From the IMG/VR virus record IMGVR_UViG_3300025674_000014: a DNA stretch of 64,000 bases. One strand, 5' to 3'. A program made the translations under genes and the position numbers. Origin of the DNA: a virus. Lineage: Duplodnaviria; Caudoviricetes. Within the stretch, counting starts at the first letter, position 1, and every line of letters starts with the position of its first letter. This document shows, in pieces, positions 1 to 64,000 of the stretch. The notes beneath the pieces are model-generated. The model was given only the letters and a program-made list of their open reading frames with translations, had not been told where the DNA came from and did no database searches.

Positions 1-2
1 AG

Positions 3-341
3 TTTGATATTCAGTTTTCTAAAATTGCTGAACTTGCAAAGGGTGCAGCATTTGTATCTGAGTCGGATAAGTTGTATTTCAATATAAATGAAGAGGGTAT
101 TTACGGTGAAATTACAGATAAAACTAATTCATCAGTTGATAGTTATTCAATACTACTAAGTGAAGAAGGTCAGAACGTAGATATGTCATTTCCAGTTCAT
201 TTTGATATTGTAAGACTACTTACTAGTTCAAGTTCAGATAAAATTAACGTGCAGATTAATACCAATCAAGGATATTGTATCTTTAACATTGATACTGGTA
301 CAAGTAATCTTAAGTATATCGTATCTGGGCTTCAATCATGA
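3..341 (+). CDS. gp45: DNA polymerase sliding clamp (T4 gp45-like), 5'-truncated
   Basis: The frame is open from position 3 (FDIQFSKIAELAKG...). TDKTNSSVDSYSI and the C-terminal LKYIVSGLQS resemble the gp45 C-terminal half. Confidence 0.55.
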   Translation, partial: FDIQFSKIAELAKGAAFVSESDKLYFNINEEGIYGEITDKTNSSVDSYSILLSEEGQNVDMSFPVHFDIVRLLTSSSSDKINVQINTNQGYCIFNIDTGTSNLKYIVSGLQS

Positions 342-667
342 GTAATAAAATTTCAACATTAGGTTATTTTAAGAAAAGACTCAAAGATAATGGGTTTATA
401 GTACTTGATTTATTTAAAAATTACAGTGAAAAAGATAATAGACGTTGGACTGTAATGGTAAATCCTAACCATGAAAGTTTAATTATAACTTGTAAAAAGG
501 ACCCAGACTTTGAATCACCTATTTTTGAGTTTACTGATTCGGTTTTGAAGATGCCTTTAAAGGTAGCTACTTCATCAATGGAGGTTATTATTGAAAAATT
601 GTTAACTACATTAAAAATTAGCAATGATAATAAAAATTCACCTTATTTTAAACCTAAACAATCTTGA
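338..667 (+). CDS. hypothetical protein
   Basis: 109-aa ORF whose start overlaps the upstream stop (ATGA). Confidence 0.7.
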   Translation: MSNKISTLGYFKKRLKDNGFIVLDLFKNYSEKDNRRWTVMVNPNHESLIITCKKDPDFESPIFEFTDSVLKMPLKVATSSMEVIIEKLLTTLKISNDNKNSPYFKPKQS

Positions 668-696
668 AATATAAAATAAACAAATAAAATATTGAT

Positions 697-1791
697 ATGT
701 CAGAAGATAATATTATAGATGCAGAATTCGAAGAAACCCCTAATGAGGAAACCACTCCGGAAGTAGTAGAAGAACAGACACAGCCTACTGACGAATACCA
801 ACCTAACGAAAGAATTAAAGTTCTAATTGTAGGTAAGGGTTATATTGGTGAAACATTAAGTAACTTTTTAGCAATTGACGAAGAAAATGTAGAAGTACAT
901 AGTATTAATAGAGAGCAAGTTAACTATCTAGATAGACAAGATCTTCTTACGTTTTTTATTAACTATGAAAATGAAGGAGTTAAATTTGACCATGTTGTAA
1001 ACTGTGTAGGTTATGCTGGTGAACAGAATATTGATGATGCTAAAGACAATAAAGAGCTAGCATACTATCTAAATGCTATCTTTCCTATCACTCTTGCATC
1101 TGTCGTGCAGGAAATGGAAATACCTTCATTGATTCATATCGGTTCGGGTTGTATTTACACTGGTATATCAGAAAATGAAAACGGTTGGAAGGAAGAAGAC
1201 ATTCCAAACTTCGGTCTTAACAATGAAGAGTCTTCTTGGTACTCTAAGACCAAGCATGCATCTGAAATGGCATTGACTTCATCGTTTAAGAATGTGTATA
1301 GTTTGCGTATTCGTATGCCATTTAGTGAAGTACCTTCACCTAAAGGTAATAGAAACCTTTTTGAAAAGCTTATTAAGTATACCACCATTCTTAATGAAGA
1401 GAATAGTGCTACTTATTTGTTTGATCTTCATAATACTATTTATAACATTGTTGTATCTAATGAAATCCCATATGGTATCTATAATGTTGTAAGTGATGGT
1501 AAGTTTAGTCCTGCTCTATTCGTAGAAATCTTGAGAGAAAAAGGAGATAAGCTTAAAGAGGCTGGTATTATTGAAGAGGTTTCTGATCTTGATAGGTATG
1601 AGTTAGTTAACCTTGAACAATTCAAGGAAAAGAACCTTACCAAAGAAAATAGAAGTGTTACAATTGTTGATAACGGTCTTGTTAAAGAAATGATTAATAT
1701 TGAATATGCTAATATTAGTGACAAAGAGTTCTTATCAGGAATTATTGATCAATATATTGAAAATATAAAGATCGTGAAAACTAATGATTAA
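697..1791 (+). CDS. NDP-4-keto-6-deoxyglucose 3,5-epimerase/4-reductase (NRS/ER- or RmlD-like SDR)
   Basis: GKGYIG Rossmann motif, CVGYAG..NID, HIGSGCIY, YSKTK catalytic motif and LRIRMP. Acidic N-terminal extension of about 37 aa. Confidence 0.75.
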   Translation: MSEDNIIDAEFEETPNEETTPEVVEEQTQPTDEYQPNERIKVLIVGKGYIGETLSNFLAIDEENVEVHSINREQVNYLDRQDLLTFFINYENEGVKFDHVVNCVGYAGEQNIDDAKDNKELAYYLNAIFPITLASVVQEMEIPSLIHIGSGCIYTGISENENGWKEEDIPNFGLNNEESSWYSKTKHASEMALTSSFKNVYSLRIRMPFSEVPSPKGNRNLFEKLIKYTTILNEENSATYLFDLHNTIYNIVVSNEIPYGIYNVVSDGKFSPALFVEILREKGDKLKEAGIIEEVSDLDRYELVNLEQFKEKNLTKENRSVTIVDNGLVKEMINIEYANISDKEFLSGIIDQYIENIKIVKTND

Positions 1792-2851
1792 TATTTTAAT
1801 AATTGGTAAAGGTTATATTGGAAGAAATTTAGCTACCTTTTTAACGCAACCTGATATATCAATTTATAACATTGAAAAATCTGATCTAGATTATTGGTCT
1901 TATGATAATCTAGATCAATATATACAATCTCAAAAAAATAAAGGTATTACATTTAGCTTTATTATTAATTGTACTGGATTCTACGGTGATCAAATAAATG
2001 AATGTAATCATTACCCTAGATTATTTTTACACTTAACTGCAACTCTTCCAATTATACTATCTAACCTATGTACTAAGCATAATTGTAAATACATTCACTT
2101 AAGTTCTGCAGATATATACAATGGAGATAATGCTTTTACTAAAGATGAAATAGGTAGTATGGTGAGTTTTGCTCTTACCGTAAATGAGGGTTGGTCAGAA
2201 AATAATTTACCTAATCATGGAATATTTGCAAATAAATCCTCAACTTTTTCTAAAACACACCATGTTATAGAAAATTGTTTAAGGGGTTTAAACAACGTTT
2301 ATATTTTAAGAATAAAAAATTGTATTAGCGGTATTTTCCATAAAAAAAATTATCTATTAAAAGTAATAACAAAAGAAAGAATTATTAATAAAGAAAATTC
2401 AGTTACATTTTTACCTGATCTCTTTAATTTTATTAATGAAATATTAAAAGCTTCAAATATACCCACTGGTATATACAATATAGTTAATGGTGAATGTTTT
2501 TTTAATAAGATAATTTTTGATGAACTAAAAAATTACACAGACGAGTTTGAAAATTTGAAAATATTTTTTAATAGAAAAGCATTAATTGATAATAATTTAA
2601 AATTATCCCCAGAACGACCTTTTGCAATTCTAAAAAATACTAAGGCAAGTAAGTATATTAATTTTACTAAAGTAGATAATCAGTTAATTAATAAATGTTT
2701 AAAAGAAATTATAGAAGATAAAAAAATAAACGATTATTATTTTAGCGTTCATAATGAAAAAAATGTTAGTTTGAGGGATGAAAGTAGATATTCAAATAAA
2801 CCAGATTTAGTTAACGAATCTTTAGTTGAAAAAATGTGGAATAATGCATAA
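1784..2851 (+). CDS. paralogous epimerase/reductase-like SDR with degenerate catalytic motif
   Basis: GKGYIG is retained and the protein is collinear with the upstream paralog. YSKTK is replaced by FSKTH (2246-2260). Confidence 0.7.
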   Translation: MINILIIGKGYIGRNLATFLTQPDISIYNIEKSDLDYWSYDNLDQYIQSQKNKGITFSFIINCTGFYGDQINECNHYPRLFLHLTATLPIILSNLCTKHNCKYIHLSSADIYNGDNAFTKDEIGSMVSFALTVNEGWSENNLPNHGIFANKSSTFSKTHHVIENCLRGLNNVYILRIKNCISGIFHKKNYLLKVITKERIINKENSVTFLPDLFNFINEILKASNIPTGIYNIVNGECFFNKIIFDELKNYTDEFENLKIFFNRKALIDNNLKLSPERPFAILKNTKASKYINFTKVDNQLINKCLKEIIEDKKINDYYFSVHNEKNVSLRDESRYSNKPDLVNESLVEKMWNNA

Positions 2852-2862
2852 TTATTAAATGC

Positions 2863-3801
2863 ATGAATATTTTAGTCACAGGTGGTTTTGGTTTTATTGG
2901 CAGTCATCTTTGCAACTATTTAACCGATAAAGGTTGCAGCGTCTATAATATTGATAATAAAACCTACGCCTGTGACTATGTTAATATTAATAACGTTAAA
3001 ATTAAAAAGCATTTTAACTTAGATATTAACGAACCTTTTAATTTTAACGATTTTACAAACTTAGATCGATTTGATGCATGTATACATTTAGCTGCTGAAA
3101 GTCATGTCGATAATAGCATTAAAAACCCTAACATTTTTGCTTTAACTAATGTAGTTGGTACTATAAATGTACTTAATTTAGCTAAACAACTTCGTATACC
3201 TCGTTTTATCCAAGTATCAACAGATGAAGTATACGGTTCATTAGGTGAAAACGAACCTTCTTGGACAGAAAATACCCCTATTAGTCCAAACTCACCATAT
3301 TCAGCATCAAAAGCAAGTGGAGATATGATTGCATTATCATATCACCGTACATATGGTATGGATATACGCATTACCCGTTGTTGTAATAACTTTGGTATAG
3401 GTCAACATATTGAAAAACTTATCCCTAAATCAATTAACTGTGCAAACAAGTACGGTTTTATCGATATATACGGTGACGGTACAAATGTAAGAGAATGGAT
3501 ACATGCCCATGATCATGCAAGAGGTATTTTTAAAGTGTTACAGTTTGGTAATGCTGGTGAAATATACAATATAGGCTCAGGAGAAGAATTAACTAATAAC
3601 GAAATAGCTTCTATGATTAGTACATTTACTGGAACTAATGCGAAGTTAAGCTATATTGAAGATAGGAAAGGTCACGATAAAAGATACTCTTTAAACTTTG
3701 ATAAGATTGCAAATCTAGGGTTTAAATGTAGGAGATCAATTCGTGATAGTAAAGAATGGGATGAGATGGTTCAGTATTACAAAGAATACCAAAAAGCCTA
3801 A
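2863..3801 (+). CDS. rmlB: dTDP-glucose 4,6-dehydratase
   Basis: GGFGFIG, HLAAESHVDNSI, STDEVYGSL, PYSASKAS, NNFG and REWIH motifs. Confidence 0.92.
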   Translation: MNILVTGGFGFIGSHLCNYLTDKGCSVYNIDNKTYACDYVNINNVKIKKHFNLDINEPFNFNDFTNLDRFDACIHLAAESHVDNSIKNPNIFALTNVVGTINVLNLAKQLRIPRFIQVSTDEVYGSLGENEPSWTENTPISPNSPYSASKASGDMIALSYHRTYGMDIRITRCCNNFGIGQHIEKLIPKSINCANKYGFIDIYGDGTNVREWIHAHDHARGIFKVLQFGNAGEIYNIGSGEELTNNEIASMISTFTGTNAKLSYIEDRKGHDKRYSLNFDKIANLGFKCRRSIRDSKEWDEMVQYYKEYQKA

Positions 3802-4027
3802 AAAGAGATTTTTATATGCAGTAAAAAACGGAGATCACGCTGGTAAATTTATTGCATACATCGATACTCTACAAGATCACTACTGTTTTCTCGCAGTACC
3901 AGGTAATGAAAAACTAAAAGTACCTATTAAAGACTTCGAAAACGGGATAGATAATGGGATAGTTGAATTTGTTGAAAAATTACCCAGAGATGTTTTCAAA
4001 GTTTTAGAAGCACAACACCTCACTTGA
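3743..4027 (+). CDS. hypothetical protein (start uncertain)
   Basis: ORF overlaps the rmlB 3' end and fills the gap to the next promoter. Confidence 0.5.
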   Translation: MIVKNGMRWFSITKNTKKPKKRFLYAVKNGDHAGKFIAYIDTLQDHYCFLAVPGNEKLKVPIKDFENGIDNGIVEFVEKLPRDVFKVLEAQHLT

Positions 4028-4051
4028 CTATCATCAGATTTTTCATATAAT
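4024..4051 (+). promoter_or_regulatory. sigma70-type promoter
   Basis: TTGACT-16 nt-TATAAT, with the ATG at 4058 only 6 nt after the -10 box. Confidence 0.6.
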
Positions 4052-4057
4052 ATTAAT

Positions 4058-4261
4058 ATGAAATCGTTAAAAGATCGCATTCTTAGTGCTAAAACGAAAA
4101 CTGAACTCGATTCTTTGTGTGAAGAATTTGCAAAATTTACTTCTGTTTCAACAAACACAAAAACTAAAGTAAGAAAAGCTTTAAAGCGACGCATCGATGA
4201 ACTAGACGGAGCAGTTCAAACTAAAAAAGCCAAAAAGACTAAAAAGACTAAAGGTGAATAA
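4058..4261 (+). CDS. small basic hypothetical protein
   Basis: 67-aa Lys-rich ORF whose stop overlaps the next start. Confidence 0.65.
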   Translation: MKSLKDRILSAKTKTELDSLCEEFAKFTSVSTNTKTKVRKALKRRIDELDGAVQTKKAKKTKKTKGE

Positions 4262-5154
4262 TGACAACTCTTATTCTTGATGCAAATAATCTTTTGTATC
4301 GCACTTTTTGGTTTTCTAAAAATAATTTAGAGGGTGAAGACTTATCTACCCTTATGTTTTTACGAGCTGTAAAGTCGTATGTTGATAAATTTAAGCCAGA
4401 TCAAGTTTATGCTGCCTGGGATAAAAAGTTAACCTATCCTTCTACTAACTTTCGTAAGAATACTTCAAATGGTGCATATAAAAGCAATCGTGATAGTGAA
4501 GTAGCTAAAGAAGCTCACCGTAATGATGAACTAATCAAAGATCTACTTAACTGTTTGGGTATTAAAAGTATGTACCCTAACGTTATGGAAGCAGATGACG
4601 TTATTGCTTATCTTTGTCACAAGTTACCTGGTAAAAAGTTCGTTGTTACTGTTGACAAGGACTTGTATCAACTTATTAATGATACAACTTTTGTGTTTAA
4701 CCCTATTCAGAAAGTAACGGTTACGCCAGATAACTTTATGACTTATACAAAAGGGGTTAGTTTAGATCACTTCCTTGACTATAAAGCATTAGTTGGTGAT
4801 AATAGTGATAACATCAAAGGTTTATACAAAGTAGGTCATAAACGAGCACTTAATTTGATTGAGAAGTTCAAAGATCAATCAATTGACCAAGTGTTGAATG
4901 AACAACAGTATGATATCTATAAGAAAAATATACAAATTATGGATCTTAAAATTGGTTATAAACATTACCCAGATGAAGAACCGATTTATTCGTCTCAAAT
5001 GGGTGAAGGTATGCCTGAAAAAGACTTAGATACATTTTTTGATCATTGTGCAGAAAATAAGTATGGTTCAATTATGAAAAATAAAGATAAATGGATTAAT
5101 ACTTTCAAATTAAAAGATTCACTACAAGAAGCTATAGCTAAATTAAATATTTGA
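4261..5154 (+). CDS. rnh: 5'-3' exonuclease / RNase H (T4 rnh, FEN-like)
   Basis: LILDANN, YKSNR, EADDVIA, TVDKDLYQL and GDNSDNIKG motifs. Confidence 0.9.
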   Translation: MTTLILDANNLLYRTFWFSKNNLEGEDLSTLMFLRAVKSYVDKFKPDQVYAAWDKKLTYPSTNFRKNTSNGAYKSNRDSEVAKEAHRNDELIKDLLNCLGIKSMYPNVMEADDVIAYLCHKLPGKKFVVTVDKDLYQLINDTTFVFNPIQKVTVTPDNFMTYTKGVSLDHFLDYKALVGDNSDNIKGLYKVGHKRALNLIEKFKDQSIDQVLNEQQYDIYKKNIQIMDLKIGYKHYPDEEPIYSSQMGEGMPEKDLDTFFDHCAENKYGSIMKNKDKWINTFKLKDSLQEAIAKLNI

Positions 5155-5155
5155 T

Positions 5156-5353
5156 ATGAATAATAACATTAATAACATGCAGATGGTACGACCAGTACCT
5201 ATTACCAGTCCTATTTCTGGTAATCCAGTGCATCCTAGGTTACATACATTTGAAAGAAATGGTGAAAGAATAACCGAGGCTCATTGGATTGATCCTAACA
5301 GCGGTACTTTTATTAGAAAAGGCGTTGTTTCTATTGAACCATTAGAGAAATAA
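5156..5353 (+). CDS. hypothetical protein
   Basis: 65-aa ORF between rnh and primase. Confidence 0.65.
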   Translation: MNNNINNMQMVRPVPITSPISGNPVHPRLHTFERNGERITEAHWIDPNSGTFIRKGVVSIEPLEK

Positions 5354-5371
5354 TATATAATCCTCCTTGGT

Positions 5372-6412
5372 ATGATATTACCTGAGGCATACATCGTACA
5401 AAAATTTTATCAATACGCTGGACGGCCGAAGTATAATAGACTTGCAAAGACTTACCAAGGAGGATGTCCTGTGTGTAGAGAGGGTAAGTCTTGGGGTAAA
5501 AAACGTCGGTTGTTCTATGTTGTAAAAGATAATTTCGTTCATTGTCACAATTGTGGTTGGCATTCTAATCCTATGAACTGGATTGTTGAAGTGTCGAGCA
5601 TGACTGTAGGTGAAATATACAAGGAAGCAGAAGAGTATGATCTGTTACCTAAAGATCTTTCTGCAGATGTTGATATAAGTGCGGTTGTAAAAAAAGCTTT
5701 ACATAGATCATTACCAGAAGATAGTATTAATCTATTTGATGAGGGTCAAATAAAGTATTATAACTCAAATGCATTAGTACAAACTGCTCTTAACTACATA
5801 AAAAAACGTAAATTAGATAAGGCTATTAATAGACCTAAAGCCCTTTACTTCTCACTTAAAGATAAAGTACATAAGAATAGACTTATCATACCTTTCTACG
5901 ATGTCTCCGGTAAGATCATCTTTTATCAAAGTAGAACTATCATTGAGAACTACAAAGTTAAGCTACCTAAGTATCTAGGCAAGATCGACAGTGATAGAAG
6001 TTTGTTTAATATTAATAAAATTAAAGAAGACATTGATCAGATTTATATTATTGAAGGTCCAATTGATGCTTTCTTTGTTCAAAATGGTGTAGCTGTTGCA
6101 GGTATCAATGAAAGTAGTGATAATCTTTATACTAAACTACAAAATACTCAGTTAATGAAGTTTCCGTTTCATGAAAGAGTTATTGCACTAGACTCTCAAT
6201 GGCAAGATAAAGCTTCACTTAAGAAAACGAAAACGTTATTAGAAAAAGGCCATAAAGTATTCATTTGGCCTAAGAAGTTTGGTATTAAGTTTAAAGATTT
6301 TAATGAAATGTGCACAACTTTAGACATAGAAAAAGTCCCTAATAACTTTTTAATGCAAAATACATTCAAAGGATTACCGGGACTTGTAAAATTATCTCAA
6401 ATTATATATTAA
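5372..6412 (+). CDS. gp61: DNA primase (T4 gp61-like)
   Basis: Zinc finger CPVC...HCHNC, TOPRIM motif IEGPIDAFF, and KDFNE. Confidence 0.9.
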   Translation: MILPEAYIVQKFYQYAGRPKYNRLAKTYQGGCPVCREGKSWGKKRRLFYVVKDNFVHCHNCGWHSNPMNWIVEVSSMTVGEIYKEAEEYDLLPKDLSADVDISAVVKKALHRSLPEDSINLFDEGQIKYYNSNALVQTALNYIKKRKLDKAINRPKALYFSLKDKVHKNRLIIPFYDVSGKIIFYQSRTIIENYKVKLPKYLGKIDSDRSLFNINKIKEDIDQIYIIEGPIDAFFVQNGVAVAGINESSDNLYTKLQNTQLMKFPFHERVIALDSQWQDKASLKKTKTLLEKGHKVFIWPKKFGIKFKDFNEMCTTLDIEKVPNNFLMQNTFKGLPGLVKLSQIIY

Positions 6413-6804
6413 ACATCTGCACTATGCATATAACCTTTAAGATTCTCAATAAGAGAACTTAAATCCATTGCAACTCTAGCAATCTTTTTGGTTTCAGCAC
6501 TAGCAATCTTATTAAAAAGGGTATCGCAGCTAGCTTGATGTAATTTAGACTGTACAGAATCACCTTCACTATTAAGATAGTTAGTAAATTCTTCCATTTT
6601 AGATATCCAACTAGCCAACTCCTGGGCTTGAGCAGCATTGTTAGCCTTTACCATGTCTTCAGGTGACTGTTGAGGGGCATCGACATTGAAATCAGCTGCA
6701 TCAGTTTCAGGATCAAGCTGTGTTTCCATAGCCTCTGTATCTGTAATCTCTACTGTTTCGTCTTGCTCAAGTAATGTAATAAAACGTTTACTAAAAAAGC
6801 TCAT
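6409..6804 (-). CDS. acidic hypothetical protein, probably late
   Basis: 131-aa ORF with a TAAATA element just upstream on the minus strand. Confidence 0.7.
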   Translation of the reverse strand: MSFFSKRFITLLEQDETVEITDTEAMETQLDPETDAADFNVDAPQQSPEDMVKANNAAQAQELASWISKMEEFTNYLNSEGDSVQSKLHQASCDTLFNKIASAETKKIARVAMDLSSLIENLKGYMHSADV

Positions 6805-6823
6805 ACATTTATTTAATCTCTCC

Positions 6824-6831
6824 TATAAATA
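6824..6831 (+). promoter_or_regulatory. T4-type late promoter TATAAATA
   Basis: Exact T4 late consensus, 5 nt before the ATG at 6837. Confidence 0.65.
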
Positions 6832-6836
6832 ATAAT

Positions 6837-7241
6837 ATGGCAAGTAATAAATTACTTTTAGAAGATCAAATACAAATGTACAATAAGTGGGTTCGTGGTA
6901 TTGCTACCAGAGAGCAAAAGCCTTCTCACGTTACGGTAGGTGATTTATTACAAGCTAGTGGTACTAACGATAGAAATAAAGCTCCCTTAGAGCTACCTTA
7001 CCCTATGACGCATATCATTGAAGATATGGGTGCTTTATTCTTAGCAGCAGATAATATTGAAGCTAAAGCAAGACAAACTAAAGAAAACCCGTTAGTTACA
7101 GAGAGTGAAGACGCTACTGAACATTTAAATAACTTTATTAAACGTTGTGGTAAGATTAAGCATATTTTAAACAATATGACTAAAGATTTAGATGTAATTG
7201 TTCAGCGTAAACCATTCGAGAGTGGTAATGCAGAGTCCTAA
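6837..7241 (+). CDS. hypothetical protein
   Basis: 134-aa ORF downstream of a late promoter. Confidence 0.7.
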   Translation: MASNKLLLEDQIQMYNKWVRGIATREQKPSHVTVGDLLQASGTNDRNKAPLELPYPMTHIIEDMGALFLAADNIEAKARQTKENPLVTESEDATEHLNNFIKRCGKIKHILNNMTKDLDVIVQRKPFESGNAES

Positions 7242-7256
7242 TATTAAATTATATTA

Positions 7257-7682
7257 GTGGAATTAGTTAAATCTTTATTAATTTTATTTTCAGTTAGTGC
7301 TTCTGTGGCTGGGTGTTTCTATTTGCTTAGTTTACCATTTTTCCCGGTATTTGGTCTTGCTACTATCTTTCAAATATTTGTTTATAATTTGTTTTCTAAC
7401 TGGAGAAAACAAAGAGCTGAAATTGAGTTTGAAACAATCCAAAATGAGCGTATAAAAGAATTTTCTAAACAAGGAATAGAATGTATTTGTCCAGATGAAA
7501 ATTGTGCTGCTAAAACATATGTGCCAATACGGTTAGATTTAGAAAATAAGTACGAATGCCCTAAATGTAAAAAAAGTATAAAGGTATATATTGGGTCAAA
7601 AACATTTTTAGAAACCACACCTGTTAGTGATGACCCGTTTAAGAATTTTAATTTCGTAGAAGGAAAAGATTATGACAATTAA
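7257..7682 (+). CDS. membrane protein with zinc-ribbon domain
   Basis: Two hydrophobic N-terminal helices followed by CPDENC...CPKC. Confidence 0.65.
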   Translation: MELVKSLLILFSVSASVAGCFYLLSLPFFPVFGLATIFQIFVYNLFSNWRKQRAEIEFETIQNERIKEFSKQGIECICPDENCAAKTYVPIRLDLENKYECPKCKKSIKVYIGSKTFLETTPVSDDPFKNFNFVEGKDYDN

Positions 7683-8040
7683 TTTTAATGAATTAGAAAA
7701 TAAAGCTATACCACCTGTAGGTGACCTCCCGTCTACGGAAAGATATCATGGTACTGCTTACTATGATTCTTATAACAAAGGTATATTGGCTGCAAAAGCT
7801 ACGTTAGATGAAAAAAATAAAGAAAAGATTTTAGATAACCTAATTAGAGTTGTTATGGACGATATACTCGAACAAAACTCTAAGAATATTTCTGCTAACA
7901 GTAACATTCTCAAACTTAATATGCAGGTAATTGAAAATGCATTAAAAAATACCAAGCTAAGTAATTTTAACTTTGACCCTAAACGGGTAGCCTCTATAAT
8001 TGAAGGGTATGGAAAATTCATTGAACAAAAAAACAATTGA
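7672..8040 (+). CDS. hypothetical protein
   Basis: 122-aa ORF in an overlapping chain of genes. Confidence 0.65.
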   Translation: MTINFNELENKAIPPVGDLPSTERYHGTAYYDSYNKGILAAKATLDEKNKEKILDNLIRVVMDDILEQNSKNISANSNILKLNMQVIENALKNTKLSNFNFDPKRVASIIEGYGKFIEQKNN

Positions 8041-8044
8041 AGAC

Positions 8045-8290
8045 ATGTCACCTGAAGAAATTTCAAGGTGGATTTGTCTTTTTGAAGCAGTTAATTATGT
8101 AGCAACTAAAGCAGAAAAGATTGGGATGGACATTGACAAAAATGACTCATGGATCAAACCATTAGCATTTAAAAATTACATATCAGAGATGTATCAAAGT
8201 ACCCTTATTAATTATAAGATGGGTGATGTTGAGGTAGAACCAAGATCAGTTAAGGAATATATTTATAGAGAAAATGCATTACATACTTAA
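8045..8290 (+). CDS. hypothetical protein
   Basis: Likely start is the ATG at 8045 (MSPEEISRW), inside track ORF 8000..8290. Confidence 0.6.
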   Translation: MSPEEISRWICLFEAVNYVATKAEKIGMDIDKNDSWIKPLAFKNYISEMYQSTLINYKMGDVEVEPRSVKEYIYRENALHT

Positions 8291-8594
8291 TACAAGTTTT
8301 CAAGCCCCGGGTGGAGTTAGTTTAAGACCTCGAATAGGCGGTCCAACTAGATTTGGTATGCAAACTGAATCTGCTCCATTAACTAACTCTAAATTCGAAC
8401 CCGGTGAGATATATACTATAGTTTATATCAAAAAAGTTGAGGACGGTGTTGAGTATACGTTTAAGTCCGGTAAGGGTAAAGTAGTTACTGAAGTTTTTGC
8501 AAGTTGTAATGATGCTGATAAACTTATAGCTAATATGAGAGGGGAAACTTTACCGGACTACGATTCGTTTTATAATAATAGTTCACGAGGTTAA
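8274..8594 (+). CDS. hypothetical protein
   Basis: 106-aa ORF convergent with gp14. Confidence 0.6.
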   Translation: MHYILNTSFQAPGGVSLRPRIGGPTRFGMQTESAPLTNSKFEPGEIYTIVYIKKVEDGVEYTFKSGKGKVVTEVFASCNDADKLIANMRGETLPDYDSFYNNSSRG

Positions 8595-9439
8595 GGTCCA
8601 AACGGCCCATCTTCTGGAGCTTCAGTGTTACCGTAACCTCCATATACATTATCATAGTCAAACCCTGAATAATCAAATATTGCTTTAGATAACTCTTCAA
8701 GATCCCCATCATAACTCTTAGGTGAAGATCTATCTTGCATTCCCCCATCAAGTACACCTGAGAACTTATCATCATAAACCTGATCACTTCCACCTTCAGC
8801 ACTAAGACCAGGTTCAAAGCTATAATCGTAACGTTTAGCTTTTACCATCCAAACATAATGACCTGCTAATGGGTTTATTCTTGCAACATCTTCGTCTAAT
8901 CGTTCTGTGATTTCAAATTTTTTACCTGTACGAGGATAAGGTCTATCATCTCCAAATTCTGTTAACTCAATTATATCACCAGCTTTGGGTTCTTGTAAAT
9001 ATCCAAATGTTTGATAGAATGCACTAATGTGTATATAACCTGTAAACTCGTCGTCGGAATCAAAACCATACTTTTGAAGTATTACTGCATTTTCTTGTAA
9101 CTCAAGTAGTACAATTATTTGTTTTGGATCTTTAAACACCTTAGTAGGCTCTTCACCGTAAATGTTACCGGGTCCAGCTTCAGGTATACCATCTGCAGAT
9201 AAAGTATTGTAGGGGTTTTGCCAATATGTAACTCTTTGACCATATAAACATATCTGTTCAAACCACCAATTACTAATAACAAGCCTTTCACATAAGGTAT
9301 TATCTTTATCAGTAAATCTAAAACAGGGGTTGCATGTTTTCGGTTTAGGGTAAATTGAACCACTGCTATTTGGGGTAGGAACACCAGGTAAAAACCCTGG
9401 CATAATTTGATTAGTACCTGTATACCATGCAATAGACAT
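8591..9439 (-). CDS. gp14: neck protein (T4 gp14-like)
   Basis: EQICLYGQRVTYW, IYGEEP, KYGFDSDDE, PKAGDII and FEIT...YVW..KAKRYDYS. Confidence 0.7.
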   Translation of the reverse strand: MSIAWYTGTNQIMPGFLPGVPTPNSSGSIYPKPKTCNPCFRFTDKDNTLCERLVISNWWFEQICLYGQRVTYWQNPYNTLSADGIPEAGPGNIYGEEPTKVFKDPKQIIVLLELQENAVILQKYGFDSDDEFTGYIHISAFYQTFGYLQEPKAGDIIELTEFGDDRPYPRTGKKFEITERLDEDVARINPLAGHYVWMVKAKRYDYSFEPGLSAEGGSDQVYDDKFSGVLDGGMQDRSSPKSYDGDLEELSKAIFDYSGFDYDNVYGGYGNTEAPEDGPFGP

Positions 9440-10473
9440 TATCTTAGATAACTCCTTTTATTCTTGTTAGTTCTCATTAGGTAATACCTACCGTTAGGTT
9501 TTACCCCTAAAGCTACACCAGACTTTTTTAAACCTTTTGGACGCCTTATATCCCTAACACCGAAATGTTTTGATAATTTGTATGCATCTTGAGGACTAAT
9601 ATAAACAAATTTTGGTCCTCCGGGTTTTTGCATTACTTTAAAACTATTTGGTAAGTCTAAATTCGTTTTTAGGTATTCTGGTACAGTAGTAGCATGCTTT
9701 CTCATACCAGGGTCTCTTACAACAGCATGTTGTTGTCTATGATTTACTTTATTAGAATTAAAAAATGACTCTGAGTACATTTCATCATAATTATGATTAA
9801 TTAAGTTGTATAACTTATCAATATACTCTGTATTGCGTAAAAATTTAAAAGTTAAATTACCGACTGAAAATTCCCCCATACCTTTGAGACCTTCTTGTCT
9901 CATTTTCTTTATTTTCTGAAATAATTTTCTACCATAATTGTATAATGTTTCAGATTTACCTGAGTCATCTTTATACTTGTTAGTTAACTCTTCTAACTTG
10001 TCAATTTGAACCTTTATATCTTCAAATTTCTTTTTAACGTCTTCGTCTTTTATACTTGGTGGGTTATATTCTGGTTTTTTGACCCATTTACCCTCTTGTA
10101 AAGAATACAAGCCAGACGATACATGAGGTTCTTTTGTGTCTTGAAAATACATTTCGACTTCATGACCCTTTAACTTAATATCATGTTTGGTATTCCATAT
10201 AAAACGGATACCATCTAAAGCTGCTTTAACTAAATCTGTATCTTCGTCAATTTTGTTAAAGTCTAATAAGATGTGAACGTCTAAATCACTTTTTGGGGTG
10301 TAGTTGTAGTTAGCTAAGCTACCAGTTAATTGTATATCGTCAATTTTAGGAAGTTTTATAGGTACATTAGCTAAGAAATCCTTAGTAATATCAATAAGCT
10401 TTTTACGTAAAGCAGGAATCATTTTATCCTTTACGTAAAATTTAGGGTTTAAAGTTTCGTTGTAAAACTTCAC
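9439..10473 (-). CDS. Pol-beta superfamily nucleotidyltransferase with basic C-terminal extension
   Basis: DDIQLTGSLANYNYTPKSDLDVHI (GS...DxD) plus a third acidic residue in VEMY. GTG start. Confidence 0.75.
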   Translation of the reverse strand: MKFYNETLNPKFYVKDKMIPALRKKLIDITKDFLANVPIKLPKIDDIQLTGSLANYNYTPKSDLDVHILLDFNKIDEDTDLVKAALDGIRFIWNTKHDIKLKGHEVEMYFQDTKEPHVSSGLYSLQEGKWVKKPEYNPPSIKDEDVKKKFEDIKVQIDKLEELTNKYKDDSGKSETLYNYGRKLFQKIKKMRQEGLKGMGEFSVGNLTFKFLRNTEYIDKLYNLINHNYDEMYSESFFNSNKVNHRQQHAVVRDPGMRKHATTVPEYLKTNLDLPNSFKVMQKPGGPKFVYISPQDAYKLSKHFGVRDIRRPKGLKKSGVALGVKPNGRYYLMRTNKNKRSYLR

Positions 10474-10487
10474 ATTAATATTTAAGC

Positions 10488-10524
10488 AAAAAAAATGCCT
10501 ACCAAGCGCTTGGCAGGCATTTTT
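10488..10524. terminator. bidirectional intrinsic terminator
   Basis: AAAAATGCCT-a-CCAAG-cg-CTTGG-c-AGGCATTTTT inverted repeat. Confidence 0.75.
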
Positions 10525-10545
10525 GAACTACTCTATTTTGTTCGT

Positions 10546-11571
10546 TTAACCATTACGTTGGAAAAACTCCTGATTACCGCCCTTAATCTTGCTCTTAACA
10601 ACATTAGCGGAACCCTTAGGTGAAGTTGGGTGTCCCTTTCTCATACCTGTGATAGGGGTACCTTCATCACCGTCATTACCAACCTTGTCAGTAACTTTAC
10701 CGTCGCCGCCTTTGCTACCTACATTAGAGGTATGTGCGGACTTAACGACATTGTTCTTACCAGAAGGTTTTTCGGGGTTACCTTTCTTCTGGTTAACAAG
10801 TGGATGACCTAAATCTTCTGCTTCAATTTCTTCACCGAAATAGTTAAAGGTCTCTTCGTCCTCATCTTCCATTTCGTCCTCGTCAGCTTCTTCATCTTCG
10901 TCAGCGTCGTCTTCTTCCATTTCTTCGAAGCCACCAGCTGCCTGTTCGTCCTCATCACCAAGATCTCCTTCGGGTTCCATGTCGGCTTCGTCATCGCCGC
11001 CTTCTCCACCGTCAAGAACATCCATAAGAACGTCATGAAGTTTCTGTGCTAAATCTTTATCAATGGTAATCGTGACTTCATCTCCTCCCATTTCAACGTC
11101 ATCGCCGCCCTCGTCATCACCGATGCCAAGCTCAACTGCGTCAAACTGTTCGTCATCCATCACTTCCTCGTATAAACGATCAAAAATAGACTTATTCTTT
11201 GCCATACTATTATTTATATTCTCTTTTGCAATTTTCTTGTTTTCAGCTTTGAAATATGTATCTGCTCCTTCATCGGAGCTTTGTTTAATATCAAAAGCAT
11301 TGTCATCTCCAATAGCTGGGTTGTCTGGGTCTAATTCAGTACTTTTAAAATTATCAGCCCCCTTAGGTCCAGAATTGTCATGTACAAAGCCTTGAGTACT
11401 AGCATCATTACCAACTGGAATGTTTTTAATACCTTTAGAAGCTGCAGCATAAGTTTTATCTATTGCTTTGCCTGGCTTTAATTGTTGTTTAGCAGCTGCT
11501 TTACCAGGTGGGTTACCTGCTACTGCAGCATACGCTTCTTCAATTTGAATAAGATCTCTTTTTCTATTCAT
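10546..11571 (-). CDS. acidic low-complexity protein, possible internal head protein
   Basis: D/E-rich centre and two KG(H/N)P repeats. N-terminus MNRKRDL is shared with the upstream gene. Confidence 0.6.
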   Translation of the reverse strand: MNRKRDLIQIEEAYAAVAGNPPGKAAAKQQLKPGKAIDKTYAAASKGIKNIPVGNDASTQGFVHDNSGPKGADNFKSTELDPDNPAIGDDNAFDIKQSSDEGADTYFKAENKKIAKENINNSMAKNKSIFDRLYEEVMDDEQFDAVELGIGDDEGGDDVEMGGDEVTITIDKDLAQKLHDVLMDVLDGGEGGDDEADMEPEGDLGDEDEQAAGGFEEMEEDDADEDEEADEDEMEDEDEETFNYFGEEIEAEDLGHPLVNQKKGNPEKPSGKNNVVKSAHTSNVGSKGGDGKVTDKVGNDGDEGTPITGMRKGHPTSPKGSANVVKSKIKGGNQEFFQRNG

Positions 11572-12535
11572 GATTTTTAATATTTAAGTATTTTTCTGCT
11601 AATAAAGACATATCTCTATCACCATGTGAGTTAAATGACTCTTTTTTAACTTCATTACCGGTAATTTTCTTATAAGCCATAGCTTGACCTAATTCATCTT
11701 CATCTTTTTTACCAGCTTTCATTTTTTTATGAAAATTCTTAACCCAGACTTTCATCGCTTTTTCTCTATCACCAAAATTAAGTGTTTCGTCTTCAATATC
11801 GTAATCATCACCATACTTAGCCTTGGCCTCTATATGTTTTCTAATTACTTTAATAGCATCTTCTAAAGACATTTCTTCATCTTCGTTATCGTAGTATGAT
11901 TTATCTTCTGGAAAAGCATTATCATCTTCTTCATCATCATCATACCTTTTTTCATCTGCATCTGGATCTTCTGCGTCGGGATCAATACCCCTACTTCTTA
12001 AATCTTCTTCTCTATCATAATAAGGGTCCATATTAAATTCATCTTCTTCATCAGGATCATCAATGTTAGGACTACCACCAGAAGCAGGGTCATCAGGTGT
12101 ATCTTGAGAAAATCTCATAGATGTTTCGCCTGGTTGTTCATCACCCATGGCTTCATCACCCCAACTTTCAGGTTGTTGGTTAGGGCCTAAATCTTCGGCT
12201 TCTTCATCATGTTCTATGGAATTAATATCGACTTCCATTGTACCATGGTCGGTATCGATCTGTACATTATCATCATCAATATAGGCAATAGTACCATACA
12301 TATATAAATCTTGAGTACCGTATCTACCAGAGCGTAAATCATTTAAACTTCTACCAGCGTTAACTTTTACCTTATCACCTACTTGAAATTTTACTTCTTC
12401 GTCTTCGTAATTCTGAACTGGATTTTGATCTTCAGCTTCATCAGCCATTTCTTGACCAAATGCACTTGATTGTTCATCTTCACTAAAGCTTTCGTATAAT
12501 TTTGACAAATTTTCTAAGTCTCTTTTACGATTCAT
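11564..12535 (-). CDS. acidic low-complexity protein, possible internal head protein
   Basis: D/E-rich, N-terminus MNRKRDL, SH3/KOW-like segment FQVGDKVKV, and TAAATA upstream. Confidence 0.6.
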   Translation of the reverse strand: MNRKRDLENLSKLYESFSEDEQSSAFGQEMADEAEDQNPVQNYEDEEVKFQVGDKVKVNAGRSLNDLRSGRYGTQDLYMYGTIAYIDDDNVQIDTDHGTMEVDINSIEHDEEAEDLGPNQQPESWGDEAMGDEQPGETSMRFSQDTPDDPASGGSPNIDDPDEEDEFNMDPYYDREEDLRSRGIDPDAEDPDADEKRYDDDEEDDNAFPEDKSYYDNEDEEMSLEDAIKVIRKHIEAKAKYGDDYDIEDETLNFGDREKAMKVWVKNFHKKMKAGKKDEDELGQAMAYKKITGNEVKKESFNSHGDRDMSLLAEKYLNIKNHE

Positions 12536-12572
12536 GTCTATATTTATTCATTTTTTAGTTAAATAACAGTAT

Positions 12573-14318
12573 ATGAAACCTACCCGTGATTTTTATTTGG
12601 GTAATCCTAACTTGCCTACAGAGAATACTCAGTTTGAGTGGACACCGGCAATGATTAAAGATTTGAAGAAGGCAAAACAAAACCTTCTTTACTTCGCAGA
12701 AAATTTCTTCTTTATCGTTAACCTAGATCGTGGTCGTGAAAAGATTGGTCTACACTCTTGCCAGAAAAGAGCGTTAAGGGGTATGAGAGATAATCGTTTC
12801 TTTATATTACTTGCCTCAAGACAGATAGGAAAAACGACCATGATGACAATTTACACATTATGGCATGCTTGTTTTAATAATGATCAACGTATTCTTATAG
12901 TTGCTAACAAAGAAGGTACTGCAAAAGAAATATTTTCACGTATTCGAATGGCATATGAAGAGTTACCTAACTGGTTAAAGCCCGGTGTAACTGAATATGG
13001 TAAAGAATCGTTGAAATTAACTAACGGTACATCAATAGGTATTAGTACTACAACGGGAACAGCTGCTCGTGGTCAATCTATTAACGTGCTAGTACTGGAC
13101 GAGTTAGCATTTATTGAACCTCACTTGGTAGATCAGTTTTGGAAATCTGTTTTCCCTGTAATTTCATCATCGAAAAAGTCTAAAATCTTTATAGCATCTA
13201 CCGCAAACGGTACAGATAACCTGTTTTACAAGATATGGAACGGTGCTATTGAACATAAAAACGGTTGGGGTTACGATAAAATCTTATGGCATGAGGTTCC
13301 TGGTAGAGATGAACAGTGGAAGTACGAAACCATGCGTACTATTGGTAGTGAAGAAGCATTTAACCAAGAGTTCGGGTGTGAATTCATATCTTCTGGTGAA
13401 TTAGCTATAAATGAAGAATTATTTGAGGCTTTAAAGGTAAATTGTCAAAAACCAAAGATTGTAATGGAAGAAAACAATTACAAAATTTGGAGACAACCGG
13501 ATGACAACGGGGTTTATGTAGCAGGTGTTGATATTGCTGAAGGTGTACACCAAAATGCTAGTGTAATTCAAATATTAGACTTAAAAGACCTTAATAATAT
13601 AGAGCAAGTAGCCACATATTGGAGTAATACCATAAATCCCTTTAACTTTACCAGTAAATTACATGAAATTCTGTTACAATGGGGTAGTCCCCCAGCATTA
13701 ATTGAAAGAAATAGCTGTGGAGCCCAGGTAGTTGATCATTTATATCATACTTTACGTTATGGTAACATAGTTTCATTTGAAGCAGGACAAGGAAAAGCTA
13801 AAAATAACAGGTTAGGCGTTATATCTCACACAAATACCAAGTATAGATGTGTGATGAACATGAGATATTTCGTAAATGAACTACAAGCAGTTAATATTCG
13901 TGAGTTAGAAACATTAGTAGAGATTAAAAACTTCATAAAATATCCTAATGGTAAGTGGGCTGCTAAGCCTGGTATAGATATGATGGATGACCGTGTTATG
14001 TCCCTTGGTTGGGCTCTATTAATATTAGATAACGACCTTATTAGACGATATTTTGATGTGTTGCGGTTTGATACTAACGGTAGACCAGCTGAAATCAGAC
14101 GTTATGACTATGATTACGGTACAAATCTTAACAAAAAGTTGTTTAGCTGGGGTGAAGAAGACGAAACTGACCAGGTTGATACAATAGTCTTTACAGAAAA
14201 GACCGGGTCAGATCATAATTCTGAGTTAGATTGGATGAAACAGAATGGTTGGACACCGGTAGGTGACTTTCAAACTCATAGATCGTTTACTCCTGCTGCT
14301 AACTCATGGTTAGTTTAA
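12573..14318 (+). CDS. gp17: terminase large subunit
   Basis: Walker A ASRQIGKTT, Walker B VLDELAF, ASTANG, FNQEFGCEF and nuclease GVDIAEG. Confidence 0.95.
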   Translation: MKPTRDFYLGNPNLPTENTQFEWTPAMIKDLKKAKQNLLYFAENFFFIVNLDRGREKIGLHSCQKRALRGMRDNRFFILLASRQIGKTTMMTIYTLWHACFNNDQRILIVANKEGTAKEIFSRIRMAYEELPNWLKPGVTEYGKESLKLTNGTSIGISTTTGTAARGQSINVLVLDELAFIEPHLVDQFWKSVFPVISSSKKSKIFIASTANGTDNLFYKIWNGAIEHKNGWGYDKILWHEVPGRDEQWKYETMRTIGSEEAFNQEFGCEFISSGELAINEELFEALKVNCQKPKIVMEENNYKIWRQPDDNGVYVAGVDIAEGVHQNASVIQILDLKDLNNIEQVATYWSNTINPFNFTSKLHEILLQWGSPPALIERNSCGAQVVDHLYHTLRYGNIVSFEAGQGKAKNNRLGVISHTNTKYRCVMNMRYFVNELQAVNIRELETLVEIKNFIKYPNGKWAAKPGIDMMDDRVMSLGWALLILDNDLIRRYFDVLRFDTNGRPAEIRRYDYDYGTNLNKKLFSWGEEDETDQVDTIVFTEKTGSDHNSELDWMKQNGWTPVGDFQTHRSFTPAANSWLV

Positions 14319-14327
14319 ATATATTCA

Positions 14328-14906
14328 ATGACTACATACTCACAATCACCGTTTAACAAGGAAAGAAAGGATAAATTTGTCCTTGTTATACCTACTCCTA
14401 AGGTATTACGGGATGATATATCAAAAACGGTGAGAGATAACAAGTTTGTTAACCCAGACTCGGTACAATTTTCAATTTACGGTAGTGTTATACCAGAAGT
14501 TAGTGTACCTGAAGTGGAAACACGCTATAGTGGTCAGAATTTACACATTACTAGTCATAATCGCCCAACTTACCCGCCAATTGACGTAAATTTTACAATT
14601 GATAACAGATTTAGCAACTATTGGTTCATTTATTCGTGGTTGAATAAATTGCAAGATGATTATGCAGGTTATTTTGACGCGAGTAAAGATTATAAACCAG
14701 GAATGGTTGTTGAAGATTTGTATATGGCCAATTTTACCATTTATGGTTTAGATGAATACAACAAAAAAGTAGTTCAGTTTGATTTTTCAAAGGGATTTCC
14801 TACCAGGATCGGAGGAATCAGTTATTCATACAGAGACCCCGACGAAATTGAGTCGTCATTTACCTTGGCTTACAGTCAGTTTACGGTTAAGCTTCTTCAA
14901 GTTTGA
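14328..14906 (+). CDS. gp3: tail completion / tube terminator (T4 gp3-like)
   Basis: IPEVS, FTIDNRFSNYWFIYSW and FPTRIGGISY (tube fold). Located before the sheath gene. Confidence 0.65.
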   Translation: MTTYSQSPFNKERKDKFVLVIPTPKVLRDDISKTVRDNKFVNPDSVQFSIYGSVIPEVSVPEVETRYSGQNLHITSHNRPTYPPIDVNFTIDNRFSNYWFIYSWLNKLQDDYAGYFDASKDYKPGMVVEDLYMANFTIYGLDEYNKKVVQFDFSKGFPTRIGGISYSYRDPDEIESSFTLAYSQFTVKLLQV

Positions 14907-14965
14907 CATATTTATTAAAAAGGTGCATTTTAGACTTTTATATCTAAAAATGCATAAATATCGAT

Positions 14966-17461
14966 ATGGCACGAAGAACTATACAAAGTCCTGGTGTAGA
15001 AATTAATGAAGTAGATTTGTCCTTGCGTCCAGCAGACAAAATAGGTACAAATATTTTCATTACAGGTTTCTCTCCTGACGGACCAAATGATGAAATTGTA
15101 CAGGTATCCAGTTTATCAGAATTCACTCAGATTTATGGGGCCCCAACTAACCCAGCAGAAAGATATTTCTACCATACAGTGGCGGAATCTTTTAAAAGCA
15201 GAGCCAATATTTTGGTTAACAGATTACCATATGGTGAAAATTTAGGTTCTGGATTCTCGAACAACTATTTTGCGACTGTTTACCCGGTTGTACCTATTAA
15301 CCAAACAGCGTTCGATGCTTTAAGTGGCACCGAAAACAGTTATTTGTCAGCTAATATTGATCAAGAAGGTGGTCAAACTGAAACTCAATTCAGCCCAGCT
15401 TCAGCAGGGGATGATATCATATATTGTATCGGCAAACCAACGTTCCTTTCATTGACACAAGAGCAATATACAGCAATTATAGACGACTCTGCTTTTCAAT
15501 GGAGTGATACCCCAGGTATACCAGGTAGTTTTGAAGTAGATAATACCCAATCAACAACAGCAACTCAATTAGCTACATTGGCTAAGGCTGGTATTATAGT
15601 TTTAAATACAGCAAAAACTACAGTTAATCAAAAGTTTGAAGGTTATTACTTAAACATTGCTGATAATACAAATCTTTATGCCTCGACTGATTATGATGAT
15701 ATTGTAAAAGTAAAAGTTTCAAAAGATGAAACAAATAAAACTCAACAATATAGCGTTCTTCAAACCATACCCGAGTCTAGATTAAACTTCTTATTATCTG
15801 CTGATTATAACAGTGATGCAACCCCGGCGAACTTATCGTTAACTCAAGAAAGTATACCAACATTCAAAATTAATACACCATATTTTGATGATACGTTAAT
15901 ATTTGGTTTATACAAATTAAGACAGTCGGTATTTTCACCTGAAGTTACAAAACTTGATTATGTTTTAGAAGAAGGTTATTTTGGAAGTATAGATTATTAT
16001 AGACAAATTAATAACCCTAACGGTGGTGCTCCTATGAGTTTCTACTTACCGCAAATATTAACAAATAATAGTGTTAATTTAGCAGTTAAGATTAATAAAA
16101 ACATAATGGGTAGAGGTTCGTCTGGTAATCTTAATGATGACGGTACACCGAACAGAAAAGTGAGAGTAATCACAACCCAGCTTGTTAATAACTATTATGA
16201 AAGCGGCACATCAGGTGATGCAAATACATCTTACAGAGAAATTGTAGGTTTACCTCAAGCAAACATTTCTAATATTGCCGATGGTAATTATATTTACGAT
16301 GTTAATGGAAATAAAAGAACAGCAGAGTTTTCAATAGGAGATGCTTCACTGTTACCTGCAGGTTCTTACAGCACTACTAAAGAAACTAATAACGAAATCG
16401 GTGACTTACCCGGTAAGTTAGATAGAGTATTTGATAGATTAGCAAATATTGATTTATTTGATATCGATATTATGACTGATGGTGGTTTGAGTACAATCCA
16501 AACTACAGTAAAGAATACTGCTAACACATCAAATGCAAACAAATACTTTGATGATAGAGATGCATTAACTGGTATTGCTGGTTTAGGTACAACTGGTATT
16601 ACATTAGATGCTGATGCAAGTGCAATTAGATCATCTTGGGCAACTATTACTAATAAGTTTATTAACTTTGCAAGTAATGTTAGAAAAGATTTTATCTTTA
16701 TATCTGACCCAATTCGTCAAATTTTGATATCTGGCGACAATACAAAAGGTATTAATATACCAGGTCAGACATTCCCGTTAAACATTTTAACACCATTAAA
16801 ACAAATCTACAGTATTATTAATACAAATTATGCTGCAGCTTATGCATCATATGCCCAGGTTTATGATAATGGTGTTGGAGGTCAGGTTTGGATTCCATTC
16901 TCTGGTATAGCAGCTGCGAATTACGCTCGCACCGATGCAAGTTTTGCACCATGGTATGCACCAGCTGGTTTCACTAGAGGGTTGGTTGCAGTAAATGATA
17001 TTGCATTATATCCAAATCAGAAACAAAGAGATCAGTTATACGATCAAGTTAATATAAACCCTGTTGCGTTCTTCCCGAGCGAAGGGTTTGTAATATTTGG
17101 TCAGAAGACACTTCAAAGTCAACCAAGTGCGTTTGACAGAGTAAATGTTCGTCGTTTGTTCCTTTACTTAGAAAAACGTACAAGGGAAACAGTGAAGTAT
17201 TTCGTCTTCGAGCCAAACACTCTGTTTACCAGGACAAACGTCATAAATGTTCTAACCCCAATCTTTGAAGATGCAAAGAACAATGAAGGCCTTTATGATT
17301 ATCTCATTGTTTGCGACGAACGTAATAATACGCCAGACGTCATCGATGCCAATGAATTGGTAGTAGATATATACTTGAAACCAGTTAGAGCTGCTGAGTT
17401 TATCTTAGTAAACTTCTATGCTACGCGCACCGGTACTGATTTTAGCGAAATTGTCGGTTAA
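14966..17461 (+). CDS. gp18: tail sheath protein
   Basis: SPGVEINEVDLS, PWYAPAGFTRG, FDRVNVRRLF, FEPNT and KPVRAAEFI. Confidence 0.95.
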   Translation: MARRTIQSPGVEINEVDLSLRPADKIGTNIFITGFSPDGPNDEIVQVSSLSEFTQIYGAPTNPAERYFYHTVAESFKSRANILVNRLPYGENLGSGFSNNYFATVYPVVPINQTAFDALSGTENSYLSANIDQEGGQTETQFSPASAGDDIIYCIGKPTFLSLTQEQYTAIIDDSAFQWSDTPGIPGSFEVDNTQSTTATQLATLAKAGIIVLNTAKTTVNQKFEGYYLNIADNTNLYASTDYDDIVKVKVSKDETNKTQQYSVLQTIPESRLNFLLSADYNSDATPANLSLTQESIPTFKINTPYFDDTLIFGLYKLRQSVFSPEVTKLDYVLEEGYFGSIDYYRQINNPNGGAPMSFYLPQILTNNSVNLAVKINKNIMGRGSSGNLNDDGTPNRKVRVITTQLVNNYYESGTSGDANTSYREIVGLPQANISNIADGNYIYDVNGNKRTAEFSIGDASLLPAGSYSTTKETNNEIGDLPGKLDRVFDRLANIDLFDIDIMTDGGLSTIQTTVKNTANTSNANKYFDDRDALTGIAGLGTTGITLDADASAIRSSWATITNKFINFASNVRKDFIFISDPIRQILISGDNTKGINIPGQTFPLNILTPLKQIYSIINTNYAAAYASYAQVYDNGVGGQVWIPFSGIAAANYARTDASFAPWYAPAGFTRGLVAVNDIALYPNQKQRDQLYDQVNINPVAFFPSEGFVIFGQKTLQSQPSAFDRVNVRRLFLYLEKRTRETVKYFVFEPNTLFTRTNVINVLTPIFEDAKNNEGLYDYLIVCDERNNTPDVIDANELVVDIYLKPVRAAEFILVNFYATRTGTDFSEIVG

Positions 17462-17489
17462 CCAATAGCTTAAATTAGTACATCTTCCT

Positions 17490-17517
17490 AAACCGGGTCG
17501 TAAGGCCCGGTTTTTTT
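17490..17517 (+). terminator. intrinsic terminator
   Basis: AAACCGGGTC-GTAA-GGCCCGGTTT followed by a T-run. Confidence 0.85.
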
Positions 17518-17550
17518 ATCAAAAGATAACTAGTAAGCATAAATAATGAT

Positions 17551-18096
17551 ATGCCAGACGTACGTCAAACAATATCTGATTTTTACAGAGTAGCAGTAGA
17601 ACGTGACTTCGCAAGAGATTTTCAATTCAGAGTCTTGAGCATTGACTCAGGCGGTGCCAGTTCCGTCACATTTGATGAAGATGACCTTGTGTATTGCACA
17701 GCTGCTAATTTACCAGCAAGAGCAATTACTAATGTAGCGGTACCATACATGGGGTTAAATTTTAATGTACCTGGAAATGCTACTTACCCTGGAAGTGATG
17801 GTTATACCCTTAACTTTTACAGTGATCAAAACTCAGTACTTAGACAGAAATTTGAAGACATGTCTAGAGATATTTTTGATGACGCTACTAGTACTGGTAA
17901 TTATTTTGCACCTAGACAATCTGCTGTTATCGACTTAGTTCAGTTAGATACACAGTTAGATGCAGTTGCACAATATCAGTTAGTTGGTGCATCGGTTAGA
18001 AATGTTGGTGAATTAACGTACAACATTTCTGGCGGCAGTGGTACTATAGTTAACTTTACAGCTACTATGGCATACCACTACTTTAGACGTCGTTAA
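17551..18096 (+). CDS. gp19: tail tube protein
   Basis: Follows the sheath gene. ARDFQFRV, AANLPAR, VPYMG and FTATMAYHYF. Confidence 0.8.
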   Translation: MPDVRQTISDFYRVAVERDFARDFQFRVLSIDSGGASSVTFDEDDLVYCTAANLPARAITNVAVPYMGLNFNVPGNATYPGSDGYTLNFYSDQNSVLRQKFEDMSRDIFDDATSTGNYFAPRQSAVIDLVQLDTQLDAVAQYQLVGASVRNVGELTYNISGGSGTIVNFTATMAYHYFRRR

Positions 18097-18102
18097 TACT
18101 TT

Positions 18103-18453
18103 ATGATAGAGGTTCTATTTGAGGTTGACGAGGGGCCAGCCTTTACAGAGTATGTAATGTACATAAAAAAGAACGTTAAACGTTCTAGAGCCGGTTGTTT
18201 ATCAGTTTACACCGACAAAAAGCAAGATGATTACCTTTTTGTCGGTTCTTCTTTTGTAGAACAACGGTTTAGAGGTAAAGGTTATGGCAAATGTATGTAT
18301 GAATATGCAATTAACGACAAAGGGGCATTAAAAACTAATTATCATGAAGCATCAGATCAAGCCCAAAACGTTTGGAGGTCATTAATTAAAAAATATAAGT
18401 ATAGAAAAGATTTTTTTAGTGGTACTTTGACCTTATATAATAAACCTAAATAA
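18103..18453 (+). CDS. GNAT-family acetyltransferase
   Basis: Motif A VEQRFRGKGYGKCMY and SDQAQNVW. Confidence 0.75.
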   Translation: MIEVLFEVDEGPAFTEYVMYIKKNVKRSRAGCLSVYTDKKQDDYLFVGSSFVEQRFRGKGYGKCMYEYAINDKGALKTNYHEASDQAQNVWRSLIKKYKYRKDFFSGTLTLYNKPK

Positions 18454-18458
18454 TAATA

Positions 18459-19337
18459 GTGAATAATCCTTTCTCAAGTGCAATAAGAGGTTTGGGTAAA
18501 AATGTAAGTGGTTTACTTACAGGTCAAAACCCTTTAGCTCAACCTCAAATTACTTCTGTTTTTGGATTTGCTGTACCTGGTGTGCCGTTAATAAGCACCA
18601 GAGACTTCTTTTTATCACAAATGGAGTCTTGGTTCTCAGCTATACCGTTAAGAACACAATGGATGGTTCTAATTCAAGGTTACCCTGCATTACTTCAAAC
18701 ACAAGTAATACATTCCCTAGAAAGGTATGAAGGTAACTATAATAATTTTGATATAAGTCAGGCTGTAAGTATTTTAAAATCATTTCCTCTTAATAGGGTA
18801 ACGGGGTGTGTGTTTGCTCAAGGTGTTAATATACCATCTGGTCAAACTTTAGACACTCAAAAGGATAAAATCTTTGGAGATAAGCAAAGAGGGTTCTTAC
18901 CTGGTCAGATTAGTTCAGGTAAAAACGCATTTGACAATCTTACAATACAATTTAGAGAAACAAATACATCTTTTGTTGATTTTGTAGTAAGACCTTGGTC
19001 AATGTTATCTAGTCATTTTGGTTTTGTAGCAAGAGAAGCAGGTGACTTAAGAGATATGAAAACTAATATTACGATTTTACAATATACTAGATCGTATCAA
19101 AAAATATCTCAAATACCTAGAAAGATTTGGACTTTTTATAACTGTTATCCAGTGTCAGTAGATAATAAAAATCTAACTTATGATGCCGAAGCAATGGATA
19201 TACATTCTACACAATGGGCATTTAGCAATTATGCTATTCAGAACAATTTGTACTTACCATTACCTGACATTATTAATAAGATAGCATCTGGAAATATCAA
19301 CCGCTTGTCGCCTTTCCAGCGTGGAGGATTTGCTTAA
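18459..19337 (+). CDS. tail-tube-fold baseplate/tube initiator (gp54/gp48-like)
   Basis: LTIQFRETN and YNCYPVSV tube-fold motifs. Position after gp19. Confidence 0.55.
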   Translation: MNNPFSSAIRGLGKNVSGLLTGQNPLAQPQITSVFGFAVPGVPLISTRDFFLSQMESWFSAIPLRTQWMVLIQGYPALLQTQVIHSLERYEGNYNNFDISQAVSILKSFPLNRVTGCVFAQGVNIPSGQTLDTQKDKIFGDKQRGFLPGQISSGKNAFDNLTIQFRETNTSFVDFVVRPWSMLSSHFGFVAREAGDLRDMKTNITILQYTRSYQKISQIPRKIWTFYNCYPVSVDNKNLTYDAEAMDIHSTQWAFSNYAIQNNLYLPLPDIINKIASGNINRLSPFQRGGFA

Positions 19338-19353
19338 TTAGATAAGTTATTAA

Positions 19354-20199
19354 GTGAGTTTAGACTTTTTGTATCCCGTATCTATTACAAGAGATAGAAA
19401 AGTTCTATGTAAAGAAATAACCAATCAACATCTAATTACAATACAAAAGTATATTGAAACAGATGATAATGAACTTCTAAGTAACCATTTCGAAAATTTA
19501 ATTCATAACGTTACAGTTAAATATGAAAATCTAAATTTATTAGATAAATTTCTCATATTAATTAACATAAGAAAAAATTGCTTAGGTAACACTATTGATG
19601 TATTATCAAGTGATGGTACAAAAAATTCAATTGGGTTAACTTATGTTACAGAAAATATTTTAAACAATTACAAACATAAAAAAATAGTTGAAACATATAA
19701 TGACGTTAAGATAGTTTGTACCTTTCCTGTTAAGATATCTCATTTCGATAATTTCTATGACAACATTAGCATGATAGAAATAGAAGGTAATAAAATTTAC
19801 CTAGGAGATTTATCAATTACCGAATCTGAAGAGATATTAGAAAATATACCCTTTCAATTATTAAAGAGAGTAAAAGAGAAATCTTATCAGCTAAAACAAA
19901 AAACAATAAATCTGTTTGAAATAATAAATGAAAAGAAACCCGTTAGTTATCCATTTAATTTTAAGTCATCTGAAATATTTGAAATGTTAAAATTAAGCTT
20001 TACTAACAATCTAAAAAACTTATATTATAATCAGTATATAATGAGTAGTAAACTTAATGTACCACCCTCTGATTATAATAGAATGACTCCAGGCGAATCA
20101 AAGATAATGATTAAACATTTAGTAGATGAGTTAGAAAAACAAAATAAAAGATCCGAACAAGGAGCACCACCACCTGGAATAGGACAAATGCCTCAATAA
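19354..20199 (+). CDS. baseplate hub assembly protein (gp26-like) with gp51-like C-terminus
   Basis: FLILINIRKNCLGNTI (gp26-like). C-terminal LYYNQYIMSSKLNVPPSDYNRMTPGESKIMI (gp51-like). Confidence 0.45.
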   Translation: MSLDFLYPVSITRDRKVLCKEITNQHLITIQKYIETDDNELLSNHFENLIHNVTVKYENLNLLDKFLILINIRKNCLGNTIDVLSSDGTKNSIGLTYVTENILNNYKHKKIVETYNDVKIVCTFPVKISHFDNFYDNISMIEIEGNKIYLGDLSITESEEILENIPFQLLKRVKEKSYQLKQKTINLFEIINEKKPVSYPFNFKSSEIFEMLKLSFTNNLKNLYYNQYIMSSKLNVPPSDYNRMTPGESKIMIKHLVDELEKQNKRSEQGAPPPGIGQMPQ

Positions 20200-20208
20200 A
20201 TCATATAT

Positions 20209-20397
20209 ATGTCACTTAACAACGAAGAAATTGGAAAAATTAACACCCTTTTTAAGCAATTAGACGAAAAGGATTCACAAATCAATAGTTTACGTAACGA
20301 GCTTGAAAGCTACCGTAGTATTGTAACTGAGATGAATACTAAACTAGATACTCTTATTGGAGTACTTGGTGAAAAGAAAACAGCTAAAGCTAAATAA
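20209..20397 (+). CDS. small coiled-coil protein
   Basis: 62-aa heptad-rich ORF. Confidence 0.6.
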   Translation: MSLNNEEIGKINTLFKQLDEKDSQINSLRNELESYRSIVTEMNTKLDTLIGVLGEKKTAKAK

Positions 20398-20405
20398 ATA
20401 TTTGC

Positions 20406-20639
20406 ATGCCAGATGCACTGTTAACTGTTTCTATCCACGATGATTACACTATTAAAACTGTAGATGTTAACACCGGTGCAATAAAAAACATAAGACACGT
20501 AGGTGGCAAAATTATTCAAGGCCCTGTCATTACCGATGACAGGGTTACTGTTACAGTTCAAGAACCTTCCGGTAAGATTGGAAAAATATATACCATATCT
20601 AACCTTTTTCTTAAGAAAACATTTGTAGTTACAGCTTGA
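20406..20639 (+). CDS. hypothetical protein
   Basis: 77-aa beta-rich ORF with TAAATA upstream. Confidence 0.6.
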   Translation: MPDALLTVSIHDDYTIKTVDVNTGAIKNIRHVGGKIIQGPVITDDRVTVTVQEPSGKIGKIYTISNLFLKKTFVVTA

Positions 20640-20669
20640 AATCTTTAGGATAATACATATTATAACTAT

Positions 20670-21140
20670 ATGTTGCCTTTAGATTTAACAAATGAGTTAT
20701 CTCTTGATCTAAACTATATAGATCATAAGAATTTAAGTGTAGATGGAACCAGTCTCTTTTATGGATTTCAAGTAAAAAATCAATATGATGAAAAACGACT
20801 ACTTATTGATGAATCTTTAAGTCCAATCAGAATACAGCATAAAGACACCGATAAACATTTTTACGGTATTCAATTAGAAGGCAACAAAACATATGATAAT
20901 TTAAAACAGCATTTGTTTTATCATATGTCTGATAAAGAATACCGTTTACTTTTTTCTGAGTTTAATATAGAAACTCAAAACTCGTACGAGTTGTACAATT
21001 TTGGTATTTTTCCATTTGATAAATTATCAGATTTATGTAATTTATCTTTCGAAAGTGGTAGATTTTTTGCTAATACCGAAGTACCTTTTTACCAGAGAAT
21101 TTCAGGGTTAACCCCTTATATATTTGTAGATAAGAATTGA
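20670..21140 (+). CDS. hypothetical protein
   Basis: 156-aa ORF behind a TTGAAA-16 nt-TATTAT promoter. Confidence 0.65.
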   Translation: MLPLDLTNELSLDLNYIDHKNLSVDGTSLFYGFQVKNQYDEKRLLIDESLSPIRIQHKDTDKHFYGIQLEGNKTYDNLKQHLFYHMSDKEYRLLFSEFNIETQNSYELYNFGIFPFDKLSDLCNLSFESGRFFANTEVPFYQRISGLTPYIFVDKN

Positions 21141-21141
21141 T

Positions 21142-23592
21142 ATGAATGTAATTAAGAGAAATGGACGGAAAGCAGCTTTTGATGAAAGTAAAATCAAAGC
21201 GTGTATTGAACGAGCTTGCGAAGGACTAGATAATGTCGATCATGATCAAATACTTTACAATGCCCGAATCAAACTATTTGACGGGGTAAAGACATCAGAC
21301 ATTGACAAATCATTAATTAAGTCAGCTAGAGCATTGATTGAACAAGAACCTCTGTATAAAAAGGTAGCAGCGCGACTACTTCACAAGACAATTGTTAAGG
21401 AAGTGTTTCAAGAAAGTGCCGATCAAGATGCATACGAGTTACAATATCGTAAAACGTTTATTGTTAACATGAAAGCTCTAATCAAGTACGGGCTTGTATC
21501 AAAAGAGCTACGTAAATTTGATCTTACCGAACTATCTAACTATCTTAAACTCGAAAGAGATGATAAGTTTGAGTATCTTGGCTTACAAACAATTTATGAC
21601 CGGTATCTTTTGCATATCGATCAAAAGAGGTATGAAACACCTCAAGCATTTTGGATGAGAGTTGCAATGGGGCTTGCAATCAAAGAGGAGAATAAAACAG
21701 AATGGGCGAAAAAGTTCTACGATGTCTTATCTACATTTACATTCATGTCATCGACGCCTACATTGTTTAATTCGGGTTGTGTGCATAACCAACTCTCATC
21801 CTGTTTCCTTTCAACCTTTGAAGATAGCATAGATGGTATCTTTGATGGTTTACATCAAGAGGCTTTGAAGAGTAAATACGCTGGTGGGCTTGGTATGGAC
21901 CTAACTCCATTCAGACCAGCTGGTAATCATATCAGAGGTACTAACGGTCTATCGCAAGGGGCTGTTTATTTCTGGAAGATTTATAATGACATGCTAGTAG
22001 CAGTTAACCAAGGTGGTAAACGTAAGGGTGCTGGATGTGGTTATCTTGAGTCTTGGCATGGTGAGATTAACGAATTTCTTGAACTAAAGAAAAACACAGG
22101 TGATGAACGTAAACGTACACATGATATGAATACGGCCAATTGGATTCCTGACTTGTTTATGAAGCAAGTTAAGAAGAATAGTGATTGGTATTTGTTCAGC
22201 CCATATGAATGTCCGAAACTTCACGAAAGCTGGGGTGAAGAGTTCGAAAATGAGTATGCAGAATGTGTTAAAAAGGGCAAAGCTGGTGAGCTCAAGACGT
22301 TCAAGAAGGTAGATGCGAAGGAACTTTGGAAGAAGATGCTCCGAATGATCTTCGAAACGGGTCACCCGTGGATTACATTCAAAGATCCTTCGAATCTACG
22401 TTACAGTAATCAACATGAAGGTGTTGTTCATAGTTCTAACCTTTGTACCGAAATTTTACTTCATACAAAACCAAGTACATACAAGGAAGATGGTAGCCGT
22501 AAGGTGAAAGAGTATGGTGAAACGGCTGTATGTAACTTAGGTAGTATTAATTTACGTGAACACATAGTACAAAAAGATATAAACTACCACAAGTTACAGA
22601 GTACAATTGAAATTGCTATTCGAATGTTGGATAATGTTATCGATATTAACTTTTACCCAACAGAAGAGGCTAGAAACTCTAATACAAAACACAGACCTAT
22701 TGGTTTAGGTTCAATGGGCTGGCATGATATGTTTTACTATCTTGATCTCAACATGGATTCCGATGAAGCTATCGAGTTATCTGGTAAGCTTTACGAGTTT
22801 ATTTCATATCATGCTATCTTGACCAGTTCTAAACTATCAAAAGAACGTGGAAGTTATTCAACATACAGTGGGTCACTATGGGATAAAGGTTTGCTACCTG
22901 TAGATACCTATAAAAAACTGTGTGAATACCGTGGCAGAGAGTTTGATGCGGTAGAAACCCTTGATTGGTCAGTGGTTAGAAACCATATTAAACGTCATGG
23001 TATGCGTAATTCTAATACAATGGCTATTGCTCCTACCGCAACTATTAGTAGTATTGTTGGGTGTGCCCAAAGTATTGAACCGTATTACAATAATATCTTT
23101 GTTTACAGTACGTTATCAGGTGATTTTACTATGATCAACGATGCGTTTATCAGAGATATGAAAGCTATCGGTTCTTGGAATATAGAAGCGTTAGAAAATC
23201 TTAAAGCATGTAACGGAGATTTGACGCTCTATGAGTTTCCTAAGGGGGTAAGTAGAGAAGATAAGTTACGGTTAAAAGATAAGTATAAAACAGCTTTCCA
23301 ACAGGATCAACTTAAATTGATCTCTGCTGCAGCAGCAAGACAAGTATGGATTGACCAAGGTCAAAGCTTGAATTTATACAACGATCAAACGTCACTTAAA
23401 ATACTAAACGATATGTATATGCATGCTTGGGAAGTAGGGTTAAAAACAACATACTACTTACGTAATAAAGGTGCAAGTCAGATTGAAAAAAGTACGGTTA
23501 AAACAGTAAAGAAAGAAGAAGTTACTGCAGCTCAAGAAAGTACAGTAGTTGCATGTAGTATTGATAATCCAGATTGTGAATCATGTCAGTAA
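21142..23592 (+). CDS. nrdA: class I ribonucleotide reductase alpha subunit
   Basis: N-terminal ATP cone, SSCFL, SNLCTEI, VCNLGS, APTATIS, TTYYLR and C-terminal CESC. Confidence 0.95.
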   Translation: MNVIKRNGRKAAFDESKIKACIERACEGLDNVDHDQILYNARIKLFDGVKTSDIDKSLIKSARALIEQEPLYKKVAARLLHKTIVKEVFQESADQDAYELQYRKTFIVNMKALIKYGLVSKELRKFDLTELSNYLKLERDDKFEYLGLQTIYDRYLLHIDQKRYETPQAFWMRVAMGLAIKEENKTEWAKKFYDVLSTFTFMSSTPTLFNSGCVHNQLSSCFLSTFEDSIDGIFDGLHQEALKSKYAGGLGMDLTPFRPAGNHIRGTNGLSQGAVYFWKIYNDMLVAVNQGGKRKGAGCGYLESWHGEINEFLELKKNTGDERKRTHDMNTANWIPDLFMKQVKKNSDWYLFSPYECPKLHESWGEEFENEYAECVKKGKAGELKTFKKVDAKELWKKMLRMIFETGHPWITFKDPSNLRYSNQHEGVVHSSNLCTEILLHTKPSTYKEDGSRKVKEYGETAVCNLGSINLREHIVQKDINYHKLQSTIEIAIRMLDNVIDINFYPTEEARNSNTKHRPIGLGSMGWHDMFYYLDLNMDSDEAIELSGKLYEFISYHAILTSSKLSKERGSYSTYSGSLWDKGLLPVDTYKKLCEYRGREFDAVETLDWSVVRNHIKRHGMRNSNTMAIAPTATISSIVGCAQSIEPYYNNIFVYSTLSGDFTMINDAFIRDMKAIGSWNIEALENLKACNGDLTLYEFPKGVSREDKLRLKDKYKTAFQQDQLKLISAAAARQVWIDQGQSLNLYNDQTSLKILNDMYMHAWEVGLKTTYYLRNKGASQIEKSTVKTVKKEEVTAAQESTVVACSIDNPDCESCQ

Positions 23593-23801
23593 GATTATCC
23601 ACAGATCAGTTAAATTTATTAACTGAAGATGAATTAAATCTAGTCCTTTATGTTGTTAATCAGCATATGGGACTAGATCCCGTATTTATCAAATCTATTA
23701 AGAAGAAAAAAATTCATGAAACTTTTCTTAACATAGAAAACACGCTATCTCCAACCGGAAGAGATGTGTTTGAAAATTTATCAAAAAAAATCTTCTTGTG
23801 A
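23583..23801 (+). CDS. hypothetical protein
   Basis: 72-aa ORF between nrdA and nrdB. Confidence 0.55.
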   Translation: MSVRLSTDQLNLLTEDELNLVLYVVNQHMGLDPVFIKSIKKKKIHETFLNIENTLSPTGRDVFENLSKKIFL

Positions 23802-23832
23802 TATTACGCTGAGTATATATAATTATTTTTAT

Positions 23833-24831
23833 ATGGCAAAGACGGGTCAAATTCTTTCAAACGATTCAGCAGGTGTAAATCAAATTCTACCACATGTAAA
23901 TAAATGGGCATGGGATCTTTACAAGACAGGTAAACGTAATAATTGGGATCCAGAAGAGATTCCAATGACAAGAGATATACAAAATTGGAATAGTGATTTA
24001 CTTACTGATGAAGAAAAACATGTAGCTAAACGTACTCTTGGTTTCTTTGCTGGTAGTGAAAGTCTTGTTGGTAATAATTTAGTAACATTATACAAATACA
24101 TTACAGACCCAGAATGTAGGCAGTATATGTCTCGTCAAATTTGGGAAGAATGTTTACATAACGATACAATTGTTCATATTTGTGATTCCCTTTCTTTAGA
24201 TATTGCAGAAGTGTATGAAGCATATAGCAATATTCCGTCAATTAAAGCTAAAGACGAATTCTTGATGAATGTTACCAGGGGTATTTCAAAAGATATTGAT
24301 GTTGATACATTTGAAGGTAAACAAGAATTATTAAAAGCAGCTTTCTTGTACTGGATTGTTTGTGAAGGTACATTTTTCTTCTCTGGTTTTGCTATGTTAC
24401 TTTCAATGAAGGATAAGTTACCTGGTATTGGTGAACAAATTGAATATACTCTTCGTGATGAAAGTAACCATATTAAGTTTGGTTCGACTCTTATTAACAA
24501 AATTAAGGAACAACACCCAGAAGTTTGGACAGAAGAGTTTGTAGAAGAGTTAACTGAAATTTTAATGGATGCGGTTGAGCTGGAAATTGCATATGCAAGA
24601 GATGTTTTACCTAATGGTATTTTAGGTCTTAATGCTGATATGTTTGTAGAGTACATGCAATATATTGGTAACCGAAGACTTGAAGGTGTTGGTATTGAAC
24701 ATCGATTTGAATCTGATCGTAATCCTTTTGACTTTTTATCTGAAGTACAAGACTTGTTAAAAGCTAAAAACTTTTTTGAAACTCGTGTTATTGAGTATCA
24801 ATCCAGTGGTGCTTTGGTGGATGATTTCTAA
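23833..24831 (+). CDS. nrdB: ribonucleotide reductase beta subunit with class Ic (R2c) signature
   Basis: NNWDP, FFAGSESLVGNN, EECLHNDTI, CEGTFFFSGF, RDESNH and NFFETRVIEYQ. Start placed at the ATG at 23833. Confidence 0.92.
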   Translation: MAKTGQILSNDSAGVNQILPHVNKWAWDLYKTGKRNNWDPEEIPMTRDIQNWNSDLLTDEEKHVAKRTLGFFAGSESLVGNNLVTLYKYITDPECRQYMSRQIWEECLHNDTIVHICDSLSLDIAEVYEAYSNIPSIKAKDEFLMNVTRGISKDIDVDTFEGKQELLKAAFLYWIVCEGTFFFSGFAMLLSMKDKLPGIGEQIEYTLRDESNHIKFGSTLINKIKEQHPEVWTEEFVEELTEILMDAVELEIAYARDVLPNGILGLNADMFVEYMQYIGNRRLEGVGIEHRFESDRNPFDFLSEVQDLLKAKNFFETRVIEYQSSGALVDDF

Positions 24832-24851
24832 TATCATCATATAATTTATAA

Positions 24852-25424
24852 ATGAACTTTATTACATATTCAGCCGGTAGAAAATTCTTTCTTGAAAGAT
24901 GTCATTTTTTGCAATATTATGACGAGTGGGCTTATGATTATACACATAATGATATTGTACCTTACTGGGATGAAAATAATTACTGGGATAAATTTCCTAT
25001 TAAGTTAGGTTTTGAATTTAAAAACACTATTTCATTACCTGGTAAAAATATTGTTGGTGGTATTGCTTATACTTTTGAAAATTACGAGTTACATATTAAG
25101 AGATTGTTTACTTGTAAACGATATAGACGCCAAGGTGTAGCTAAACAGCTATTAAAAGAAGCGTGGTCTACTGGTTACAATAATGATTGTAGTCGTATTA
25201 GAATGTGGTGTGATAAAGATGCAGTATCATTTTATACTAAGTTAGGGTTTTCATATCTCGGTACTAATAATAAAGGATATGCTTATGTTTATATGCCAAT
25301 GTTAAACGAAAGTATGACAGAATCATTAAATACAACAAAGGGTATTAATCCATGGAGACTTTTAATAGAACGTTCTATAAAAATACCGGATGAGGCAAAA
25401 GTATTTTCTCTGTTGCATGTATAA
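24852..25424 (+). CDS. GNAT-family acetyltransferase
   Basis: LFTCKRYRRQGVAKQLL and AVSFYTKLGF. Confidence 0.8.
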   Translation: MNFITYSAGRKFFLERCHFLQYYDEWAYDYTHNDIVPYWDENNYWDKFPIKLGFEFKNTISLPGKNIVGGIAYTFENYELHIKRLFTCKRYRRQGVAKQLLKEAWSTGYNNDCSRIRMWCDKDAVSFYTKLGFSYLGTNNKGYAYVYMPMLNESMTESLNTTKGINPWRLLIERSIKIPDEAKVFSLLHV

Positions 25425-25512
25425 TTTTGAAGGAGTATAAACATGTAAATAAAAGAGGGGTGGGTAGGTGGGATTTTTTTGATTTTTATGGGATAGTAGC
25501 TTAAATAATTTT

Positions 25513-25929
25513 ATGAGTAAATTATTAAGTGTTTTAGGAAGTCCGAGAGCGGGACGGTACAGCTCTGATCTATTAGATACCTTTTTCAACGATCCATTTT
25601 TTTCGTTAGGAAAATCCTCCTTTACGGACGATAAGGTAAGATTTAATCAACAAAATACCCAATTTACATGTGAAATTGATCTTCCTGGTGTAACTAAAGA
25701 GAACCTTAAAATGACAGTAGAAGGGGATCAAGTATATATCAACGCTTCTAGAAATATTACAACTAGTGGTGGTACAAAAGAAGAAAGTTATAACAGGTCG
25801 TTCGGTTTCGATACTAGAGTTTATGACGTAAATCAGTTAGATGCAACGTTAGAACATGGCGTACTTCGTATTGTAGTACCTTCAATTAAGAAGTCTAAGA
25901 AAGAAGTAAAAGAAATCGTAGTTAAGTAA
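25513..25929 (+). CDS. small heat shock protein (Hsp20)
   Basis: EIDLPGV and ATLEHGVLRIVVP (alpha-crystallin domain). Confidence 0.9.
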   Translation: MSKLLSVLGSPRAGRYSSDLLDTFFNDPFFSLGKSSFTDDKVRFNQQNTQFTCEIDLPGVTKENLKMTVEGDQVYINASRNITTSGGTKEESYNRSFGFDTRVYDVNQLDATLEHGVLRIVVPSIKKSKKEVKEIVVK

Positions 25930-25941
25930 AATTATTCGTAT

Positions 25942-25970
25942 GAGCGGTCACTTCGGTGGCCGCTTTTTTT
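25942..25970 (+). terminator. intrinsic terminator
   Basis: AGCGGTCAC-TTCG-GTGGCCGCT followed by a T-run. Confidence 0.85.
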
Positions 25971-26003
25971 ATGGATATAGTTGGATATTTTTTAAATTAA
26001 TAT

Positions 26004-26987
26004 ATGGATTGTGTCGTAACTGCTCTATACGAAGTCGAACCGTATTTTTTAGACGGTGACCCGTATAGACCTACGTTATGTAGACAAATGGCATTTGATT
26101 ATTATGTAGGTGGGTTGTATAGTCTCAAGGGTCTTAATAAAGATATAATTTTATTTTGTAATGATAGACCTATAAACTTCAGAGGTAAAGATATTACACC
26201 TAAAGAAGTGATTGATCAAATAATTCCCGATAAAGATTTTACAAAACAAATAAAATTTGTACCAATAAGTTTACCTAAATTTTATACTAAATACGATAAA
26301 CATTGGGAACAGTGTACTAAAATAGCTCAAAATAATCCTGATAGGTTACTTTGTTGGAACCCACCAATGGCTTGTTGTAGGGGTGATATATTTGATTACG
26401 TTTTTAAAAATTATAATTACGATACTGCTATTTGGTTTGATGCAGCGTTATCTAATGAATCGTACGTTAGTACAAAGTATGGCGGTACGTGGCATGATTG
26501 GGAATTAAATGATTGGAAAAATTATTACCCAGATAATAAAGAAGCTATTTTTTGTCCAGATTTTTATAATAATATAGGTAAGATTGTTAAAGAGTATGGT
26601 AATATTATTTGTGGTTTGAATTGGATGAATTTAGAACCTAAAGATTTCATCAAACAACAATTAATAAAAAATAACAACCCTACATTTTACAATTTTTCAT
26701 CAACAGGAGCATTTTTAGGATTTACTAAAGATTATTTTTATAATAATTTTTATAATGATTATAATAAAGCATTAGATACGTTTATAGATAATTATGATGA
26801 TATATTTACAGAAATAGAAGTGTTTTCATATATGAATATGTTTAAAGACTTTGCTAAAGTTATGTGGACTAGTTTTCACTCTAATATATTCGATGGTAGT
26901 ATGCAAAAAGCATTTTTAGATATTGTTGATGGTAACTTTAAAGTGAGATTTAATGATAGTTTAGGCAAGGAGAATTTAAATGAATAA
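26004..26987 (+). CDS. divergent HtrL/YibB(WlaTC)-like glycosyltransferase
   Basis: VVTALYE, AIWFDAA, GAFLG and FTEIEVFS parallel the HtrL domain of the 867-aa protein. Confidence 0.45.
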   Translation: MDCVVTALYEVEPYFLDGDPYRPTLCRQMAFDYYVGGLYSLKGLNKDIILFCNDRPINFRGKDITPKEVIDQIIPDKDFTKQIKFVPISLPKFYTKYDKHWEQCTKIAQNNPDRLLCWNPPMACCRGDIFDYVFKNYNYDTAIWFDAALSNESYVSTKYGGTWHDWELNDWKNYYPDNKEAIFCPDFYNNIGKIVKEYGNIICGLNWMNLEPKDFIKQQLIKNNNPTFYNFSSTGAFLGFTKDYFYNNFYNDYNKALDTFIDNYDDIFTEIEVFSYMNMFKDFAKVMWTSFHSNIFDGSMQKAFLDIVDGNFKVRFNDSLGKENLNE

Positions 26988-27687
26988 AACAACAAAATAT
27001 GCATTAGTTATACCTACATTTGAAAATAATATAGGTTATAAATTAGCAGCTATAGACACCTACTTAAAAGAATTACCAAAAAATGTAGACATATTCTTTG
27101 TATATGGTGGTAAAGTAGATGAGGTTAATAAAGTTTTTAGGAACGGTGTAGAATTTTACGATGTTTATTGTAATACACCCGATAGAATAGAAGTGCTTCA
27201 TAAAAAACTTTTTTACTTCTTTAAAAAATTTAAAAAACAACTTTTAGAATATGATTATATTGTAAAAGTAGATGATGATGCATTTATCATGAATGTTGAT
27301 GCATTTACCACAAGTAAATTTTCAGGAGATTATATTGGTAATAAAGTAGATATAAATGATAAAAATGAAGAACAATTAAGAAGTAAATTGAATCATCTAA
27401 AAAATTATAAAGTAAGGGACAAATATACTGGTGATTTACCAAGTAACTTTTGTTCTGGAGAATTCGTTATTTTTTCCAATAAATCATTACAAGTACTTTT
27501 ATCTTATAATGGTGGGTTAAAAAGAAAAAATTATGGTTTAGAAGATATTTTTATAGGTGATATTTTAACTCAAAATGATATAAAAATTACTATAAATAAA
27601 GTTTTTAATATAGAACACCCAGTAACTGAGCCTAACTTTTACAAACTTTATACCACACATTATGAAAAAGTAGTTGAAAAGGTTTGA
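26980..27687 (+). CDS. GT31/galactosyltransferase-like glycosyltransferase
   Basis: DYIVKVDDDAF, FCSGEFVIFS and LEDIFIG. Confidence 0.7.
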   Translation: MNKTTKYALVIPTFENNIGYKLAAIDTYLKELPKNVDIFFVYGGKVDEVNKVFRNGVEFYDVYCNTPDRIEVLHKKLFYFFKKFKKQLLEYDYIVKVDDDAFIMNVDAFTTSKFSGDYIGNKVDINDKNEEQLRSKLNHLKNYKVRDKYTGDLPSNFCSGEFVIFSNKSLQVLLSYNGGLKRKNYGLEDIFIGDILTQNDIKITINKVFNIEHPVTEPNFYKLYTTHYEKVVEKV

Positions 27688-27692
27688 CTATG

Positions 27693-27710
27693 TATAAATA
27701 GATATAAATA
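27693..27710 (+). promoter_or_regulatory. two tandem TATAAATA late promoters
   Basis: Exact TATAAATA at 27693-27700 and at 27703-27710. Confidence 0.55.
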
Positions 27711-27716
27711 AATTTG

Positions 27717-27808
27717 ACCATGCAAGTTAGTTTGTGGGTTATAATGCCTGTGGTGGGGCTTATAACTAAGTAGGTGGGACTTGCATGGTTTTTTTTGTCT
27801 TTTTTTTT
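27717..27808 (+). ncRNA. candidate late small RNA / long hairpin
   Basis: 11-bp outer stem (27717-27727 with 27779-27789), inner GTTATAA/TTATAAC stem, then T-tracts. Confidence 0.35.
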
Positions 27809-27818
27809 AATTATCTAT

Positions 27819-28610
27819 ATGAAAGTTCTCGTTATTGGAGAAAAATGTATAGATAAATTTACTTACGGTAAAGCTTTTCGATTATGCCCTGATTATCCTG
27901 CACCTGTATTCACCCCCGGTAGAGAAGTTATTGATGACGGTATGGCAGGTAACGTTGTTAACAACTTAAAAAGTTTAGGTATTGAACCTGACTTTTACCA
28001 CAATAGAGAAGAATTAACTAAACAACGTTATGTGGATGAACTTACAAACCACACTTTTCTTAGAGTAGATAATACTGACAGAGTTGCAAACTTAGATGCT
28101 TCTAAATTAATGGTTGGGCGAACATTAAACGATTATGATTGTGTTGTTATATCTGATTACTGTAAGGGATTCCTTTCGGAAAATAGTATAGAATATATTT
28201 GTAGGTTACACGGTAATGTTATTATTGAAACTAAAAAGGTACTTGGAGATTATTGTAAGAAAGCAAAATTTGTAAAAATGAACGAGAAAGAATATGAGGA
28301 TATTAAACCTTATATTAATCTTGAAGAATGGAAGGATAAATTAATTGTTACTTTAGGTGATAAAGGATGTTTATATAACGGTAAAATTTACCCAGTAGAT
28401 AAAGTTGAAGTTTTTGATTTATGTGGAGCCGGAGATACTTGGTTAGCTACTTTTGTTTATGGTATGTTAAAACATAAAGATACAGAACTAGCTATACCTT
28501 TAGCTAACAAAGCAGCAACTCAAGTAGTACAAAGAAGAGGTGTCGTAGCAGTTTATAGTAGACAAAACGAAAAAGGAGAACACGAGATTGTTAAAAAATT
28601 GAAATGCTAA
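27819..28610 (+). CDS. PfkB-family sugar kinase, HldE/RfaE heptose-7-phosphate kinase domain
   Basis: IDKFTYG..RLCPDYPAP, GMAGNV, VISDYCKG, VTLGDKG and CGAGDT. Start placed at the ATG at 27819. Confidence 0.8.
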   Translation: MKVLVIGEKCIDKFTYGKAFRLCPDYPAPVFTPGREVIDDGMAGNVVNNLKSLGIEPDFYHNREELTKQRYVDELTNHTFLRVDNTDRVANLDASKLMVGRTLNDYDCVVISDYCKGFLSENSIEYICRLHGNVIIETKKVLGDYCKKAKFVKMNEKEYEDIKPYINLEEWKDKLIVTLGDKGCLYNGKIYPVDKVEVFDLCGAGDTWLATFVYGMLKHKDTELAIPLANKAATQVVQRRGVVAVYSRQNEKGEHEIVKKLKC

Positions 28611-28631
28611 GATTGTATATATAATACATTT

Positions 28632-28850
28632 ATGGCTAAAAAGTATAATCTTAAACCTTGTCCTTTTTGTAACAGTAAAAAATTGATTGAATGGCAAATG
28701 TTAGGTAGCCAGCGTTTTTGGAATATTATGTGTACAAAATGCGGTGCAATGGGACCGCAAATAGAAAATGACCACAAACCTACTGCTATCAGATGTATAA
28801 GTGAATCGTGGAATAGAAGAATAAATAGTAACGATGTTATTCAAGATTAA
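28632..28850 (+). CDS. Lar-like zinc-finger protein
   Basis: LKPCPFC...CTKCGAMGP...WNRR. Confidence 0.7.
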   Translation: MAKKYNLKPCPFCNSKKLIEWQMLGSQRFWNIMCTKCGAMGPQIENDHKPTAIRCISESWNRRINSNDVIQD

Positions 28851-29349
28851 CAGAGAAAAAGAATTTAACGACATATTTAAACTATCGTCGGATATAAAAA
28901 ATAGTGTTTGGTGTGATAAAGCACCAACTATAGTAATTTGTTCCCCTGAATTTTCTGGTATTGTAGGTCAAATTTTAATTCACGATTTAAGTTTATTAAA
29001 TGATAATAAACCTTTAAACTATTTTAGTTTAGATATGCCGTATCCAAACGGTGAAGAATTTAATTATGAACAATATAGAAATGAAATAGATAAATTAATA
29101 CCTAAATTAGATAATTTAGATAAAATAATTTTTGTCGATTCAGGTGTATTGAGAGGTTTTAATTTTTCAGTTTTAAAATTTGCAGTAGAGAAAGAAATAA
29201 ATCCAAATAAAATAAAATATGCTTGTTTATACTTGCAAGATGATTCAATTTTTGAACCAGATTATTATGTTGAAAAATTTAATTTTGAAAAACAAGGAGG
29301 CTTAACCTTCTGGTGGGAGAATGAAGATAGCCCGTATTGGGGGTGGTAA
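28834..29349 (+). CDS. phosphoribosyltransferase-fold protein with atypical PRPP loop
   Basis: IIFVDSGVLRG, EPDYY and LTFWWE. Confidence 0.55.
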   Translation: MLFKINREKEFNDIFKLSSDIKNSVWCDKAPTIVICSPEFSGIVGQILIHDLSLLNDNKPLNYFSLDMPYPNGEEFNYEQYRNEIDKLIPKLDNLDKIIFVDSGVLRGFNFSVLKFAVEKEINPNKIKYACLYLQDDSIFEPDYYVEKFNFEKQGGLTFWWENEDSPYWGW

Positions 29350-29350
29350 T

Positions 29351-29722
29351 ATGATATCTACTTTAATGACTTATTGGTATTGTCCAGATCAAAAATATGT
29401 AGTTACTTTAGAAGAAGTAAATGAATTTTTACTTCACCATAAGGTAAAAATACGTAATGTAAAACTATGGGAATTAAAAAAGTTTAGAAACTTTAATCTT
29501 GATCCCCAGCTTGTTAAGGAAGCGCGTAAAAATTTACAACCTATTTTAGTTGTAAAAGATCTGGCAGGTAACTATACTGATGTTATCATAGGAAAGCATA
29601 AATTAGAAAGTGCTTTTCAATTAGGAGAAAAGACTATTAAAGTCAAAGAGATTAGTATGAAAAAAGCTCCTAAGAATATGAGAGTTTTATTTTTACAGAA
29701 AAAGTATGAAAGAAGCAATTGA
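29351..29722 (+). CDS. ParB/Srx-N-like protein
   Basis: PILVV...IIGKHKLESA..LG.KTI resembles PI.V..DGxHR. Confidence 0.4.
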   Translation: MISTLMTYWYCPDQKYVVTLEEVNEFLLHHKVKIRNVKLWELKKFRNFNLDPQLVKEARKNLQPILVVKDLAGNYTDVIIGKHKLESAFQLGEKTIKVKEISMKKAPKNMRVLFLQKKYERSN

Positions 29723-29888
29723 AAAAATTTTAACAGAGTTTGCATGTAATTACAAACAAATTAATTTTGATTCCCCAGCAGCAAGGGAGTTATTAGCTGA
29801 ATTTATTTCTGATAAATTAAGTGGAACATTAGAGGAAGATTCTTATAATAATGACGATTGCTGCAATAACGATTGTGGTTGTCATTAA
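29706..29888 (+). CDS. hypothetical protein
   Basis: 60-aa ORF ending DDCCNNDCGCH. Confidence 0.55.
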   Translation: MKEAIEKILTEFACNYKQINFDSPAARELLAEFISDKLSGTLEEDSYNNDDCCNNDCGCH

Positions 29889-29889
29889 T

Positions 29890-29974
29890 GCCAGTGTGAT
29901 GAAATTGGAAAACATAACAGACTTAAAATCTGTCGCCTTCGGGCTTGTCGGTTCAAGTCCGACCACTGGTACCA
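29890..29974 (+). tRNA. tRNA-Leu(UAA)
   Basis: Acceptor GCCAGTG/CACTGGT, anticodon arm ACAGA-CTTAAAA-TCTGT, long variable arm, GGTTCAAGTCC and encoded CCA. Confidence 0.93.
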
Positions 29975-29979
29975 TTTTA

Positions 29980-30056
29980 GCCAAAGTAGCTTTAATTGGC
30001 AGAGCAGTTGATTTGTAATCATCAGGTTGTCGGTTCGAGTCCGACCTTTGGCTCCA
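29980..30056 (+). tRNA. tRNA-Thr(UGU)
   Basis: Acceptor GCCAAAG/CTTTGGC, loop TT-TGT-AA, GGTTCGAGTCC and CCA. Confidence 0.93.
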
Positions 30057-30080
30057 TTTTAAAATAAATATAAACGATAT

Positions 30081-30290
30081 ATGAAAAACAGTACAGTATT
30101 ATTATGGTGGTTCCTATACATGTTGGTAGGAGCTGTAGCAGGATTCGGTGGATCATTCGTAGCAGGCATTGTGCTTGGTATGATTGGTGTATCAGAACTA
30201 CTAGCGATGGTAATCCTCCTTCCGTTATTGATCTATATTAATTTCGTTGTTTTTAGGTGGTCAGTTGGTAAGATCATTGCTGATTCATAA
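30081..30290 (+). CDS. small membrane protein
   Basis: Two hydrophobic helices. Confidence 0.65.
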   Translation: MKNSTVLLWWFLYMLVGAVAGFGGSFVAGIVLGMIGVSELLAMVILLPLLIYINFVVFRWSVGKIIADS

Positions 30291-30484
30291 TGAACGAGGA
30301 ATGCATAGAATTATTCAACAAGATATACGAAGAGATTGATGTCTTAGTTGAAGGTACTGATCCAAAAGTTCAACGCATTCCTAATATTACAGTTAATACG
30401 AGACTTAAACGTATTAAAAAAGATCTTAGAGTTCTAGACACAAAGCTGTTTATGAACTCTAAATTTTTGGAAGGTCTACTTTAG
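30290..30484 (+). CDS. hypothetical protein
   Basis: 64-aa ORF coupled to the upstream stop. Confidence 0.55.
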   Translation: MNEECIELFNKIYEEIDVLVEGTDPKVQRIPNITVNTRLKRIKKDLRVLDTKLFMNSKFLEGLL

Positions 30485-30599
30485 ATGGCTAGCCAGTTTG
30501 CTCACCATAATTTATCTATACTAGTTGTGATAAAGAGAGATATAATAGGTAAGACTATTTACGCTTGATTTAATTAGTGGCGCAATTAACATCTTTTTA

Positions 30600-30619
30600 T
30601 AAGGGCCTTAGCTCAGCTG
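30600..30619 (+). repeat. duplicated tRNA-Ile 5' fragment (direct repeat of 31479-31499)
   Basis: TAAGGGCC-TTAGCTCAGCTG versus TAAGGGCCCTTAGCTCAGCTG. Confidence 0.7.
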
Positions 30620-30656
30620 ATTTTAAAAAAATTAAATTCAGTATTATAATTAAAAT

Positions 30657-30679
30657 CAGCATCACTTCAAGTGATGCTG
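30657..30679 (-). terminator. probable terminator of the methyltransferase gene
   Basis: Perfect 10-bp stem CAGCATCACT/AGTGATGCTG, followed by ATTTT on the minus strand. Confidence 0.55.
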
Positions 30680-30708
30680 TAAACACCGTAAATAAGTATT
30701 ATTGAAAT

Positions 30709-31413
30709 TTATATATTATTTTTAACTAAAAATAATTTATCATCACTTATTTGCTTCATTTTTCTATAAGTTATTGGTTCACAATACAACTTGCTAGGTA
30801 CCCTACCTTCAATGTTAGGCATTATTAAAGCAGTACCTCTACCGATTGGTATATTAACACAGATGTGATTATTTTCTTCAGACCATTTTTTAACACCGTT
30901 ATATACATCTGAATCATGATCTGTCATTCCTGGCCAACGAACAGTATCATGACATGTAATAATCCAATCATCACTACTCATTCTACTCCCATAATTACAT
31001 AAATCTTTATAAACTTGTTCTTCAGAATGATCTGCATCAACATGTAGGTAATCGATATTTTCGAACTGATTATAAACATCATCTGTTTTACAATTTATTA
31101 ATTTTATAAACGGATAACCTAATAACCCCTCTTTTGAGTAATACCTTTCTCCCCACGGTTCAGGTATATCTGCATCAATTAAAGTAATATCTATTTGTTG
31201 TAACAAACCAGCTTTTATTAATTCACTTTGGGCATAATGTAAAATTTTAGGAACAAAACCCGAACCTGAACCTAACACAACACATTTTTTACTAATAAAA
31301 GTATACACAAATGTGTAATAAAATAAACTCATTCCAGGATGATATTTATCTGCTCCATGGCTTTCGGGATACTTGTTAGTATCAATTAGTTCATATATTT
31401 TTTTAAGATCCAT
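30709..31413 (-). CDS. class I SAM-dependent methyltransferase (Methyltransf_24-like)
   Basis: VVLGSGSGF, IDYLHVDADHS and ITCHDT. Confidence 0.8.
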   Translation of the reverse strand: MDLKKIYELIDTNKYPESHGADKYHPGMSLFYYTFVYTFISKKCVVLGSGSGFVPKILHYAQSELIKAGLLQQIDITLIDADIPEPWGERYYSKEGLLGYPFIKLINCKTDDVYNQFENIDYLHVDADHSEEQVYKDLCNYGSRMSSDDWIITCHDTVRWPGMTDHDSDVYNGVKKWSEENNHICVNIPIGRGTALIMPNIEGRVPSKLYCEPITYRKMKQISDDKLFLVKNNI

Positions 31414-31481
31414 AACATAATTACTTAAACTATAAAGTTGAAATTTATAGGGTATAAGTATAATAAGTTATATAAACTTAA

Positions 31482-31558
31482 GGGCCCTTAGCTCAGCTGG
31501 TTAGAGCATTCGACTCATAATCGACAGGTCGTAGGTTCAAGTCCTACAGGGCCCACCA
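31482..31558 (+). tRNA. tRNA with CAU anticodon, most likely tRNA-Ile2 (lysidine type)
   Basis: Acceptor GGGCCCT/AGGGCCC and CGACTCATAATCG, closely resembling enterobacterial ileX. Encoded CCA. Confidence 0.88.
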
Positions 31559-31563
31559 ATCTT

Positions 31564-31881
31564 ATGAAAGAATTAACAACAATCGAAGAACTAGATAACA
31601 TTAGAAAAGAACACGCTAACGTACTTTTAGATTTTTGGGCTCCATGGTGTGGTCCTTGTAAAATGGTTACCCCTGTACTTGAAGGGTTAAGTGAAGAAAT
31701 GCCTGAAATTCTTTTTTGTAAAGTTAATATAGATGAAGCTCAAGATCTTGCTACTAAATTTGGTATTAGATCAATTCCAACATTAATGCATTTTACTAAC
31801 AAAGAAGAAGTTAGTGGTAAAATAAAAATTGGGTTTTCACCAAAACCAAAACTAATTGAATGGCTAAACAGCAAGAACTAG
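31564..31881 (+). CDS. trxA: thioredoxin
   Basis: DFWAPWCGPCK and SIPTL. Confidence 0.95.
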   Translation: MKELTTIEELDNIRKEHANVLLDFWAPWCGPCKMVTPVLEGLSEEMPEILFCKVNIDEAQDLATKFGIRSIPTLMHFTNKEEVSGKIKIGFSPKPKLIEWLNSKN

Positions 31882-32348
31882 ATCATACCTTTTTAGAAAT
31901 GGCGTATGTTTTTGCTAATCTAAGCAAAGCTAAACGTCGAAAGGTAGGGTGTATCATTGTTAAAGATGGTCAGGTGATCTCTAATGGTTTCAATGGTACA
32001 CCTTCGGGTTTTAATAACCGTTGTGAAGTTAAATTATCTACCTATGATGAGAGGGATACATATTATGAAAAAGATGAGTGGATTTATAATCATTTAGATA
32101 AAAAGTATACCCGTCTTAAAACAAAACCGGAAGTGTTACATGCAGAAAGTAACGCATTAATGAAAATAGCACGTTCAACTAACAGTAGCATTGGTTCTAC
32201 CATGTATCTCACTTGCTCTCCCTGTTTTGAATGCGCTAAGTTAATAATTCAATCAGGAATTACTAGACTAGTTTATAAAGAAGATTATAGAAAAGAAGAT
32301 GGTATTGATCTTCTTCGGCTGACTGATATAATAATTGAAAAGATTTAA
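31860..32348 (+). CDS. dCMP deaminase
   Basis: GFNGTPSG, HAESNAL and SPCFEC. Confidence 0.92.
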   Translation: MAKQQELDHTFLEMAYVFANLSKAKRRKVGCIIVKDGQVISNGFNGTPSGFNNRCEVKLSTYDERDTYYEKDEWIYNHLDKKYTRLKTKPEVLHAESNALMKIARSTNSSIGSTMYLTCSPCFECAKLIIQSGITRLVYKEDYRKEDGIDLLRLTDIIIEKI

Positions 32349-32349
32349 C

Positions 32350-32424
32350 GCGCCTATAGTTAAACGGATATAACCCTAGCCTTCTAAGCTTGTATTCTTG
32401 GTTCGATTCCAAGTAGGCGTACCA
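32350..32424 (+). tRNA. tRNA-Arg(UCU)
   Basis: Acceptor GCGCCTA/TAGGCGT, loop CT-TCT-AA, GGTTCGATTCC and CCA. Confidence 0.92.
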
Positions 32425-32431
32425 TAATTTT

Positions 32432-32605
32432 ATGAGCGATAAAATACCATACTCCAAAGTTAATAAAACGTCGATTCCGGCTGCAAAATCGAAAGCTCCG
32501 TCTTCGAATATGCAGTCAGAAAATCGAAATGCCGGTAAAGGTGATAAGCCCAGACATAACGTATCTGTTTATTCGCAAAATTATGACGATATCAACTGGG
32601 GATAG
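32432..32605 (+). CDS. 57-aa small phage protein (not in ORF track)
   Basis: MSDKIPYSK...AGKGDKPRHNVSVYSQNYDDINWG. The GKGxKPR...YxxI.W pattern recurs in small phage proteins. Confidence 0.6.
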   Translation: MSDKIPYSKVNKTSIPAAKSKAPSSNMQSENRNAGKGDKPRHNVSVYSQNYDDINWG

Positions 32606-32771
32606 TAAAACCGACTTGCAAGTATTAATTAGATCTTATGCTAATTATATGAATATGTACGCTTCTAATTTAGGTCAGGAAGATGCTAATTTAGAAAAAA
32701 CTTACAAGGAAGTAACTCTTAAAACTAAAAATTTTTGTAAACAACTAGAAGATTATGGCAAAAGGAATTAA
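32529..32771 (+). CDS. hypothetical protein (true start probably downstream)
   Basis: The helical C-terminal half fills the gap, but the 5' part overlaps the small ORF. Confidence 0.35.
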   Translation: MPVKVISPDITYLFIRKIMTISTGDSKTDLQVLIRSYANYMNMYASNLGQEDANLEKTYKEVTLKTKNFCKQLEDYGKRN

Positions 32772-32892
32772 AGAAAAACGCAAAGTAACATTCGGTAAAC
32801 TCGTAAATCGAAAAGGTCAACACTCAAAGAAAATGAGTAGAAATAAAAATAGCAAAAATTATAGTAAACCATATCGAGGTCAAGGGCGATGA
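32755..32892 (+). CDS. 45-aa basic protein ending YRGQGR (not in ORF track)
   Basis: MAKGIKEKRKVTFGKLVNRKGQHSKKMSRNKNSKNYSKPYRGQGR. Its stop overlaps the next ATG. Confidence 0.65.
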   Translation: MAKGIKEKRKVTFGKLVNRKGQHSKKMSRNKNSKNYSKPYRGQGR

Positions 32893-33665
32893 CAGATTTT
32901 TGCATTGAAACAACAGCTATCCATGATGAGTATATTGAAGAATATAATGAGCGTTTTGCTCCTCTCATGGATAAGTTGCCTAATACTCAGTTTATATGTG
33001 TTGCAACTAATCCCGATCTTGTAATCAAAAGAGATAACGTAAAAGTTGTTGATATCAAAAACTACACCGATACTAATTTTGTAAAAAGTTATGATCATAA
33101 AGGTGGTTTTTGTGAAATTTTACAAGCTACTAGATTTGGTTTAAGAGCAGCACGAGAAGCTGGTTATCTTAAAGTTATTCATTTGCAGACTGACATGTGG
33201 TTTACTGATGATGTAGATGAAGAAAAGTTATCTAAACATTTCAAACGTGGGTTGTATTTTGATATGGGAGGATCTACTTTAAATCTTAAACTTCAAACTC
33301 AAGATAATAAATCTGTTTATCTTGCTGAAAAATATAAGCTTGATGATAGGCAACTTGAAACGACTCCAGTTGGAGATGATCCTGTCGTATTGTTTAAGTT
33401 TAAGTCATCGGAAGAGTTTCATACATATCTTGAACATTTGGATAATTTATGTGCTGAAACTTTCTCACACCCTGGGTTTACAACAGGTATAGCTGATGAA
33501 TTAGTTTTTGCAATGCATCTTACTGGAGTTAGATCATATTATGATTACCATGGTGTGCTTCACCGTAGTGCTCAAAAATATTTTGATGTTGAGCATGGAC
33601 ATCTGCACATAAAACATTATAATGATAGAGACCCATCAATGATGGAAGAACGAAACTTAGTATAA
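32889..33665 (+). CDS. hypothetical protein, possibly GT-A fold
   Basis: ATRFGLRAA...KVIHLQTD resembles the helix-strand-DxD region of a GT-A fold. Confidence 0.4.
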   Translation: MTDFCIETTAIHDEYIEEYNERFAPLMDKLPNTQFICVATNPDLVIKRDNVKVVDIKNYTDTNFVKSYDHKGGFCEILQATRFGLRAAREAGYLKVIHLQTDMWFTDDVDEEKLSKHFKRGLYFDMGGSTLNLKLQTQDNKSVYLAEKYKLDDRQLETTPVGDDPVVLFKFKSSEEFHTYLEHLDNLCAETFSHPGFTTGIADELVFAMHLTGVRSYYDYHGVLHRSAQKYFDVEHGHLHIKHYNDRDPSMMEERNLV

Positions 33666-34111
33666 TGCAAACATTCCTACCATACTCAAACTTTTACGAA
33701 AGTGCAAAAGTACTCGATCAAAAACGTCTTGGTAAACAACGAGTAGAAGTGTTACAACTTCTTAACTCTATTAAGGCATCTAAAGAAGATAGACCATACA
33801 AAGGTTGGAAAAACCACCCATGTCGTAAAATGTGGTATATGGGTCCTGATTATGATTACGCTAACGCATTAGTTGAGTATGGTTTGGATGTATGTATAGC
33901 TTGGAAGGAACGAGGTTATAAAGATACTTGTTTTGATAAGATTGCTGCTCATTATGATAGTAACAAAGCTATCGAGTACCCTGAATGGTTAGGTAGAGAA
34001 GACATTCATCAATCTCACCGTTCAATGCTTATACAAAAAGAAGAAAGTTGGTATAGAGATTTATGGCCTACTGAAAAAGATAACCTTGAATATATATGGC
34101 CTAACCCATAA
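33665..34111 (+). CDS. pyrimidine-dimer DNA glycosylase-like protein (MSMEG_6728 family)
   Basis: MQTFLPY...LDQKRLGKQRVE...GWKNHP..KMW and HQSHRSML. Confidence 0.85.
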   Translation: MQTFLPYSNFYESAKVLDQKRLGKQRVEVLQLLNSIKASKEDRPYKGWKNHPCRKMWYMGPDYDYANALVEYGLDVCIAWKERGYKDTCFDKIAAHYDSNKAIEYPEWLGREDIHQSHRSMLIQKEESWYRDLWPTEKDNLEYIWPNP

Positions 34112-34119
34112 TTATTAAC

Positions 34120-34359
34120 ATGAATAGTACAGCAAATAAATTTATTAAAGGTATTCACGCTGAACAATCTGGTAAACGTCTTAAAGCTTTAGCTGATTTA
34201 GAAGTATACCTCAACCAACCGGTTGGTGTAGGGGATCACAGTTTAGTTTCAGACGAAATTGAAAAGATACTTGTTAGAGTTAAAGATTGTGAAGATATAA
34301 TTGCTACTATTGAAAAACATTTTGATTTAACCACCAAAGAAGAAGTAATAAATGAGTAG
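34120..34359 (+). CDS. conserved T4-like phage hypothetical protein
   Basis: LEVYLNQPVGVGDH motif. Confidence 0.65.
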   Translation: MNSTANKFIKGIHAEQSGKRLKALADLEVYLNQPVGVGDHSLVSDEIEKILVRVKDCEDIIATIEKHFDLTTKEEVINE

Positions 34360-35032
34360 TAAAGTTTTAATTGCATCAGCAACATCTAAAAAAGATGAAA
34401 CTGAAACTCATCTTTTTAAGAGTCTTGAAGATCATGTAGAAGATATAGACCTTATTATTAAAACTGATAATAAAAAAGGTTTATGTCAGGTTTATAATGA
34501 GATTTTAGATGCTGAAGGCGATAAATATGATGCTATTATTTTCTGTCACGATGATGTGACAATTGACTCAAATAATTTCGTTGATAGAACCCTTACGGGG
34601 TTACAAACATATGATGTAGTTGGTGTTGCCGGTGGTAGCAAAATAAAGAAAAACACTCCTATTTTGTGGCATTTAATGACTGATAAAATGACACATAGTG
34701 GTATAGTTTTTCACCCTCATCATGAATATAAAGAGTTTTGTTTTCCTACTACCTTTGGCCCCAGACCTAAAGAGGTAGCTGTATTAGATGGGGTTTATCT
34801 TGCAGTTAAACCAAAAACTTTATTTGAGAAGGAAATTAAATTTGATGAAAACATAAAAGGCTTTCATCATTATGATATTAAGTTTAGTATCGATTGTAAG
34901 CTTGCAGGATTATCACTCGGTACACTTGATATTAACATAATTCATCAATCACCAGGTCTGGATGTATATGATGACGCGTTTAAAGACTCTGAAAAATATA
35001 TGAAAGAGTTTTTAAACGAAATTATGACCTAG
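34352..35032 (+). CDS. GT2-like glycosyltransferase
   Basis: IIFCHDDV, VVGVAG, VAVLDGVYLAV and GFHHYD. Confidence 0.8.
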   Translation: MSSKVLIASATSKKDETETHLFKSLEDHVEDIDLIIKTDNKKGLCQVYNEILDAEGDKYDAIIFCHDDVTIDSNNFVDRTLTGLQTYDVVGVAGGSKIKKNTPILWHLMTDKMTHSGIVFHPHHEYKEFCFPTTFGPRPKEVAVLDGVYLAVKPKTLFEKEIKFDENIKGFHHYDIKFSIDCKLAGLSLGTLDINIIHQSPGLDVYDDAFKDSEKYMKEFLNEIMT

Positions 35033-37304
35033 GATCATCTTCGTTAAAAGTTTTCTTTCTATTGTAAACTTCTGTAGCAGTATTTATTTCTGTTTCATTA
35101 TTTGCCTTAGCAATTTCCCTCACTTGACTATTTGTATCAGTTAATGTGAGGGGAATATTTCTAAAGTGATGTGAGTGTGCGTAAATTTTAACAGAATTAG
35201 CAGTAGCAACAGCAGTTACGGTACTACCATCACTATCTTTTCCAATTTCAAGTCCACCAACTAACTCACCATATAATATAACTTGTTCTGTTTCTTGAAA
35301 CTCTGTTGGAGCAGTTATGTGATTAACGCTTAACTCACCATCAACATGTAAACCACCTCTAACAACCATGTTACCATTTACTCCAAAATTACTATCAACT
35401 AATACCTGGCCACTTTGTTTATTTTTAATTGAAACAATATTAGCTTCCAATGTTAATCTTTCACCACCATTAATGTTTACTTCATTTTCAGATGAAATAT
35501 TAACTTGCTGACCACCAACATTTGTAATAGCACCAGATACATCTACTCTACCATAGGATTTAAGAGATAAACCACCAGCACCTACCTGAACATTGTAACG
35601 ATTTGCAACATTTAACGTATAAGTACCACCTGGCATATCATCGACGTGAACATATTCAAGCATCGGGCTTTCTTTTTTGTGTTCATATACGCCTAAATTA
35701 TCTACAAACACCGCATCATTATAAATTTTACCAACTGAATCAATTCTTATACTACCAAAGTCATTCATTACTAAACCAATTGATTCAACTTTATTTTTTG
35801 TAATATCAATTATATGATTACCACCTAATCCCATTTTTTCTTCTATTGCAGCTAGCTTAGTAATGTTATCCTGATATAAAGCTTTATATTCACTATAAGA
35901 TTTTTTATTTTCTTCAACCCATATACCATCCATACTACTAGGACTAATACCAGTTTCATTACAAACAGGGCATCTTTCTACTGGAGGTAATAAAGTTTCT
36001 TCAGGTAAACTACCTTTTCCATAACTAACGGGTGTATAAGACGCAATTGGATCACTATTGAGTTTTACTGAAATTTCATTACTATAATTTGCAACCCTAC
36101 CATTAATAACTAAAAATTCTTTACCGCTTTCCCCTAAACAAACTGGGCATTTAGCATATTCACCATCTAAAACTTGTAAAGTAGACGTTAATTTAAGATA
36201 AGGAGAATCTTTTATAGCTTCTGCTCTTCTAATTTCGAATAATTGTTTAATATTTGCTATACTTGCAACAATATCATGCCATTCTTCATAAGCAGATACA
36301 TTAAAATTACCTATCTTTTGATAATAATCGCCTCTAGTAATATAATCTAAGTCTCTACCAGTATAAATGTTTCTAAATCCTTTTACTGTATCAAATTGAT
36401 CTTCCTGTACTAATCTTTGATCATTATGAGGTGAAAATTCTACATTAGTTTTTAATGCAAATTCTTTAAACCCACCACTATAACCTGAAAATTTAAGACT
36501 TTCTCTGTAATCAGAATTTACAAATTCTATCGTACCACCTTTTTGGTTTATAACATATTTGTTTTTGTAATAATCTAAATCTTGTTCTTTAACATTATTG
36601 GCTGATAGGCTAACGTTTTCGAATGATCCGGGGTAATCATATCCTTTTGACCCTCCGTAGATGCCTTGCCAATCATTATCACCATAACTAGCAGCAAAAT
36701 AAACTGGAAAAAGAGGATCACCATTGTGAAAAAATACCCATACGTGCGAGCCAACTGCGGGCACTGCAAATGCGCCTTTAGCTTTGTTCGAATATACACT
36801 GGGAGCGTACTCAAAGCTAAACAAATTAACGTTATTATTGTTATTAGCGATAGGGTCGTTAAATGCGTCATTAACTCTAAAACGATATTTTTCATATATA
36901 TTTCCTTCTTTCTCTCCAATGCCTTCCAAGTTTTGTTGACCCGTAGTAATAGTTTGATCTATTTTTATTTCACCGTCTTGGAAACCACTTAATCCGAAAT
37001 AGCTACTATCTGATATAGACGCATAATCTCCAGTTGCATTAAATCTACCAGATGACATTTCACCTGTTATTGGAGATGCGCAAATACTCCATGGTAAAAT
37101 TAATTTTAAATCATCATATATATCATTGAGATCACTGTTAATATTTCCACCTAAAAATTTAAATTTTTTGTCTTCCGGAATTTCGTTCCAGTTTTTATAT
37201 ACGGTAGGTGAAACGTGAGGTACAAAAATTTTAACACGACCTCTAGCTTTAGGGTCGTTGTTCTGTATTACTATACCTAAATAATTTCCGTAATATTTTT
37301 TCAT
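35022..37304 (-). CDS. gp5: central baseplate spike (gp5/VgrG-like OB fold, no lysozyme domain)
   Basis: YLGIVIQNNDPKARGRVKIFVP, VPAVGSHVWVFFHNGDP, beta-helix repeats and C-terminal HSHH. Confidence 0.75.
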   Translation of the reverse strand: MKKYYGNYLGIVIQNNDPKARGRVKIFVPHVSPTVYKNWNEIPEDKKFKFLGGNINSDLNDIYDDLKLILPWSICASPITGEMSSGRFNATGDYASISDSSYFGLSGFQDGEIKIDQTITTGQQNLEGIGEKEGNIYEKYRFRVNDAFNDPIANNNNNVNLFSFEYAPSVYSNKAKGAFAVPAVGSHVWVFFHNGDPLFPVYFAASYGDNDWQGIYGGSKGYDYPGSFENVSLSANNVKEQDLDYYKNKYVINQKGGTIEFVNSDYRESLKFSGYSGGFKEFALKTNVEFSPHNDQRLVQEDQFDTVKGFRNIYTGRDLDYITRGDYYQKIGNFNVSAYEEWHDIVASIANIKQLFEIRRAEAIKDSPYLKLTSTLQVLDGEYAKCPVCLGESGKEFLVINGRVANYSNEISVKLNSDPIASYTPVSYGKGSLPEETLLPPVERCPVCNETGISPSSMDGIWVEENKKSYSEYKALYQDNITKLAAIEEKMGLGGNHIIDITKNKVESIGLVMNDFGSIRIDSVGKIYNDAVFVDNLGVYEHKKESPMLEYVHVDDMPGGTYTLNVANRYNVQVGAGGLSLKSYGRVDVSGAITNVGGQQVNISSENEVNINGGERLTLEANIVSIKNKQSGQVLVDSNFGVNGNMVVRGGLHVDGELSVNHITAPTEFQETEQVILYGELVGGLEIGKDSDGSTVTAVATANSVKIYAHSHHFRNIPLTLTDTNSQVREIAKANNETEINTATEVYNRKKTFNEDDPRS

Positions 37305-38593
37305 TTAAAGTTTAAATTAACAGTAGATTTACCACTTCTTATTCGACTAGTGAATATATTTTCACCATTATCTTCTTTGAATACCCCATTTACAGACTGT
37401 TGGTCAGCTTGAATATATGTATCTTCTCCAAAGCCTCTGAAATCAGTTAAAATACTAAGAGCCCCGTACGGTAATTTTGTTCCAGGTTTTTTATATGTTC
37501 CTGTAATGATATACGTGTTATCAGTCGTGTAAAACCCTGTTGACGATGTTACCATATAACCTTTGTTGTCAATTTCTAAAGTTACAATAAAATAACCACC
37601 CGGTAATTTTCTAATTGCAGCTCTTTTATTTTTAAACTCATTAACATCATATGTAGCAATTTCTGGATTTTGATCTTTTTCTGAAACTATATCATAAACA
37701 TATTTGTAATTTTGATCCATTACATCATTAACAACACTTATAGCAAATTCTTCCGGGTCTGTAATTTTTTCAAAACTATCAATAATACCGACACCAGCTT
37801 CAACTAAAGCGTTCAAAGTACCAATTTCTGCATCCTCGGAAACCGGGGTTCTATAAACTCTAATACTATAATAATTCCAAAATATAGGTGGTATTTCTTC
37901 AACTTCAGTAATCGCTGGTACTTCTTCTTGTTTAGATTTTTCAGCTGGCGGTTCAGTTCTTTGTTTTACATTTTCATCTGCTTGTGTAGCTAAAGCAACT
38001 TGACTCTTTTTTACACTTTCTTTTTCTATTTTTTCAACCGTTTCAGGTTTTTCAGCGAAATCTTTTCTTTCTCTAGGAGTAAATTCAGTAGGTACTTCTT
38101 CACACCCTAACATTTTTTTCAAAGATAACCCTCCAGTTTCTACTTGATCTAAACCATTTTGTTTCTTAATTGTGAAAGCTTCTTTTATACCCTTTACTGT
38201 ATTTTTGGCTGTATTTTTTATATCCTCAAAAGTTGCTTTGAAAGCATCTTTAATAGATAAGTTTTTAGCATCACCAAGATCCGGTACTTTAAATTGATCT
38301 AAAGAAGGTATACCAAATGGTACAGTAAACACACCTATTAAGTCTTTTATTTTTTCTTTAATACATGCAGCCATACCTGGTGTATTTTTTTTAACACCTT
38401 CAGCAATTTTTTGATCTTTAATTTCTTTTGGTAAAGGGGTATTACCTTCACCAACTAAATTTTTAGAGTTTAGAGTCTCTACGTTTTTTAACTCTTCGGT
38501 AGGTTTAGGTACAGATAAAGTACTAGTAACGTTGCTTTTTTTAGCTTTGAGACGTTCTTGTATTAAAGTTTTGGTATTGACTTTTTGTACCAC
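37301..38593 (-). CDS. hypothetical, probable structural protein
   Basis: 430-aa ORF coupled to gp5, with TAAATA upstream. Confidence 0.6.
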   Translation of the reverse strand: MVQKVNTKTLIQERLKAKKSNVTSTLSVPKPTEELKNVETLNSKNLVGEGNTPLPKEIKDQKIAEGVKKNTPGMAACIKEKIKDLIGVFTVPFGIPSLDQFKVPDLGDAKNLSIKDAFKATFEDIKNTAKNTVKGIKEAFTIKKQNGLDQVETGGLSLKKMLGCEEVPTEFTPRERKDFAEKPETVEKIEKESVKKSQVALATQADENVKQRTEPPAEKSKQEEVPAITEVEEIPPIFWNYYSIRVYRTPVSEDAEIGTLNALVEAGVGIIDSFEKITDPEEFAISVVNDVMDQNYKYVYDIVSEKDQNPEIATYDVNEFKNKRAAIRKLPGGYFIVTLEIDNKGYMVTSSTGFYTTDNTYIITGTYKKPGTKLPYGALSILTDFRGFGEDTYIQADQQSVNGVFKEDNGENIFTSRIRSGKSTVNLNFK

Positions 38594-38627
38594 ATATATA
38601 TTTAGTTACCTTATCTGATAATAAAAC

Positions 38628-38655
38628 TTGAATTCTTGGTGGAATATGCTAATAT
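38628..38655 (+). promoter_or_regulatory. sigma70-type promoter
   Basis: TTGAAT-16 nt-TAATAT, with the ATG at 38662. Confidence 0.45.
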
Positions 38656-38661
38656 AAATAT

Positions 38662-39420
38662 ATGCGAATTTGTGTTATACCAGACCTACATAACAAAATT
38701 GATGTAGCGGATTATATTATTAACGAAGAGGATGCACATGTAGATGAGTTCGTTCTACTTGGAGATTATTTCGATGATTACAATGATACACCTGAAGATA
38801 ACAGAGAGACAGGTTTGTTTATCAATGAATTTATCAACAACGATAAGTTTAAGTTTTTGATTGGTAATCATGATCTTCATTATATCATTAATCATACTCC
38901 ATATCAGTGTAAAAATAGCTACGATGAAGAAAAATTTAATTCTATTAATGAAGTTGTTTCCGAAGATGCTTGGGAAAAAATGGTCTGGACCCATATTAGA
39001 GATAAATGGTTATTTTCACATTCTGGTATTATCGCTACAGATGGAGTGTTCAATCAAGATGAACACGACGGTAACTTAAATCTAGAAATTCAAAATGTTA
39101 TTGAAGCTAATCTCCCTGTTTCACCTAAACTTGGTTATGGTGGTACATACTGGAGAAGAGATTGTGAAGATGAACTACCTTATGCCGAAGCAGAAAATTT
39201 TAAATACAATCAAATGTATGGTCATACTGTACTTGCTAAATGGGATTGCACTCAATATGTAGGGTATAGAGCTTATAATATTGATACGCATATGCAATAT
39301 TATGCTATTATTAATACGGAGAATGATTATGTTGAGATCAAACGAACAAATTATACACATAGGTATTGGCCTCTTGAAGTAAAATGGTTACAAAAAACAG
39401 ATCAGATAAAAAATTTGTAA
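38662..39420 (+). CDS. calcineurin-like metallophosphoesterase
   Basis: PDLH, LGDYFD, GNHD, HSG and GHT. Confidence 0.9.
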   Translation: MRICVIPDLHNKIDVADYIINEEDAHVDEFVLLGDYFDDYNDTPEDNRETGLFINEFINNDKFKFLIGNHDLHYIINHTPYQCKNSYDEEKFNSINEVVSEDAWEKMVWTHIRDKWLFSHSGIIATDGVFNQDEHDGNLNLEIQNVIEANLPVSPKLGYGGTYWRRDCEDELPYAEAENFKYNQMYGHTVLAKWDCTQYVGYRAYNIDTHMQYYAIINTENDYVEIKRTNYTHRYWPLEVKWLQKTDQIKNL

Positions 39421-40004
39421 GTCTATCAGGACCGAGTTGTTCAGGTAAAACTACTTTGGTTAATGCTGTAAACTGGTCTGATTACTTTAAAGATTATCAT
39501 TTAGTAGAATCTCATACTAGGGCTTTGAAGTCTAAAGGTATGCAGATTAATGAAAAGGGTAGCGATGAAACTCAAGTTGCTGTGATGGATATTCATCATA
39601 GTAATTATGTAAAGTTTGATACTAAAAGTAATATCAAATCATTTATAACTGATAGGTGTGTTTTAGATGGTATTGTTTATACTGAATGGTTAGCTAATAC
39701 TGATAGGATTCATAGTAATATTCTTAGTTATGCAAGTAAGATATTTATGGATGTAAAAGATAAAATTGATATTTTATTCTATTGTGAACCTGTTGAGTAT
39801 AAGGATGATGCAGATAGAAAATTATCTAAAAGAGATCATGAAATAATTTGTAATTTATTTGAGTCTTATATTGGTATGTTTGATTTGAATCAAGTAGTAA
39901 GACTTAGAGGTTCAGTTGAAGAACGATTGAAGATTATAGATAACAAACTAAAATTTAACAAAGTTAAATTAACTACAGAAGATATTTTATTATGGAACAA
40001 CTAG
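39384..40004 (+). CDS. P-loop nucleotide kinase (TMK/AAA_28-like)
   Basis: SGPSCSGKTT and TDRCVLD. Confidence 0.75.
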   Translation: MVTKNRSDKKFVSLSGPSCSGKTTLVNAVNWSDYFKDYHLVESHTRALKSKGMQINEKGSDETQVAVMDIHHSNYVKFDTKSNIKSFITDRCVLDGIVYTEWLANTDRIHSNILSYASKIFMDVKDKIDILFYCEPVEYKDDADRKLSKRDHEIICNLFESYIGMFDLNQVVRLRGSVEERLKIIDNKLKFNKVKLTTEDILLWNN

Positions 40005-40885
40005 ATAACACAAACATTAGTACACACCTAGGTCAGAGTAGTCAGTATAAGTCGCAATATGACCCTGGATTGTTGGTAAGAGAGCCTCGTCAAAGTAACC
40101 GTTCATATCTTGATATTCAAGATGACAATCTACCGTTTGTAGGTTATGATGTATGGAATGGTTATGAAGTATCTGCTTTGACTAATAACGGTAGACCAGT
40201 AGCTGCAATTGCTAAAGTAATTTACCCGTGTGATAGTAAGTATATCGTTGAATCAAAGTCTATGAAACTATATTGGAATAGTTTCAATATGACCAAGCTT
40301 GGTGATACATCTCAGGATGTGATGGGTGAAATTGAAAAGAGAGCTATTGAAGACCTATCAAACTTTCTTGAAACAAACGTAAGTGTTCAATTGTTTTTCG
40401 ATGATACAGAAATTGAAGAAGGTTTAGACTTTTCTGTTATTGAAAATATCGATATTACAGTTGGTCAAGACGTTGTATTTGATACTTATAACGAAACCCC
40501 TGAACTGTTAGAAGTAGAAGAGCATGATGAGCCTCAAGATATTAATTATATTTCTGGCTTGTTGAAGTCAAATTGTAGGGTAACTTCACAACCTGATTGG
40601 GGTGATGTATACATTTACATGAGAGGTAATAAAGTACCCACTAAAGAATCACTTCTAAAGTATATCGTATCATTTAGAGATGAATGTCATTTTCATGAAG
40701 AGATTTGTGAATGTATTTATAAGAGACTATGGGATACTTTCTCTCCCGAAGAGTTATCTGTAATGTGTTTATATGTTAGAAGAGGTGGCTGGGACATTAA
40801 TCCTCATAGGTGCTCCCATGAGCATCTTTATAATGAGCTTATATTCGATATAGGTAAGATCTTTCCTAAGCGTCCTAGACAATAG
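39992..40885 (+). CDS. queF: NADPH-dependent preQ0 reductase, bimodular type
   Basis: ESKSMKLY, KSNCRVTSQPDW, FHEEICE and YVRRGGWDINP. Confidence 0.92.
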   Translation: MEQLDNTNISTHLGQSSQYKSQYDPGLLVREPRQSNRSYLDIQDDNLPFVGYDVWNGYEVSALTNNGRPVAAIAKVIYPCDSKYIVESKSMKLYWNSFNMTKLGDTSQDVMGEIEKRAIEDLSNFLETNVSVQLFFDDTEIEEGLDFSVIENIDITVGQDVVFDTYNETPELLEVEEHDEPQDINYISGLLKSNCRVTSQPDWGDVYIYMRGNKVPTKESLLKYIVSFRDECHFHEEICECIYKRLWDTFSPEELSVMCLYVRRGGWDINPHRCSHEHLYNELIFDIGKIFPKRPRQ

Positions 40886-40903
40886 TCCGTTCCATAAACA
40901 GGT

Positions 40904-40939
40904 GAAAGACCCGGGGTTCGAAACCGGGTCTTTCTTTTT
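40904..40939. terminator. intrinsic terminator between convergent operons
   Basis: GAAAGACCCGG...CCGGGTCTTTC followed by TTTTT. Confidence 0.8.
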
Positions 40940-40973
40940 GCACGCCTGCGGGATCGGGGTCGACAGGAGTAAA

Positions 40974-41375
40974 TTAGATATATCCTAAAAGATATTTTCT
41001 TCTTCTATTAGGACCAACTGCAATATTCTGACCAGATAATGCATCGTGAGTTGCATTACCGTTGGTAATAGTGAATGGAATACCATAATTGTCAGTTGTA
41101 ACTAAGTAAATTGTGCTGCCTCCTGGTAATGCAGTACTAACAACTGTATCATCTGATCCTAATAAACCGTCTGAAATAGTAATAGTACTTAAAGAATAGT
41201 AAGTTGTTGCATTATCAAATAATACACCTACAACTTGATGACCATCCCAAGTACCAGCTTCATGCAATCCCATAATAGGGTCAGTACCGTTGAAAGCTGA
41301 TAAACTGTAATTAGGTGCTGGGGGAGGCGTAATCTGTGTAGTATCGTAAACTCCGTTGTTTAATCCTGTTGCCAT
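40974..41375 (-). CDS. hypothetical late protein, possible head decoration
   Basis: Directly after gp23 with its own ATAAATA element. Confidence 0.55.
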   Translation of the reverse strand: MATGLNNGVYDTTQITPPPAPNYSLSAFNGTDPIMGLHEAGTWDGHQVVGVLFDNATTYYSLSTITISDGLLGSDDTVVSTALPGGSTIYLVTTDNYGIPFTITNGNATHDALSGQNIAVGPNRRRKYLLGYI

Positions 41376-41397
41376 GTATATATTTATTGCTCTCCAT

Positions 41398-41425
41398 AAA
41401 AAAAGCCCGACCTTTCGGCCGGGCT
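41398..41425 (-). terminator. gp23 terminator
   Basis: Minus strand AGCCCGGCC-GAAA-GGTCGGGCT-T7. Confidence 0.85.
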
Positions 41426-41449
41426 GTGATTAATAACTGTAAATTTCGA

Positions 41450-42991
41450 TTAGAAGTATACAGCCTGAGAACCTGGTGTGAAGGCCTCACCAAGATTCTT
41501 AACAATGATAACGTGGTAGTACAAGTTAGCACCGAAGATGTTGTCAACAACACCGTAACGGGTTAACAAGCCAACACGTGGCGAGAAGTCGTTAGGACCA
41601 ATCGTTCTCTGAACCATAACAGGAATGTATGGACAGTAGATAATACCAGTGTCATAGAATTCAGGGCCTTTGTAACCAAGCAATGCATACTCAACGCGAG
41701 AGGTACGAGCACCGGAAGGTGTATAAGTACCTTGATCAGGCTGAGTGATATAACCTGCATTGTTTTCGTACTGAGCTTCTGTGCGGGTGTCACGGTAAAC
41801 GTTGAAACGACCGCCGAGGTTACCAACTTTGGCAACACCAACAGGCTGGGTGTTAACGTTACCCTGAACGGGTACCCACTGGAACTCAGGCAACATCTCG
41901 AGGATAGCTGCAACTCTAGGTGTACAAACGATGAAGTTAGCAGCACCACGTCTGTTACGAATAGCAATTCTATTTGCTTCAATAATGATTCTCTGGTAGA
42001 AGTCTCTGTTACGCTCAACTAACCAGCGACCGTCAGCAGACTGAGGAGCCCAGATGGAATAACCGTTTCCGGATCCATTATCAAGAGCAACCTGAACCAT
42101 ACGCATCAACATTTCACGATCTATCTCAGCCTGCAACTCGTAAGACATTGCATTGGTGAGTTCGGTATCGATGTCAATACCATTCATGTTCTTAAGGTCC
42201 TGCTCGAGCTCAACAGACCAACGAGCGGCCAAACGACGTGTACCAGCTTCAACAGCTGTCTTCTCAAAGCTAACAACGACCTGAGGAATACGTCCGGTCA
42301 ACTCAAAGTTAGCAAGAAGTTTTGCAACACCTTCGTCCTGATTGACGAATGGGAAGTCTGAACCAGCACCTAAACCAGACAATTTTTCGGAAGATGTACC
42401 AGTGAAACGTGTATCTAAGAACTGATAACCTAATTCCTTACCATCGGCATTGGATCCAGAACCGGAACCTCTACCAGAAGCAGGGTTGTTAGCAGTGTTT
42501 TCAGCAGTACCATAAGTACCCTGACCGATACCGTCAATACCATTACCAAGAGCGTCTGTCTCGTACTTATAACGCAAAGCAAATGCTAAGCCAACGGGAC
42601 CACTCATAGGCTGAACACCAACGATTTCGTTAGTAATCAACTCAGGGAAGGTACGACGAATCATAGGAATAAGAATCTTAGGCAAACGGAAGTCACCGGT
42701 TGCGTATGTGTCACCCTGACTGTAAGAGTTAGGGATCTGATTACCATACTGACCGATGTTAACACTACCATTGCTAAGAGCAGATCCTGTTCCGCCTGCA
42801 AAGTTACCATTCTCGTTTAAACACCATGCCTCTTGGTTTTCCAAGAGCATAGCCGTACTCAGACGCTGATGGTCGTCTGTGATTTCTTTGACATTATCAG
42901 ATTTGTAGTCCAATACAGGACCCCATTTTTCTAACAATGCTTTAGCCCTATTCTGATCGATATAGGCTTCTGAGGGTTTAATAGTATTCAT
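41450..42991 (-). CDS. gp23: major capsid protein
   Basis: KWGPVL, LLENQ, VGVQPMSGPVGLAFALR, ELEQDLKNMNGID and YCPYIP. Start placed at MNTIKP (42991). Confidence 0.96.
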   Translation of the reverse strand: MNTIKPSEAYIDQNRAKALLEKWGPVLDYKSDNVKEITDDHQRLSTAMLLENQEAWCLNENGNFAGGTGSALSNGSVNIGQYGNQIPNSYSQGDTYATGDFRLPKILIPMIRRTFPELITNEIVGVQPMSGPVGLAFALRYKYETDALGNGIDGIGQGTYGTAENTANNPASGRGSGSGSNADGKELGYQFLDTRFTGTSSEKLSGLGAGSDFPFVNQDEGVAKLLANFELTGRIPQVVVSFEKTAVEAGTRRLAARWSVELEQDLKNMNGIDIDTELTNAMSYELQAEIDREMLMRMVQVALDNGSGNGYSIWAPQSADGRWLVERNRDFYQRIIIEANRIAIRNRRGAANFIVCTPRVAAILEMLPEFQWVPVQGNVNTQPVGVAKVGNLGGRFNVYRDTRTEAQYENNAGYITQPDQGTYTPSGARTSRVEYALLGYKGPEFYDTGIIYCPYIPVMVQRTIGPNDFSPRVGLLTRYGVVDNIFGANLYYHVIIVKNLGEAFTPGSQAVYF

Positions 42992-43068
42992 AGTTTTATG
43001 TATACGGGTTTGTAAGCACTCTACCAAGAGCGCTGGAAATTCTTATAAAAGGGTATCTATCAATGAGA

Positions 43069-43947
43069 TTAATACTTACCGAGCTCGCCTAAGTAAGCGT
43101 TAAAGTAAGGATTCTCAGATTTCTTAGACTGTTGTTTTGCAGACTCACTAATAACTTGGGTAGGTCTGTCAACGTCCTTAGAAACGGAATTCTGTCTTTT
43201 TGCTTGCTCATGCAAAACTTCAAGATGCTCTTCATGATTTTTATCAAACATCTTCAATGTATAATCAAAGTTCTCATTAATAAATTTGGCAGATTTGCCA
43301 GAGAGGACTTTCTTACAAAATGCAGCTTTGTCTTCAGATAATTCGAGGCACTTTCTTTCAAGTGTCAACTGAGACTTAAGTCTAGCATTTTCTTTAGCTA
43401 ATTTTTCAGCAGCAGAGCTGATTTCATTAACTTTAGCAGTGGATTCGTCAATTCTAGCCTTACCATCAACGATTGCATCTTTAATTGCATTCTTCTGTAA
43501 AGCAGCATCAACTGCAAGTACACCACGTAACTCAGATAGCATTTTAGCTGATCTCTTATTCTTAACTGCCTCATTAATACTTTTCTGAGGAACAAGTTTC
43601 TCAAGATAGATATCAAGGTATTTGCTTACCTTATTAACGATATCGCTCTTAAATTCAGAAGCTTCTTGTGTAAGAGCTTTGCTGTATTTCTCAACCACTG
43701 CAATCATTTTTTCGGAGTGGTTCTTATCAATTGCTTCGACAACTTTGTCTAGCTTCTTAGAGTGGTCAATATCAATGGCTTCAAGCAAATGCTCAAGCTT
43801 GTTAGCATATTCGTCATCCTGTTTGACGAGAGCAGCCTCAACATGAAGCTGAACCTTCTTGTTAAACGCTTCTTCAATCTGCTGCAATGTTTCCTCAGTG
43901 AGGATGTCTTGAGCTTTTTCTTGGAGTATATCTTTGATGTTTTCCAT
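43069..43947 (-). CDS. gp22: prohead core scaffold
   Basis: Helical and acidic, IEEAFNKKV and KVSKYLDIYLE, located between the protease and MCP genes. Confidence 0.8.
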   Translation of the reverse strand: MENIKDILQEKAQDILTEETLQQIEEAFNKKVQLHVEAALVKQDDEYANKLEHLLEAIDIDHSKKLDKVVEAIDKNHSEKMIAVVEKYSKALTQEASEFKSDIVNKVSKYLDIYLEKLVPQKSINEAVKNKRSAKMLSELRGVLAVDAALQKNAIKDAIVDGKARIDESTAKVNEISSAAEKLAKENARLKSQLTLERKCLELSEDKAAFCKKVLSGKSAKFINENFDYTLKMFDKNHEEHLEVLHEQAKRQNSVSKDVDRPTQVISESAKQQSKKSENPYFNAYLGELGKY

Positions 43948-43948
43948 A

Positions 43949-44095
43949 TTAAAATAGTTTCTTTTTAGAAGCTTTATTGATCTTGTGCTTCATTTTGTCT
44001 TCTACAACAGATCGTAAATTATCATGAGCATTTTTATATTCGCCATTGATAATATTCTTTACAAAATTTTTAATTTCTTTACGCTGTTGAATCAT
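43949..44095 (-). CDS. 48-aa prohead-core-like protein (gp67-like; not in ORF track)
   Basis: MIQQRKEIKNFVKNIINGEYKNAHDNLRSVVEDKMKHKINKASKKKLF fills the gp21-gp22 gap. Confidence 0.55.
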   Translation of the reverse strand: MIQQRKEIKNFVKNIINGEYKNAHDNLRSVVEDKMKHKINKASKKKLF

Positions 44096-44120
44096 AAGAT
44101 TTATATCTAATATTTATGCT

Positions 44121-44795
44121 TTACCGTCCAATTTTATCTAAAAAGTCAATAATTTGGTCTCTTAAATAATCATTCAATTCTTTTTTAGGTAAAGTTTTAA
44201 TACTTTCTTCGAATGTATCATAAGATTCTTCCCATCTTCCATCCTTAGCTAACACAAATTGCTTAGATTCTAATATACCATTTACGAATGCTTTTGGGCA
44301 AGAAGGATCGGATACACAATCAACTGCAACCAATCTCATTTCAGAAACTCTACTAACACCGGGTCTGGTTTTTTCTTCAGATAATTGACCTAATGCCCTT
44401 GAGCTCATACCGACTTTTACACCGTCATTGATTAAACTCTTAACGATTTGACCACATGGAGTAGAAAGTACTTTTGACTTACCATAGAACATATTACCTT
44501 CTGACCATAAGTCAGTTACCATATGGCAAGCACGTTCTAGGTCAACTTCAGCAGATGTTGGATGGTTTAATTCACCCATACTTCTGTTCTCATTAACCAT
44601 TTCTCTCATATAACGATCAACTTCACGTTGTAGTTCGTCTCTGGGATAGAATCGTTTGTTACGGTTAACGTCTTCAGCCATCATGTAAGGGCCTTTGATA
44701 TAAAGCGTTTGACCTGAGCCAGTGCTTTTCTCTTCGACGATGTACTCAAAAGCCTCTTTAGGCGCCGGATTTTCAACTAATAATCTGAAAGACAT
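44121..44795 (-). CDS. gp21: prohead protease
   Basis: NRNKRFYP, GELNHP, GMSSRALG and VSDPSCPKA. Confidence 0.93.
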   Translation of the reverse strand: MSFRLLVENPAPKEAFEYIVEEKSTGSGQTLYIKGPYMMAEDVNRNKRFYPRDELQREVDRYMREMVNENRSMGELNHPTSAEVDLERACHMVTDLWSEGNMFYGKSKVLSTPCGQIVKSLINDGVKVGMSSRALGQLSEEKTRPGVSRVSEMRLVAVDCVSDPSCPKAFVNGILESKQFVLAKDGRWEESYDTFEESIKTLPKKELNDYLRDQIIDFLDKIGR

Positions 44796-44828
44796 CTTAT
44801 TTATTATTTATACTATAATTTAATTTTT

Positions 44829-45263
44829 TCAGCAATTAAGCTCTTTTTCTGTAAGTATTTTGAACTCAATACCTTTTTTCTTAGCCCATTTTTCTGCTGC
44901 TTCCCACTTAGCTTGATTAACAACCCACGTTTTTTGCTCGTAAAGCATTGTGCTTTTACGTTTATATTTTTTAGGTTGTGGAGCCTTGACTTGTGAGGAG
45001 GGTTTTATTTCAATTAGGTAAGTTTTGGTACCTGTTGATTCTTTTATAGATATAAGACCATCAACGAAATAACGGTGAATCCTACCATCTAATGGGCTTT
45101 GATAAGGGATAATTACACCTTCACTGTTCCATGCAACAATGTTTGGATTACAGTCGCACCAACGGAAAAATTTTAACTCCCACCCTGATCTGTAAACTGG
45201 TAAGGACTTTCCTTTATATTTTTCCCTCAGTTTTGGTCTAAAAACTCCTTGTTTAAAAGGCAT
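44829..45263 (-). CDS. gp4: head completion nuclease
   Basis: YRSGWE..F..WCD, IPYQSPLDGRIHRYFVD, EIKP and NQAKW. Confidence 0.88.
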   Translation of the reverse strand: MPFKQGVFRPKLREKYKGKSLPVYRSGWELKFFRWCDCNPNIVAWNSEGVIIPYQSPLDGRIHRYFVDGLISIKESTGTKTYLIEIKPSSQVKAPQPKKYKRKSTMLYEQKTWVVNQAKWEAAEKWAKKKGIEFKILTEKELNC

Positions 45264-45277
45264 ATTTTTATTTAAAA

Positions 45278-46339
45278 CTATCCAATCAAGAACAAGGTCG
45301 GTTCAGCATCACCCATACCTGGAGACGCTCCAGTATAAAGTTGCTCTTCTAATTTTTCTTTTTCAGTACGACCTTCTTCTAATAGATCATAATTGAGAAC
45401 ACCGCCTCCAAACAGCTGAACATTACCATATTTACCTCTTACCCTACCAACTACAATTTTGGATAACGCAAGAGCGTATTGGTAAACCCATTCTTCTTTT
45501 ATGACCCACGCTATAGGTTTTTCGACATAACATTCTAAAGTACCCCAAAACTGTTCATCTTTTGGTTCTGGGTACATTTGCATCATTTGAGTACGATCAT
45601 TAAAGTTTATAGCTTTTCTCAATGCTAACATTTTCTCTCTCGTATCAAGCCAATTCTTAAGAGTGTACCAACTTATAAGATCAAATCCATAATTACCCAT
45701 TGAGTAACTGAAGTATGTTTGTTGAGCTAAAGTTTGTTCAATTGTGAATAAAGTGTTAACACCATCAGAGGAACCTACTTCAAATCCGCGAACTGAAACA
45801 ACTTTTCTATAATCATCTAAAAGATAATCATAAGCTTGATTTAACTCTAATTGATTAGGTTTTAAATTATCACCAACTTGATAAATGTATGGGTTGGCTG
45901 CTTCACCAATTACCATTTTACTCAAACTATATAATGGAGCAAATTGTTTACCGCATTTTTCTTCGTATCTGAAATTGAAATTAGGGTTTAATTTTTGAGC
46001 TTCTGTTGTGGCAATTTTTGTTTTGTAATCGGAAAAATCTGAATCTCTTCTAGCAGAAAATAAAACATCCATTCTTATACCCTTACCTCTTTCATATAAG
46101 TCGGAGTTAAAAATAATATATTCTCTAGTATAACCAGCAAACTTTGTAAACATTTCAACAGCTATACTAATGTTTTCATAAAGCTGATCTTGATGAATTT
46201 CAACGTTAATTAATGGAGCTCCTAAAGATCTTGAAATACGTTCCCCTAATCTACTATAACCGCAAATAACATTGTTAAGGTTAGTAGAGTAAAAAGAACT
46301 CAAGGGCATTGCTTGACTGCAGTCGATTACGGTTGCCAT
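45278..46339 (-). CDS. gp13: neck protein (gp13-like)
   Basis: LGAPLINVEI..DQ, WVYQYALALSK and GRVRGKYG.VQLFGG. Confidence 0.8.
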   Translation of the reverse strand: MATVIDCSQAMPLSSFYSTNLNNVICGYSRLGERISRSLGAPLINVEIHQDQLYENISIAVEMFTKFAGYTREYIIFNSDLYERGKGIRMDVLFSARRDSDFSDYKTKIATTEAQKLNPNFNFRYEEKCGKQFAPLYSLSKMVIGEAANPYIYQVGDNLKPNQLELNQAYDYLLDDYRKVVSVRGFEVGSSDGVNTLFTIEQTLAQQTYFSYSMGNYGFDLISWYTLKNWLDTREKMLALRKAINFNDRTQMMQMYPEPKDEQFWGTLECYVEKPIAWVIKEEWVYQYALALSKIVVGRVRGKYGNVQLFGGGVLNYDLLEEGRTEKEKLEEQLYTGASPGMGDAEPTLFLIG

Positions 46340-46347
46340 AGAAATAT

Positions 46348-47253
46348 TTAAGCAAACGACTCTATTGTTACTGACACGGTATGAGTTTCTCTATCAGTAT
46401 CTGGGCAATAAACAGTTATCGGTAGTTTGTTAATTTTTTTATTCTCACCATCAATTTCTATTGCCATATTAGTATTGGTTCTATTTTGATATTCTGAATC
46501 TGTACCAGGTGCAAAATAACTACGCATAGGAAAAACTAAAGTATTATCTTTTACAGTTTGATTTTTCCATAAGTATGAATTAACGTCATCTCGGCTAGGG
46601 TTAGTACCTATCATAGCAGTACCTAAAATTTTAGTATTATTTTTACCGTCCCAGTAAATTATAAATTTAAAATACGATACATTTTCTGCACTTTTAGAAC
46701 CATCACATCTACTATGTCTATAAGTTATTATAGATTTAGAATAGTTAAATGTTTTATTAAAAAGTAACCCCCAATCACCCATAACCCTGGATGAACTTTT
46801 TGATGATATTAATACTACCTTATTAGTAATTATATTATTTATTGTAGAAGCAATAGGGGTAGTATTTTGAAAATACCCATTATTTTGATTTCTTGCATAA
46901 TAAGGGCCAATAGACATTGCAATTGAACCTATAAATGTATCAACCTCTGATTCTACTCTATTTTTAGGTGCAATAGCTATAACATTACCATAATTATCAA
47001 AAGTTACACTTTCAATTTCGCTTTTTATTTTCTTTGAAAGAGAAACTGATGAATTTGTATTGTTGAAATTTATATATGTATTATTAAAAGGTATATCAAA
47101 AATAGAAGTTGAATAATTTTTTAGATAACCAACTAAAGATTCAGTATTAAGATTATAATTAAAATCCTTTGGAGCAGTACCAATAAAAAGATCATTATAT
47201 GAAATTTGATCTTTACTAGCAGAAAGTAATTGTGTAATACTATTTTTTGGCAT
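46348..47253 (-). CDS. probable virion structural protein (paralog of 47253..48221)
   Basis: N/T/S-rich, and shares FDxYG, LFNKT and FxIYW segments with its neighbour. Confidence 0.55.
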   Translation of the reverse strand: MPKNSITQLLSASKDQISYNDLFIGTAPKDFNYNLNTESLVGYLKNYSTSIFDIPFNNTYINFNNTNSSVSLSKKIKSEIESVTFDNYGNVIAIAPKNRVESEVDTFIGSIAMSIGPYYARNQNNGYFQNTTPIASTINNIITNKVVLISSKSSSRVMGDWGLLFNKTFNYSKSIITYRHSRCDGSKSAENVSYFKFIIYWDGKNNTKILGTAMIGTNPSRDDVNSYLWKNQTVKDNTLVFPMRSYFAPGTDSEYQNRTNTNMAIEIDGENKKINKLPITVYCPDTDRETHTVSVTIESFA

Positions 47254-48221
47254 TAGTAATAGTTAGTTAATATTAAACTTACATTAGTATTATTATTAGA
47301 ATAGGCGGAACCATTTTTATTTGTACCAATTGGTAACCCTAAAATCTTTTTACTTGCATTATCTATTATAATTTTAGGCGTTGCAACATTAGTTGAATTT
47401 GTTTGAGTTAACGTACCTAAAATTGTTTGTGTACCTGAAGTTAAACTTTGACTAAAAATAACCGAAAAATTTAAATTTGCATAACCGGCTAACATACCTG
47501 TACCTATTACTTTATTTTCACTCCAATATATAAAAATATTAAAATTACTTACTATTAATGGAGATACAGATTTATCTATACCTTGGGTCATTTCTATTTT
47601 AGTAGTAACTACATTTTCATAAGTTTTGTTAAACAAATATGTCCAATCGTAATCGTTTTGCCTTCCATCACTATAGCTTATTTTTTGAGCATTTTGAGCT
47701 GCGCCGCTACCTACTTTAGGGTTCCAGTAACTGTATTGATTGAAATAACCGGCGTTATTATCACCGACCCCTACCGTATTACCTGTTAAACTTGCTGGTT
47801 GAGGGTTGTTAAAATTTTCTGTAATTCTAGTTTTATACCAAGTAGCAGCTGAACCGGAAGCCATTAAAATATCCTCAGAAGCATTTGGCTCTGTATCACT
47901 AGTATAATCATACACTCTACCATATTGGTCAAATTTAAATGCAGCAACATCAGCTAAATTAACTGTTTGACCAGCTACTTTAGATGAAATTGGTATTTTA
48001 TCTCCGTTAATATAAGCATCAGGATTTATAAATTGTGTGTTAAATGGAATAGGAAATAAATTAGTATACTCTTTTAAATACTTACCAAACTCATCAAATG
48101 TTACATTTTTGTTGATATTTTCAACGTCAGTTTCGTCGACATCAACAAACGTAAGTACATCGGTTGGCTCGATTTGATCAGCGTTCGCATAATTTAATTC
48201 TGATATTTTTTTATTGGCCAT
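47253..48221 (-). CDS. probable virion structural protein
   Basis: The MANKKISEL N-terminus is typical of phage fibre or appendage proteins. Confidence 0.6.
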   Translation of the reverse strand: MANKKISELNYANADQIEPTDVLTFVDVDETDVENINKNVTFDEFGKYLKEYTNLFPIPFNTQFINPDAYINGDKIPISSKVAGQTVNLADVAAFKFDQYGRVYDYTSDTEPNASEDILMASGSAATWYKTRITENFNNPQPASLTGNTVGVGDNNAGYFNQYSYWNPKVGSGAAQNAQKISYSDGRQNDYDWTYLFNKTYENVVTTKIEMTQGIDKSVSPLIVSNFNIFIYWSENKVIGTGMLAGYANLNFSVIFSQSLTSGTQTILGTLTQTNSTNVATPKIIIDNASKKILGLPIGTNKNGSAYSNNNTNVSLILTNYY

Positions 48222-48230
48222 TTATATTAT

Positions 48231-50369
48231 TTAATTAACGGTTTCTGATATAACAGCAAACTCTTGAATAAGATAATCTCTATCATCTTCACTATCTTCT
48301 AAAACAAAATGAGAGTCAATAATAGATGGCCATGTTTCTAACATTATACCATTATTATCAGATGCAAGATATATTGTCTGTCTTGGAGGTTGTTCAACAT
48401 TAGATTGAAATAATTTTAATAATAAACTTTGTAATTTATATACTTCACCTAAAACTCTATTTACAACAGCTCTAGAAAATATTTCATTAGTACCAATATA
48501 ATTATTCATACTAGTTTGATAACCGGTAATGTTTAAATCATCTTCGGAAAAATATGTAACACCGGTAAATTCAAAACTTTCATCCCTTAGTAATTTAGAA
48601 TTTATTTTTCTATAGATAAAGTTTCTTAGTTGTAGAGTATTCTTTAAAATTTTGTTAATAGACTTATTATAAGCAAAACTAGAAGCAAATTCTTCTTTCT
48701 TAAGATGTAATTCATCTTTGCTAAAAATTTGAAAGTTATAATCAGATAACAAATTAAAATAAAATTCATCTTCTTCAAATACAAATATTATACCTCTTCC
48801 ATTATTATTACTATAAGCATAAATTACATCTTTATTATCTACAGTCTCTATAAGGTTAAAAAATTTATAACTAATATCAGAACTAGTAATGTTATAATTT
48901 GATAGATTAAATTTACCTATGATAACTTCTGTATCAGTAAAATATTTGTATATATTTTTTCTAGTTAATGCATAAAAGTTATTATTAATAGGAGATATTA
49001 TTAAATCTAAAAATTCATCAGTATTATTAACTGATATATCTTTTTGTCTTAATAAATTTAGATCAAAATCAAATACTAATAATGTACCATTAGCAGTTAA
49101 CCAATAAAAATTATCATTAAAAATCTTAATTGCAACAGGAGGGTAAATTTTATAAGTAGCTGCTTTTCTCAAATTTTTAACAAACCCTAAATCTTTATCA
49201 TAAACTTTAATACATTCATTACCTTGATCTAAAACATAAAGATTGTTTTTGTAAAAATCTAAAATTTTCGGTTTATCGAATGAATAATTACTTCTTACTT
49301 CCCCTTCACCGCCTATGATTTCAGTTTCGTAATATTTGTTATTTCTATGATCGTCATGAGTAGTAAAACCAGATATGTTTAGTCTAACAACGTTATTTCT
49401 ACTTTCATCTGATATGTATAAACTATCTTGATAAACTGCTGATCCATTTATCTTTAAGAAGTTAAGTTTATTATTTTCACCATACGTATCAGTATAACCA
49501 GCAAATACAAATTCATTAGTAGTTGTGTTGGAACTCAATGATTGTATTCTAGTATCAGAACATAAAAATATATTTTTAAATCCAGGTAAGTTAGCTCTAC
49601 TTAAACTTAAATTATTTGCCTGGTCAAAGTTAGAAGGGTTATTTTTTACTTTACTCGGGGATGTACTGTTGTTGGTAAAAACTATTGGGCTTTCTCCTTG
49701 TATTACCGTGCAAACAATATTATCGCCAAATAAATGAGTGTAAGTATCTGTAGATCTATTACCGAAAAAGGTACCTCCATTTTCTCTAGTCGAAAAAACT
49801 AATTCAAATTTAGACTCATTGTAAGAGGCTAATAAATTTTGTTCTATTAAAATTTCAACAACTCTTTTAGATGATAGATCATCACCGTTATACTCACCAG
49901 ATAAATCTATAATATAATTTACCCCTACAGGTAAAAAGTCTACTTCAGGGTTATAAACATTATTATATGTAAAAATTATATTGATAGTAGTACCGTCATA
50001 ATTAGTCAAATAAAAATAAGGTATTAAATTTGCTATTACATTACCATCACTATCAAATTTCAATCCAGATCTAAAAAAATTACCTTTTAAGTAAACAGAC
50101 ATTACTTTACCTAAATTATTATTTTCACTACTACCTAACCAACCTTTATAATTTTTTGGTAAGTCGGGATTTGCAAATTTAGAAACAGAGTAAAGATACA
50201 TTAAGTTAGATTGTAAAAAATCTAAACTTTTATTAAAATTAAATCCGTTAGCTAATTCATTTACCCCAAGTTCGACATCTTTTAATTGATAAGGTAAATC
50301 AATAATAGAACTTAAACTTCTATTAAACGAATAATTATAATTTTCAAATTCTGTTGAAATATTAATCAT
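48231..50369 (-). CDS. structural protein with NHL-like beta-propeller
   Basis: LYISDESRNNV and LYVLDQGNECIKVYD repeats. Confidence 0.6.
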   Translation of the reverse strand: MINISTEFENYNYSFNRSLSSIIDLPYQLKDVELGVNELANGFNFNKSLDFLQSNLMYLYSVSKFANPDLPKNYKGWLGSSENNNLGKVMSVYLKGNFFRSGLKFDSDGNVIANLIPYFYLTNYDGTTINIIFTYNNVYNPEVDFLPVGVNYIIDLSGEYNGDDLSSKRVVEILIEQNLLASYNESKFELVFSTRENGGTFFGNRSTDTYTHLFGDNIVCTVIQGESPIVFTNNSTSPSKVKNNPSNFDQANNLSLSRANLPGFKNIFLCSDTRIQSLSSNTTTNEFVFAGYTDTYGENNKLNFLKINGSAVYQDSLYISDESRNNVVRLNISGFTTHDDHRNNKYYETEIIGGEGEVRSNYSFDKPKILDFYKNNLYVLDQGNECIKVYDKDLGFVKNLRKAATYKIYPPVAIKIFNDNFYWLTANGTLLVFDFDLNLLRQKDISVNNTDEFLDLIISPINNNFYALTRKNIYKYFTDTEVIIGKFNLSNYNITSSDISYKFFNLIETVDNKDVIYAYSNNNGRGIIFVFEEDEFYFNLLSDYNFQIFSKDELHLKKEEFASSFAYNKSINKILKNTLQLRNFIYRKINSKLLRDESFEFTGVTYFSEDDLNITGYQTSMNNYIGTNEIFSRAVVNRVLGEVYKLQSLLLKLFQSNVEQPPRQTIYLASDNNGIMLETWPSIIDSHFVLEDSEDDRDYLIQEFAVISETVN

Positions 50370-53300
50370 CTTTTTCCCAAACTATTTTGTTAAGTTTTGT
50401 ATTAGCAGGTAAAACTTTATAAATGCTTGAAACTATTTCTTCACTAATATCATCTTGTAAAGGTTTATCTGTTATACCTGTATCTTGAATAGATATATTT
50501 ACCAGGTTACTCTTTCTACCAGGTAATTTATTTTTGAAAAATCTGTCAATTGTTTCAACATAATTCCTTTTACCTGTTGGTATTTCAAAATGTAAGTCTT
50601 GTATTTTATATTTACTTCTCACTATGTTTGCTATATCGTATAGATATAACGGTGTGTTATACATATAAAAATCTTTTAGCTTAAAGCTACCGTAGTTGTA
50701 ATAATTTACATCGTTAAGATTATCATTAAGTTTATTATTACCATAACTTGCTTCTGTACCAATATAAATTGAATTATCAAAGATAGTACCAAAACTATAT
50801 TTACCAGATTCAAAAGCATACTTATCTACTGATTTGCCATCAATATAAAATTGAAACAAACCATTAGTTGTATCAAATGTTACTGTAAAATTATGATAAC
50901 CTGGTGAAAGATTTGATAATGGGTAAGTTAAAGTTGCAGTTTCAAAAGTCTGAACATCGTAAATATTAGGTAACTTTATTTTACAGGTTATATTTTCACC
51001 ATTATCAAAATTATTTCTTAGATAATCATAATTATTAATGTTATAATTTTTTAAGAACCCGGTCTCAATATTAGATGTTATACCGGTTAAAGTATTTGAA
51101 CTATTTTCTAAACTATCATCTACTCTAGAATAAACTAATTTACCATCTGTATTATTAGAGCTAAGACTTATAATAGATAAAAGATTGTTAATTTTCTCTT
51201 TACCGTAAAATTCATCAATAATATCGATACCTTTACCTACACTATTTTCAAATCCAGTTACTGAAGATAACATTACAATTTTAGATCCACCGAATCCAAT
51301 TTGATTATCTAATTTATCTATAACTGCAATTTTGTTATTATCGTAAATGCAATATAATGAACCATCTTCAATAAAGACGTAATCGTTTATATCAGCATCA
51401 ATCTTTATACCTATGTTTGTTGTTGCTATATCATAATAGAATAAATTGTTAGAGTTAATATAGTATATTTCATTGTTGTAAATTTTAGGATTATAACCAG
51501 ATAGTAAAAATACCGAACTATCTTTTACAACAATACTTTGAGGATCACCACCACTTATATCGACAATTTTATAATTTAAATTATTATTTTGTTCATATGT
51601 AAGTGTGTTACAATCAACTCTATACCAATCATTGTTAATTAATACGAATGAAAAATTACCATAACTATAAAAGCTTTTATCACTGCTTGTTTTTAAGAAT
51701 GGTAAAAATCTTTTATCTAATGTAGTACCAATATAGCTATATTTTGTAACATAACCTTCACTATCAAAGACTAAAAATATACTATTAGGTTCAAATCTTT
51801 GTACGCTAGTTATATTATTTTCAGTTGTAATTGTTCTTATAACTGACCCTTGAGTGTTAAAAAGATAAACTTTATTACCTTCAAAAGCTACTGAATGGGG
51901 TGTTATTTTTCTATAATTAAAAATCCCGAACCCTTTATTAGTATAATTACCAATTATTTGGGATCCGAAAGGTAAGTTCCAGTTTTCATTACTAATATCA
52001 ACGGATAAACTAAAATTATCAAAAGGCGAAACAGAATCTAATGGTTCTGATAATACTTTAGCAAAATAATTACTATCAAAAATTATCTCATTTTCATATA
52101 CTTTTCTATCATATGTAATTGTAAAATAATAATCAATATTGTTAACAATAAGATTTGATGATAATGAATCAACAAATAATTTACTATTTTCATTACCTAC
52201 ATGATGATAAGCATATAACGCCCCTTTTTCAAAAGTTAAATTACTCGTAACATCATATAAATCGTAAACATTATTATTGTTATTTGTAATTTGAGATAAA
52301 CTTTCAAAATCAGTTTGAAGTAAAACATTATAAGGATTTACACCAACTAAAGCATCTATATAACTTAACTTTGATGGGTTATAATATCTATCTAACCAAA
52401 CACCTTCATCATTAATATCATTTCCACCAGATAACCAAGAGCAAAGATAAGCATTAGTTTGTGTATCTGAAACCCCTCCAAAAGGTGAGCTATATTTGTA
52501 ATTGTTAAGCTTCTTAAAAATTTTATCAGAGTAGTACGGGTTATCGCTTGAAGTAGCTCCAGATATAGCTAAACTACTATCATTAATATTAAGTTTTTCA
52601 TACGGATATATATTATATGGCATATGAAAATAAGTTAATGCATCACTTTTAAAAGTTTTAGTTAAAGTGTAACTACTATATCCTAAACCAATATTTGAAT
52701 TACCTTTTTCTTGTTTTACACCGGTAAATAAATTTTCGTAATATCTATGTTTAAAAGAAGGCTGATTTAAAAATACACCTCCTTGTGATTGGGTGTTTTC
52801 TACTGTCTTTTGATTTTTTAAGTTAAGTATGTTTAAATTTAAATTTCTATTCAAATATGGGTCTATAGAATAATACTCATTATTGAAAAGATAATTAGTA
52901 TCAAAATCATATGTACTTTTTTCTTCATCAACAATAATTTTAGTATTATCTAAACTTTGTTTATATGTATAATTAGAAGTAGAAATTATATCGTTTAAAG
53001 TAGATGTGTTAACTCTTAATTTAAACAATTCAAAATTCTTAAATGGTTGTACTCTATTATTTGAAGGAGGTAGTTTAAATGATAGAGAGTTGGTTTCTTG
53101 AGAAACATATAAGTATTGAGTTTTATCGTAAATCTTTTTACTGAAAGAAATTACGTTATTATTTCTATCATAAACATATTGAAAGGTATTGATATCATTA
53201 TTACCAATAGCATCATAACCAGTTAACATTATAATTTCAGAGTTAACATAATTGTATGATAAGTATCTTACTAAATTACCTTCTGTATGTTTAATTTTAC

Positions 53301-53694
53301 AATTAAGATTATCTATAAAAAATATTTCAAAGAATGATTTGTTATCTGAATAGTCTGCAAAGGTTAATTGAGTTAATGGATTTTTACCTGCAGGAATTGC
53401 AGATAAATACATGCTAGTTGATTCAGATATAATATAGGATGTAAAGGTATAATTTTCTGGTACATCTAATATATCAACTGATAAGAAGTCATTGTAATTG
53501 AAATCATCAGATAGAAAGAAAGAGGAATAATTGTTTATCGTAGTATCTTTTGTACCAGATAAACAATTATCCAATGTTAAATCAAACCCATGATAGCTAT
53601 TACGATTAGTGTTTTTAAAACTAACGTTGTTGTCTAACTCATAAGTTGCACTTAAACTTGCAAATGTGGAACTATTAAGTACCTTTACTTCCAT
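50362..53694 (-). CDS. large structural protein with LamG/ConA-like domain
   Basis: C-terminal YHNFTVTFD..G.FQFYIDG...IYIG...FYMYNTPL. Confidence 0.65.
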   Translation of the reverse strand: MEVKVLNSSTFASLSATYELDNNVSFKNTNRNSYHGFDLTLDNCLSGTKDTTINNYSSFFLSDDFNYNDFLSVDILDVPENYTFTSYIISESTSMYLSAIPAGKNPLTQLTFADYSDNKSFFEIFFIDNLNCKIKHTEGNLVRYLSYNYVNSEIIMLTGYDAIGNNDINTFQYVYDRNNNVISFSKKIYDKTQYLYVSQETNSLSFKLPPSNNRVQPFKNFELFKLRVNTSTLNDIISTSNYTYKQSLDNTKIIVDEEKSTYDFDTNYLFNNEYYSIDPYLNRNLNLNILNLKNQKTVENTQSQGGVFLNQPSFKHRYYENLFTGVKQEKGNSNIGLGYSSYTLTKTFKSDALTYFHMPYNIYPYEKLNINDSSLAISGATSSDNPYYSDKIFKKLNNYKYSSPFGGVSDTQTNAYLCSWLSGGNDINDEGVWLDRYYNPSKLSYIDALVGVNPYNVLLQTDFESLSQITNNNNNVYDLYDVTSNLTFEKGALYAYHHVGNENSKLFVDSLSSNLIVNNIDYYFTITYDRKVYENEIIFDSNYFAKVLSEPLDSVSPFDNFSLSVDISNENWNLPFGSQIIGNYTNKGFGIFNYRKITPHSVAFEGNKVYLFNTQGSVIRTITTENNITSVQRFEPNSIFLVFDSEGYVTKYSYIGTTLDKRFLPFLKTSSDKSFYSYGNFSFVLINNDWYRVDCNTLTYEQNNNLNYKIVDISGGDPQSIVVKDSSVFLLSGYNPKIYNNEIYYINSNNLFYYDIATTNIGIKIDADINDYVFIEDGSLYCIYDNNKIAVIDKLDNQIGFGGSKIVMLSSVTGFENSVGKGIDIIDEFYGKEKINNLLSIISLSSNNTDGKLVYSRVDDSLENSSNTLTGITSNIETGFLKNYNINNYDYLRNNFDNGENITCKIKLPNIYDVQTFETATLTYPLSNLSPGYHNFTVTFDTTNGLFQFYIDGKSVDKYAFESGKYSFGTIFDNSIYIGTEASYGNNKLNDNLNDVNYYNYGSFKLKDFYMYNTPLYLYDIANIVRSKYKIQDLHFEIPTGKRNYVETIDRFFKNKLPGRKSNLVNISIQDTGITDKPLQDDISEEIVSSIYKVLPANTKLNKIVWEKDD

Positions 53695-53721
53695 TTAAAA
53701 TATTTAATACAGAAGCATCAT

Positions 53722-56325
53722 TTAGTTTTCTCTTCTATCTTCAGCTTTGTAATATTCAAACCTTTCATGATAGCAAGGAGTTGCTAATAGAATTGCAGGT
53801 TTAATATGTCCCTTAACTGTTTGCTGATAAATGTATGACATCCAAGTTTGTTCAAACGGTGCTGCCCATTTCTCTTCAAGGAACATCTTCTTATTACCTT
53901 CTTTTGAAACTAACTGAGGCCAGTTACAATAGAATACCTCTCCATCAATGTAAGGTAAACCGTCCATATTGTAAATATGATTGTATTTAACTAATGGAGC
54001 GTTAGGATCTAAACCGTTAGCCGGTAAATATTTCTTTTCTGGCCATACTTGCTCTCTCAGTTCTTGAGGTACATTATACCAAGACCATTGAGTACGATTA
54101 TCTCCAAAGAATTCAGTAAAGCAGAATTTAAGCAAATCAAATCCATGCTTTTCCATAATCTTGTGAGTCTTATCAAACAAGTTAGGTATATATCTTCTAA
54201 AACCACTTTCACAATAACCAACTTCTTTATCGTGAATATACATATCATCTTCAAGAAAGATATAATAATCACCGTCTGTCTTGTCAAAGTGTTCGGCTAC
54301 CCACTGTCTACCTCCGCAAATACCGATATTATCTCGTTTATGCTCTGTAAAATTATAAAGATCAAAAATAGCTTCATAATCAGCATCAGTAGATCTATCA
54401 GTCGAATTATTCAATACAACTTTTTCACATTTCTCAAACCATTTATCAGTAGTTGACCAATTTTCACAAAGTCTTAAGAATTGAGCAGGTGAATTATAAG
54501 TGATCACGTAAAGATATGTCTTAAGATCTTCAATAGGTCTAGTTTTTCTCGTCGTGATTAACTCAACGGTATCATTTTTTAGATGCTCAAAGAAACATTC
54601 AAACAGACCGTCATCTCTGATCATGGTTCTGTCTACTAAATCTTCATGTTTGTAAGTCAAAATAGTGAATACACTCTCTTCTGTACCCATTTGACCTTCA
54701 TCTAATGAATTTTTTAAGTAATCGTAGTAAAGACTATTAACTTTTGGTATATAATCCTTATGACCACCAAATACACCTGCTCTTGCAACGCGGGTTGTCT
54801 TATCTACATTACAATATGTGCGTAATCTTTCATGATCAAAGCCATGAATTTCATAATTTTCGTACGGAAAACATACGAATAAAAATTTCTGCAAGTAATG
54901 ATGAATTTTATTAATAACTTTATCGTGAGTAAAGTACCCTTGATGAACTGTACTAGTAATACCACCATCAACCCATAAGAAATAATCGGTATTAAATGGA
55001 TTTGAAATAGCAGCATCATTGAGTAAAAACATCTTACTCATTACCATTGGATTATACAGTTCTAACCCAGCCTGAGTACTCTCTGCGAGCCAGGATGCTT
55101 TGTTATACCAGTCTGGGTTAGAACGAATCTCTTGTACTTTGTCGTAGAATTCAAACCAAGTTTTAAACTCCTCAGCTTCTTTAATAATAACACTAGTGTT
55201 ATCCCTACTTCTACGCTCCCATACGAAATCTTCATGTGCTTTTCCGATAAAAATAATCATCGGAGCATCAGTTTTTAATAGTTCATCAAATTTATCTAGA
55301 TAATGTTGGAATGGTCTATTAAACCCTCCCTCCATTTCTCCACGTTTAAGGTCCCAAATACCAGTCACTATAGTCGTTTTAGAAGGTCCTTCGTTAGATA
55401 TTGTTCTCTTTGGTTCTTCTTTGTCTTCTACTATAGTTCCATCTTGGAAATAATCACCTTCTTCAACGTTTTCAGGTACATCTATAAAGTTACCATCGGC
55501 ATCGTTTCTAAAACCATTACCTTCAACGCAAAGGCCAAGTTTTTCAACCTCAACCCAACGTCTATTTGTCTTAAATTTCTCAATCTCACTACTATGGAAA
55601 GCCATAATATCACAACCTTCCTGATTAGTAAGAATGTAACCTGCAGCAATTAACCTATCAAATAGTTTAACTAACTTATCTTCTTCATTATTGAATAACT
55701 CAAACTTAATTACTTTAGGTAAGTATTTTTCTAAAGTAAATCCTAAAAACACTTCATAATCAAAACCTTCTGTATCAACTGTACAGAAATCAATCTTTTC
55801 AATACCGTGTTTTTCTAATAGTGAATCAGCAGTAACTACATCTACTTCAATAAGATCACCGTGTTCTTCAAGTAATGCTTTAGTTTCAGCATCTGTTTCA
55901 AAGCCATTTTTAGGTGGTATAAAAGAACCCATACCTACAATAGCTTCATGTAAACCATCTGATTCAATCTTACTCCATGGAATGTAACACATTAGCTCTT
56001 TTCGTTCAGTATCTGAAACAGCTACATTCTCCGTAATACAACCTTCTGGTAATTCAGTGGTTACATACTTTGTAAGTGCTTTAAATGCATCAGGTATTGG
56101 TTCAACGAACATACCTCTCCATTTATATGTTACCATATATGCAGAAATAGTATCATGAAAAGTACCATCACAAGAACCAATCGATAGATTGAACATAGGG
56201 TCGCCTTTTCGACCATAGTGATGCAAAATTATATCATAAATTCTCTCGACTTGCCAGGTGTTGAATTTTGTTGAAATTCTACCTTCATAGTCATCCCCTA
56301 CTATATGATTGTGAATATTACTCAT
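53722..56325 (-). CDS. fusion of FkbM methyltransferase, HtrL/WlaTC glycosyltransferase and GT-A domain
   Basis: FkbM: IGSCDG, FVEP, VDTEGFD. HtrL: TIVTGIWD, NPFNTDYFLWVDGG, GVFGG, MGTEES. GT-A: YYIFLEDD. Confidence 0.8.
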   Translation of the reverse strand: MSNIHNHIVGDDYEGRISTKFNTWQVERIYDIILHHYGRKGDPMFNLSIGSCDGTFHDTISAYMVTYKWRGMFVEPIPDAFKALTKYVTTELPEGCITENVAVSDTERKELMCYIPWSKIESDGLHEAIVGMGSFIPPKNGFETDAETKALLEEHGDLIEVDVVTADSLLEKHGIEKIDFCTVDTEGFDYEVFLGFTLEKYLPKVIKFELFNNEEDKLVKLFDRLIAAGYILTNQEGCDIMAFHSSEIEKFKTNRRWVEVEKLGLCVEGNGFRNDADGNFIDVPENVEEGDYFQDGTIVEDKEEPKRTISNEGPSKTTIVTGIWDLKRGEMEGGFNRPFQHYLDKFDELLKTDAPMIIFIGKAHEDFVWERRSRDNTSVIIKEAEEFKTWFEFYDKVQEIRSNPDWYNKASWLAESTQAGLELYNPMVMSKMFLLNDAAISNPFNTDYFLWVDGGITSTVHQGYFTHDKVINKIHHYLQKFLFVCFPYENYEIHGFDHERLRTYCNVDKTTRVARAGVFGGHKDYIPKVNSLYYDYLKNSLDEGQMGTEESVFTILTYKHEDLVDRTMIRDDGLFECFFEHLKNDTVELITTRKTRPIEDLKTYLYVITYNSPAQFLRLCENWSTTDKWFEKCEKVVLNNSTDRSTDADYEAIFDLYNFTEHKRDNIGICGGRQWVAEHFDKTDGDYYIFLEDDMYIHDKEVGYCESGFRRYIPNLFDKTHKIMEKHGFDLLKFCFTEFFGDNRTQWSWYNVPQELREQVWPEKKYLPANGLDPNAPLVKYNHIYNMDGLPYIDGEVFYCNWPQLVSKEGNKKMFLEEKWAAPFEQTWMSYIYQQTVKGHIKPAILLATPCYHERFEYYKAEDRREN

Positions 56326-57670
56326 TATAAATTCCGTTCGTTATTTCATGTTTTGAGTGAGGTAAGTGGATAGGGTGTGGACCAATTCTATCTAACCAAC
56401 CTTTGCTAGCGCTGTGAGGTAACACAGCCCATGATTTAGGTTCTTTTTCACTGCAGAACTTCAAAAAGAAACTTGCAGCATCTTTGGCACATTCTTCATC
56501 AATACGCCATCTACCTAAGTCTTCTCTAAAAATTTCTTCACCATCTGCATCATGAGCTGTACAACACCAGAAATCACAATCAGCATGATCAGGTGTTGTG
56601 ATATCTGCATTAGCTATCCAAATATCTACACACCAGTTCCTACCAAATGCATTCTCCCAATCTTCTTTAGATGCAAATATTTCTGGATTATCTTTATAAT
56701 TAGGTGTTGGTGGCTCGTTTAACTGAGGCCAAGTATACTCCATAACACCTCTTCTATCGAATTTGATACCTGTATAACATTCAAACTCTTCTAAAGTACG
56801 TTCAGTACCGAAACCATACTTACCAAAGTCAAATGTTTGTTCTGTTTCATCCATTCCAAATAAAGTTCTGTTTCTGAAATGACACGCATTATTAACAGAT
56901 GACCAACCATAACTACTACCTGAATCTACATCATGGTCATCCCAATGTTTATCTCTTCCCTCTCTAGTATATTCATGCCAAGCAATAAGCTTATGAGGGT
57001 GAAATAGATCATAACCATGGGTAAATGCTCTTGCTGCAATGCTAATCTCTTCTCCATGAAAATAATAATCAGGATCGTGAGGTATCTCAGTACAAAACTG
57101 ACCTAAGGTAAAACAAAAATGAGCAGAATAAAATCTGGATCTCATTGGTTCGGTTCTAACTCTATAATTAGGCATTGTAGCTGGTATAAAGAAAATAGCA
57201 CCTTCTGGAATAAATCTATCAAATTCCATAAACCAAGGATCGTTTTCTCTACCATCGGGGTCATTATGAGGTTTATATGAAGGTAAATATGCAGTAAGTA
57301 AAGGTTTCTTATGACCTTTCTTTTGTAATTGTTTTACCATATCAATGCACAAGGTATCCCAACCTTCTGCAAACCTGTGATGTGAATCTAGCTGAAGGGT
57401 ATATGTTTCGCCTTTATATTCATTCTGAACAATATTTCTAGCCCAACATACACCTCTGGCTTCTTTCCAATCTACATCGATAATTCTAAATCGTGGGTCG
57501 TTTTCAAACTCTGGAATTTCATCAAACGTATCACCTGGCTTAAATTGTCTACAAATACCAAATCTTAAATTCTCTGGTTTATTTGCATTATTAATACAGT
57601 CGTGTAACGTTTTAGGTAATTCTGGGTCTCTATACGAAGCAATTTGTATAAAAATAGTTTCTTCTTTCAT
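56318..57670 (-). CDS. GT60-like GlcNAc-transferase (PF11397) plus C-terminal domain
   Basis: IFIQIASYRDPE, GVCWAR, QLDSHHRF and FHGEEIS. Confidence 0.85.
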   Translation of the reverse strand: MKEETIFIQIASYRDPELPKTLHDCINNANKPENLRFGICRQFKPGDTFDEIPEFENDPRFRIIDVDWKEARGVCWARNIVQNEYKGETYTLQLDSHHRFAEGWDTLCIDMVKQLQKKGHKKPLLTAYLPSYKPHNDPDGRENDPWFMEFDRFIPEGAIFFIPATMPNYRVRTEPMRSRFYSAHFCFTLGQFCTEIPHDPDYYFHGEEISIAARAFTHGYDLFHPHKLIAWHEYTREGRDKHWDDHDVDSGSSYGWSSVNNACHFRNRTLFGMDETEQTFDFGKYGFGTERTLEEFECYTGIKFDRRGVMEYTWPQLNEPPTPNYKDNPEIFASKEDWENAFGRNWCVDIWIANADITTPDHADCDFWCCTAHDADGEEIFREDLGRWRIDEECAKDAASFFLKFCSEKEPKSWAVLPHSASKGWLDRIGPHPIHLPHSKHEITNGIYNE

Positions 57671-57688
57671 AGCATCCTGTTATTATGT

Positions 57689-59215
57689 TTACTTTGGATC
57701 AACAATATCTTTAGTAATCTTATCTAACCAACCATTATTATGGGTGTAAGGTATTACTGTATATGATGCAGGTGTTTCAGGGCATGTCAATGACATAGGA
57801 AATCTAGCTGCATATGGATCTTGTCTCTCGTCGTAAATTTCTTGAATCTTACCAATGTCGTAATCTTCTCTCTTTAGCTCCTTACCTTCTGCATCATGCA
57901 CACCTACATACCAAAACTCAGTATCTTCATAAGTCTCAGGTAACTCATCCCAAGGGACAAAGAAGTCTATACACCAGTTCTTACACCATTCTGTTTGATC
58001 ATGAGGTGTAATATTTTCATAACTAGGGTTTTTATAATCTCTACAATCAGGAGAAATAGCTCTTAGTTTAAAATTAATACCAGCGTACTCTTCATATTGT
58101 TCTACTGTTCTAACTTTACCAAACCCATATTCATCCCCGAAGTTAATTTGATTAGGATCTTCACCATCCATACCAAACAGAATACGGTTACGCTTATGAC
58201 ATTGATCATTTACTTCATACCAGTCATATTCTCTACCGCTTGATCTATTATTATCATCCCAATGGTGAGGTCTACCTTTTCTTGTATATTCATGATATGC
58301 AATAATCTTATGAGGATGGAATAAATCATACCCGTGAGTAAAAGCTCTTACAGCAATACTAATCTCTTCACCGTGGAAGTAATAATTAGGGTCGTGAGTT
58401 ACTTCTTTACACATCTTACCAGATGCAAAAGCAAAGTGAGCTGAATAAAATCTACTTGGAATAGGTTCTCTTTGTTCGTCTCTTTCCATTGACGTGGGTA
58501 AAAAGAACATTGCACCTTCTGGAATGAATCTATCGATAATCATCTTCCAAGGATCTACTTCAAAACCATTAGCAAGCGTACGTTCACCTGTACCGTCTTT
58601 AAATTCTAACCAAGGTTTATAGCTGGTTATGTAACCGGTAAATAGTGGTTTTTCGTGACCTTTATCTTGCATGTAATAATACATGCTTTTCATTTCTGAA
58701 TCCCAGTGATCTACAAATCTATGATGTGAATCAATTGCTAAAGTAAATTCATCTTCACACCATAAGTGTTGTAATGAATGTCTAGCCCAGCATGTACCGT
58801 GACCTCTTCTAGCATCTACTTTAATTACTTGAAATCTATCATCATTTTGCATGAATTCGAACATGTCCTTATCATATTCATCATCTGGGTGCCATTGCCA
58901 GCAGATACCAAATCGTAAATTTTCAGGGTTATCAGCCCTTTTAATCATATCTTTAATAGTTGGAATGAGTTCAGGGTCTCTATATGCAGCAATCTGAACA
59001 AAAATACGTTGATTACCTTTTCTATTTGGATCTACACTTTCATGGTAATATGTACCTACTTTATCCCAGGATTCATTTGTTTGTTGTTTACCTGGGGTGC
59101 TAATTTGTAATGAAGGGGTATCTTGTTGTGAATGTTGTACTTCTACAACTTTTTCACTACTAGTACTTTTTACAGACTTTAATCTATTTTTCCTAACAAT
59201 CTTAATACCTGGCAT
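57689..59215 (-). CDS. GT60-like GlcNAc-transferase (PF11397) paralog plus C-terminal domain
   Basis: IFVQIAAYRDPE, GTCWAR, AIDSHHRF and FHGEEIS. Confidence 0.85.
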   Translation of the reverse strand: MPGIKIVRKNRLKSVKSTSSEKVVEVQHSQQDTPSLQISTPGKQQTNESWDKVGTYYHESVDPNRKGNQRIFVQIAAYRDPELIPTIKDMIKRADNPENLRFGICWQWHPDDEYDKDMFEFMQNDDRFQVIKVDARRGHGTCWARHSLQHLWCEDEFTLAIDSHHRFVDHWDSEMKSMYYYMQDKGHEKPLFTGYITSYKPWLEFKDGTGERTLANGFEVDPWKMIIDRFIPEGAMFFLPTSMERDEQREPIPSRFYSAHFAFASGKMCKEVTHDPNYYFHGEEISIAVRAFTHGYDLFHPHKIIAYHEYTRKGRPHHWDDNNRSSGREYDWYEVNDQCHKRNRILFGMDGEDPNQINFGDEYGFGKVRTVEQYEEYAGINFKLRAISPDCRDYKNPSYENITPHDQTEWCKNWCIDFFVPWDELPETYEDTEFWYVGVHDAEGKELKREDYDIGKIQEIYDERQDPYAARFPMSLTCPETPASYTVIPYTHNNGWLDKITKDIVDPK

Positions 59216-59236
59216 ATTTTATTTTATGCCAGGTAT
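59205..59236 (-). promoter_or_regulatory. hairpin sequestering the GT60 start codon
   Basis: Perfect 11-bp inverted repeat ATACCTGGCAT / ATGCCAGGTAT with a 10-nt loop. Confidence 0.5.
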
Positions 59237-59249
59237 CGTTGATTTCAAC

Positions 59250-62200
59250 TTAGTTAATACATTTTACTTTATAATCAAACCATTCTTGATGTAAACGAAC
59301 ACAGTTAATGCAAGCTGAATTATGAATACAAGCAGCATTATTAACATTAAGAAATGCAATTCCTACAAATTGTCTTGTTGAACCCCATAAATTTAAACAA
59401 GAATCATTAAAATCTAGCTGTTTACAAACGGTTACTACTTGATTAGTAAAAGTATTTGGCATGTTTGCGCCTATACTACACCATATTATTCCGTTACCAA
59501 AGCTAAATAAATAACATACCGGGTAATTACTACTAGTGTTATTTCCATAAGATACATTTATTTTATAATATAAACAATCAATCATACTCATACAGTAATT
59601 AGAACTACAAACTGAACATTTTACCATACATGCCTTATTTGCCATCATAGGAATGCAATTTGTACAACACATTGTATAATAGGCATACCACCCACCATCA
59701 CTTCCCGGAAGACAAATATTATGTACATATTGACCTCCGCATGTAAAACCACATGTGGTGTTTCTACAACAATAAGCTAATGAATAATTTTCACACCCTA
59801 CATTTGCCAATATGTATTTACAACCGCAACCCCAACATAAACTAGTTGAATCATAACCGGCACAAAGATATTTGTCACACATATTATCTATATGATAATT
59901 ACTCCACCAATTAGATTGCCATGCATAAATACATCTACCTGAATATCCGCAATCATAAAGATTAGCTAATGCACATAAATTACATGTACTACAAGCGGTA
60001 TAAATAGCAGGCATCCAAGAATCATGTTGAGTATACCCAGACGGTTTTGGAGCACACCAACACCAATATAGAGGTGTACCTGAAGCTCGACAATTGTTTA
60101 CGTAATAACTATAAGTAAAACAATTACTACTATCTGCCAACATATTTGTAGTTGCAAATGTCATAGCAGGGTTATATACTTCACAAGAATAACAAAATTT
60201 TATACATTGACCGGTAGTTAAAGTAGAATAATCTACAGAACATGTTATAGTGCTATATGAAGATACGTTAGAGTTAATAGTAGGGTAGTTATATGTAGCT
60301 TTAAATGTACCAGCGCTACAAAAATAAGGGTCACACCCATATGTAATAAACCCGCCAAATGGAAAACATATTTTCCATGTCCATCCAAAAACACAAGAAG
60401 TGCTTATACATCTAACTTTATACCCGTAACCACTGGTTGGTGTACCCCAGGGTAATATATAGGTGTTAGAAGTATTACCATAATTGTCTGTTCTACTTGT
60501 CCACCAAGGGTGCGCTTTTGCTTGATTAAAGCATCTAAATCCTTGCGTACCTGTACATTTTGTTTCGGGCATTAAATTAGTACAAGCATAACTACCGCTG
60601 GTATAATTAGCACAGGTATAGCTAGTTATTGTTGGACAAGTCGCGCCTGAACATATTAAATCAGTTACACTTGAACATTCATTAGGCACGGGAGGTGTGC
60701 TCGTAACTGTGGGTGTTCTTGTCTGTGTAGGTGTATGTGTACTTGTTCTGGTCGGCGTTCTCGTCTTGGATTCTGTAATAGACTTCGTTCTGGTTGGTGT
60801 TCTTGTCTTCGTTCTAGTACGTGTAGGTGTATAGGTTGGTGTTCTTGTACGCGTAGGTGTTCTTGTTCTCGTGTTAGTAGGCGTTTGTGTACGCGTACGT
60901 GTGTAGGTTGGTGTTCTTGTACGTGTACGTGTACGTGTTTGGGTTGGTGTTCTCGTACGTGTACGTGAATGTGTAATAGATTTCGTTCTGGTTGGTGTTT
61001 GTGTACGTGTAGGTGTACATGTTCTCGTGCGTGTATAGGTTGGTGTTCTCGTACGTGTACGTGATTGTGTAATCGACTTCGTTCTGGTTGGTGTTCTCGT
61101 ACGTGTAGGTGTTTGTGTACGTGTACGTGTTTGGGTTGGTGTTCTCGTACGTGTACGTGATTGTGTAATCGACTTCGTTCTGGTTGGTGTTCTCGTACGT
61201 GTAGGCGTACATGTACGTGTTCTTGTTCTCGTACGTGTAGGCGACTGGGTTGGTGTTCTTGTACGTGTAGGTGTTTGTGTACGTGATCTTGTACGTGTAC
61301 GTGTACGTGTAGCTGATTGAGTTGGTGTTCTTGTACGTGTAGGTGTTTGTGTACGTGTTTGGGTTGGTGTGCGCGTTCTAGTAGGTGTTTGTGTACGTGT
61401 CTTAGTTCTTGTTTGCGTTCTCGTACGTGTATAGGTTGGTGTTCTTGTTCTCGTACGTGTATATGTAGGAGTTTGTGTACGTGTATTTGTTGGTGTACGC
61501 GTACGTGATGCTGTACGTGTCGGTGTTTGTGAACGAGTAGGTGTTTGTGTACGTGTACGTGTTGCTGATCTGGTCGGTGTGCGTGTACGTGTACGTGTCT
61601 GTGTAGGTGTTTGTGTACGTGTTTGTGTTCTCGTTCTACTTGGTGTAGGTGTTTGTGTTATTGATTTAGTACGTGTAACGGTTGGTGTTCTTGTACGTGT
61701 TACAGCTGGTGTTGCTGTTCTGGTAGGTGTTCTTGTACGCGTAGCTGTCTGAGATTTTGTTCTCGTTTGCGTAGCTGTACGTGTATTTGTTGGTGTTTGC
61801 GTACGTGTCGGTGTTTGTGTACGTGTCTTAGTTCTTGTTCTCGTACTCGTAGCTGTTCTCGTATTAGTAGCTGTCTGCGTATTAGATTTTGTTCTAGTAG
61901 CTGTTGGCGTTTGTGTACGTGTCTTAGTAGCTGTTCTAGACTTAGTACGTGTTGGTGTTTGCGATCTCGTACGTGTATTGGTTGGTGTTTGCGTACGTGT
62001 AGCTGTTTGAGTGTTAGATTTCGTTCTCGTCTGGGTTGGTGTTCTTGTACGCGTACGTGTAGATGTTTGTGTTGCTGTACGTGTTGATGTTGGTGTTTGT
62101 GTTCTGGATCTTGTACGTGTACGTGTCGGTGTATTTGATCTCGTACGCGTACGTGTAGCAGATTGTGTAGGTGTTTGTGTACGTGTCTTAGTTGACGTAT

Positions 62201-64000
62201 TAGTAGCTGTCTGCGTTGCTGTCTTAGTGTTTGTTGGTGTTGGTGTTTCAGTACGTGTTCTAGTACGTGTTCTTGTGGGAGATTGTGTTCTCGTTGGCGA
62301 TTGTGAACGTGTTCTTGTAGGTGTCTGTGTTCTTGTTCTTGTAGACGTTCTTGACTGTGTAGACGTTTTCGTCTTTGTAACTGTATTAGTACGTGTGTTT
62401 GTAGGAGTTTGTGTTCTTGTCTGCGTTGCTGTCTGCGTTGCTGTCTTAGTGTTTGTAGGTGTTTGTGAACGCGTACGTGTTACCGTTTCTGTTGCTGTTC
62501 TGGTAGACGTTCTTGTTTGTGTGGCTGTTCTTGTTCTCGTTGGCGTTTCTGTGCGTGTACGAGTTGGTGTACTACTACGTGTTTTAGTATTTGTAGCGGT
62601 TTGTGTGGTTGTTCTAGTGCTTGTCTTAGTAGGTGTATGTGTTCTAGTAGGTGTTTGTGTACGTGTTCTTGTATTAGTTTCGGTTCTTGTCTGCGTATTT
62701 GTTCTTGTAGATGTAGGTGTTTGTGTATATGTAGGTGTTGATGTTCTTGTATTTGTAGCGGTCTGCGTGTAAGTTGATGTAGATGTTCTTGTGTTAGTAG
62801 CAGTTTGGGTATTTGTTTTTGTTTGTGTTGGTGTTCTCGTTGATGTTTGAGTTGATGTTTTAGTAGATGTTCTTGTTTGTGTGGCTGTACGTGTGTTAGA
62901 TTTCGTTCTCGTTTGTGTGCGTGAACGTGTTTGCGTAGCAGTTTGTGTTGCCGTACTTGTAGGTGTTTGTGTTCTTGTACGTGTACTAGTAGCGGTATTT
63001 GTAGGGGTTTGTGTTCTTGTACTTGTACTGGTTTTGGTATTTGTTGGTGTTTGTGTTCGCGTACGTGTATTTGTTGGCGTTTGTGTACGTGTTTCAGTTG
63101 GTGTTTGTGTACGCGTACGTGTATTTGTTGCTGTTTGAGTAGGGGTTTGTGTTCTTGTTTGCGTTGGTGTCGGATAACGTGAAACAGTTGCAGTAGATGT
63201 TTGTGTGTTCGTTCTCGTCTGTGTAGATGTTCTCGTCTGCGTAGACGTTCTTGTCTGCGTAGATGTTCTTGTATTGGTTGGTGTTCTTGTACGTGTACGA
63301 GTGTTAGTTGCTGTTGGCGTTTGTGTACGTGTACGTGTTTGTGTATTTGTACGTGTATTTGTCGGTGTTTGTGTTCGTGTACGTGTACTAGTATTTGTAG
63401 GTGTTTGTGTGCGTGTACGTGTTTCTGTTGGTGTAGGCGTTTGTGTTCTCGTTCTTGTCTGAGTAGCAGTTCTTGTCTGTGTTGATGTACGTGTGTTAGT
63501 AGCGGTTTGCGTAGACGTTTGCGTAACCGTTCTCGTATTAGTAGCTGTTTGAGTAGCTGTTTGTGATGACGTTCTTGTTTGTGTTGGTGTACTTGTAGCT
63601 GTTCTAGAAGCTGTCTGGGTAGGTGTTCTAGTACGTGTAGCTGTCTGGGTTGGTGTTCTAGTTTGGGTTGGTGTGCGTGTACGTGTTACGTCAGGTGTAT
63701 CTGTTTGACTTGGTGTTCTCGTAAACGTAGGTGTTCTTGTTTGTGTTCCGGTCTGCGTTGATGTTGGTGTTTGTGTACGTGTACGTGTTTGTGTATTTGT
63801 TGGTGTTTGGGTGCGTGTACGGGTTTGTGTACGTGTACGTGTATGTGTTGGTGTTTGCGTTCTTGTCTGCGTCGGTGTTTGTGTACGTGTACGTGTGTTA
63901 GTAGATGTTTGTGTATTTGTTTTTGTTCTTGTTTGAGTAGCTGTTCTTGTCTGCGTAGATGTTCTCGTCTGTGTTGGTGTTTGTGTTCTCGTCTGAGTCG
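59250..64000 (-). CDS. giant mucin-like (Thr-X)n protein with Cys-rich C-terminal domain, 5'-truncated
   Basis: Read triplet by triplet, the frame has no stop from 64000 to 59250. The track start at 60689 is only the first in-frame GTG. At least 1,583 codons. Confidence 0.85.
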   Translation of the reverse strand, partial: TQTRTQTPTQTRTSTQTRTATQTRTKTNTQTSTNTRTRTQTPTQTRTQTPTHTRTRTQTRTRTQTPTNTQTRTRTQTPTSTQTGTQTRTPTFTRTPSQTDTPDVTRTRTPTQTRTPTQTATRTRTPTQTASRTATSTPTQTRTSSQTATQTATNTRTVTQTSTQTATNTRTSTQTRTATQTRTRTQTPTPTETRTRTQTPTNTSTRTRTQTPTNTRTNTQTRTRTQTPTATNTRTRTRTPTNTRTSTQTRTSTQTRTSTQTRTNTQTSTATVSRYPTPTQTRTQTPTQTATNTRTRTQTPTETRTQTPTNTRTRTQTPTNTKTSTSTRTQTPTNTATSTRTRTQTPTSTATQTATQTRSRTQTRTKSNTRTATQTRTSTKTSTQTSTRTPTQTKTNTQTATNTRTSTSTYTQTATNTRTSTPTYTQTPTSTRTNTQTRTETNTRTRTQTPTRTHTPTKTSTRTTTQTATNTKTRSSTPTRTRTETPTRTRTATQTRTSTRTATETVTRTRSQTPTNTKTATQTATQTRTQTPTNTRTNTVTKTKTSTQSRTSTRTRTQTPTRTRSQSPTRTQSPTRTRTRTRTETPTPTNTKTATQTATNTSTKTRTQTPTQSATRTRTRSNTPTRTRTRSRTQTPTSTRTATQTSTRTRTRTPTQTRTKSNTQTATRTQTPTNTRTRSQTPTRTKSRTATKTRTQTPTATRTKSNTQTATNTRTATSTRTRTKTRTQTPTRTQTPTNTRTATQTRTKSQTATRTRTPTRTATPAVTRTRTPTVTRTKSITQTPTPSRTRTQTRTQTPTQTRTRTRTPTRSATRTRTQTPTRSQTPTRTASRTRTPTNTRTQTPTYTRTRTRTPTYTRTRTQTRTKTRTQTPTRTRTPTQTRTQTPTRTRTPTQSATRTRTRTRSRTQTPTRTRTPTQSPTRTRTRTRTCTPTRTRTPTRTKSITQSRTRTRTPTQTRTRTQTPTRTRTPTRTKSITQSRTRTRTPTYTRTRTCTPTRTQTPTRTKSITHSRTRTRTPTQTRTRTRTRTPTYTRTRTQTPTNTRTRTPTRTRTPTYTPTRTRTKTRTPTRTKSITESKTRTPTRTSTHTPTQTRTPTVTSTPPVPNECSSVTDLICSGATCPTITSYTCANYTSGSYACTNLMPETKCTGTQGFRCFNQAKAHPWWTSRTDNYGNTSNTYILPWGTPTSGYGYKVRCISTSCVFGWTWKICFPFGGFITYGCDPYFCSAGTFKATYNYPTINSNVSSYSTITCSVDYSTLTTGQCIKFCYSCEVYNPAMTFATTNMLADSSNCFTYSYYVNNCRASGTPLYWCWCAPKPSGYTQHDSWMPAIYTACSTCNLCALANLYDCGYSGRCIYAWQSNWWSNYHIDNMCDKYLCAGYDSTSLCWGCGCKYILANVGCENYSLAYCCRNTTCGFTCGGQYVHNICLPGSDGGWYAYYTMCCTNCIPMMANKACMVKCSVCSSNYCMSMIDCLYYKINVSYGNNTSSNYPVCYLFSFGNGIIWCSIGANMPNTFTNQVVTVCKQLDFNDSCLNLWGSTRQFVGIAFLNVNNAACIHNSACINCVRLHQEWFDYKVKCIN
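60690..64000 (-). repeat. degenerate 6-bp-period coding repeat (Thr-X)n
   Basis: Plus strand shows recurring GTACGT, GTTCTT, GTTGGT and GTTTGT units. Protein reads TPTRTRTQT-like. Confidence 0.95.
61038..61205. repeat. perfect 72-bp direct repeat inside the Thr-X array
   Basis: 61038-61109 is identical to 61134-61205. Confidence 0.9.

Follow-up and report, generated by a model that had tools for sequence, protein, structure and literature searches.

An R2c-type (class Ic-like) ribonucleotide reductase beta subunit with isoleucine at the radical-tyrosine position, encoded by an uncultured aquatic T4-like phage

The nrdA-nrdB block and its phage

The window, by which we mean the whole 64,000-nucleotide stretch of viral DNA that was analysed (IMG/VR record IMGVR_UViG_3300025674_000014; Duplodnaviria, Caudoviricetes), covers part of the genome of an uncultured, aquatic, T4-like phage, a large myovirus. 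The proteins encoded in the window include a T4 baseplate protein, a tail sheath, a large terminase and a gp23-type major head protein, the last only ~33% identical to cyanomyophage head proteins. Aquatic and freshwater metagenomes of seven studies contain near word-for-word copies of a DNA stretch spanning nrdA and nrdB; pond, lagoon and marine samples contain partial matches. Metatranscriptome fragments (150–450 nt, 85–99% alike) cover nrdA, the 3' end of nrdB and hsp20; these may originate from relatives or from DNA carry-over.

Flanked by blocks of structural genes, the genes for the alpha and beta subunits of a class I ribonucleotide reductase (RNR) lie in a block on one strand, in the order nrdA, a 72-aa open reading frame (ORF), nrdB, a GNAT acetyltransferase gene and an Hsp20 gene, followed by a hairpin:

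21142..23592, + strand: nrdA, class I RNR alpha subunit, 816 aa (PF03477, PF00317, PF02867; E 2e-177)
23583..23801, + strand: small ORF, 72 aa, between nrdA and nrdB, overlapping the nrdA stop
23796..23823, + strand: candidate sigma-70-like hexamer pair (TTGTGA, 16 nt spacer, TATAAT), from a consensus scan
23833..24831, + strand: nrdB, R2c-type (class Ic-like) RNR beta subunit, 332 aa (PF00268, E 5e-74)
24852..25424, + strand: GNAT acetyltransferase gene, directly downstream of nrdB (PF13673, PF13508, PF00583)
25513..25929, + strand: Hsp20-family small heat-shock protein gene (PF00011, E 5e-12)
25942..25965, + strand: strong terminator-like hairpin (10-bp stem with 6 GC pairs, then TTTTT)

The start of nrdB is placed at 23833 rather than at the beginning of a longer ORF at 23764, because homologues of 330–335 aa cover 99–100% of the query; the 332 codons of the protein occupy 23833–24828. 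In NrdA, the catalytic barrel is preceded by a single ATP-cone at the N terminus and followed by a Cys-rich C-terminal tail (CSIDNPDCESCQ). Its translation contains NLCTEI, SSCFL and TTYYLR; motifs with the catalytic Cys, Asn and Glu are present, as is the TTYY pair. Its best solved relative is Pseudomonas aeruginosa NrdA (5IM3, E 5e-249), with the human, yeast and Escherichia coli alpha subunits ranking lower. The P. aeruginosa protein is a member of NrdAz, which also holds the Chlamydia enzyme (PMC9669993) and is the RNRdb group that includes class Ic (PMC9669993; PMC6370689). By this closest solved relative, the alpha subunit encoded upstream of nrdB is assigned as NrdAz-like.

An IMG/VR scan for related loci returned 107 viral stretches, 80 of which were kept (57–99% identity to the query). 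Directly upstream of nrdB, on the same strand, nrdA is present in 77 of these 80 loci; downstream, a GNAT homologue occurs in 14 and an Hsp20 homologue in 10. The 72-aa ORF had no match in a Pfam search, and its frame is open (53–85% identity) in just nine of the viral loci, the closest ones, where NrdB is 89–99% identical. The sigma-70-like pair ends 10 nt upstream of the nrdB start and is a weak candidate for an nrdB promoter, given that such sites show no excess in the region (32, vs. 27 ± 6 in shuffled sequences). Likewise, the window holds no excess of TATAAATA (11 copies vs. ~15 expected), and none lies near nrdAB. The hairpin probably marks the end of the nrdA-nrdB-GNAT-hsp20 block.

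Metal ligands, radical site and electron relay of NrdB

The top PDB sequence matches of NrdB are structures of Chlamydia trachomatis R2c, 1SYY and 4D8F (HMMER, E about 1e-103; 1.3e-103 for 1SYY). These are accompanied by 6Y2N, a second Phe-bearing R2c (E 8e-99), after which the next match falls to 1e-35. An AlphaFold2 model of NrdB (pLDDT 89.3, pTM 0.88) has as its first fold matches the Chlamydia Mn/Fe NrdB structures (TM 0.87–0.91, rmsd 1.1–1.4 Å, 48% identity); class Ia and class Id betas match the model at TM 0.7–0.8 and 20–27% identity. The residues that bear on cofactor and radical chemistry are the following:

24058..24060, + strand: Glu76 (GAA), first metal ligand, equivalent to Chlamydia E89, within FFAGSESLV (class Ia has Asp)
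24148..24159, + strand: Glu106-x-x-His109, first ExxH pair, equivalent to Chlamydia E120/H123 by alignment; both invariant in the viral clade
24160..24162, + strand: Asn110, clade-specific by conservation, one turn before position 113
24169..24171, + strand: Ile113 (ATT), radical-Tyr position, equivalent to Chlamydia F127 and E. coli Y122, within EECLHNDTI
24361..24366, + strand: Cys177-Glu178, the Glu supplying the third carboxylate ligand (equivalent to Chlamydia E193) and invariant
24445..24450, + strand: Tyr205-Thr206, of which Tyr205 is equivalent to Chlamydia Y222 and invariant in the clade
24460..24471, + strand: Glu210-x-x-His213, second ExxH pair, equivalent to Chlamydia E227/H230 by alignment and conservation
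24796..24798, + strand: Tyr322, C-terminal radical-transfer Tyr, equivalent to Chlamydia Y338 and E. coli Y356; invariant in all groups

The ligand set is complete (E76, E106, H109, E178, E210 and H213), and all six residues are invariant in the viral clade. In the HMMER alignment to 1SYY, Glu76 pairs with the Glu of Chlamydia FFSTAESLV and Ile113 with the Phe of EEAVHTHTF, with zero gaps between the His ligand and the radical site. The equivalence of Ile113 to residue 127 is fixed by 2ANI, the entry for the F127Y mutant, which has Tyr in exactly that column. Phage NrdB has no Tyr near the radical site, and position 115 (Tyr129 in Chlamydia) is His. The Trp and Tyr residues of the electron relay are kept, with W38 aligned to Chlamydia W51, and Tyr322 is followed by an acidic, aromatic alpha-binding tail that terminates in DDF. 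The published Chlamydia numbers (W51, E89, E120, H123, F127, E193, Y222, E227, H230 and Y338) are all reproduced by the alignment offsets.

These results bear out a sequence-only reading of the same DNA, which had pointed to Glu at the first ligand position, in FFAGSESLV, and Ile at the radical-Tyr position, in EECLHNDTI. The two Chlamydia motifs that it had quoted are as they stand in 1SYY, the C-terminal match that it had noticed (FFETRVIEYQ) is an identity between phage NrdB and Chlamydia R2c, and the radical-site Tyr that it had named as refuting evidence is absent from the alignment. Its main claim, a class Ic signature, is supported at the levels of sequence and fold by the ligands, the Tyr-free site, the C-terminal Tyr and the closest structures; the cofactor is one that we infer.

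A viral Ile/Val lineage and its radical-site pocket

The pattern seen in this NrdB is shared by a large set of viral and metagenomic proteins. The close set consists of the 120 nearest proteins (68–92% identity) from a 5.8-billion-protein metagenome set; with the query included, Glu76 is invariant (121/121), and position 113 is Ile in 93 and Val in 28. All 80 kept IMG/VR loci carry Glu76, with Val (57) or Ile (23) and zero Phe or Tyr at position 113. Over the 201 rows of the viral clade, position 113 is Ile in 116 and Val in 85. The combination of Glu76 with Ile or Val at position 113 is not a chance pattern, because it is universal in the 121 close proteins and the 80 viral loci, and the lineage is widespread (>100 IMG/VR contigs). 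The remark of the sequence-only reading that Ile is a less usual residue here does not hold for this lineage: all 80 IMG/VR relatives and the 120 closest metagenome proteins have Glu with Ile or Val, one or the other of which is universal in the clade. Leu, Ile and Val substitutions in R2c, Ile among those listed, were already documented by Hogbom (2010), going by its citation in PMC3824934.

Across the wider family, sampled by 150 representatives, the ligand-1 and radical-site residues are coupled: apart from a few exceptions, Glu is paired with Phe, Val, Ile or Leu, and Asp with Tyr. Some distant PF00268 relatives are degenerate, and several rows have lost ligands. A maximum-likelihood tree of 81 rows groups the query with all viral loci and six representatives in a single clade, composed only of Glu+Ile and Glu+Val sequences (SH-aLRT 96). 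The named cellular Glu+Phe R2c sequences form a separate clade (SH-aLRT 97), and the order of the backbone is not resolved in this tree. An AU test did not reject the union of the viral Ile/Val clade with cellular Glu+Phe R2c (p 0.43), and a common origin of the two is possible. Switches between Ile and Val recur inside the viral clade, where the well-supported branches require at least five changes.

The nearest named cellular relatives, five in number and obtained from a near-exact peptide pattern scan of genome contigs, are all Glu+Phe: they belong to Parachlamydiales (50% identity) and to metagenome-assembled genomes (MAGs) of Phycisphaeraceae and Chloroflexota (45–46%). The INPHARED phage collection contains no NrdB relative above 44% identity. 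Its top match, "Acinetobacter phage MD-2021a", was set aside as a phage relative, as it resembles a bacterial chromosome and carries Asp+Tyr. The nearest real phages there are the Pseudomonas putida phages vB_PpuM-SKa-4 and relatives, which are Asp+Tyr. Among four more phage matches that were checked, Glu+Phe was found in a hot-spring Aquificae virus alone.

The surroundings of the radical site also set the viral clade apart when its 201 sequences are compared with 16 sequences of the Glu+Phe type and 32 of the Asp+Tyr type. Asn110 is present in 201/201 viral-clade rows and in 6/6 deeper Ile/Val representatives, at a position that varies in the other groups (Thr, Ser and others). Cys177, just before the ligand Glu178, occurs in 201/201 rows, with Met, Leu or Phe elsewhere. 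Thr206, four residues before the ligand Glu210, is again found in 201/201 rows; outside the viral clade this position is Ile or Val in 30+2 of the 32 Asp+Tyr rows and in 15 of the 16 Glu+Phe rows. By offset, Thr206 presumably corresponds to E. coli I234, which is known to help wall the pocket of Tyr122; the residues at the F208 and F212 positions, Phe182 and Phe186, are conserved. From helix offsets and the known E. coli and Chlamydia structures, Asn110, Cys177 and Thr206 would line the radical-site pocket.

Cofactor, alternatives and known systems

Whether nrdB encodes the only beta subunit of its phage was judged from four complete related phage genomes (185–225 kb; CheckV 96–100%; two with terminal repeats). 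Each has exactly one PF00268 gene, located next to one NrdAz-like NrdA gene (818–840 aa), and the beta signature Ile/Asn/Cys/Thr was read in two of them (L088 and L089). Neither NrdD nor NrdI was found in these four genomes, and three encode a thioredoxin. To judge from these gene complements, nrdB probably encodes a functional subunit, the only radical-generating one, of an aerobic class I RNR.

We consider it likely that nrdB encodes an R2c-type (class Ic-like) beta subunit that works with the NrdAz-like alpha subunit as sole radical generator, probably with a Mn(IV)/Fe(III) cofactor. The part of this reading that we hold with most confidence is that the oxidant is stored on the metal and that a tyrosyl radical is absent, which is very likely; Mn/Fe specifically as the cofactor is favoured with more reserve. 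In the proposed mechanism, a four-helix bundle would hold two metal ions via Glu76, Glu106, His109, Glu178, Glu210 and His213, and this di-metal site would be oxidised by O2. With Ile rather than Tyr at position 113, the oxidising equivalent would be retained on the metal cluster and no tyrosyl radical would form. The cluster would most plausibly be of the C. trachomatis kind, Mn(IV)/Fe(III) with site 1 occupied by Mn (PMC8463856). During turnover, the hole would pass reversibly from Trp38 to Tyr322, on to the TTYY pair of the alpha subunit and from there to the cysteine of NLCTEI.

Several observations count against a plain class Ic assignment: the viral sequences form a clade separate from Glu+Phe R2c, NrdB is almost as similar to Tyr-bearing NrdBz proteins (41–44% identity) as to cellular R2c (45–50%), the R2c scaffold is prone to mis-metallation (PMC8463856), and the pocket differs at Asn110, Cys177 and Thr206. 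Since these three residues are invariant, the tuning of the cofactor or the choice of metal could differ from that in Chlamydia. The viral Ile/Val lineage might on these grounds be a distinct class I subclass, in which Asn110, Cys177 and Thr206 together with the small aliphatic residue at position 113 alter the metal requirement (e.g., Mn-only, or a Mn/Fe site assembled in another way) or the proton-coupled gating of the oxidant; we regard this as unlikely, although if true, large aquatic phages could in this way have adapted to hosts poor in iron. A related alternative keeps the same Tyr-free fold and has the pocket set another metal content, either Mn2, like the Mn(IV)/Mn(III) of class Id, or a high-valent Fe2 cluster, which would likewise make the viral Ile/Val clade its own biochemical subclass. 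Besides the position of the clade in the tree and an invariant pocket unlike that of both the Glu+Phe and the Asp+Tyr groups, this is favoured by the tendency of the R2c scaffold to mis-metallate, either metal binding at either site in vitro (PMC8463856). It also agrees with a preprint that keeps such a clade apart as "Ic-like" and finds no simple trace-metal pattern for it (PMC12918982). Nevertheless, it is unlikely, as NrdB has 48% identity and 1.1–1.4 Å rmsd to a proven Mn/Fe enzyme, with identical first-sphere ligands, and an NrdI-like activator is absent from the complete relatives. The class Id betas (NrdBi, Mn2; those of Flavobacterium johnsoniae and L. blandensis) are far removed (E ~1e-12, 21–23% identity) and retain, in unoxidised form, the Tyr that the phage protein lacks at the site, so that membership of class Id was rejected.

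A protein radical housed on another residue, at position 115 (as Tyr), Tyr205 or Cys177, is highly improbable. Position 115 is Tyr in 153 of the 201 clade members, as Chlamydia Y129 is, and both Tyr205 and Cys177, the latter beside a ligand, are invariant. Nevertheless, a Tyr at position 115 cannot be essential, because the residue is His in phage NrdB and His or Thr in 48 of the 201; the Chlamydia equivalent of Tyr205 serves cofactor activation only; and we know of no class I RNR with a radical stored on a Cys of the beta subunit.

Beta-like subunits that are non-catalytic have precedents in yeast Rnr4 and apicomplexan R2_e2, and the missing radical Tyr, together with the degenerate R2-like proteins among the distant relatives, could suggest either such a regulatory role, dependent on a Tyr-bearing beta from phage or host, or an R2lox-type oxidase. 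Both can be dismissed as extremely improbable: all six ligands, the C-terminal Tyr (which R2lox proteins are without; PMC3824934) and the alpha-binding tail are kept, the gene is the only PF00268 gene in the four complete relatives, nrdA with intact alpha motifs lies adjacent and precedes nrdB in 77 of 80 loci, and R2lox matches NrdB only at E 3e-13 (7QBK).

The R2c-type reading places the phage gene in a lineage that has already been flagged. A preprint on the ocean virome (GOV 2.0, bioRxiv February 2026) describes a viral "subclass Ic-like" clade of 269 sequences (1.44% of RNR-bearing viral populations), in which the alpha subunit is nearest to NrdAz and the beta subunit has Ile or Val for Tyr, a substitution regarded there as atypical (PMC12918982). 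The same text reports that the clade anti-correlates with predicted iron, and notes that none of its members has been characterised, be it for metal content or for activity (PMC12918982). The phage gene appears to belong to this clade, as judged by the described features that they share rather than by sequence comparison, and is an addition to that lineage. Of the class Ic hallmarks, the preprint appears to report only the missing Tyr (PMC12918982). The present analysis adds the other one, the Glu ligand, together with a complete set of relay residues throughout the viral Ile/Val clade; the fold match to Mn/Fe structures and the invariant Asn/Cys/Thr pocket; and the sole-beta status in complete genomes and the occurrence of the clade in T4-like phages of freshwater. 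RNRdb places an NrdBz protein in subclass Ic when its radical-site residue is Phe, Leu or Val (PMC6370689).

The Ile/Val lineage amounts to a natural experiment on the roles of the radical-site residue and the pocket in enzymes that store the oxidant on metal. With a Mn/Fe cofactor, each beta subunit would require half the iron of its class Ia counterpart, and this halving would bear on the replication of large phages in iron-poor waters. For annotation, it follows that an nrdB labelled "class Ia" in a large aquatic myophage can be Tyr-free. Tolerance of the phage RNR to NO or radical scavengers, which the sequence-only reading had raised, is speculative; hydroxyurea still attacks the Chlamydia enzyme during turnover, when it reduces the cofactor and intercepts the pathway (PMC8463856). 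Overall, the phage nrdB is of moderate interest, a ready target for cofactor biochemistry that will not surprise a specialist.

Class Ic has been known since 2004–2007, and to our knowledge work on Tyr-free class I RNRs is confined to a few cases, in essence the enzyme of Chlamydia and an R2c from an actinobacterium. The R2c of C. trachomatis (1SYY, 4D8F/G, 4M1H/I; Mn(IV)/Fe(III)) is like the phage protein in fold, in ligands, including Glu at ligand 1, in its Tyr-free site and in its relay. It differs in having Phe where the phage has Ile, Tyr129 where the phage has His, and a pocket of Thr, Met and Ile where the phage has Asn110, Cys177 and Thr206. Furthermore, the Chlamydia enzyme is cellular whereas that of the phage is viral, and its alpha subunit is reported to have three ATP-cones (PMC9669993), compared with one in the phage alpha.

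Cellular R2c proteins as a group (Parachlamydiales, the Phycisphaeraceae and Chloroflexota MAGs, and 6Y2N) are 45–50% identical to phage NrdB and, like it, have Glu as the first ligand, a redox-inert residue at the radical site and the C-terminal Tyr, but always have Phe and the Thr/Met/Ile pocket, and fall in their own clade (SH-aLRT 97). The Tyr-bearing NrdBz proteins of Acinetobacter and of phages vB_PpuM-SKa-4 and relatives are 41–44% identical to NrdB, little below the figure for cellular R2c, and resemble it in the nrdA-nrdB layout and in the NrdAz-type alpha subunit. Their first ligand is Asp and their radical site has Tyr, in contrast to the phage protein, so these are ordinary tyrosyl-radical enzymes. 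The clade called "Ic-like" in the preprint agrees with the phage system in its viral contigs, its NrdAz-near alpha and its Ile/Val beta; that clade is marine, whereas DNA of the phage comes mainly from freshwater and aquatic metagenomes (PMC12918982).

Genes near nrdB and matching RNA-library contigs

The following features lie close to nrdB in the window:

23583-23801, + strand: 72-aa open reading frame between nrdA and nrdB, overlapping the nrdA stop
24852-25929, + strand: GNAT acetyltransferase gene and then Hsp20 small heat-shock protein gene, 3' of nrdB and on the same strand
25942-25965: strong hairpin resembling a terminator, 3' of the GNAT and Hsp20 genes

The nine viral loci that are closest retain an open frame for the 72-aa product, which is 53-85% identical across them, compared with 89-99% for NrdB, and a Pfam search with it returned no match; from these comparisons it looks like a small gene that is evolving fast. 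Of the 80 related viral loci, 14 have a homologue of the GNAT acetyltransferase downstream of nrdB and 10 have one of Hsp20 there.

Contigs of 150-450 nt from RNA libraries (runs X18-X20 and X22; metatranscriptome assemblies from seawater, salt-marsh, and aquatic samples) match window positions 21142-25850 at 85-99% and cover nrdA, the 3' end of nrdB, and hsp20. These matches hint at in-situ transcription of relatives, but the contigs may also come from DNA carry-over.

Long relatives and unusual active sites in the wider NrdB family

Many NrdB relatives are 610-685 aa in length (P0124, P0128, P0129, P0131, P0133-P0135, P0137, P0138, and others), and the NrdB of the window matched them as two separate stretches. 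The breaks fall near its residues about 91-116 or about 211, adjoining metal-ligand helices, and these relatives may be encoded by nrdB genes that contain inteins or are otherwise interrupted.

A few family representatives (P0142, P0168, P0172, P0195, and P0214) have Glu at the first ligand position and keep Tyr at the radical site, an intermediate signature that might inform the origin of Tyr-free beta subunits. Several of the metal ligands have disappeared from some R2-like relatives (P0151, P0157, P0166, P0176, P0187, P0203, P0246, and others), one pattern being S/G/V/Q instead of E/E/E/H; presumably, such ferritin-like proteins lack catalytic activity or have been repurposed.

NrdB in other phage-labelled records

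The record CAKLQH020000007.1 ("Acinetobacter phage MD-2021a"; L001) encodes an NrdB of the Asp and Tyr type. Although filed as a phage, it looks like bacterial chromosome; nrdAB is surrounded by rstA and genes for a LysR regulator, a PhzF-family protein, and an HcpC-like protein. In Aquificae Joseph's Coat Spring virus (BK013346.1; L092), positions 301-1215 encode an NrdB with Glu at the first ligand position, Phe at the radical site, and 31.5% identity to that of the window; judged by these residues, its signature is class Ic-type, in a very different, hot-spring virus.

Follow-up and report, generated by a model that had tools for sequence, protein, structure and literature searches.

A candidate phage-encoded protein O-glycosylation module beside a giant threonine-repeat protein in a T4-like freshwater phage

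GT60 enzymes have been described as protist initiators of mucin-type O-glycosylation, which raises the question of what two enzymes of this family do in a bacteriophage whose adjacent gene encodes a giant threonine-repeat protein. We examined a 64,000-nucleotide stretch of DNA (hereafter the window) from a T4-like freshwater phage, in which positions 53722-64000 hold four tightly packed genes, all on the minus strand, with gaps of 34, 18 and 27 nt and one 8-nt overlap. The four adjacent, co-oriented genes described in an earlier note on this DNA are thus confirmed, and the cassette and its surroundings comprise the following features:

59250-63998, minus strand: 3' end of the giant gene, its frame open at the 5' end, 1,582 aa within the window
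59204-59237, minus strand: RNA hairpin with a perfect 13-bp stem, in the 34-nt gap after the giant gene
57689-59215, minus strand: GT60a, PF11397 glycosyltransferase of 508 aa (3.7e-65, 221.1 bits)
56318-57670, minus strand: GT60b, PF11397 glycosyltransferase of 450 aa (1.9e-69, 235.3 bits)
53722-56325, minus strand: fusion protein of 867 aa, with FkbM and HtrL_YibB domains by Pfam and a third domain by fold
48231-53694, minus strand: two large ORFs of 1110 and 712 aa, about 25% G+C, context only
45278-46339: first recognisable neck gene

The cassette had been placed directly upstream of the virion structural block, which is only roughly right: structural genes are nearby, but four ORFs without family hits (1110, 712, 322 and 301 aa) intervene before the neck gene, which is followed by genes for head closure, a gp21-type protease, the scaffold and a gp23-type capsid protein. 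The 1110- and 712-aa ORFs gave no match in family searches and always come after the cassette in its closest relatives (synteny in L003-L007); we treat them as genomic context of the cassette only. The 3' arm of the hairpin includes the GT60a start codon, and the 66-nt stretch that contains it folds at -22.2 kcal/mol (z = -6.6), a stability equalled by 0 of 200 shuffles; a hairpin-like stem is present in L006 and absent from L005 and L007. Matches to sigma-70 promoters and terminators occurred at the shuffled expectation, and the T4 late motif TATAAATA was not enriched and had no occurrence in the gaps of the cassette. When 20 kb was compared by megablast with 50,697 phage records, no near-identical cultured phage came up. 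Four metatranscriptomes, marine or salt-marsh, contain short contigs 90-99% alike that span the three enzyme genes; these probably come from relatives and do not prove transcription of the cassette itself. A QueF-type enzyme of the 7-deazaguanine route is also encoded in the window.

Both GT60 proteins far exceed the PF11397 cut-off of 21 bits, with matches spanning profile positions ~2-350 of 352, and both carry the DSH motif, in agreement with the earlier description of two PF11397-type enzymes. The paralogs are 48% identical, and GT60a, which bears a hydrophilic N-terminal extension of about 65 residues, matches phrog_24687 'glycosyltransferase' at 8.5e-133. In the numbering of GT60b, D95-S96-H97 and H232 do not vary across 41 homologs, GT60a included; by analogy with GT27, this DxH motif and distal His are presumed to bind Mn2+ and the UDP-sugar. 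Neither protein has a signal peptide or membrane segment, and both are soluble. We modelled GT60b with AF2 (pLDDT 91) from an alignment that left out the rows of phages XacN1 and RAS14, and found that the best match of the model is the Dictyostelium Skp1-Hyp GlcNAc-transferase Gnt1 (Q8T1C6, E 3.5e-24, TM 0.61/0.65), with the remaining top Swiss-Prot matches and the first 37 PDB matches all being polypeptide GalNAc-transferases. Structure comparison with ppGalNAc-T, which had been proposed as a check, therefore came out in favour, as did the HMM searches, in which family membership held for PF11397, FkbM and PF09612 alike. Searching PDB sequences with profiles built from the GT60 and fusion alignments gave nothing meaningful, and a complex prediction of GT60b with a 61-residue array fragment and Mn scored 0.00, which speaks neither for nor against the reading. 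Phages hold the family in abundance: metagenomic homologs number at least 7,985, several of them with JGI names that read as involved in cell wall biosynthesis.

Protist GT60 members, namely Dictyostelium Gnt1, which acts on Skp1 hydroxyproline, and the pp-alphaGlcNAcT of Dictyostelium and Trypanosoma cruzi, are polypeptide alpha-GlcNAc-transferases (PMC8724618, PMC6939170). The phage enzymes share with them PF11397, the DxH motif with a distal His and Gnt1 as best fold match; like Gnt1 they are soluble and cytoplasmic, and as for the mucin-type protist enzymes the presumed acceptor is a set of Thr/Pro-rich repeats. They differ in being phage-encoded and in working, as we read them, in the bacterial cytoplasm, whereas the literature treats the family as eukaryotic. 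Identity to Gnt1 is only 24%, and the phage enzyme has an extra beta-rich C-terminal domain of about 100 residues (GT60b residues ~343-433) that falls outside the alignment, which covers residues 1-322 only. The GT27 polypeptide GalNAc-transferases are the animal mucin-type initiators and act on dense Thr/Ser/Pro tandem repeats. The phage enzymes resemble them in the GT-A fold, the DxH motif and the presence of several paralogs dividing the work, but are only 10-15% identical, have no ricin-type lectin domain recognisable by sequence, are not Golgi membrane proteins and probably do not use UDP-GalNAc as donor.

The part of the giant protein that lies within the window consists of two regions:

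60684-63998, minus strand: closing 1,105 residues of a longer Thr/Ser-X dipeptide array, by translation and composition
59250-60683, minus strand: Cys-rich C-terminal domain of 477 aa with 52 Cys, and the stop codon; an orphan domain

The length of about 1,100 residues noted earlier for the Thr-X repeats and the terminal TPTVTSTPP were both borne out by translation. Residues 1-1105 contain 513 Thr and 70 Ser in only five unbroken (T/S)-X runs, the longest of 336 residues, with X positions occupied mostly by R (194), Q (101) and P (86). This is a long Ser/Thr/Pro-rich tandem repeat of the kind expected of a mucin-type substrate, though atypical in being Arg-rich, and with a net charge of about +211 the array is extremely basic, unlike classical mucin repeats. 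The underlying DNA repeat is degenerate (period 6, 60-88% matches), indicating that the Thr-X pattern is kept at the protein level. An ice-binding or mineral-binding TxT surface was considered for the array and rejected, because a flat beta-sheet face is unlikely with Pro every few positions and high Arg. In near-identical metagenome contigs (L043-L046, through which alone the 5' part of the gene is known) the protein is called at a length of 10,042 aa, along which LamG domains and Thr/Ser-X arrays alternate. The LamG parts match PHROGs whose annotation reads virion structural protein or baseplate wedge, and this domain-level annotation suggests that the giant protein is located on the virion. 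The Cys-rich domain had no match in Pfam, NCBIfam or the Atlas, and among 1.8 billion representatives its only relative was a fragment of itself; since this search did not return the 10,042-aa homolog itself, that library may lack proteins of very great length. The distal domain of the giant protein is swapped among relatives: the Cys-rich domain is absent from L005 and L007, and in L006 a repeat fibre replaces the giant gene, with a C-terminal end that looks, by eye, like an S74-type tail-fibre chaperone.

The third kind of enzyme in the cassette was described as an FkbM-HtrL-GT-A fusion, and this architecture stands, with FkbM and HtrL recognised by Pfam and GT-A by fold:

55651-56181, minus strand: FkbM-type methyltransferase domain, residues 49-225 (PF05050 at 5.7e-17; TIGR01444)
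54631-55380, minus strand: HtrL/YibB (WlaTC/HtrL) domain, residues 316-565 (PF09612 at 2.4e-11)
53725-54528, minus strand: third domain, residues ~600-867, GT-A fold with invariant E692-D693-D694

The FkbM domain scores 62.8 bits against a cut-off of 22.7 for PF05050 and 49.8 against 37.7 for TIGR01444. The HtrL domain scores 44.2 bits for PF09612 (cut-off 24.1), contains an invariant W451-x-D453 and matches the fold of E. coli HtrL (P25666, TM by hit 0.69); it falls below the NCBIfam equivalog cut-off (53.6 versus 264.9) and is thus a family member, not a YibB ortholog. The third domain had no Pfam match at E <= 0.01 (PF00535 or similar) and no PDB sequence match, but its fold matches LH3, K4CP, TarP, GnT-I and POMGNT1, E692-D693-D694 provides a DxD-type motif, and its Atlas neighbours carry PF00535. 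Several tandem GT-A enzymes extend protein-linked glycans or build disaccharide repeats. The HtrL and third domains together align over about 550-600 residues, as two consecutive GT-A domains, with LH3 and COLGALT1 (collagen hydroxylysine glycosylation), the chondroitin polymerase K4CP and LARGE1/2, a likeness at the fold level only (about 10% identity) in which TM is low because domain orientation differs. By architecture, the fusion can also be likened to chlorovirus PBCV-1 A064R, which joins two rhamnosyltransferase domains and a methyltransferase domain in one polypeptide and extends and methylates a virion-protein glycan independently of the host secretory machinery (PMC7826918). Both are viral polypeptides with two glycosyltransferase domains and a sugar O-methyltransferase, but families and domain order differ (here FkbM, HtrL, GT-A), and A064R works on the N-linked capsid glycans of a eukaryotic virus.

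We then asked how GT60 genes and Thr-repeat ORFs are distributed in other large phages, a co-occurrence that the earlier note had put forward as a check and that our counts favour. A Thr-X ORF lies less than 10 kb from GT60 at 13/40 IMG/VR loci, compared to 1/46 capsid-centred control loci of similar total length (Fisher p = 1.3e-4). Genome-wide, 8/9 GT60-bearing phage genomes have Thr-X arrays, including 4/5 of those without an array within 10 kb; a genome-wide search of RAS14 for (T-X)10 arrays found none. In the window, and likewise at about ten loci, GT60 is preceded on its own strand by an array ORF that ends less than 125 bp upstream, and at seven loci the HtrL-GT gene is followed, 0.4-1.2 kb on, by a second Thr-X protein. 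This immediate adjacency occurs in two GT60 clades only (70% identity clades), which implies few independent events. In the second of these clades (L013/L024) the whole island sits among replication genes, not structural genes, so that membership in the structural module alone cannot explain the linkage. GT60, HtrL and arrays are present in 4/5 T4-like relatives, and in G004, a 100%-complete T4-like relative, all three are absent together. GT60 and an HtrL-GT-A ORF are found together at about 30 of the 40 loci, with FkbM fused to the latter in about half, and also in phages XacN1 and RAS14. A Ser/Thr/Pro-rich ORF is missing from the 10 kb around roughly half of the GT60 loci, GT60 or HtrL-GT falls inside only 4/80 Thr-X loci of an unbiased set, and only 5/12 large Thr-X contigs carry PF11397; with most Thr-X arrays lacking a GT60 nearby, the arrays do not need the enzyme module. 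Phage GT60 is genetically tied to Thr-repeat proteins, and because the pairing recurs in many large phages, those that carry it probably sugar-coat their own appendages. Our literature search returned no paper linking PF11397 or GT60 with phages and Thr-rich substrates.

Among cultured phages, tblastn of GT60b against the 50,697 records found only XacN1, Xoo-sp13, CM1 and RAS14. XacN1 encodes a GT60 homolog (ORF334, 47% identity), an HtrL-GT ORF (ORF330) and TPTVTRT-type arrays in four large ORFs (ORF174, 180, 234 and 384), and its virions show glycoprotein bands positive in periodic acid-Schiff (PAS) staining (PMC5852040), which is indirect evidence that the repeats of such phages may carry O-glycans. 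It differs from the phage studied here in being a Rak2-like jumbo phage of Xanthomonas, not T4-like, and in having its module beside replication genes, adjoining DNA polymerase, with the arrays elsewhere in the genome. Its authors drew no connection from the glycoproteins to the arrays or to the GT60 family (PMC5852040). Glycosyltransferases of mycobacteriophages (Che8 gp110, Corndog gp38, Myrna) modify the phages' own virion proteins (Freeman et al. 2023, as cited in PMC12363180 and PMC12582341), and in this respect offer a precedent for phage-encoded enzymes acting on phage proteins inside the host. They belong to another enzyme family: tblastn of GT60b against the same records matched neither the Che8 nor the Corndog glycosyltransferase, nor any other mycobacteriophage sequence. 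Their targets, too, are of another kind, namely subunits of the capsid and tail tube instead of kilo-residue repeat arrays within a giant fibre protein.

We interpret the cassette, with a probability of about 0.6, as a module, encoded by the phage and acting in the cytoplasm, for the O-glycosylation of proteins, with its main substrate encoded beside it, so that the earlier reading, in which the phage glycosylates its own Thr-rich appendage, is partly supported. Cytoplasmic Gnt1 and the protist pp-alphaGlcNAc-transferases transfer the first sugar onto their polypeptide acceptors. The soluble GT60 paralogs would likewise begin glycosylation at Thr residues of the T-X arrays in the giant LamG/Thr-X protein, the proposed substrate. 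Their donor would be a UDP-HexNAc of the host pool, most likely UDP-GlcNAc, and their metal would be Mn2+ bound by DxH...H. The HtrL-GT-A part, judged by its predicted tandem fold, would then lengthen the glycan by one or two sugars or by a short repeat, and the fused FkbM domain would O-methylate the chain, perhaps as a cap. What results would be a stiff spacer coated in sugar, holding the lectin-like domains and the variable Cys-rich tip off the virion.

Three other explanations were weighed. The module could glycosylate phage proteins other than the arrays, such as capsid or tail proteins as in mycobacteriophages, or LamG domains, with the arrays serving as unglycosylated Pro/Thr-type spacers common in the same large aquatic phages. 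The frequency of Thr-X arrays in viral contigs without GT60, the half of GT60 loci without a Thr-rich neighbour, the possession of the module without an array by RAS14, and the fact that the XacN1 glycoprotein bands are not identified by name (PMC5852040) would all fit this explanation, but it sits poorly with the co-oriented array ORF less than 125 bp upstream in two clades and the second array protein after HtrL-GT, with the joint absence of GT60, HtrL and arrays from G004, and with a GT60/GT27 fold typical of enzymes for extended Thr/Ser/Pro-rich peptides, and we consider it unlikely. A module that builds or alters a non-protein glycan, whether host LPS, lipo-oligosaccharide or capsule (for superinfection exclusion or release) or a free polysaccharide, would be linked to the fibre gene through lectin-like LamG domains that use that glycan. 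Names point in this direction, as HtrL/YibB takes its name from the LPS-core region of E. coli (NCBI name WlaTC/HtrL glycosyltransferase) and several GT60 homologs bear the JGI cell-wall-biosynthesis names, and the tandem GT-A fold resembles the polysaccharide polymerases K4CP and PmHS2. However, the characterised members of the initiating enzyme's family all act on polypeptides (PMC8724618, PMC6939170), the cassette has no membrane segment, polyprenol-phosphate transferase, flippase or polymerase-export gene, and the adjacency and co-absence with Thr-X arrays would be left unexplained, making this explanation improbable.

Glycosylation of a hypermodified base in the phage DNA, as in T-even phages, appears very improbable. 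It draws on the third domain of the fusion, which weakly matches phrog_842, a beta-glucosyl-HMC alpha-glucosyltransferase (T-even DNA glucosyltransferase; E 3.3e-5), on the position of the module beside DNA polymerase, RNase H and carbamoyltransferase in XacN1, RAS14 and L013/L024, and on the QueF-type enzyme in the window. Yet the PHROG match spans only about 85 residues in the generic nucleotide-sugar-binding part of the GT-A fold, the structures nearest to GT60b are those of Gnt1 and the ppGalNAc-Ts rather than of DNA glucosyltransferases, the cassette yielded no base hydroxymethylase, and the Thr-X association would have no explanation.

If true, protein O-glycosylation by the cassette would add to the mycobacteriophage route of virion glycosylation a second one with a distinct mechanism, and would give a function to the very common Pro/Thr-type arrays of giant phage proteins. 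It would also provide a compact enzyme and substrate pair usable in the E. coli cytoplasm for mucin-like glycopolymers and a directly testable case in cultured phage XacN1, and it bears on the display of receptor-binding domains and survival outside the host in large phages. A bolder version, which we regard as doubtful, is that large aquatic phages carry a true mucin analogue: a megadalton Thr-X fibre primed by GT60 on most Thr of its arrays, on which the tandem GT-A enzyme would build a repeating disaccharide chain and an FkbM methyl cap would set chain length, much as terminal methylation sets the length of some O-antigens. Such a fibre might form a bottle-brush glycocalyx with effects on adsorption, on stability, or on how the phage escapes grazers and enzymes, and GT60/GT27-type polypeptide glycosylation would then be widespread in the prokaryotic virosphere, beyond eukaryotes. 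The modules of relatives additionally carry sugar O-methyltransferases, a GT10 fucosyltransferase, GT1/GT2 enzymes and a sulfotransferase.

Phage GT60 glycosyltransferases and Thr-X arrays ([Thr/Ser]-X dipeptide repeats) form a pairing with good comparative support, represented in the window by a cassette with the following genes:

53722-64000, minus strand: the cassette, tightly packed
59250-63998, minus strand: giant Thr-X gene, frame open at the window edge
57689-59215, minus strand: GT60a, 508 aa
56318-57670, minus strand: GT60b, 450 aa
53722-56325, minus strand: fusion protein, 867 aa, with FkbM at residues 49-225 and HtrL_YibB at residues 316-565 (family profiles)

Downstream lie four ORFs without a family match, then genes for a head-tail adaptor, head-closure protein, gp21-type protease, scaffold and gp23-type capsid protein and, still further along, a gp5-type baseplate hub. 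The element is a T4-like phage; a 20 kb megablast against 50,697 phage records found no close cultured relative, and near-unchanged copies occur in aquatic, freshwater, pond and lagoon metagenomes from at least 10 studies.

Profile search matched GT60a and GT60b to PF11397 (E 3.7e-65 and 1.9e-69, respectively); both carry D-S-H, and they share 48% identity. Across a 41-homolog alignment D95, S96, H97 and H232 (GT60b numbering) are invariant. The closest reviewed fold match of the GT60b AlphaFold2 model (pLDDT 91.4, pTM 0.90) was Gnt1, the Dictyostelium Skp1-hydroxyproline GlcNAc-transferase (E 3.5e-24, 24% identity, TM 0.61/0.65, residues 1-322), and all remaining top reviewed matches were polypeptide GalNAc-transferases (ppGalNAc-Ts), which also occupied ranks 1-37 of the PDB ranking, with GlfT2 at rank 38 the first other family. 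In the literature GT60 is a family of protists, and every member characterised so far glycosylates polypeptides (PMC8724618, PMC6939170). Outside the Gnt1 alignment, residues ~343-433 are modelled as a beta-rich domain, common to phage GT60s and with W425 invariant, that may be the counterpart of the ppGalNAc-T lectin domain.

The FkbM-HtrL-GT-A architecture proposed for the fusion was borne out, its third domain by fold rather than by Pfam. Each domain of the model is individually confident (overall pLDDT 79); in fold searches residues 313-575 resembled E. coli HtrL (TM by hit 0.69) and residues ~284-863 aligned as two successive GT-A domains, matching LH3, COLGALT1, chondroitin polymerase K4CP, heparosan synthase 2 and LARGE1/2. 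Both W451-x-D453 and E692-D693-D694 are kept in all of 21 homologs. Chloroviruses have multi-domain GT-GT-methyltransferase proteins (PMC7826918), which the fusion resembles in joining domains of these kinds.

Within the window the giant gene encodes 1,582 residues, of which 1-1105 form an almost unbroken array (513 Thr, 70 Ser; five runs without a break, of up to 336 residues) ending, as the earlier note had read it, in TPTVTSTPP. The X residues are R (194), Q (101) and P (86), then A, N, S and K, a composition that gives the array a net charge of about +211. Its DNA is a degenerate period-6 repeat, and the pattern is therefore kept at the protein level and is no fresh slippage product. The same cassette occurs on four independent contigs, with the gene upstream of GT60 called as 10,042 aa in L043 (an ENA contig near-identical to the window), at least 8,533 aa in a second contig and 3,435 aa in a JGI contig. 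Through the last 3,322 residues of the L043 protein, Laminin_G_3 domains (ConA-like lectin fold) alternate with T-X arrays, the final one of ~1,350 residues, and PHROG matches of the LamG parts are annotated 'virion structural protein' and 'baseplate wedge subunit', giving a predicted virion role domain-level support, not proof.

After the array comes a 477-residue domain with 52 Cys, for which the Atlas and a search of 1.8 billion representatives detected no relatives bar a fragment of itself. Unrelated ends stand in its place in L005 and L007, and in L006 (3-8403), whose enzymes are 76% identical to the window's, the entire giant gene is swapped for a 1,680-aa NTTG/NTA-repeat fibre with a C-terminal end resembling, by eye, an S74-type tail-fibre chaperone. 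Swapping of tips is the behaviour of receptor-binding fibres. Neighbours of the L006 fibre include a sulfotransferase (PF13469, 1.3e-22), an FkbM-like methyltransferase and GT2-like and GT4-like genes.

A GT60b query retrieved 40 IMG/VR loci, about 30 of which, like the cultured jumbo phage XacN1 and phage RAS14, carry GT60 together with a single HtrL-GT-A ORF, fused to FkbM in about half. Scanning for long ORFs in which Thr makes up at least 40% of a 100-residue stretch found one in 13 of 40 GT60 loci (732 kb); given the same scan, 46 capsid-centred control loci of at least 10 kb (721 kb) had one in a single locus (Fisher p=1.3e-4, or 1.2e-5 with duplicate contigs removed), a result in favour of the co-occurrence that the earlier note had proposed to test in other large phages. 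Between the end of the array ORF and the co-oriented GT60 gene that follows it lie 34-123 bp in the window and in L005, L007, L009, L010, L013, L019, L024, L026 and L028, and ~320 bp in L025; L174, from an independent scan, also has a co-oriented upstream array. When GT60s were clustered at 70% identity, direct adjacency was seen in 2 of 8 clusters and a Thr-X ORF anywhere in the locus in 5 of 8; about half of the 40 loci lack a Ser/Thr/Pro-rich ORF within 10 kb.

A second Thr-X protein starts 0.4-1.2 kb past the HtrL-GT gene in L010, L019, L023, L024, L025, L026 and L038; this family has a conserved N-terminus (MEF-I-KKNSTLP-LK...) and matches phrog_15511 (unknown function). Examples are:

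L024, 17212-21234: second Thr-X protein
L010, 19685-21238: second Thr-X protein
L023, 15942-18035: second Thr-X protein

The island of this clade carries CmcI-type sugar O-methyltransferases, a GT10 fucosyltransferase and a GT1, and lies among PolB and exonuclease genes, so the linkage is not accounted for by a shared place in a structural module.

Across whole genomes, a search for ten alternating Thr codons (reversed-pattern control, 0-3 matches) gave 77 matches in XacN1, none in RAS14, and 11, 1,932 and 6 in three IMG/VR genomes lacking an array beside GT60. Among five T4-like relatives (G004-G008), G005-G008 have PF11397, PF09612 and 39-125 array matches, with arrays just upstream of GT60 in G007 and G008. 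G004 (the IMG/VR contig behind L071; 229,717 bp, CheckV 100%), with a 74% identical capsid, has no PF11397, no PF09612 and no (T-X)10 array, which makes it a naturally occurring negative control for the module. In the reverse direction, IMG/VR loci found by (T-X)15 irrespective of GT60 contained GT60 or HtrL-GT in 4 of 80 cases versus 0 of 80 controls (p=0.06), and PF11397 occurred in 5 of 12 large Thr-X contigs; the presence of GT60 is thus a good predictor of arrays, and that of arrays only a partial predictor of GT60.

XacN1 encodes a protein 47% identical to GT60b (ORF334), an HtrL-GT homolog (ORF330) and TPTVTRT-type arrays (ORF174, ORF180, ORF234, ORF384). Its purified virions yield periodic-acid-Schiff-positive glycoprotein bands, given without protein identities, and its authors suggest the phage's own transferases as their makers (PMC5852040). 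Virion glycosylation is known from mycobacteriophages (Freeman et al. 2023, as cited in PMC12363180 and PMC12582341), whose enzymes are unrelated to phage GT60 (tblastn of GT60b, 50,697 phage records). Our literature search found no paper linking GT60/PF11397 with phages or Thr-repeat phage proteins.

We propose that the GT60 paralogs, acting in the host cytoplasm, would attach the first HexNAc to Thr residues of T-X arrays, that the fusion's tandem GT-A portion would add further sugars and that the FkbM domain would methylate the glycan, producing a stiffened, sugar-coated spacer bearing LamG domains and a variable tip. Reading of the GT60a, GT60b and fusion sequences revealed no signal peptide or hydrophobic segment, so these enzymes, like Gnt1 in its native cell, should be active in the cytoplasm, here that of the host. 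More speculatively, the paralogs may divide labour like GT27 isoforms, and relatives' sulfotransferases could add negative charge, offsetting the Arg-rich backbone.

It is unlikely that the module glycosylates other phage proteins instead of the Thr-X arrays, and quite improbable that it makes or alters host LPS or some other non-protein glycan. Glycosylation of phage DNA would fit a weak generic GT-A match in the fusion (PHROG), the synteny that the module shows with jumbo-phage replication genes, and the window's 7-deazaguanine gene, but it leaves the whole Thr-X association unexplained and we consider it very improbable.

Three further features of the window were observed:

48231-53694, minus strand: two ORFs (1110 and 712 aa), ~25% G+C, no family matches
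39992-40885, plus strand: QueF-type nitrile reductase (PF14819, 3.6e-33; PF14489, 1.4e-18)
59204-59237, minus strand: 13-bp perfect hairpin in the 34 nt between the giant gene and GT60a, its 3' arm holding the GT60a AUG

In L003-L007, the closest relatives, these two ORFs come after the cassette in every case, with 42-99% identity and faster divergence than the enzymes. Short contigs in four seawater or salt marsh RNA libraries (X15, X16, X17, X19) match the three enzyme genes (53722-59215) at 90-99% and leave the Cys-rich domain unmatched; they probably derive from relatives and are not proof of transcription. The 66-nt stretch bearing the hairpin has a folding energy of -22.2 kcal/mol (z=-6.6), and a similar stem is present in L006 and absent from L005 and L007; the hairpin may throttle GT60a translation or serve as a processing site.

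What the first reader, a model, noticed from the sequence alone, without database searches (positions are those of the whole stretch)
60690..64000. Hidden ORF of about 1,100 residues with near-strict Thr-X alternation
Seen: the minus frame contiguous with the Cys-rich ORF has no stop across 3.3 kb and no in-frame start, so the track missed it. Thr (occasionally Ser) occupies nearly every second position, X is mostly R, Q, P, A, N, S or K, and the register is kept almost throughout. The Val-rich, Cys-rich and YTY ORFs in the track are shadows of this frame. Inferred: selection for period 2 puts all Thr on one face, as in an extended glyco-stalk or a beta-solenoid. TxT ladders also characterise ice-binding proteins, which is an alternative role. 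The many Arg residues make the chain strongly cationic unless it is shielded.
Basis: partly seen in the sequence, partly recalled or inferred. Interest (0 to 1): 0.72.

Follow-up and report, generated by a model that had tools for sequence, protein, structure and literature searches.

The report
Giant phage fibre with threonine-alternating stalk
An uncultured aquatic T4-like phage encodes a huge virion protein whose last 1,400 residues before a cysteine-rich tip have threonine at every second position, followed directly by two genes for enzymes that in protists start mucin-type sugar coats, so the stretch is most likely a long sugar-coated spacer rather than an ice-binding fold.

Summary
The minus frame 59250-63998 has no stop. 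Residues 1-1101 carry Thr or Ser at 548 of 551 odd positions, with no register shift. The window edge truncates the array. In a near-identical contig it is 1,410 residues. It is preceded by Laminin_G_3 domains and a 214-residue Thr-X linker, and a sister contig's gene call is 10,042 residues. Codon statistics show selection for a hydroxyl residue. The array has 2% hydrophobic residues, one Gly and no coil-length periodicity, so a beta-solenoid or ice-binding fold is not supported. Two tandem GT60 (PF11397) transferases and an FkbM-HtrL fusion follow on the same strand. In 15 of 40 viral loci with a GT60 homologue, Thr-X proteins lie within 10 kb, often directly upstream. None was found in 32 control loci. 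The best reading is an extended, cationic, probably O-glycosylated spacer of a giant lectin-domain virion fibre. Glycosylation is inferred, not shown. The 481-residue Cys-rich tip is an orphan. The scan had already flagged GT60 next to Thr/Pro stalks, in this genome and in other phage genomes.

The parts
60696..63998 (-). C-terminal 1,101 residues of a (Thr/Ser)-X period-2 array. The array is 1,410 residues in the near-identical contig L003. It runs off the window edge.
59250..60695 (-). 481-residue Cys-rich (52 Cys) C-terminal domain of the same ORF, plus the stop codon. It is an orphan and the likely distal tip.
   Evidence: No relatives were found. It is 100% identical in five other contigs.
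60918..61227 (-). 96-nt (32-residue) higher-order repeat inside the array. It is the only site of length difference between contigs (deletions of 32 and 78 residues).
59204..59237 (-). 13-bp hairpin between the stop of the Thr-X gene and GT60a. Its 3' arm contains the GT60a AUG.
57689..59215 (-). GT60a, PF11397 GlcNAc-transferase family, 508 residues
56318..57670 (-). GT60b, PF11397 paralogue, 450 residues
53722..56325 (-). FkbM methyltransferase fused to an HtrL/YibB-like domain (and a weak glucosyltransferase-like region), 867 residues. Its HtrL-like part travels with GT60 in 30 of the 40 GT60 loci and in phage XacN1.

Best explanation
The stretch is the distal part of one very large late structural protein of an uncultured aquatic T4-like myophage. 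The protein is a string of Laminin_G_3 (lectin-fold) domains separated by Thr-X linkers. It ends in a 1,332-1,410-residue Thr-X array and a 481-residue Cys-rich tip. The array has almost no hydrophobic residues, so it cannot fold. It behaves as an extended, strongly cationic chain. I infer that during late infection the two GT60 enzymes encoded directly downstream use a host UDP-HexNAc (probably UDP-GlcNAc) in the cytoplasm to put a sugar on the Thr hydroxyls, and that the FkbM-HtrL fusion extends or methyl-caps it. The result would be a stiff, protease-resistant, mucin-like bottle-brush a few hundred nanometres long (0.25-0.34 nm per residue). It would hold the lectin domains and the swappable tip far from the particle, for host capture or adhesion to polysaccharide. 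Shown: the sequence pattern, selection on the hydroxyl residue, the domain context, the gene linkage and its recurrence. Inferred: that sugars are attached, which sugar, the physical length and the adhesive role.
For: The phage identity rests on a Gp23 capsid protein, a T4-type terminase, a tail sheath and a baseplate protein. The array is strict and under selection. Upstream lie Laminin_G_3 domains (five or six matched stretches) and a second 214-residue Thr-X linker. The LamG part matches PHROG families named virion structural protein and baseplate wedge subunit. A sister contig's gene call is 10,042 residues. GT60a, GT60b and the FkbM-HtrL fusion follow on the same strand, 35 nt downstream. 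Both GT60 paralogues keep 94 columns that are invariant in eight sequences, including D-S-H. 15 of 40 viral loci with a GT60 homologue carry Thr-X tracts of 23 residues or more within 10 kb. Nearly all are on the GT60 strand, and in at least nine loci in the gene immediately upstream. None was found in 32 control loci totalling 318 kb. Of 120 Thr-X loci found by pattern alone, four hold a GT60 gene with strong matches (E <= 1e-96) in their short flanks. The closest relatives (GT60 77-78% identical) keep the synteny and arrays of 1,997 and 2,061 residues but have a different C-terminal domain. Between these two relatives 36 of 42 gaps have even length. GT60 enzymes of T. cruzi add alpha-GlcNAc to Thr of mucins that are about 50% Thr and 1% Ser (PMC3769586); the array is 47% Thr and 6% Ser. 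Staphylococcal Ser-Asp dipeptide stalks are GlcNAc-modified by two glycosyltransferases, SdgA and SdgB, and this protects them from proteolysis (PMC3794999). The array sequence recurs without indels in independent DNA runs. Identical pieces occur in two metatranscriptome libraries, which is a weak hint only.
Against: No sugar has been observed; the linkage is purely genomic. 25 of 40 GT60 loci have no Thr-X tract within 10 kb. One close relative (L016) keeps both GT60 genes but has a fibre-like protein without Thr-X at that position. Most Thr-X loci found by pattern show no GT60 in their short flanks, so the arrays do not need GT60 nearby. Known GT60 acceptors are not Arg-rich. The N-terminal part of the protein could not be read, so attachment to the virion is not shown. 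One JGI gene call splits the gene at 3,435 residues. The loci compared are related to each other, so the counts are not independent events.
Confidence: 0.5

Rival explanations
1. The array is a real, translated, extended cationic spacer but carries no sugar. It works as a bare polyelectrolyte tether that sticks to anionic cell surfaces or exopolymers. The GT60 enzymes act on something else, such as other Pro-rich Thr-X proteins, host envelope or DNA.
For: The net charge of +211 with Arg from two codon families suggests that the charge itself is selected. Thr-X arrays are widespread in viral contigs, mostly without a GT60 gene in view. Part of the FkbM-HtrL fusion weakly resembles a DNA glucosyltransferase PHROG (E 3e-5). 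L016 keeps the GT60 pair without a Thr-X gene nearby.
Against: This does not explain why a hydroxyl residue is kept at 99.5% of alternate positions. It also does not explain why the gene directly upstream of GT60 carries Thr-X tracts in many divergent loci.
Confidence: 0.3
2. The array is a protamine-like internal protein segment that condenses or accompanies DNA inside the capsid.
For: It is extremely Arg-rich and polycationic. T4-like phages package internal proteins (general knowledge).
Against: The array is fused to lectin-fold LamG domains and a Cys-rich terminal domain. The LamG part matches PHROG families named virion structural, baseplate wedge and tail fibre protein. The C-terminal domain is swapped between relatives, as receptor-binding tips are. 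The N-terminus is unavailable, so a capsid-targeting leader cannot be checked.
Confidence: 0.05
3. The array folds into a beta-solenoid or other Thr-ladder structure and binds ice.
For: Only the local TxT pattern. AlphaFold2 drew long strands, but at low confidence.
Against: Beyond period 2 there is no repeat. Identity between X positions stays near the 0.20 chance level at all lags from 3 to 40. There are 22 hydrophobic residues, 1 Gly and 2 Cys in 1,101, so no core and no turns. Pro falls every 3-6 dipeptides. No Pfam antifreeze family matches. pLDDT is 43 and pTM 0.25.
Confidence: 0.02
4. The stretch is a non-coding hexanucleotide satellite or an assembly artefact, and the open frame is an accident.
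For: The DNA is repetitive (50 TRF rows). Contigs differ in length at one site. Logan contigs break inside the array.
Against: There are no stops in 1,101 codons (4,230 nt of array in L003), against 4 to 114 in the other frames. The frame is contiguous with folded domains on both sides. The sequence is identical in six contigs from different samples, apart from one in-frame indel site. The third-codon-position pattern is that of a coding sequence. Relatives keep 2,000-residue arrays in frame.
Confidence: 0.02

Closest known systems
Staphylococcal Ser-Asp repeat (SDR) adhesins (ClfA, SdrC/D/E) with the glycosyltransferases SdgA and SdgB (PMC3794999)
   Same: Both have a strict period-2 stalk of a hydroxyl residue alternating with X, placed between the anchoring part and the binding domain. 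In both cases two glycosyltransferases are involved: there SdgB adds GlcNAc first and SdgA adds more, here two GT60 paralogues are encoded in tandem directly downstream. In the SDR proteins the sugar protects the stalk from proteases.
   Different: The SDR stalks use Ser-Asp (anionic), not Thr-Arg/Gln/Pro (cationic). They are far shorter than the 1,410 residues here (general knowledge, not checked). The enzymes here belong to GT60 (PF11397); SdgA and SdgB were not compared with them. The SDR proteins are bacterial cell-wall proteins, not phage proteins.
Mucins of Trypanosoma cruzi and Dictyostelium, started by GT60 polypeptide alpha-GlcNAc-transferases (PMC3769586)
   Same: The enzyme family is the same (PF11397, 221-235 bits). 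The acceptors are about 50% Thr with little Ser.
   Different: The protist enzymes are Golgi membrane proteins that act on secreted proteins with Thr runs (T8). Here the enzymes would have to act in the bacterial cytoplasm, because that is where phage proteins are made (inference; signal peptides were not checked). The acceptor here is strictly alternating and Arg-rich. Activity has not been shown.
Serine-rich repeat glycoproteins of Gram-positive bacteria (Fap1, GspB; PMC7948813, and reference 9 of PMC5063993)
   Same: They have very long Ser-rich repeat regions (dipeptide repeats in Fap1), are glycosylated inside the cell and project an adhesive domain.
   Different: They use Ser, not Thr. 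Their glycosyltransferases are of another kind and they are exported by the accessory Sec system (not compared here). They are cellular fimbriae, not virion proteins.
Mycobacteriophage virion glycosylation (Freeman et al. 2023, as cited in PMC12619734)
   Same: Phage-encoded glycosyltransferases modify the phage's own structural proteins.
   Different: There, short C-terminal sites on the capsid and tail tube subunits are modified. There is no kilo-residue repeat stalk, no GT60 enzyme was reported in the text I read, and the host group differs.
Giant LamG-rich virion structural proteins of T4-like cyanophages and relatives (PHROG 701, 8510, 18802, 13163)
   Same: The Laminin_G_3 beads and the great length are shared.
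   Different: Of 120 multi-LamG relatives fetched, only one has a Thr-X run of 40 residues or more (65 residues). The kilo-residue array and the Cys-rich tip are specific to this clade.

Membership tests
Substrate of GT60-initiated mucin-type O-glycosylation | Thr-rich low-complexity acceptor region with Thr far more frequent than Ser | tested here: met
   513 Thr and 70 Ser in 1,101 residues. T. cruzi mucins have about 50% Thr and about 1% Ser.
Substrate of GT60-initiated mucin-type O-glycosylation | A GT60 (PF11397) enzyme encoded in the same genome, with its conserved motifs | tested here: met
   Two paralogues score 221 and 235 bits against a cut-off of 21. The D-S-H motif and 91 other columns are invariant in 8 sequences. 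No solved structure matched by sequence, so the role of these motifs could not be checked.
Substrate of GT60-initiated mucin-type O-glycosylation | Sugar covalently attached to Thr | not testable with these tools
   This needs mass spectrometry or an enzyme assay.
Substrate of GT60-initiated mucin-type O-glycosylation | Enzyme and acceptor genes linked across lineages | tested here: met
   15 of 40 GT60 loci against 0 of 32 control loci; often the gene directly upstream on the same strand. The loci are not independent, and 25 of 40 lack a tract.
Ice-binding beta-solenoid with TxT ladder (insect antifreeze type) | Regular coil repeat of constant length that stacks the TxT motifs | tested here: not met
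   The autocorrelation of X stays at the chance level (0.18-0.26 against 0.20) at lags 3-40.
Ice-binding beta-solenoid with TxT ladder (insect antifreeze type) | A core of disulfides or hydrophobic residues, and turn residues | tested here: not met
   2 Cys, 22 hydrophobic residues and 1 Gly in 1,101 residues.
Ice-binding beta-solenoid with TxT ladder (insect antifreeze type) | A match to a known antifreeze family, or a confident folded model | tested here: not met
   No Pfam family at E <= 0.1. AlphaFold2 gave pLDDT 43 and pTM 0.25 from a single sequence, which is weak evidence.
Fish antifreeze glycoprotein (Ala-Ala-Thr)n | Period-3 repeat with Ala at both X positions | tested here: not met
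   The period is 2, and X is mostly R, Q or P.
Giant LamG-bead virion structural protein of T4-like phages | Several Laminin_G_3 domains in one very long late protein | tested here: met
   PF13385 matches in 5-6 stretches, E 1e-79. PHROG families named virion structural protein and baseplate wedge subunit match.
Phage tail fibre or receptor-binding protein | N-terminal domain that attaches to the virion | not testable with these tools
   The N-terminal roughly 6,700 residues lie outside all DNA that could be fetched.
Phage tail fibre or receptor-binding protein | C-terminal tip exchanged between close relatives while the shaft and synteny are kept | tested here: met
   L015 and L017 keep the array and the downstream genes but end in an unrelated Cys-poor domain of about 220 residues.

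The most novel reading that the evidence does not exclude
A bacteriophage makes its own mucin. This would be a virion fibre several hundred nanometres long whose stalk of more than 1,300 residues carries a sugar on every second residue. The sugar would be added in the bacterial cytoplasm by two eukaryote-type GT60 initiating enzymes and then capped by a methyltransferase-glycosyltransferase fusion. The same enzyme-stalk module would be shared by many uncultured aquatic phages.
Probability: 0.42. Interest if true: 0.8.

Novelty: new variant of a known kind. Interest (0 to 1): 0.62.

Why it matters
If the stalk is glycosylated, this would be the first mucin-type glycoprotein of a bacteriophage and would show a GT60 enzyme working in a bacterial cytoplasm. 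It would also explain a sequence type (period-2 Thr arrays) that at least 120 viral contigs carry and that gene callers and domain libraries miss. Such long, sugar-coated, lectin-tipped tethers could change how aquatic phages find hosts or stick to particles and mucus. Even without sugar, a strictly alternating, Arg-rich, unfolded chain of 1,400 residues in a protein of perhaps 10,000 residues is an unusual piece of virion architecture. It is easy to test by co-expression and mass spectrometry.

Tried and rejected
Extending the gene to its start failed. No whole genome is held for the window. The ENA and JGI records behind L001 and L003 are not held. A metagenome-contig scan with the upstream LamG part found no relative. 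An exact cluster look-up of the 2,341-residue partial product found nothing. A length-shifted protein search for the 10,042-residue product found nothing. The exact look-up of the 479-residue GTG-start ORF failed, probably because the start codon is read as V rather than M.

The Cys-rich domain gave nothing anywhere: no Pfam, PHROG, phage-record, IMG/VR, Atlas or 1.84-billion-protein relative other than a fragment of itself, and no internal repeat or weak relative among all fetched loci. AlphaFold2 from single sequences was uninformative for the tip (pLDDT 34.8) and for a 240-residue array segment (pLDDT 43), so no fold search was run. GT60b has no sequence match in the PDB.

Megablast of 56000-60700 against cultured phages found nothing. 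Literature searches for phage Thr-rich O-glycosylation or GT60 in phages found no prior description.

The read laying used Logan contigs only. Parts of the array without RNA contigs, and the many 'joints' between array positions, are repeat cross-matches and prove nothing. No complex prediction was run, because enzyme-substrate pairs are poor candidates for that test.

Full report
**What the window is.** The window belongs to a distant T4-like myophage. It encodes a Gp23-type major capsid protein (41450-43027, minus strand), a T4-type large terminase, a tail sheath, a T4 baseplate protein, ribonucleotide reductase and a head-tail adaptor. The capsid protein is at most about 34% identical to that of any cultured phage; the best matches are cyanophages. 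G+C is about 30-35%, but 43% over the finding, because of ACN and CGN codons. Sequencing runs that hold the stretch are labelled aquatic, freshwater, lagoon and marsh metagenomes.

**The observation.**
- The minus frame 59250-63998 is open to the window edge.
- Its first 1,101 residues have Thr (512) or Ser (36) at 548 of 551 odd positions, and the register never shifts.
- The even positions are R 194, Q 101, P 86, A 37, N 35, S 34, K 26 and a few others. The net charge is +211.
- The array has no in-frame ATG, GTG or TTG, which explains why a gene caller began at the GTG at 60689.

**It is a coding sequence under selection.**
- All four Thr codons are used (ACA 335, ACG 89, ACT 52, ACC 36).
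- At the Thr sites the minor-base fraction is 6.5% at codon position 1 (almost all A to T, giving Ser), 0.9% at position 2 and 36% at position 3.
- Arg is encoded equally by AGA (92) and CGT (92), two codon families that are several mutations apart. The positive charge is therefore also selected at the protein level.

**The full gene.**
- An exact look-up of the downstream GT60 protein returned six contigs from ENA and JGI metagenomes.
- L003 differs from the window at 2 of 4,785 overlapping bases.
- In L003 the final array is 1,410 residues. It is preceded by Laminin_G_3 domains (five matched stretches in the 1,440 residues read, E 1e-79), short Thr-X spacers and a second Thr-X linker of 214 residues.
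- The frame continues upstream inside another LamG-like domain.
- The gene call on contig L001 is 10,042 residues and lies inside its contig. On L002 it is 8,533 residues and runs to the contig end. The JGI call on L003 is 3,435 residues and would start inside a domain.
- I could not fetch the upstream 20 kb. About 3,400 residues have therefore been seen; the figure of about 10,000 rests on a gene-call table.
- The LamG part matches PHROG families named virion structural protein, baseplate wedge subunit and tail fibre protein.
- Of 120 multi-LamG giant relatives from metagenomes, only one has a Thr-X run of 40 residues or more, and it is 65 residues long.

**Stability of the array.**
- Across L001-L004 the array differs by 1-2 residues and by one indel site. 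There is a 32-residue deletion in L001 and L004 and a 78-residue deletion in L002. Both lie at the 96-nt higher-order repeat, window 60918-61227.
- The Cys-rich domain, both GT60 proteins and the next three proteins are 100% identical in these contigs.
- A DNA run covers all 30 bins with no insertion or deletion. A run from another year carries identical array pieces.
- Two metatranscriptome libraries contain contigs identical to array pieces. DNA carry-over cannot be excluded, so this is only a weak hint of transcription.

**Fold.**
- The array has 22 hydrophobic residues, one Gly and two Cys in 1,101 residues.
- Identity between X positions sits at the chance level (0.20) at all lags from 3 to 40. 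It is below chance at lags 1-2.
- The commonest motif is TRTQTP. Pro recurs every 3-6 dipeptides.
- No Pfam family matches. AlphaFold2 gives pLDDT 43.
- A beta-solenoid or TxT ice-binding ladder needs a constant coil length, turns and a core, and none is present. The chain should be unfolded and extended. At 0.25-0.34 nm per residue, 1,410 residues would span roughly 350-480 nm (inference).

**Context.**
- The stop codon is followed after 35 nt by GT60a (57689-59215), then GT60b (56318-57670). Both are PF11397, at 221 and 235 bits against a cut-off of 21, and both match phrog_24687.
- Next comes an 867-residue FkbM methyltransferase fused to an HtrL/YibB-like domain (53722-56325).
- Then come proteins of 1,110, 712, 322 and 301 residues with no family match, the head-tail adaptor and, further on, the capsid gene.
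- The two GT60 paralogues and six homologues share 94 invariant columns, including D-S-H.

**Is the link with GT60 more than one locus?**
- A scan of IMG/VR with GT60b gave 40 loci. Fifteen carry Thr-X tracts of 23 residues or more within 10 kb. All but one are on the GT60 strand.
- In L019, L020, L023, L029, L034, L035, L036, L038 and L048 the tract-bearing protein is the gene immediately upstream of GT60. In L015 and L017 it lies upstream of the GT60 pair.
- In several loci a second Thr-X protein follows the HtrL-like gene.
- Thirty-two control loci (terminase and LamG neighbourhoods, 318 kb) have none.
- The HtrL-like domain accompanies GT60 in 30 of the 40 loci and in the cultured Xanthomonas jumbo phage XacN1. 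XacN1 ORF350 has Thr-X tracts, the longest 99 residues, 13 kb from its GT60.
Most are Pro-rich Thr-X arrays of up to 875 residues. Four of the 120 short loci contain a GT60 gene with strong matches (E <= 1e-96).
- The loci are related to one another, so these counts overstate independence. In addition, 25 of the 40 GT60 loci show no tract within 10 kb.

**Closest relatives.**
- L015 and L017 (GT60b 77-78% identical) keep the gene order and have R/Q/P/K arrays of at least 1,997 and 2,061 residues. They end in a different, Cys-poor domain of about 220 residues.
- When these two arrays are aligned, 36 of 42 gaps have even length. X positions are 56% identical, while the Thr positions are kept (alignment of such sequence is approximate).
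- L016 (76% identical) keeps both GT60 genes but has a 1,680-residue fibre-like protein without Thr-X at that place.
- An exchangeable tip on a conserved shaft is what receptor-binding fibres show.

**Interpretation.**
- I read the stretch as the distal spacer of a giant lectin-bead virion fibre, probably O-glycosylated on its Thr residues by the adjacent GT60 pair.
- GT60 enzymes of T. cruzi add alpha-GlcNAc to Thr of mucins that are about 50% Thr and 1% Ser (PMC3769586).
- The best mechanistic analogue is bacterial. Staphylococcal Ser-Asp dipeptide stalks are modified stepwise with GlcNAc by two glycosyltransferases, SdgB and SdgA, and this protects them from proteolysis (PMC3794999).
- Serine-rich repeat adhesins are likewise glycosylated inside the cell (PMC7948813).
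- Phage-encoded glycosylation of virion proteins is known for mycobacteriophages (Freeman et al. 2023, as cited in PMC12619734).
- I found no paper describing Thr-X arrays or GT60 in phages.
- Glycosylation remains an inference. I give it about even odds. I give about 0.3 to a bare cationic tether.

**Earlier notes of this scan.** Other readers and follow-up agents had already proposed a phage O-glycosylation system for this genome, and had noted GT60 beside Thr/Pro stalks in other phage genomes. I used these notes as leads only. The GT60/Thr-X co-occurrence was tested independently here.

Noticed in passing
window 29980-30056 (+) and 32350-32424 (+): The phage encodes tRNA-Thr(UGU) and tRNA-Arg(UCU). 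They read ACA (335 of 512 Thr codons in the array) and AGA (92 of 194 Arg codons). tRNA-Leu(UAA) and tRNA-Met lie nearby. They may serve the huge demand of the Thr-X genes, but such tRNAs are common in AT-rich phages.
   Followed up: partly
window 59204-59237 (-): A 13-bp hairpin (-22.2 kcal/mol, z -7.2) lies between the Thr-X gene stop and GT60a. Its 3' arm contains the GT60a AUG and the next codons. A similar hairpin with changed bases exists in L016 (-26.2) but not in L015 or L017. It could be a terminator or a control of GT60a translation.
   Followed up: partly
window 697-3801 (+): Three short-chain dehydrogenase-type sugar-nucleotide enzymes lie here. They include a dTDP-glucose 4,6-dehydratase-like protein and an RmlD-like protein, both below the equivalog cut-offs. 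They could supply a deoxy-sugar for glycans.
   Followed up: partly
L012 (Xanthomonas phage XacN1, AP018399.1) 5929-7893 and 19992-29650: This cultured jumbo phage has the same GT60 + HtrL-like pair, plus a carbamoyltransferase and a GT9. Its 654-residue ORF350, with Thr-X (P/V/A) tracts of up to 99 residues, lies beside a 'structural protein' and a 'head completion protein'. It is a culturable system in which to test the idea.
   Followed up: partly
L025, L026, L027 (IMG/VR), upstream of GT60: Collagen-like (Gly-Thr-Ser)n proteins, not Thr-X arrays, lie upstream of GT60 homologues.
   Followed up: no
L016 7564-8403 (+): At the position of the Thr-X gene this close relative has a 1,680-residue Cys-rich fibre-like protein. 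It also has four small genes; one carries a motif (PRSGSTLL) that I recall as sulfotransferase-like.
   Followed up: no
L023, L035, L048 (IMG/VR): The Thr-X proteins directly upstream of GT60 are also very Cys-rich (90, 86 and 52 Cys), but they are not detectably homologous to the window's Cys-rich tip.
   Followed up: partly
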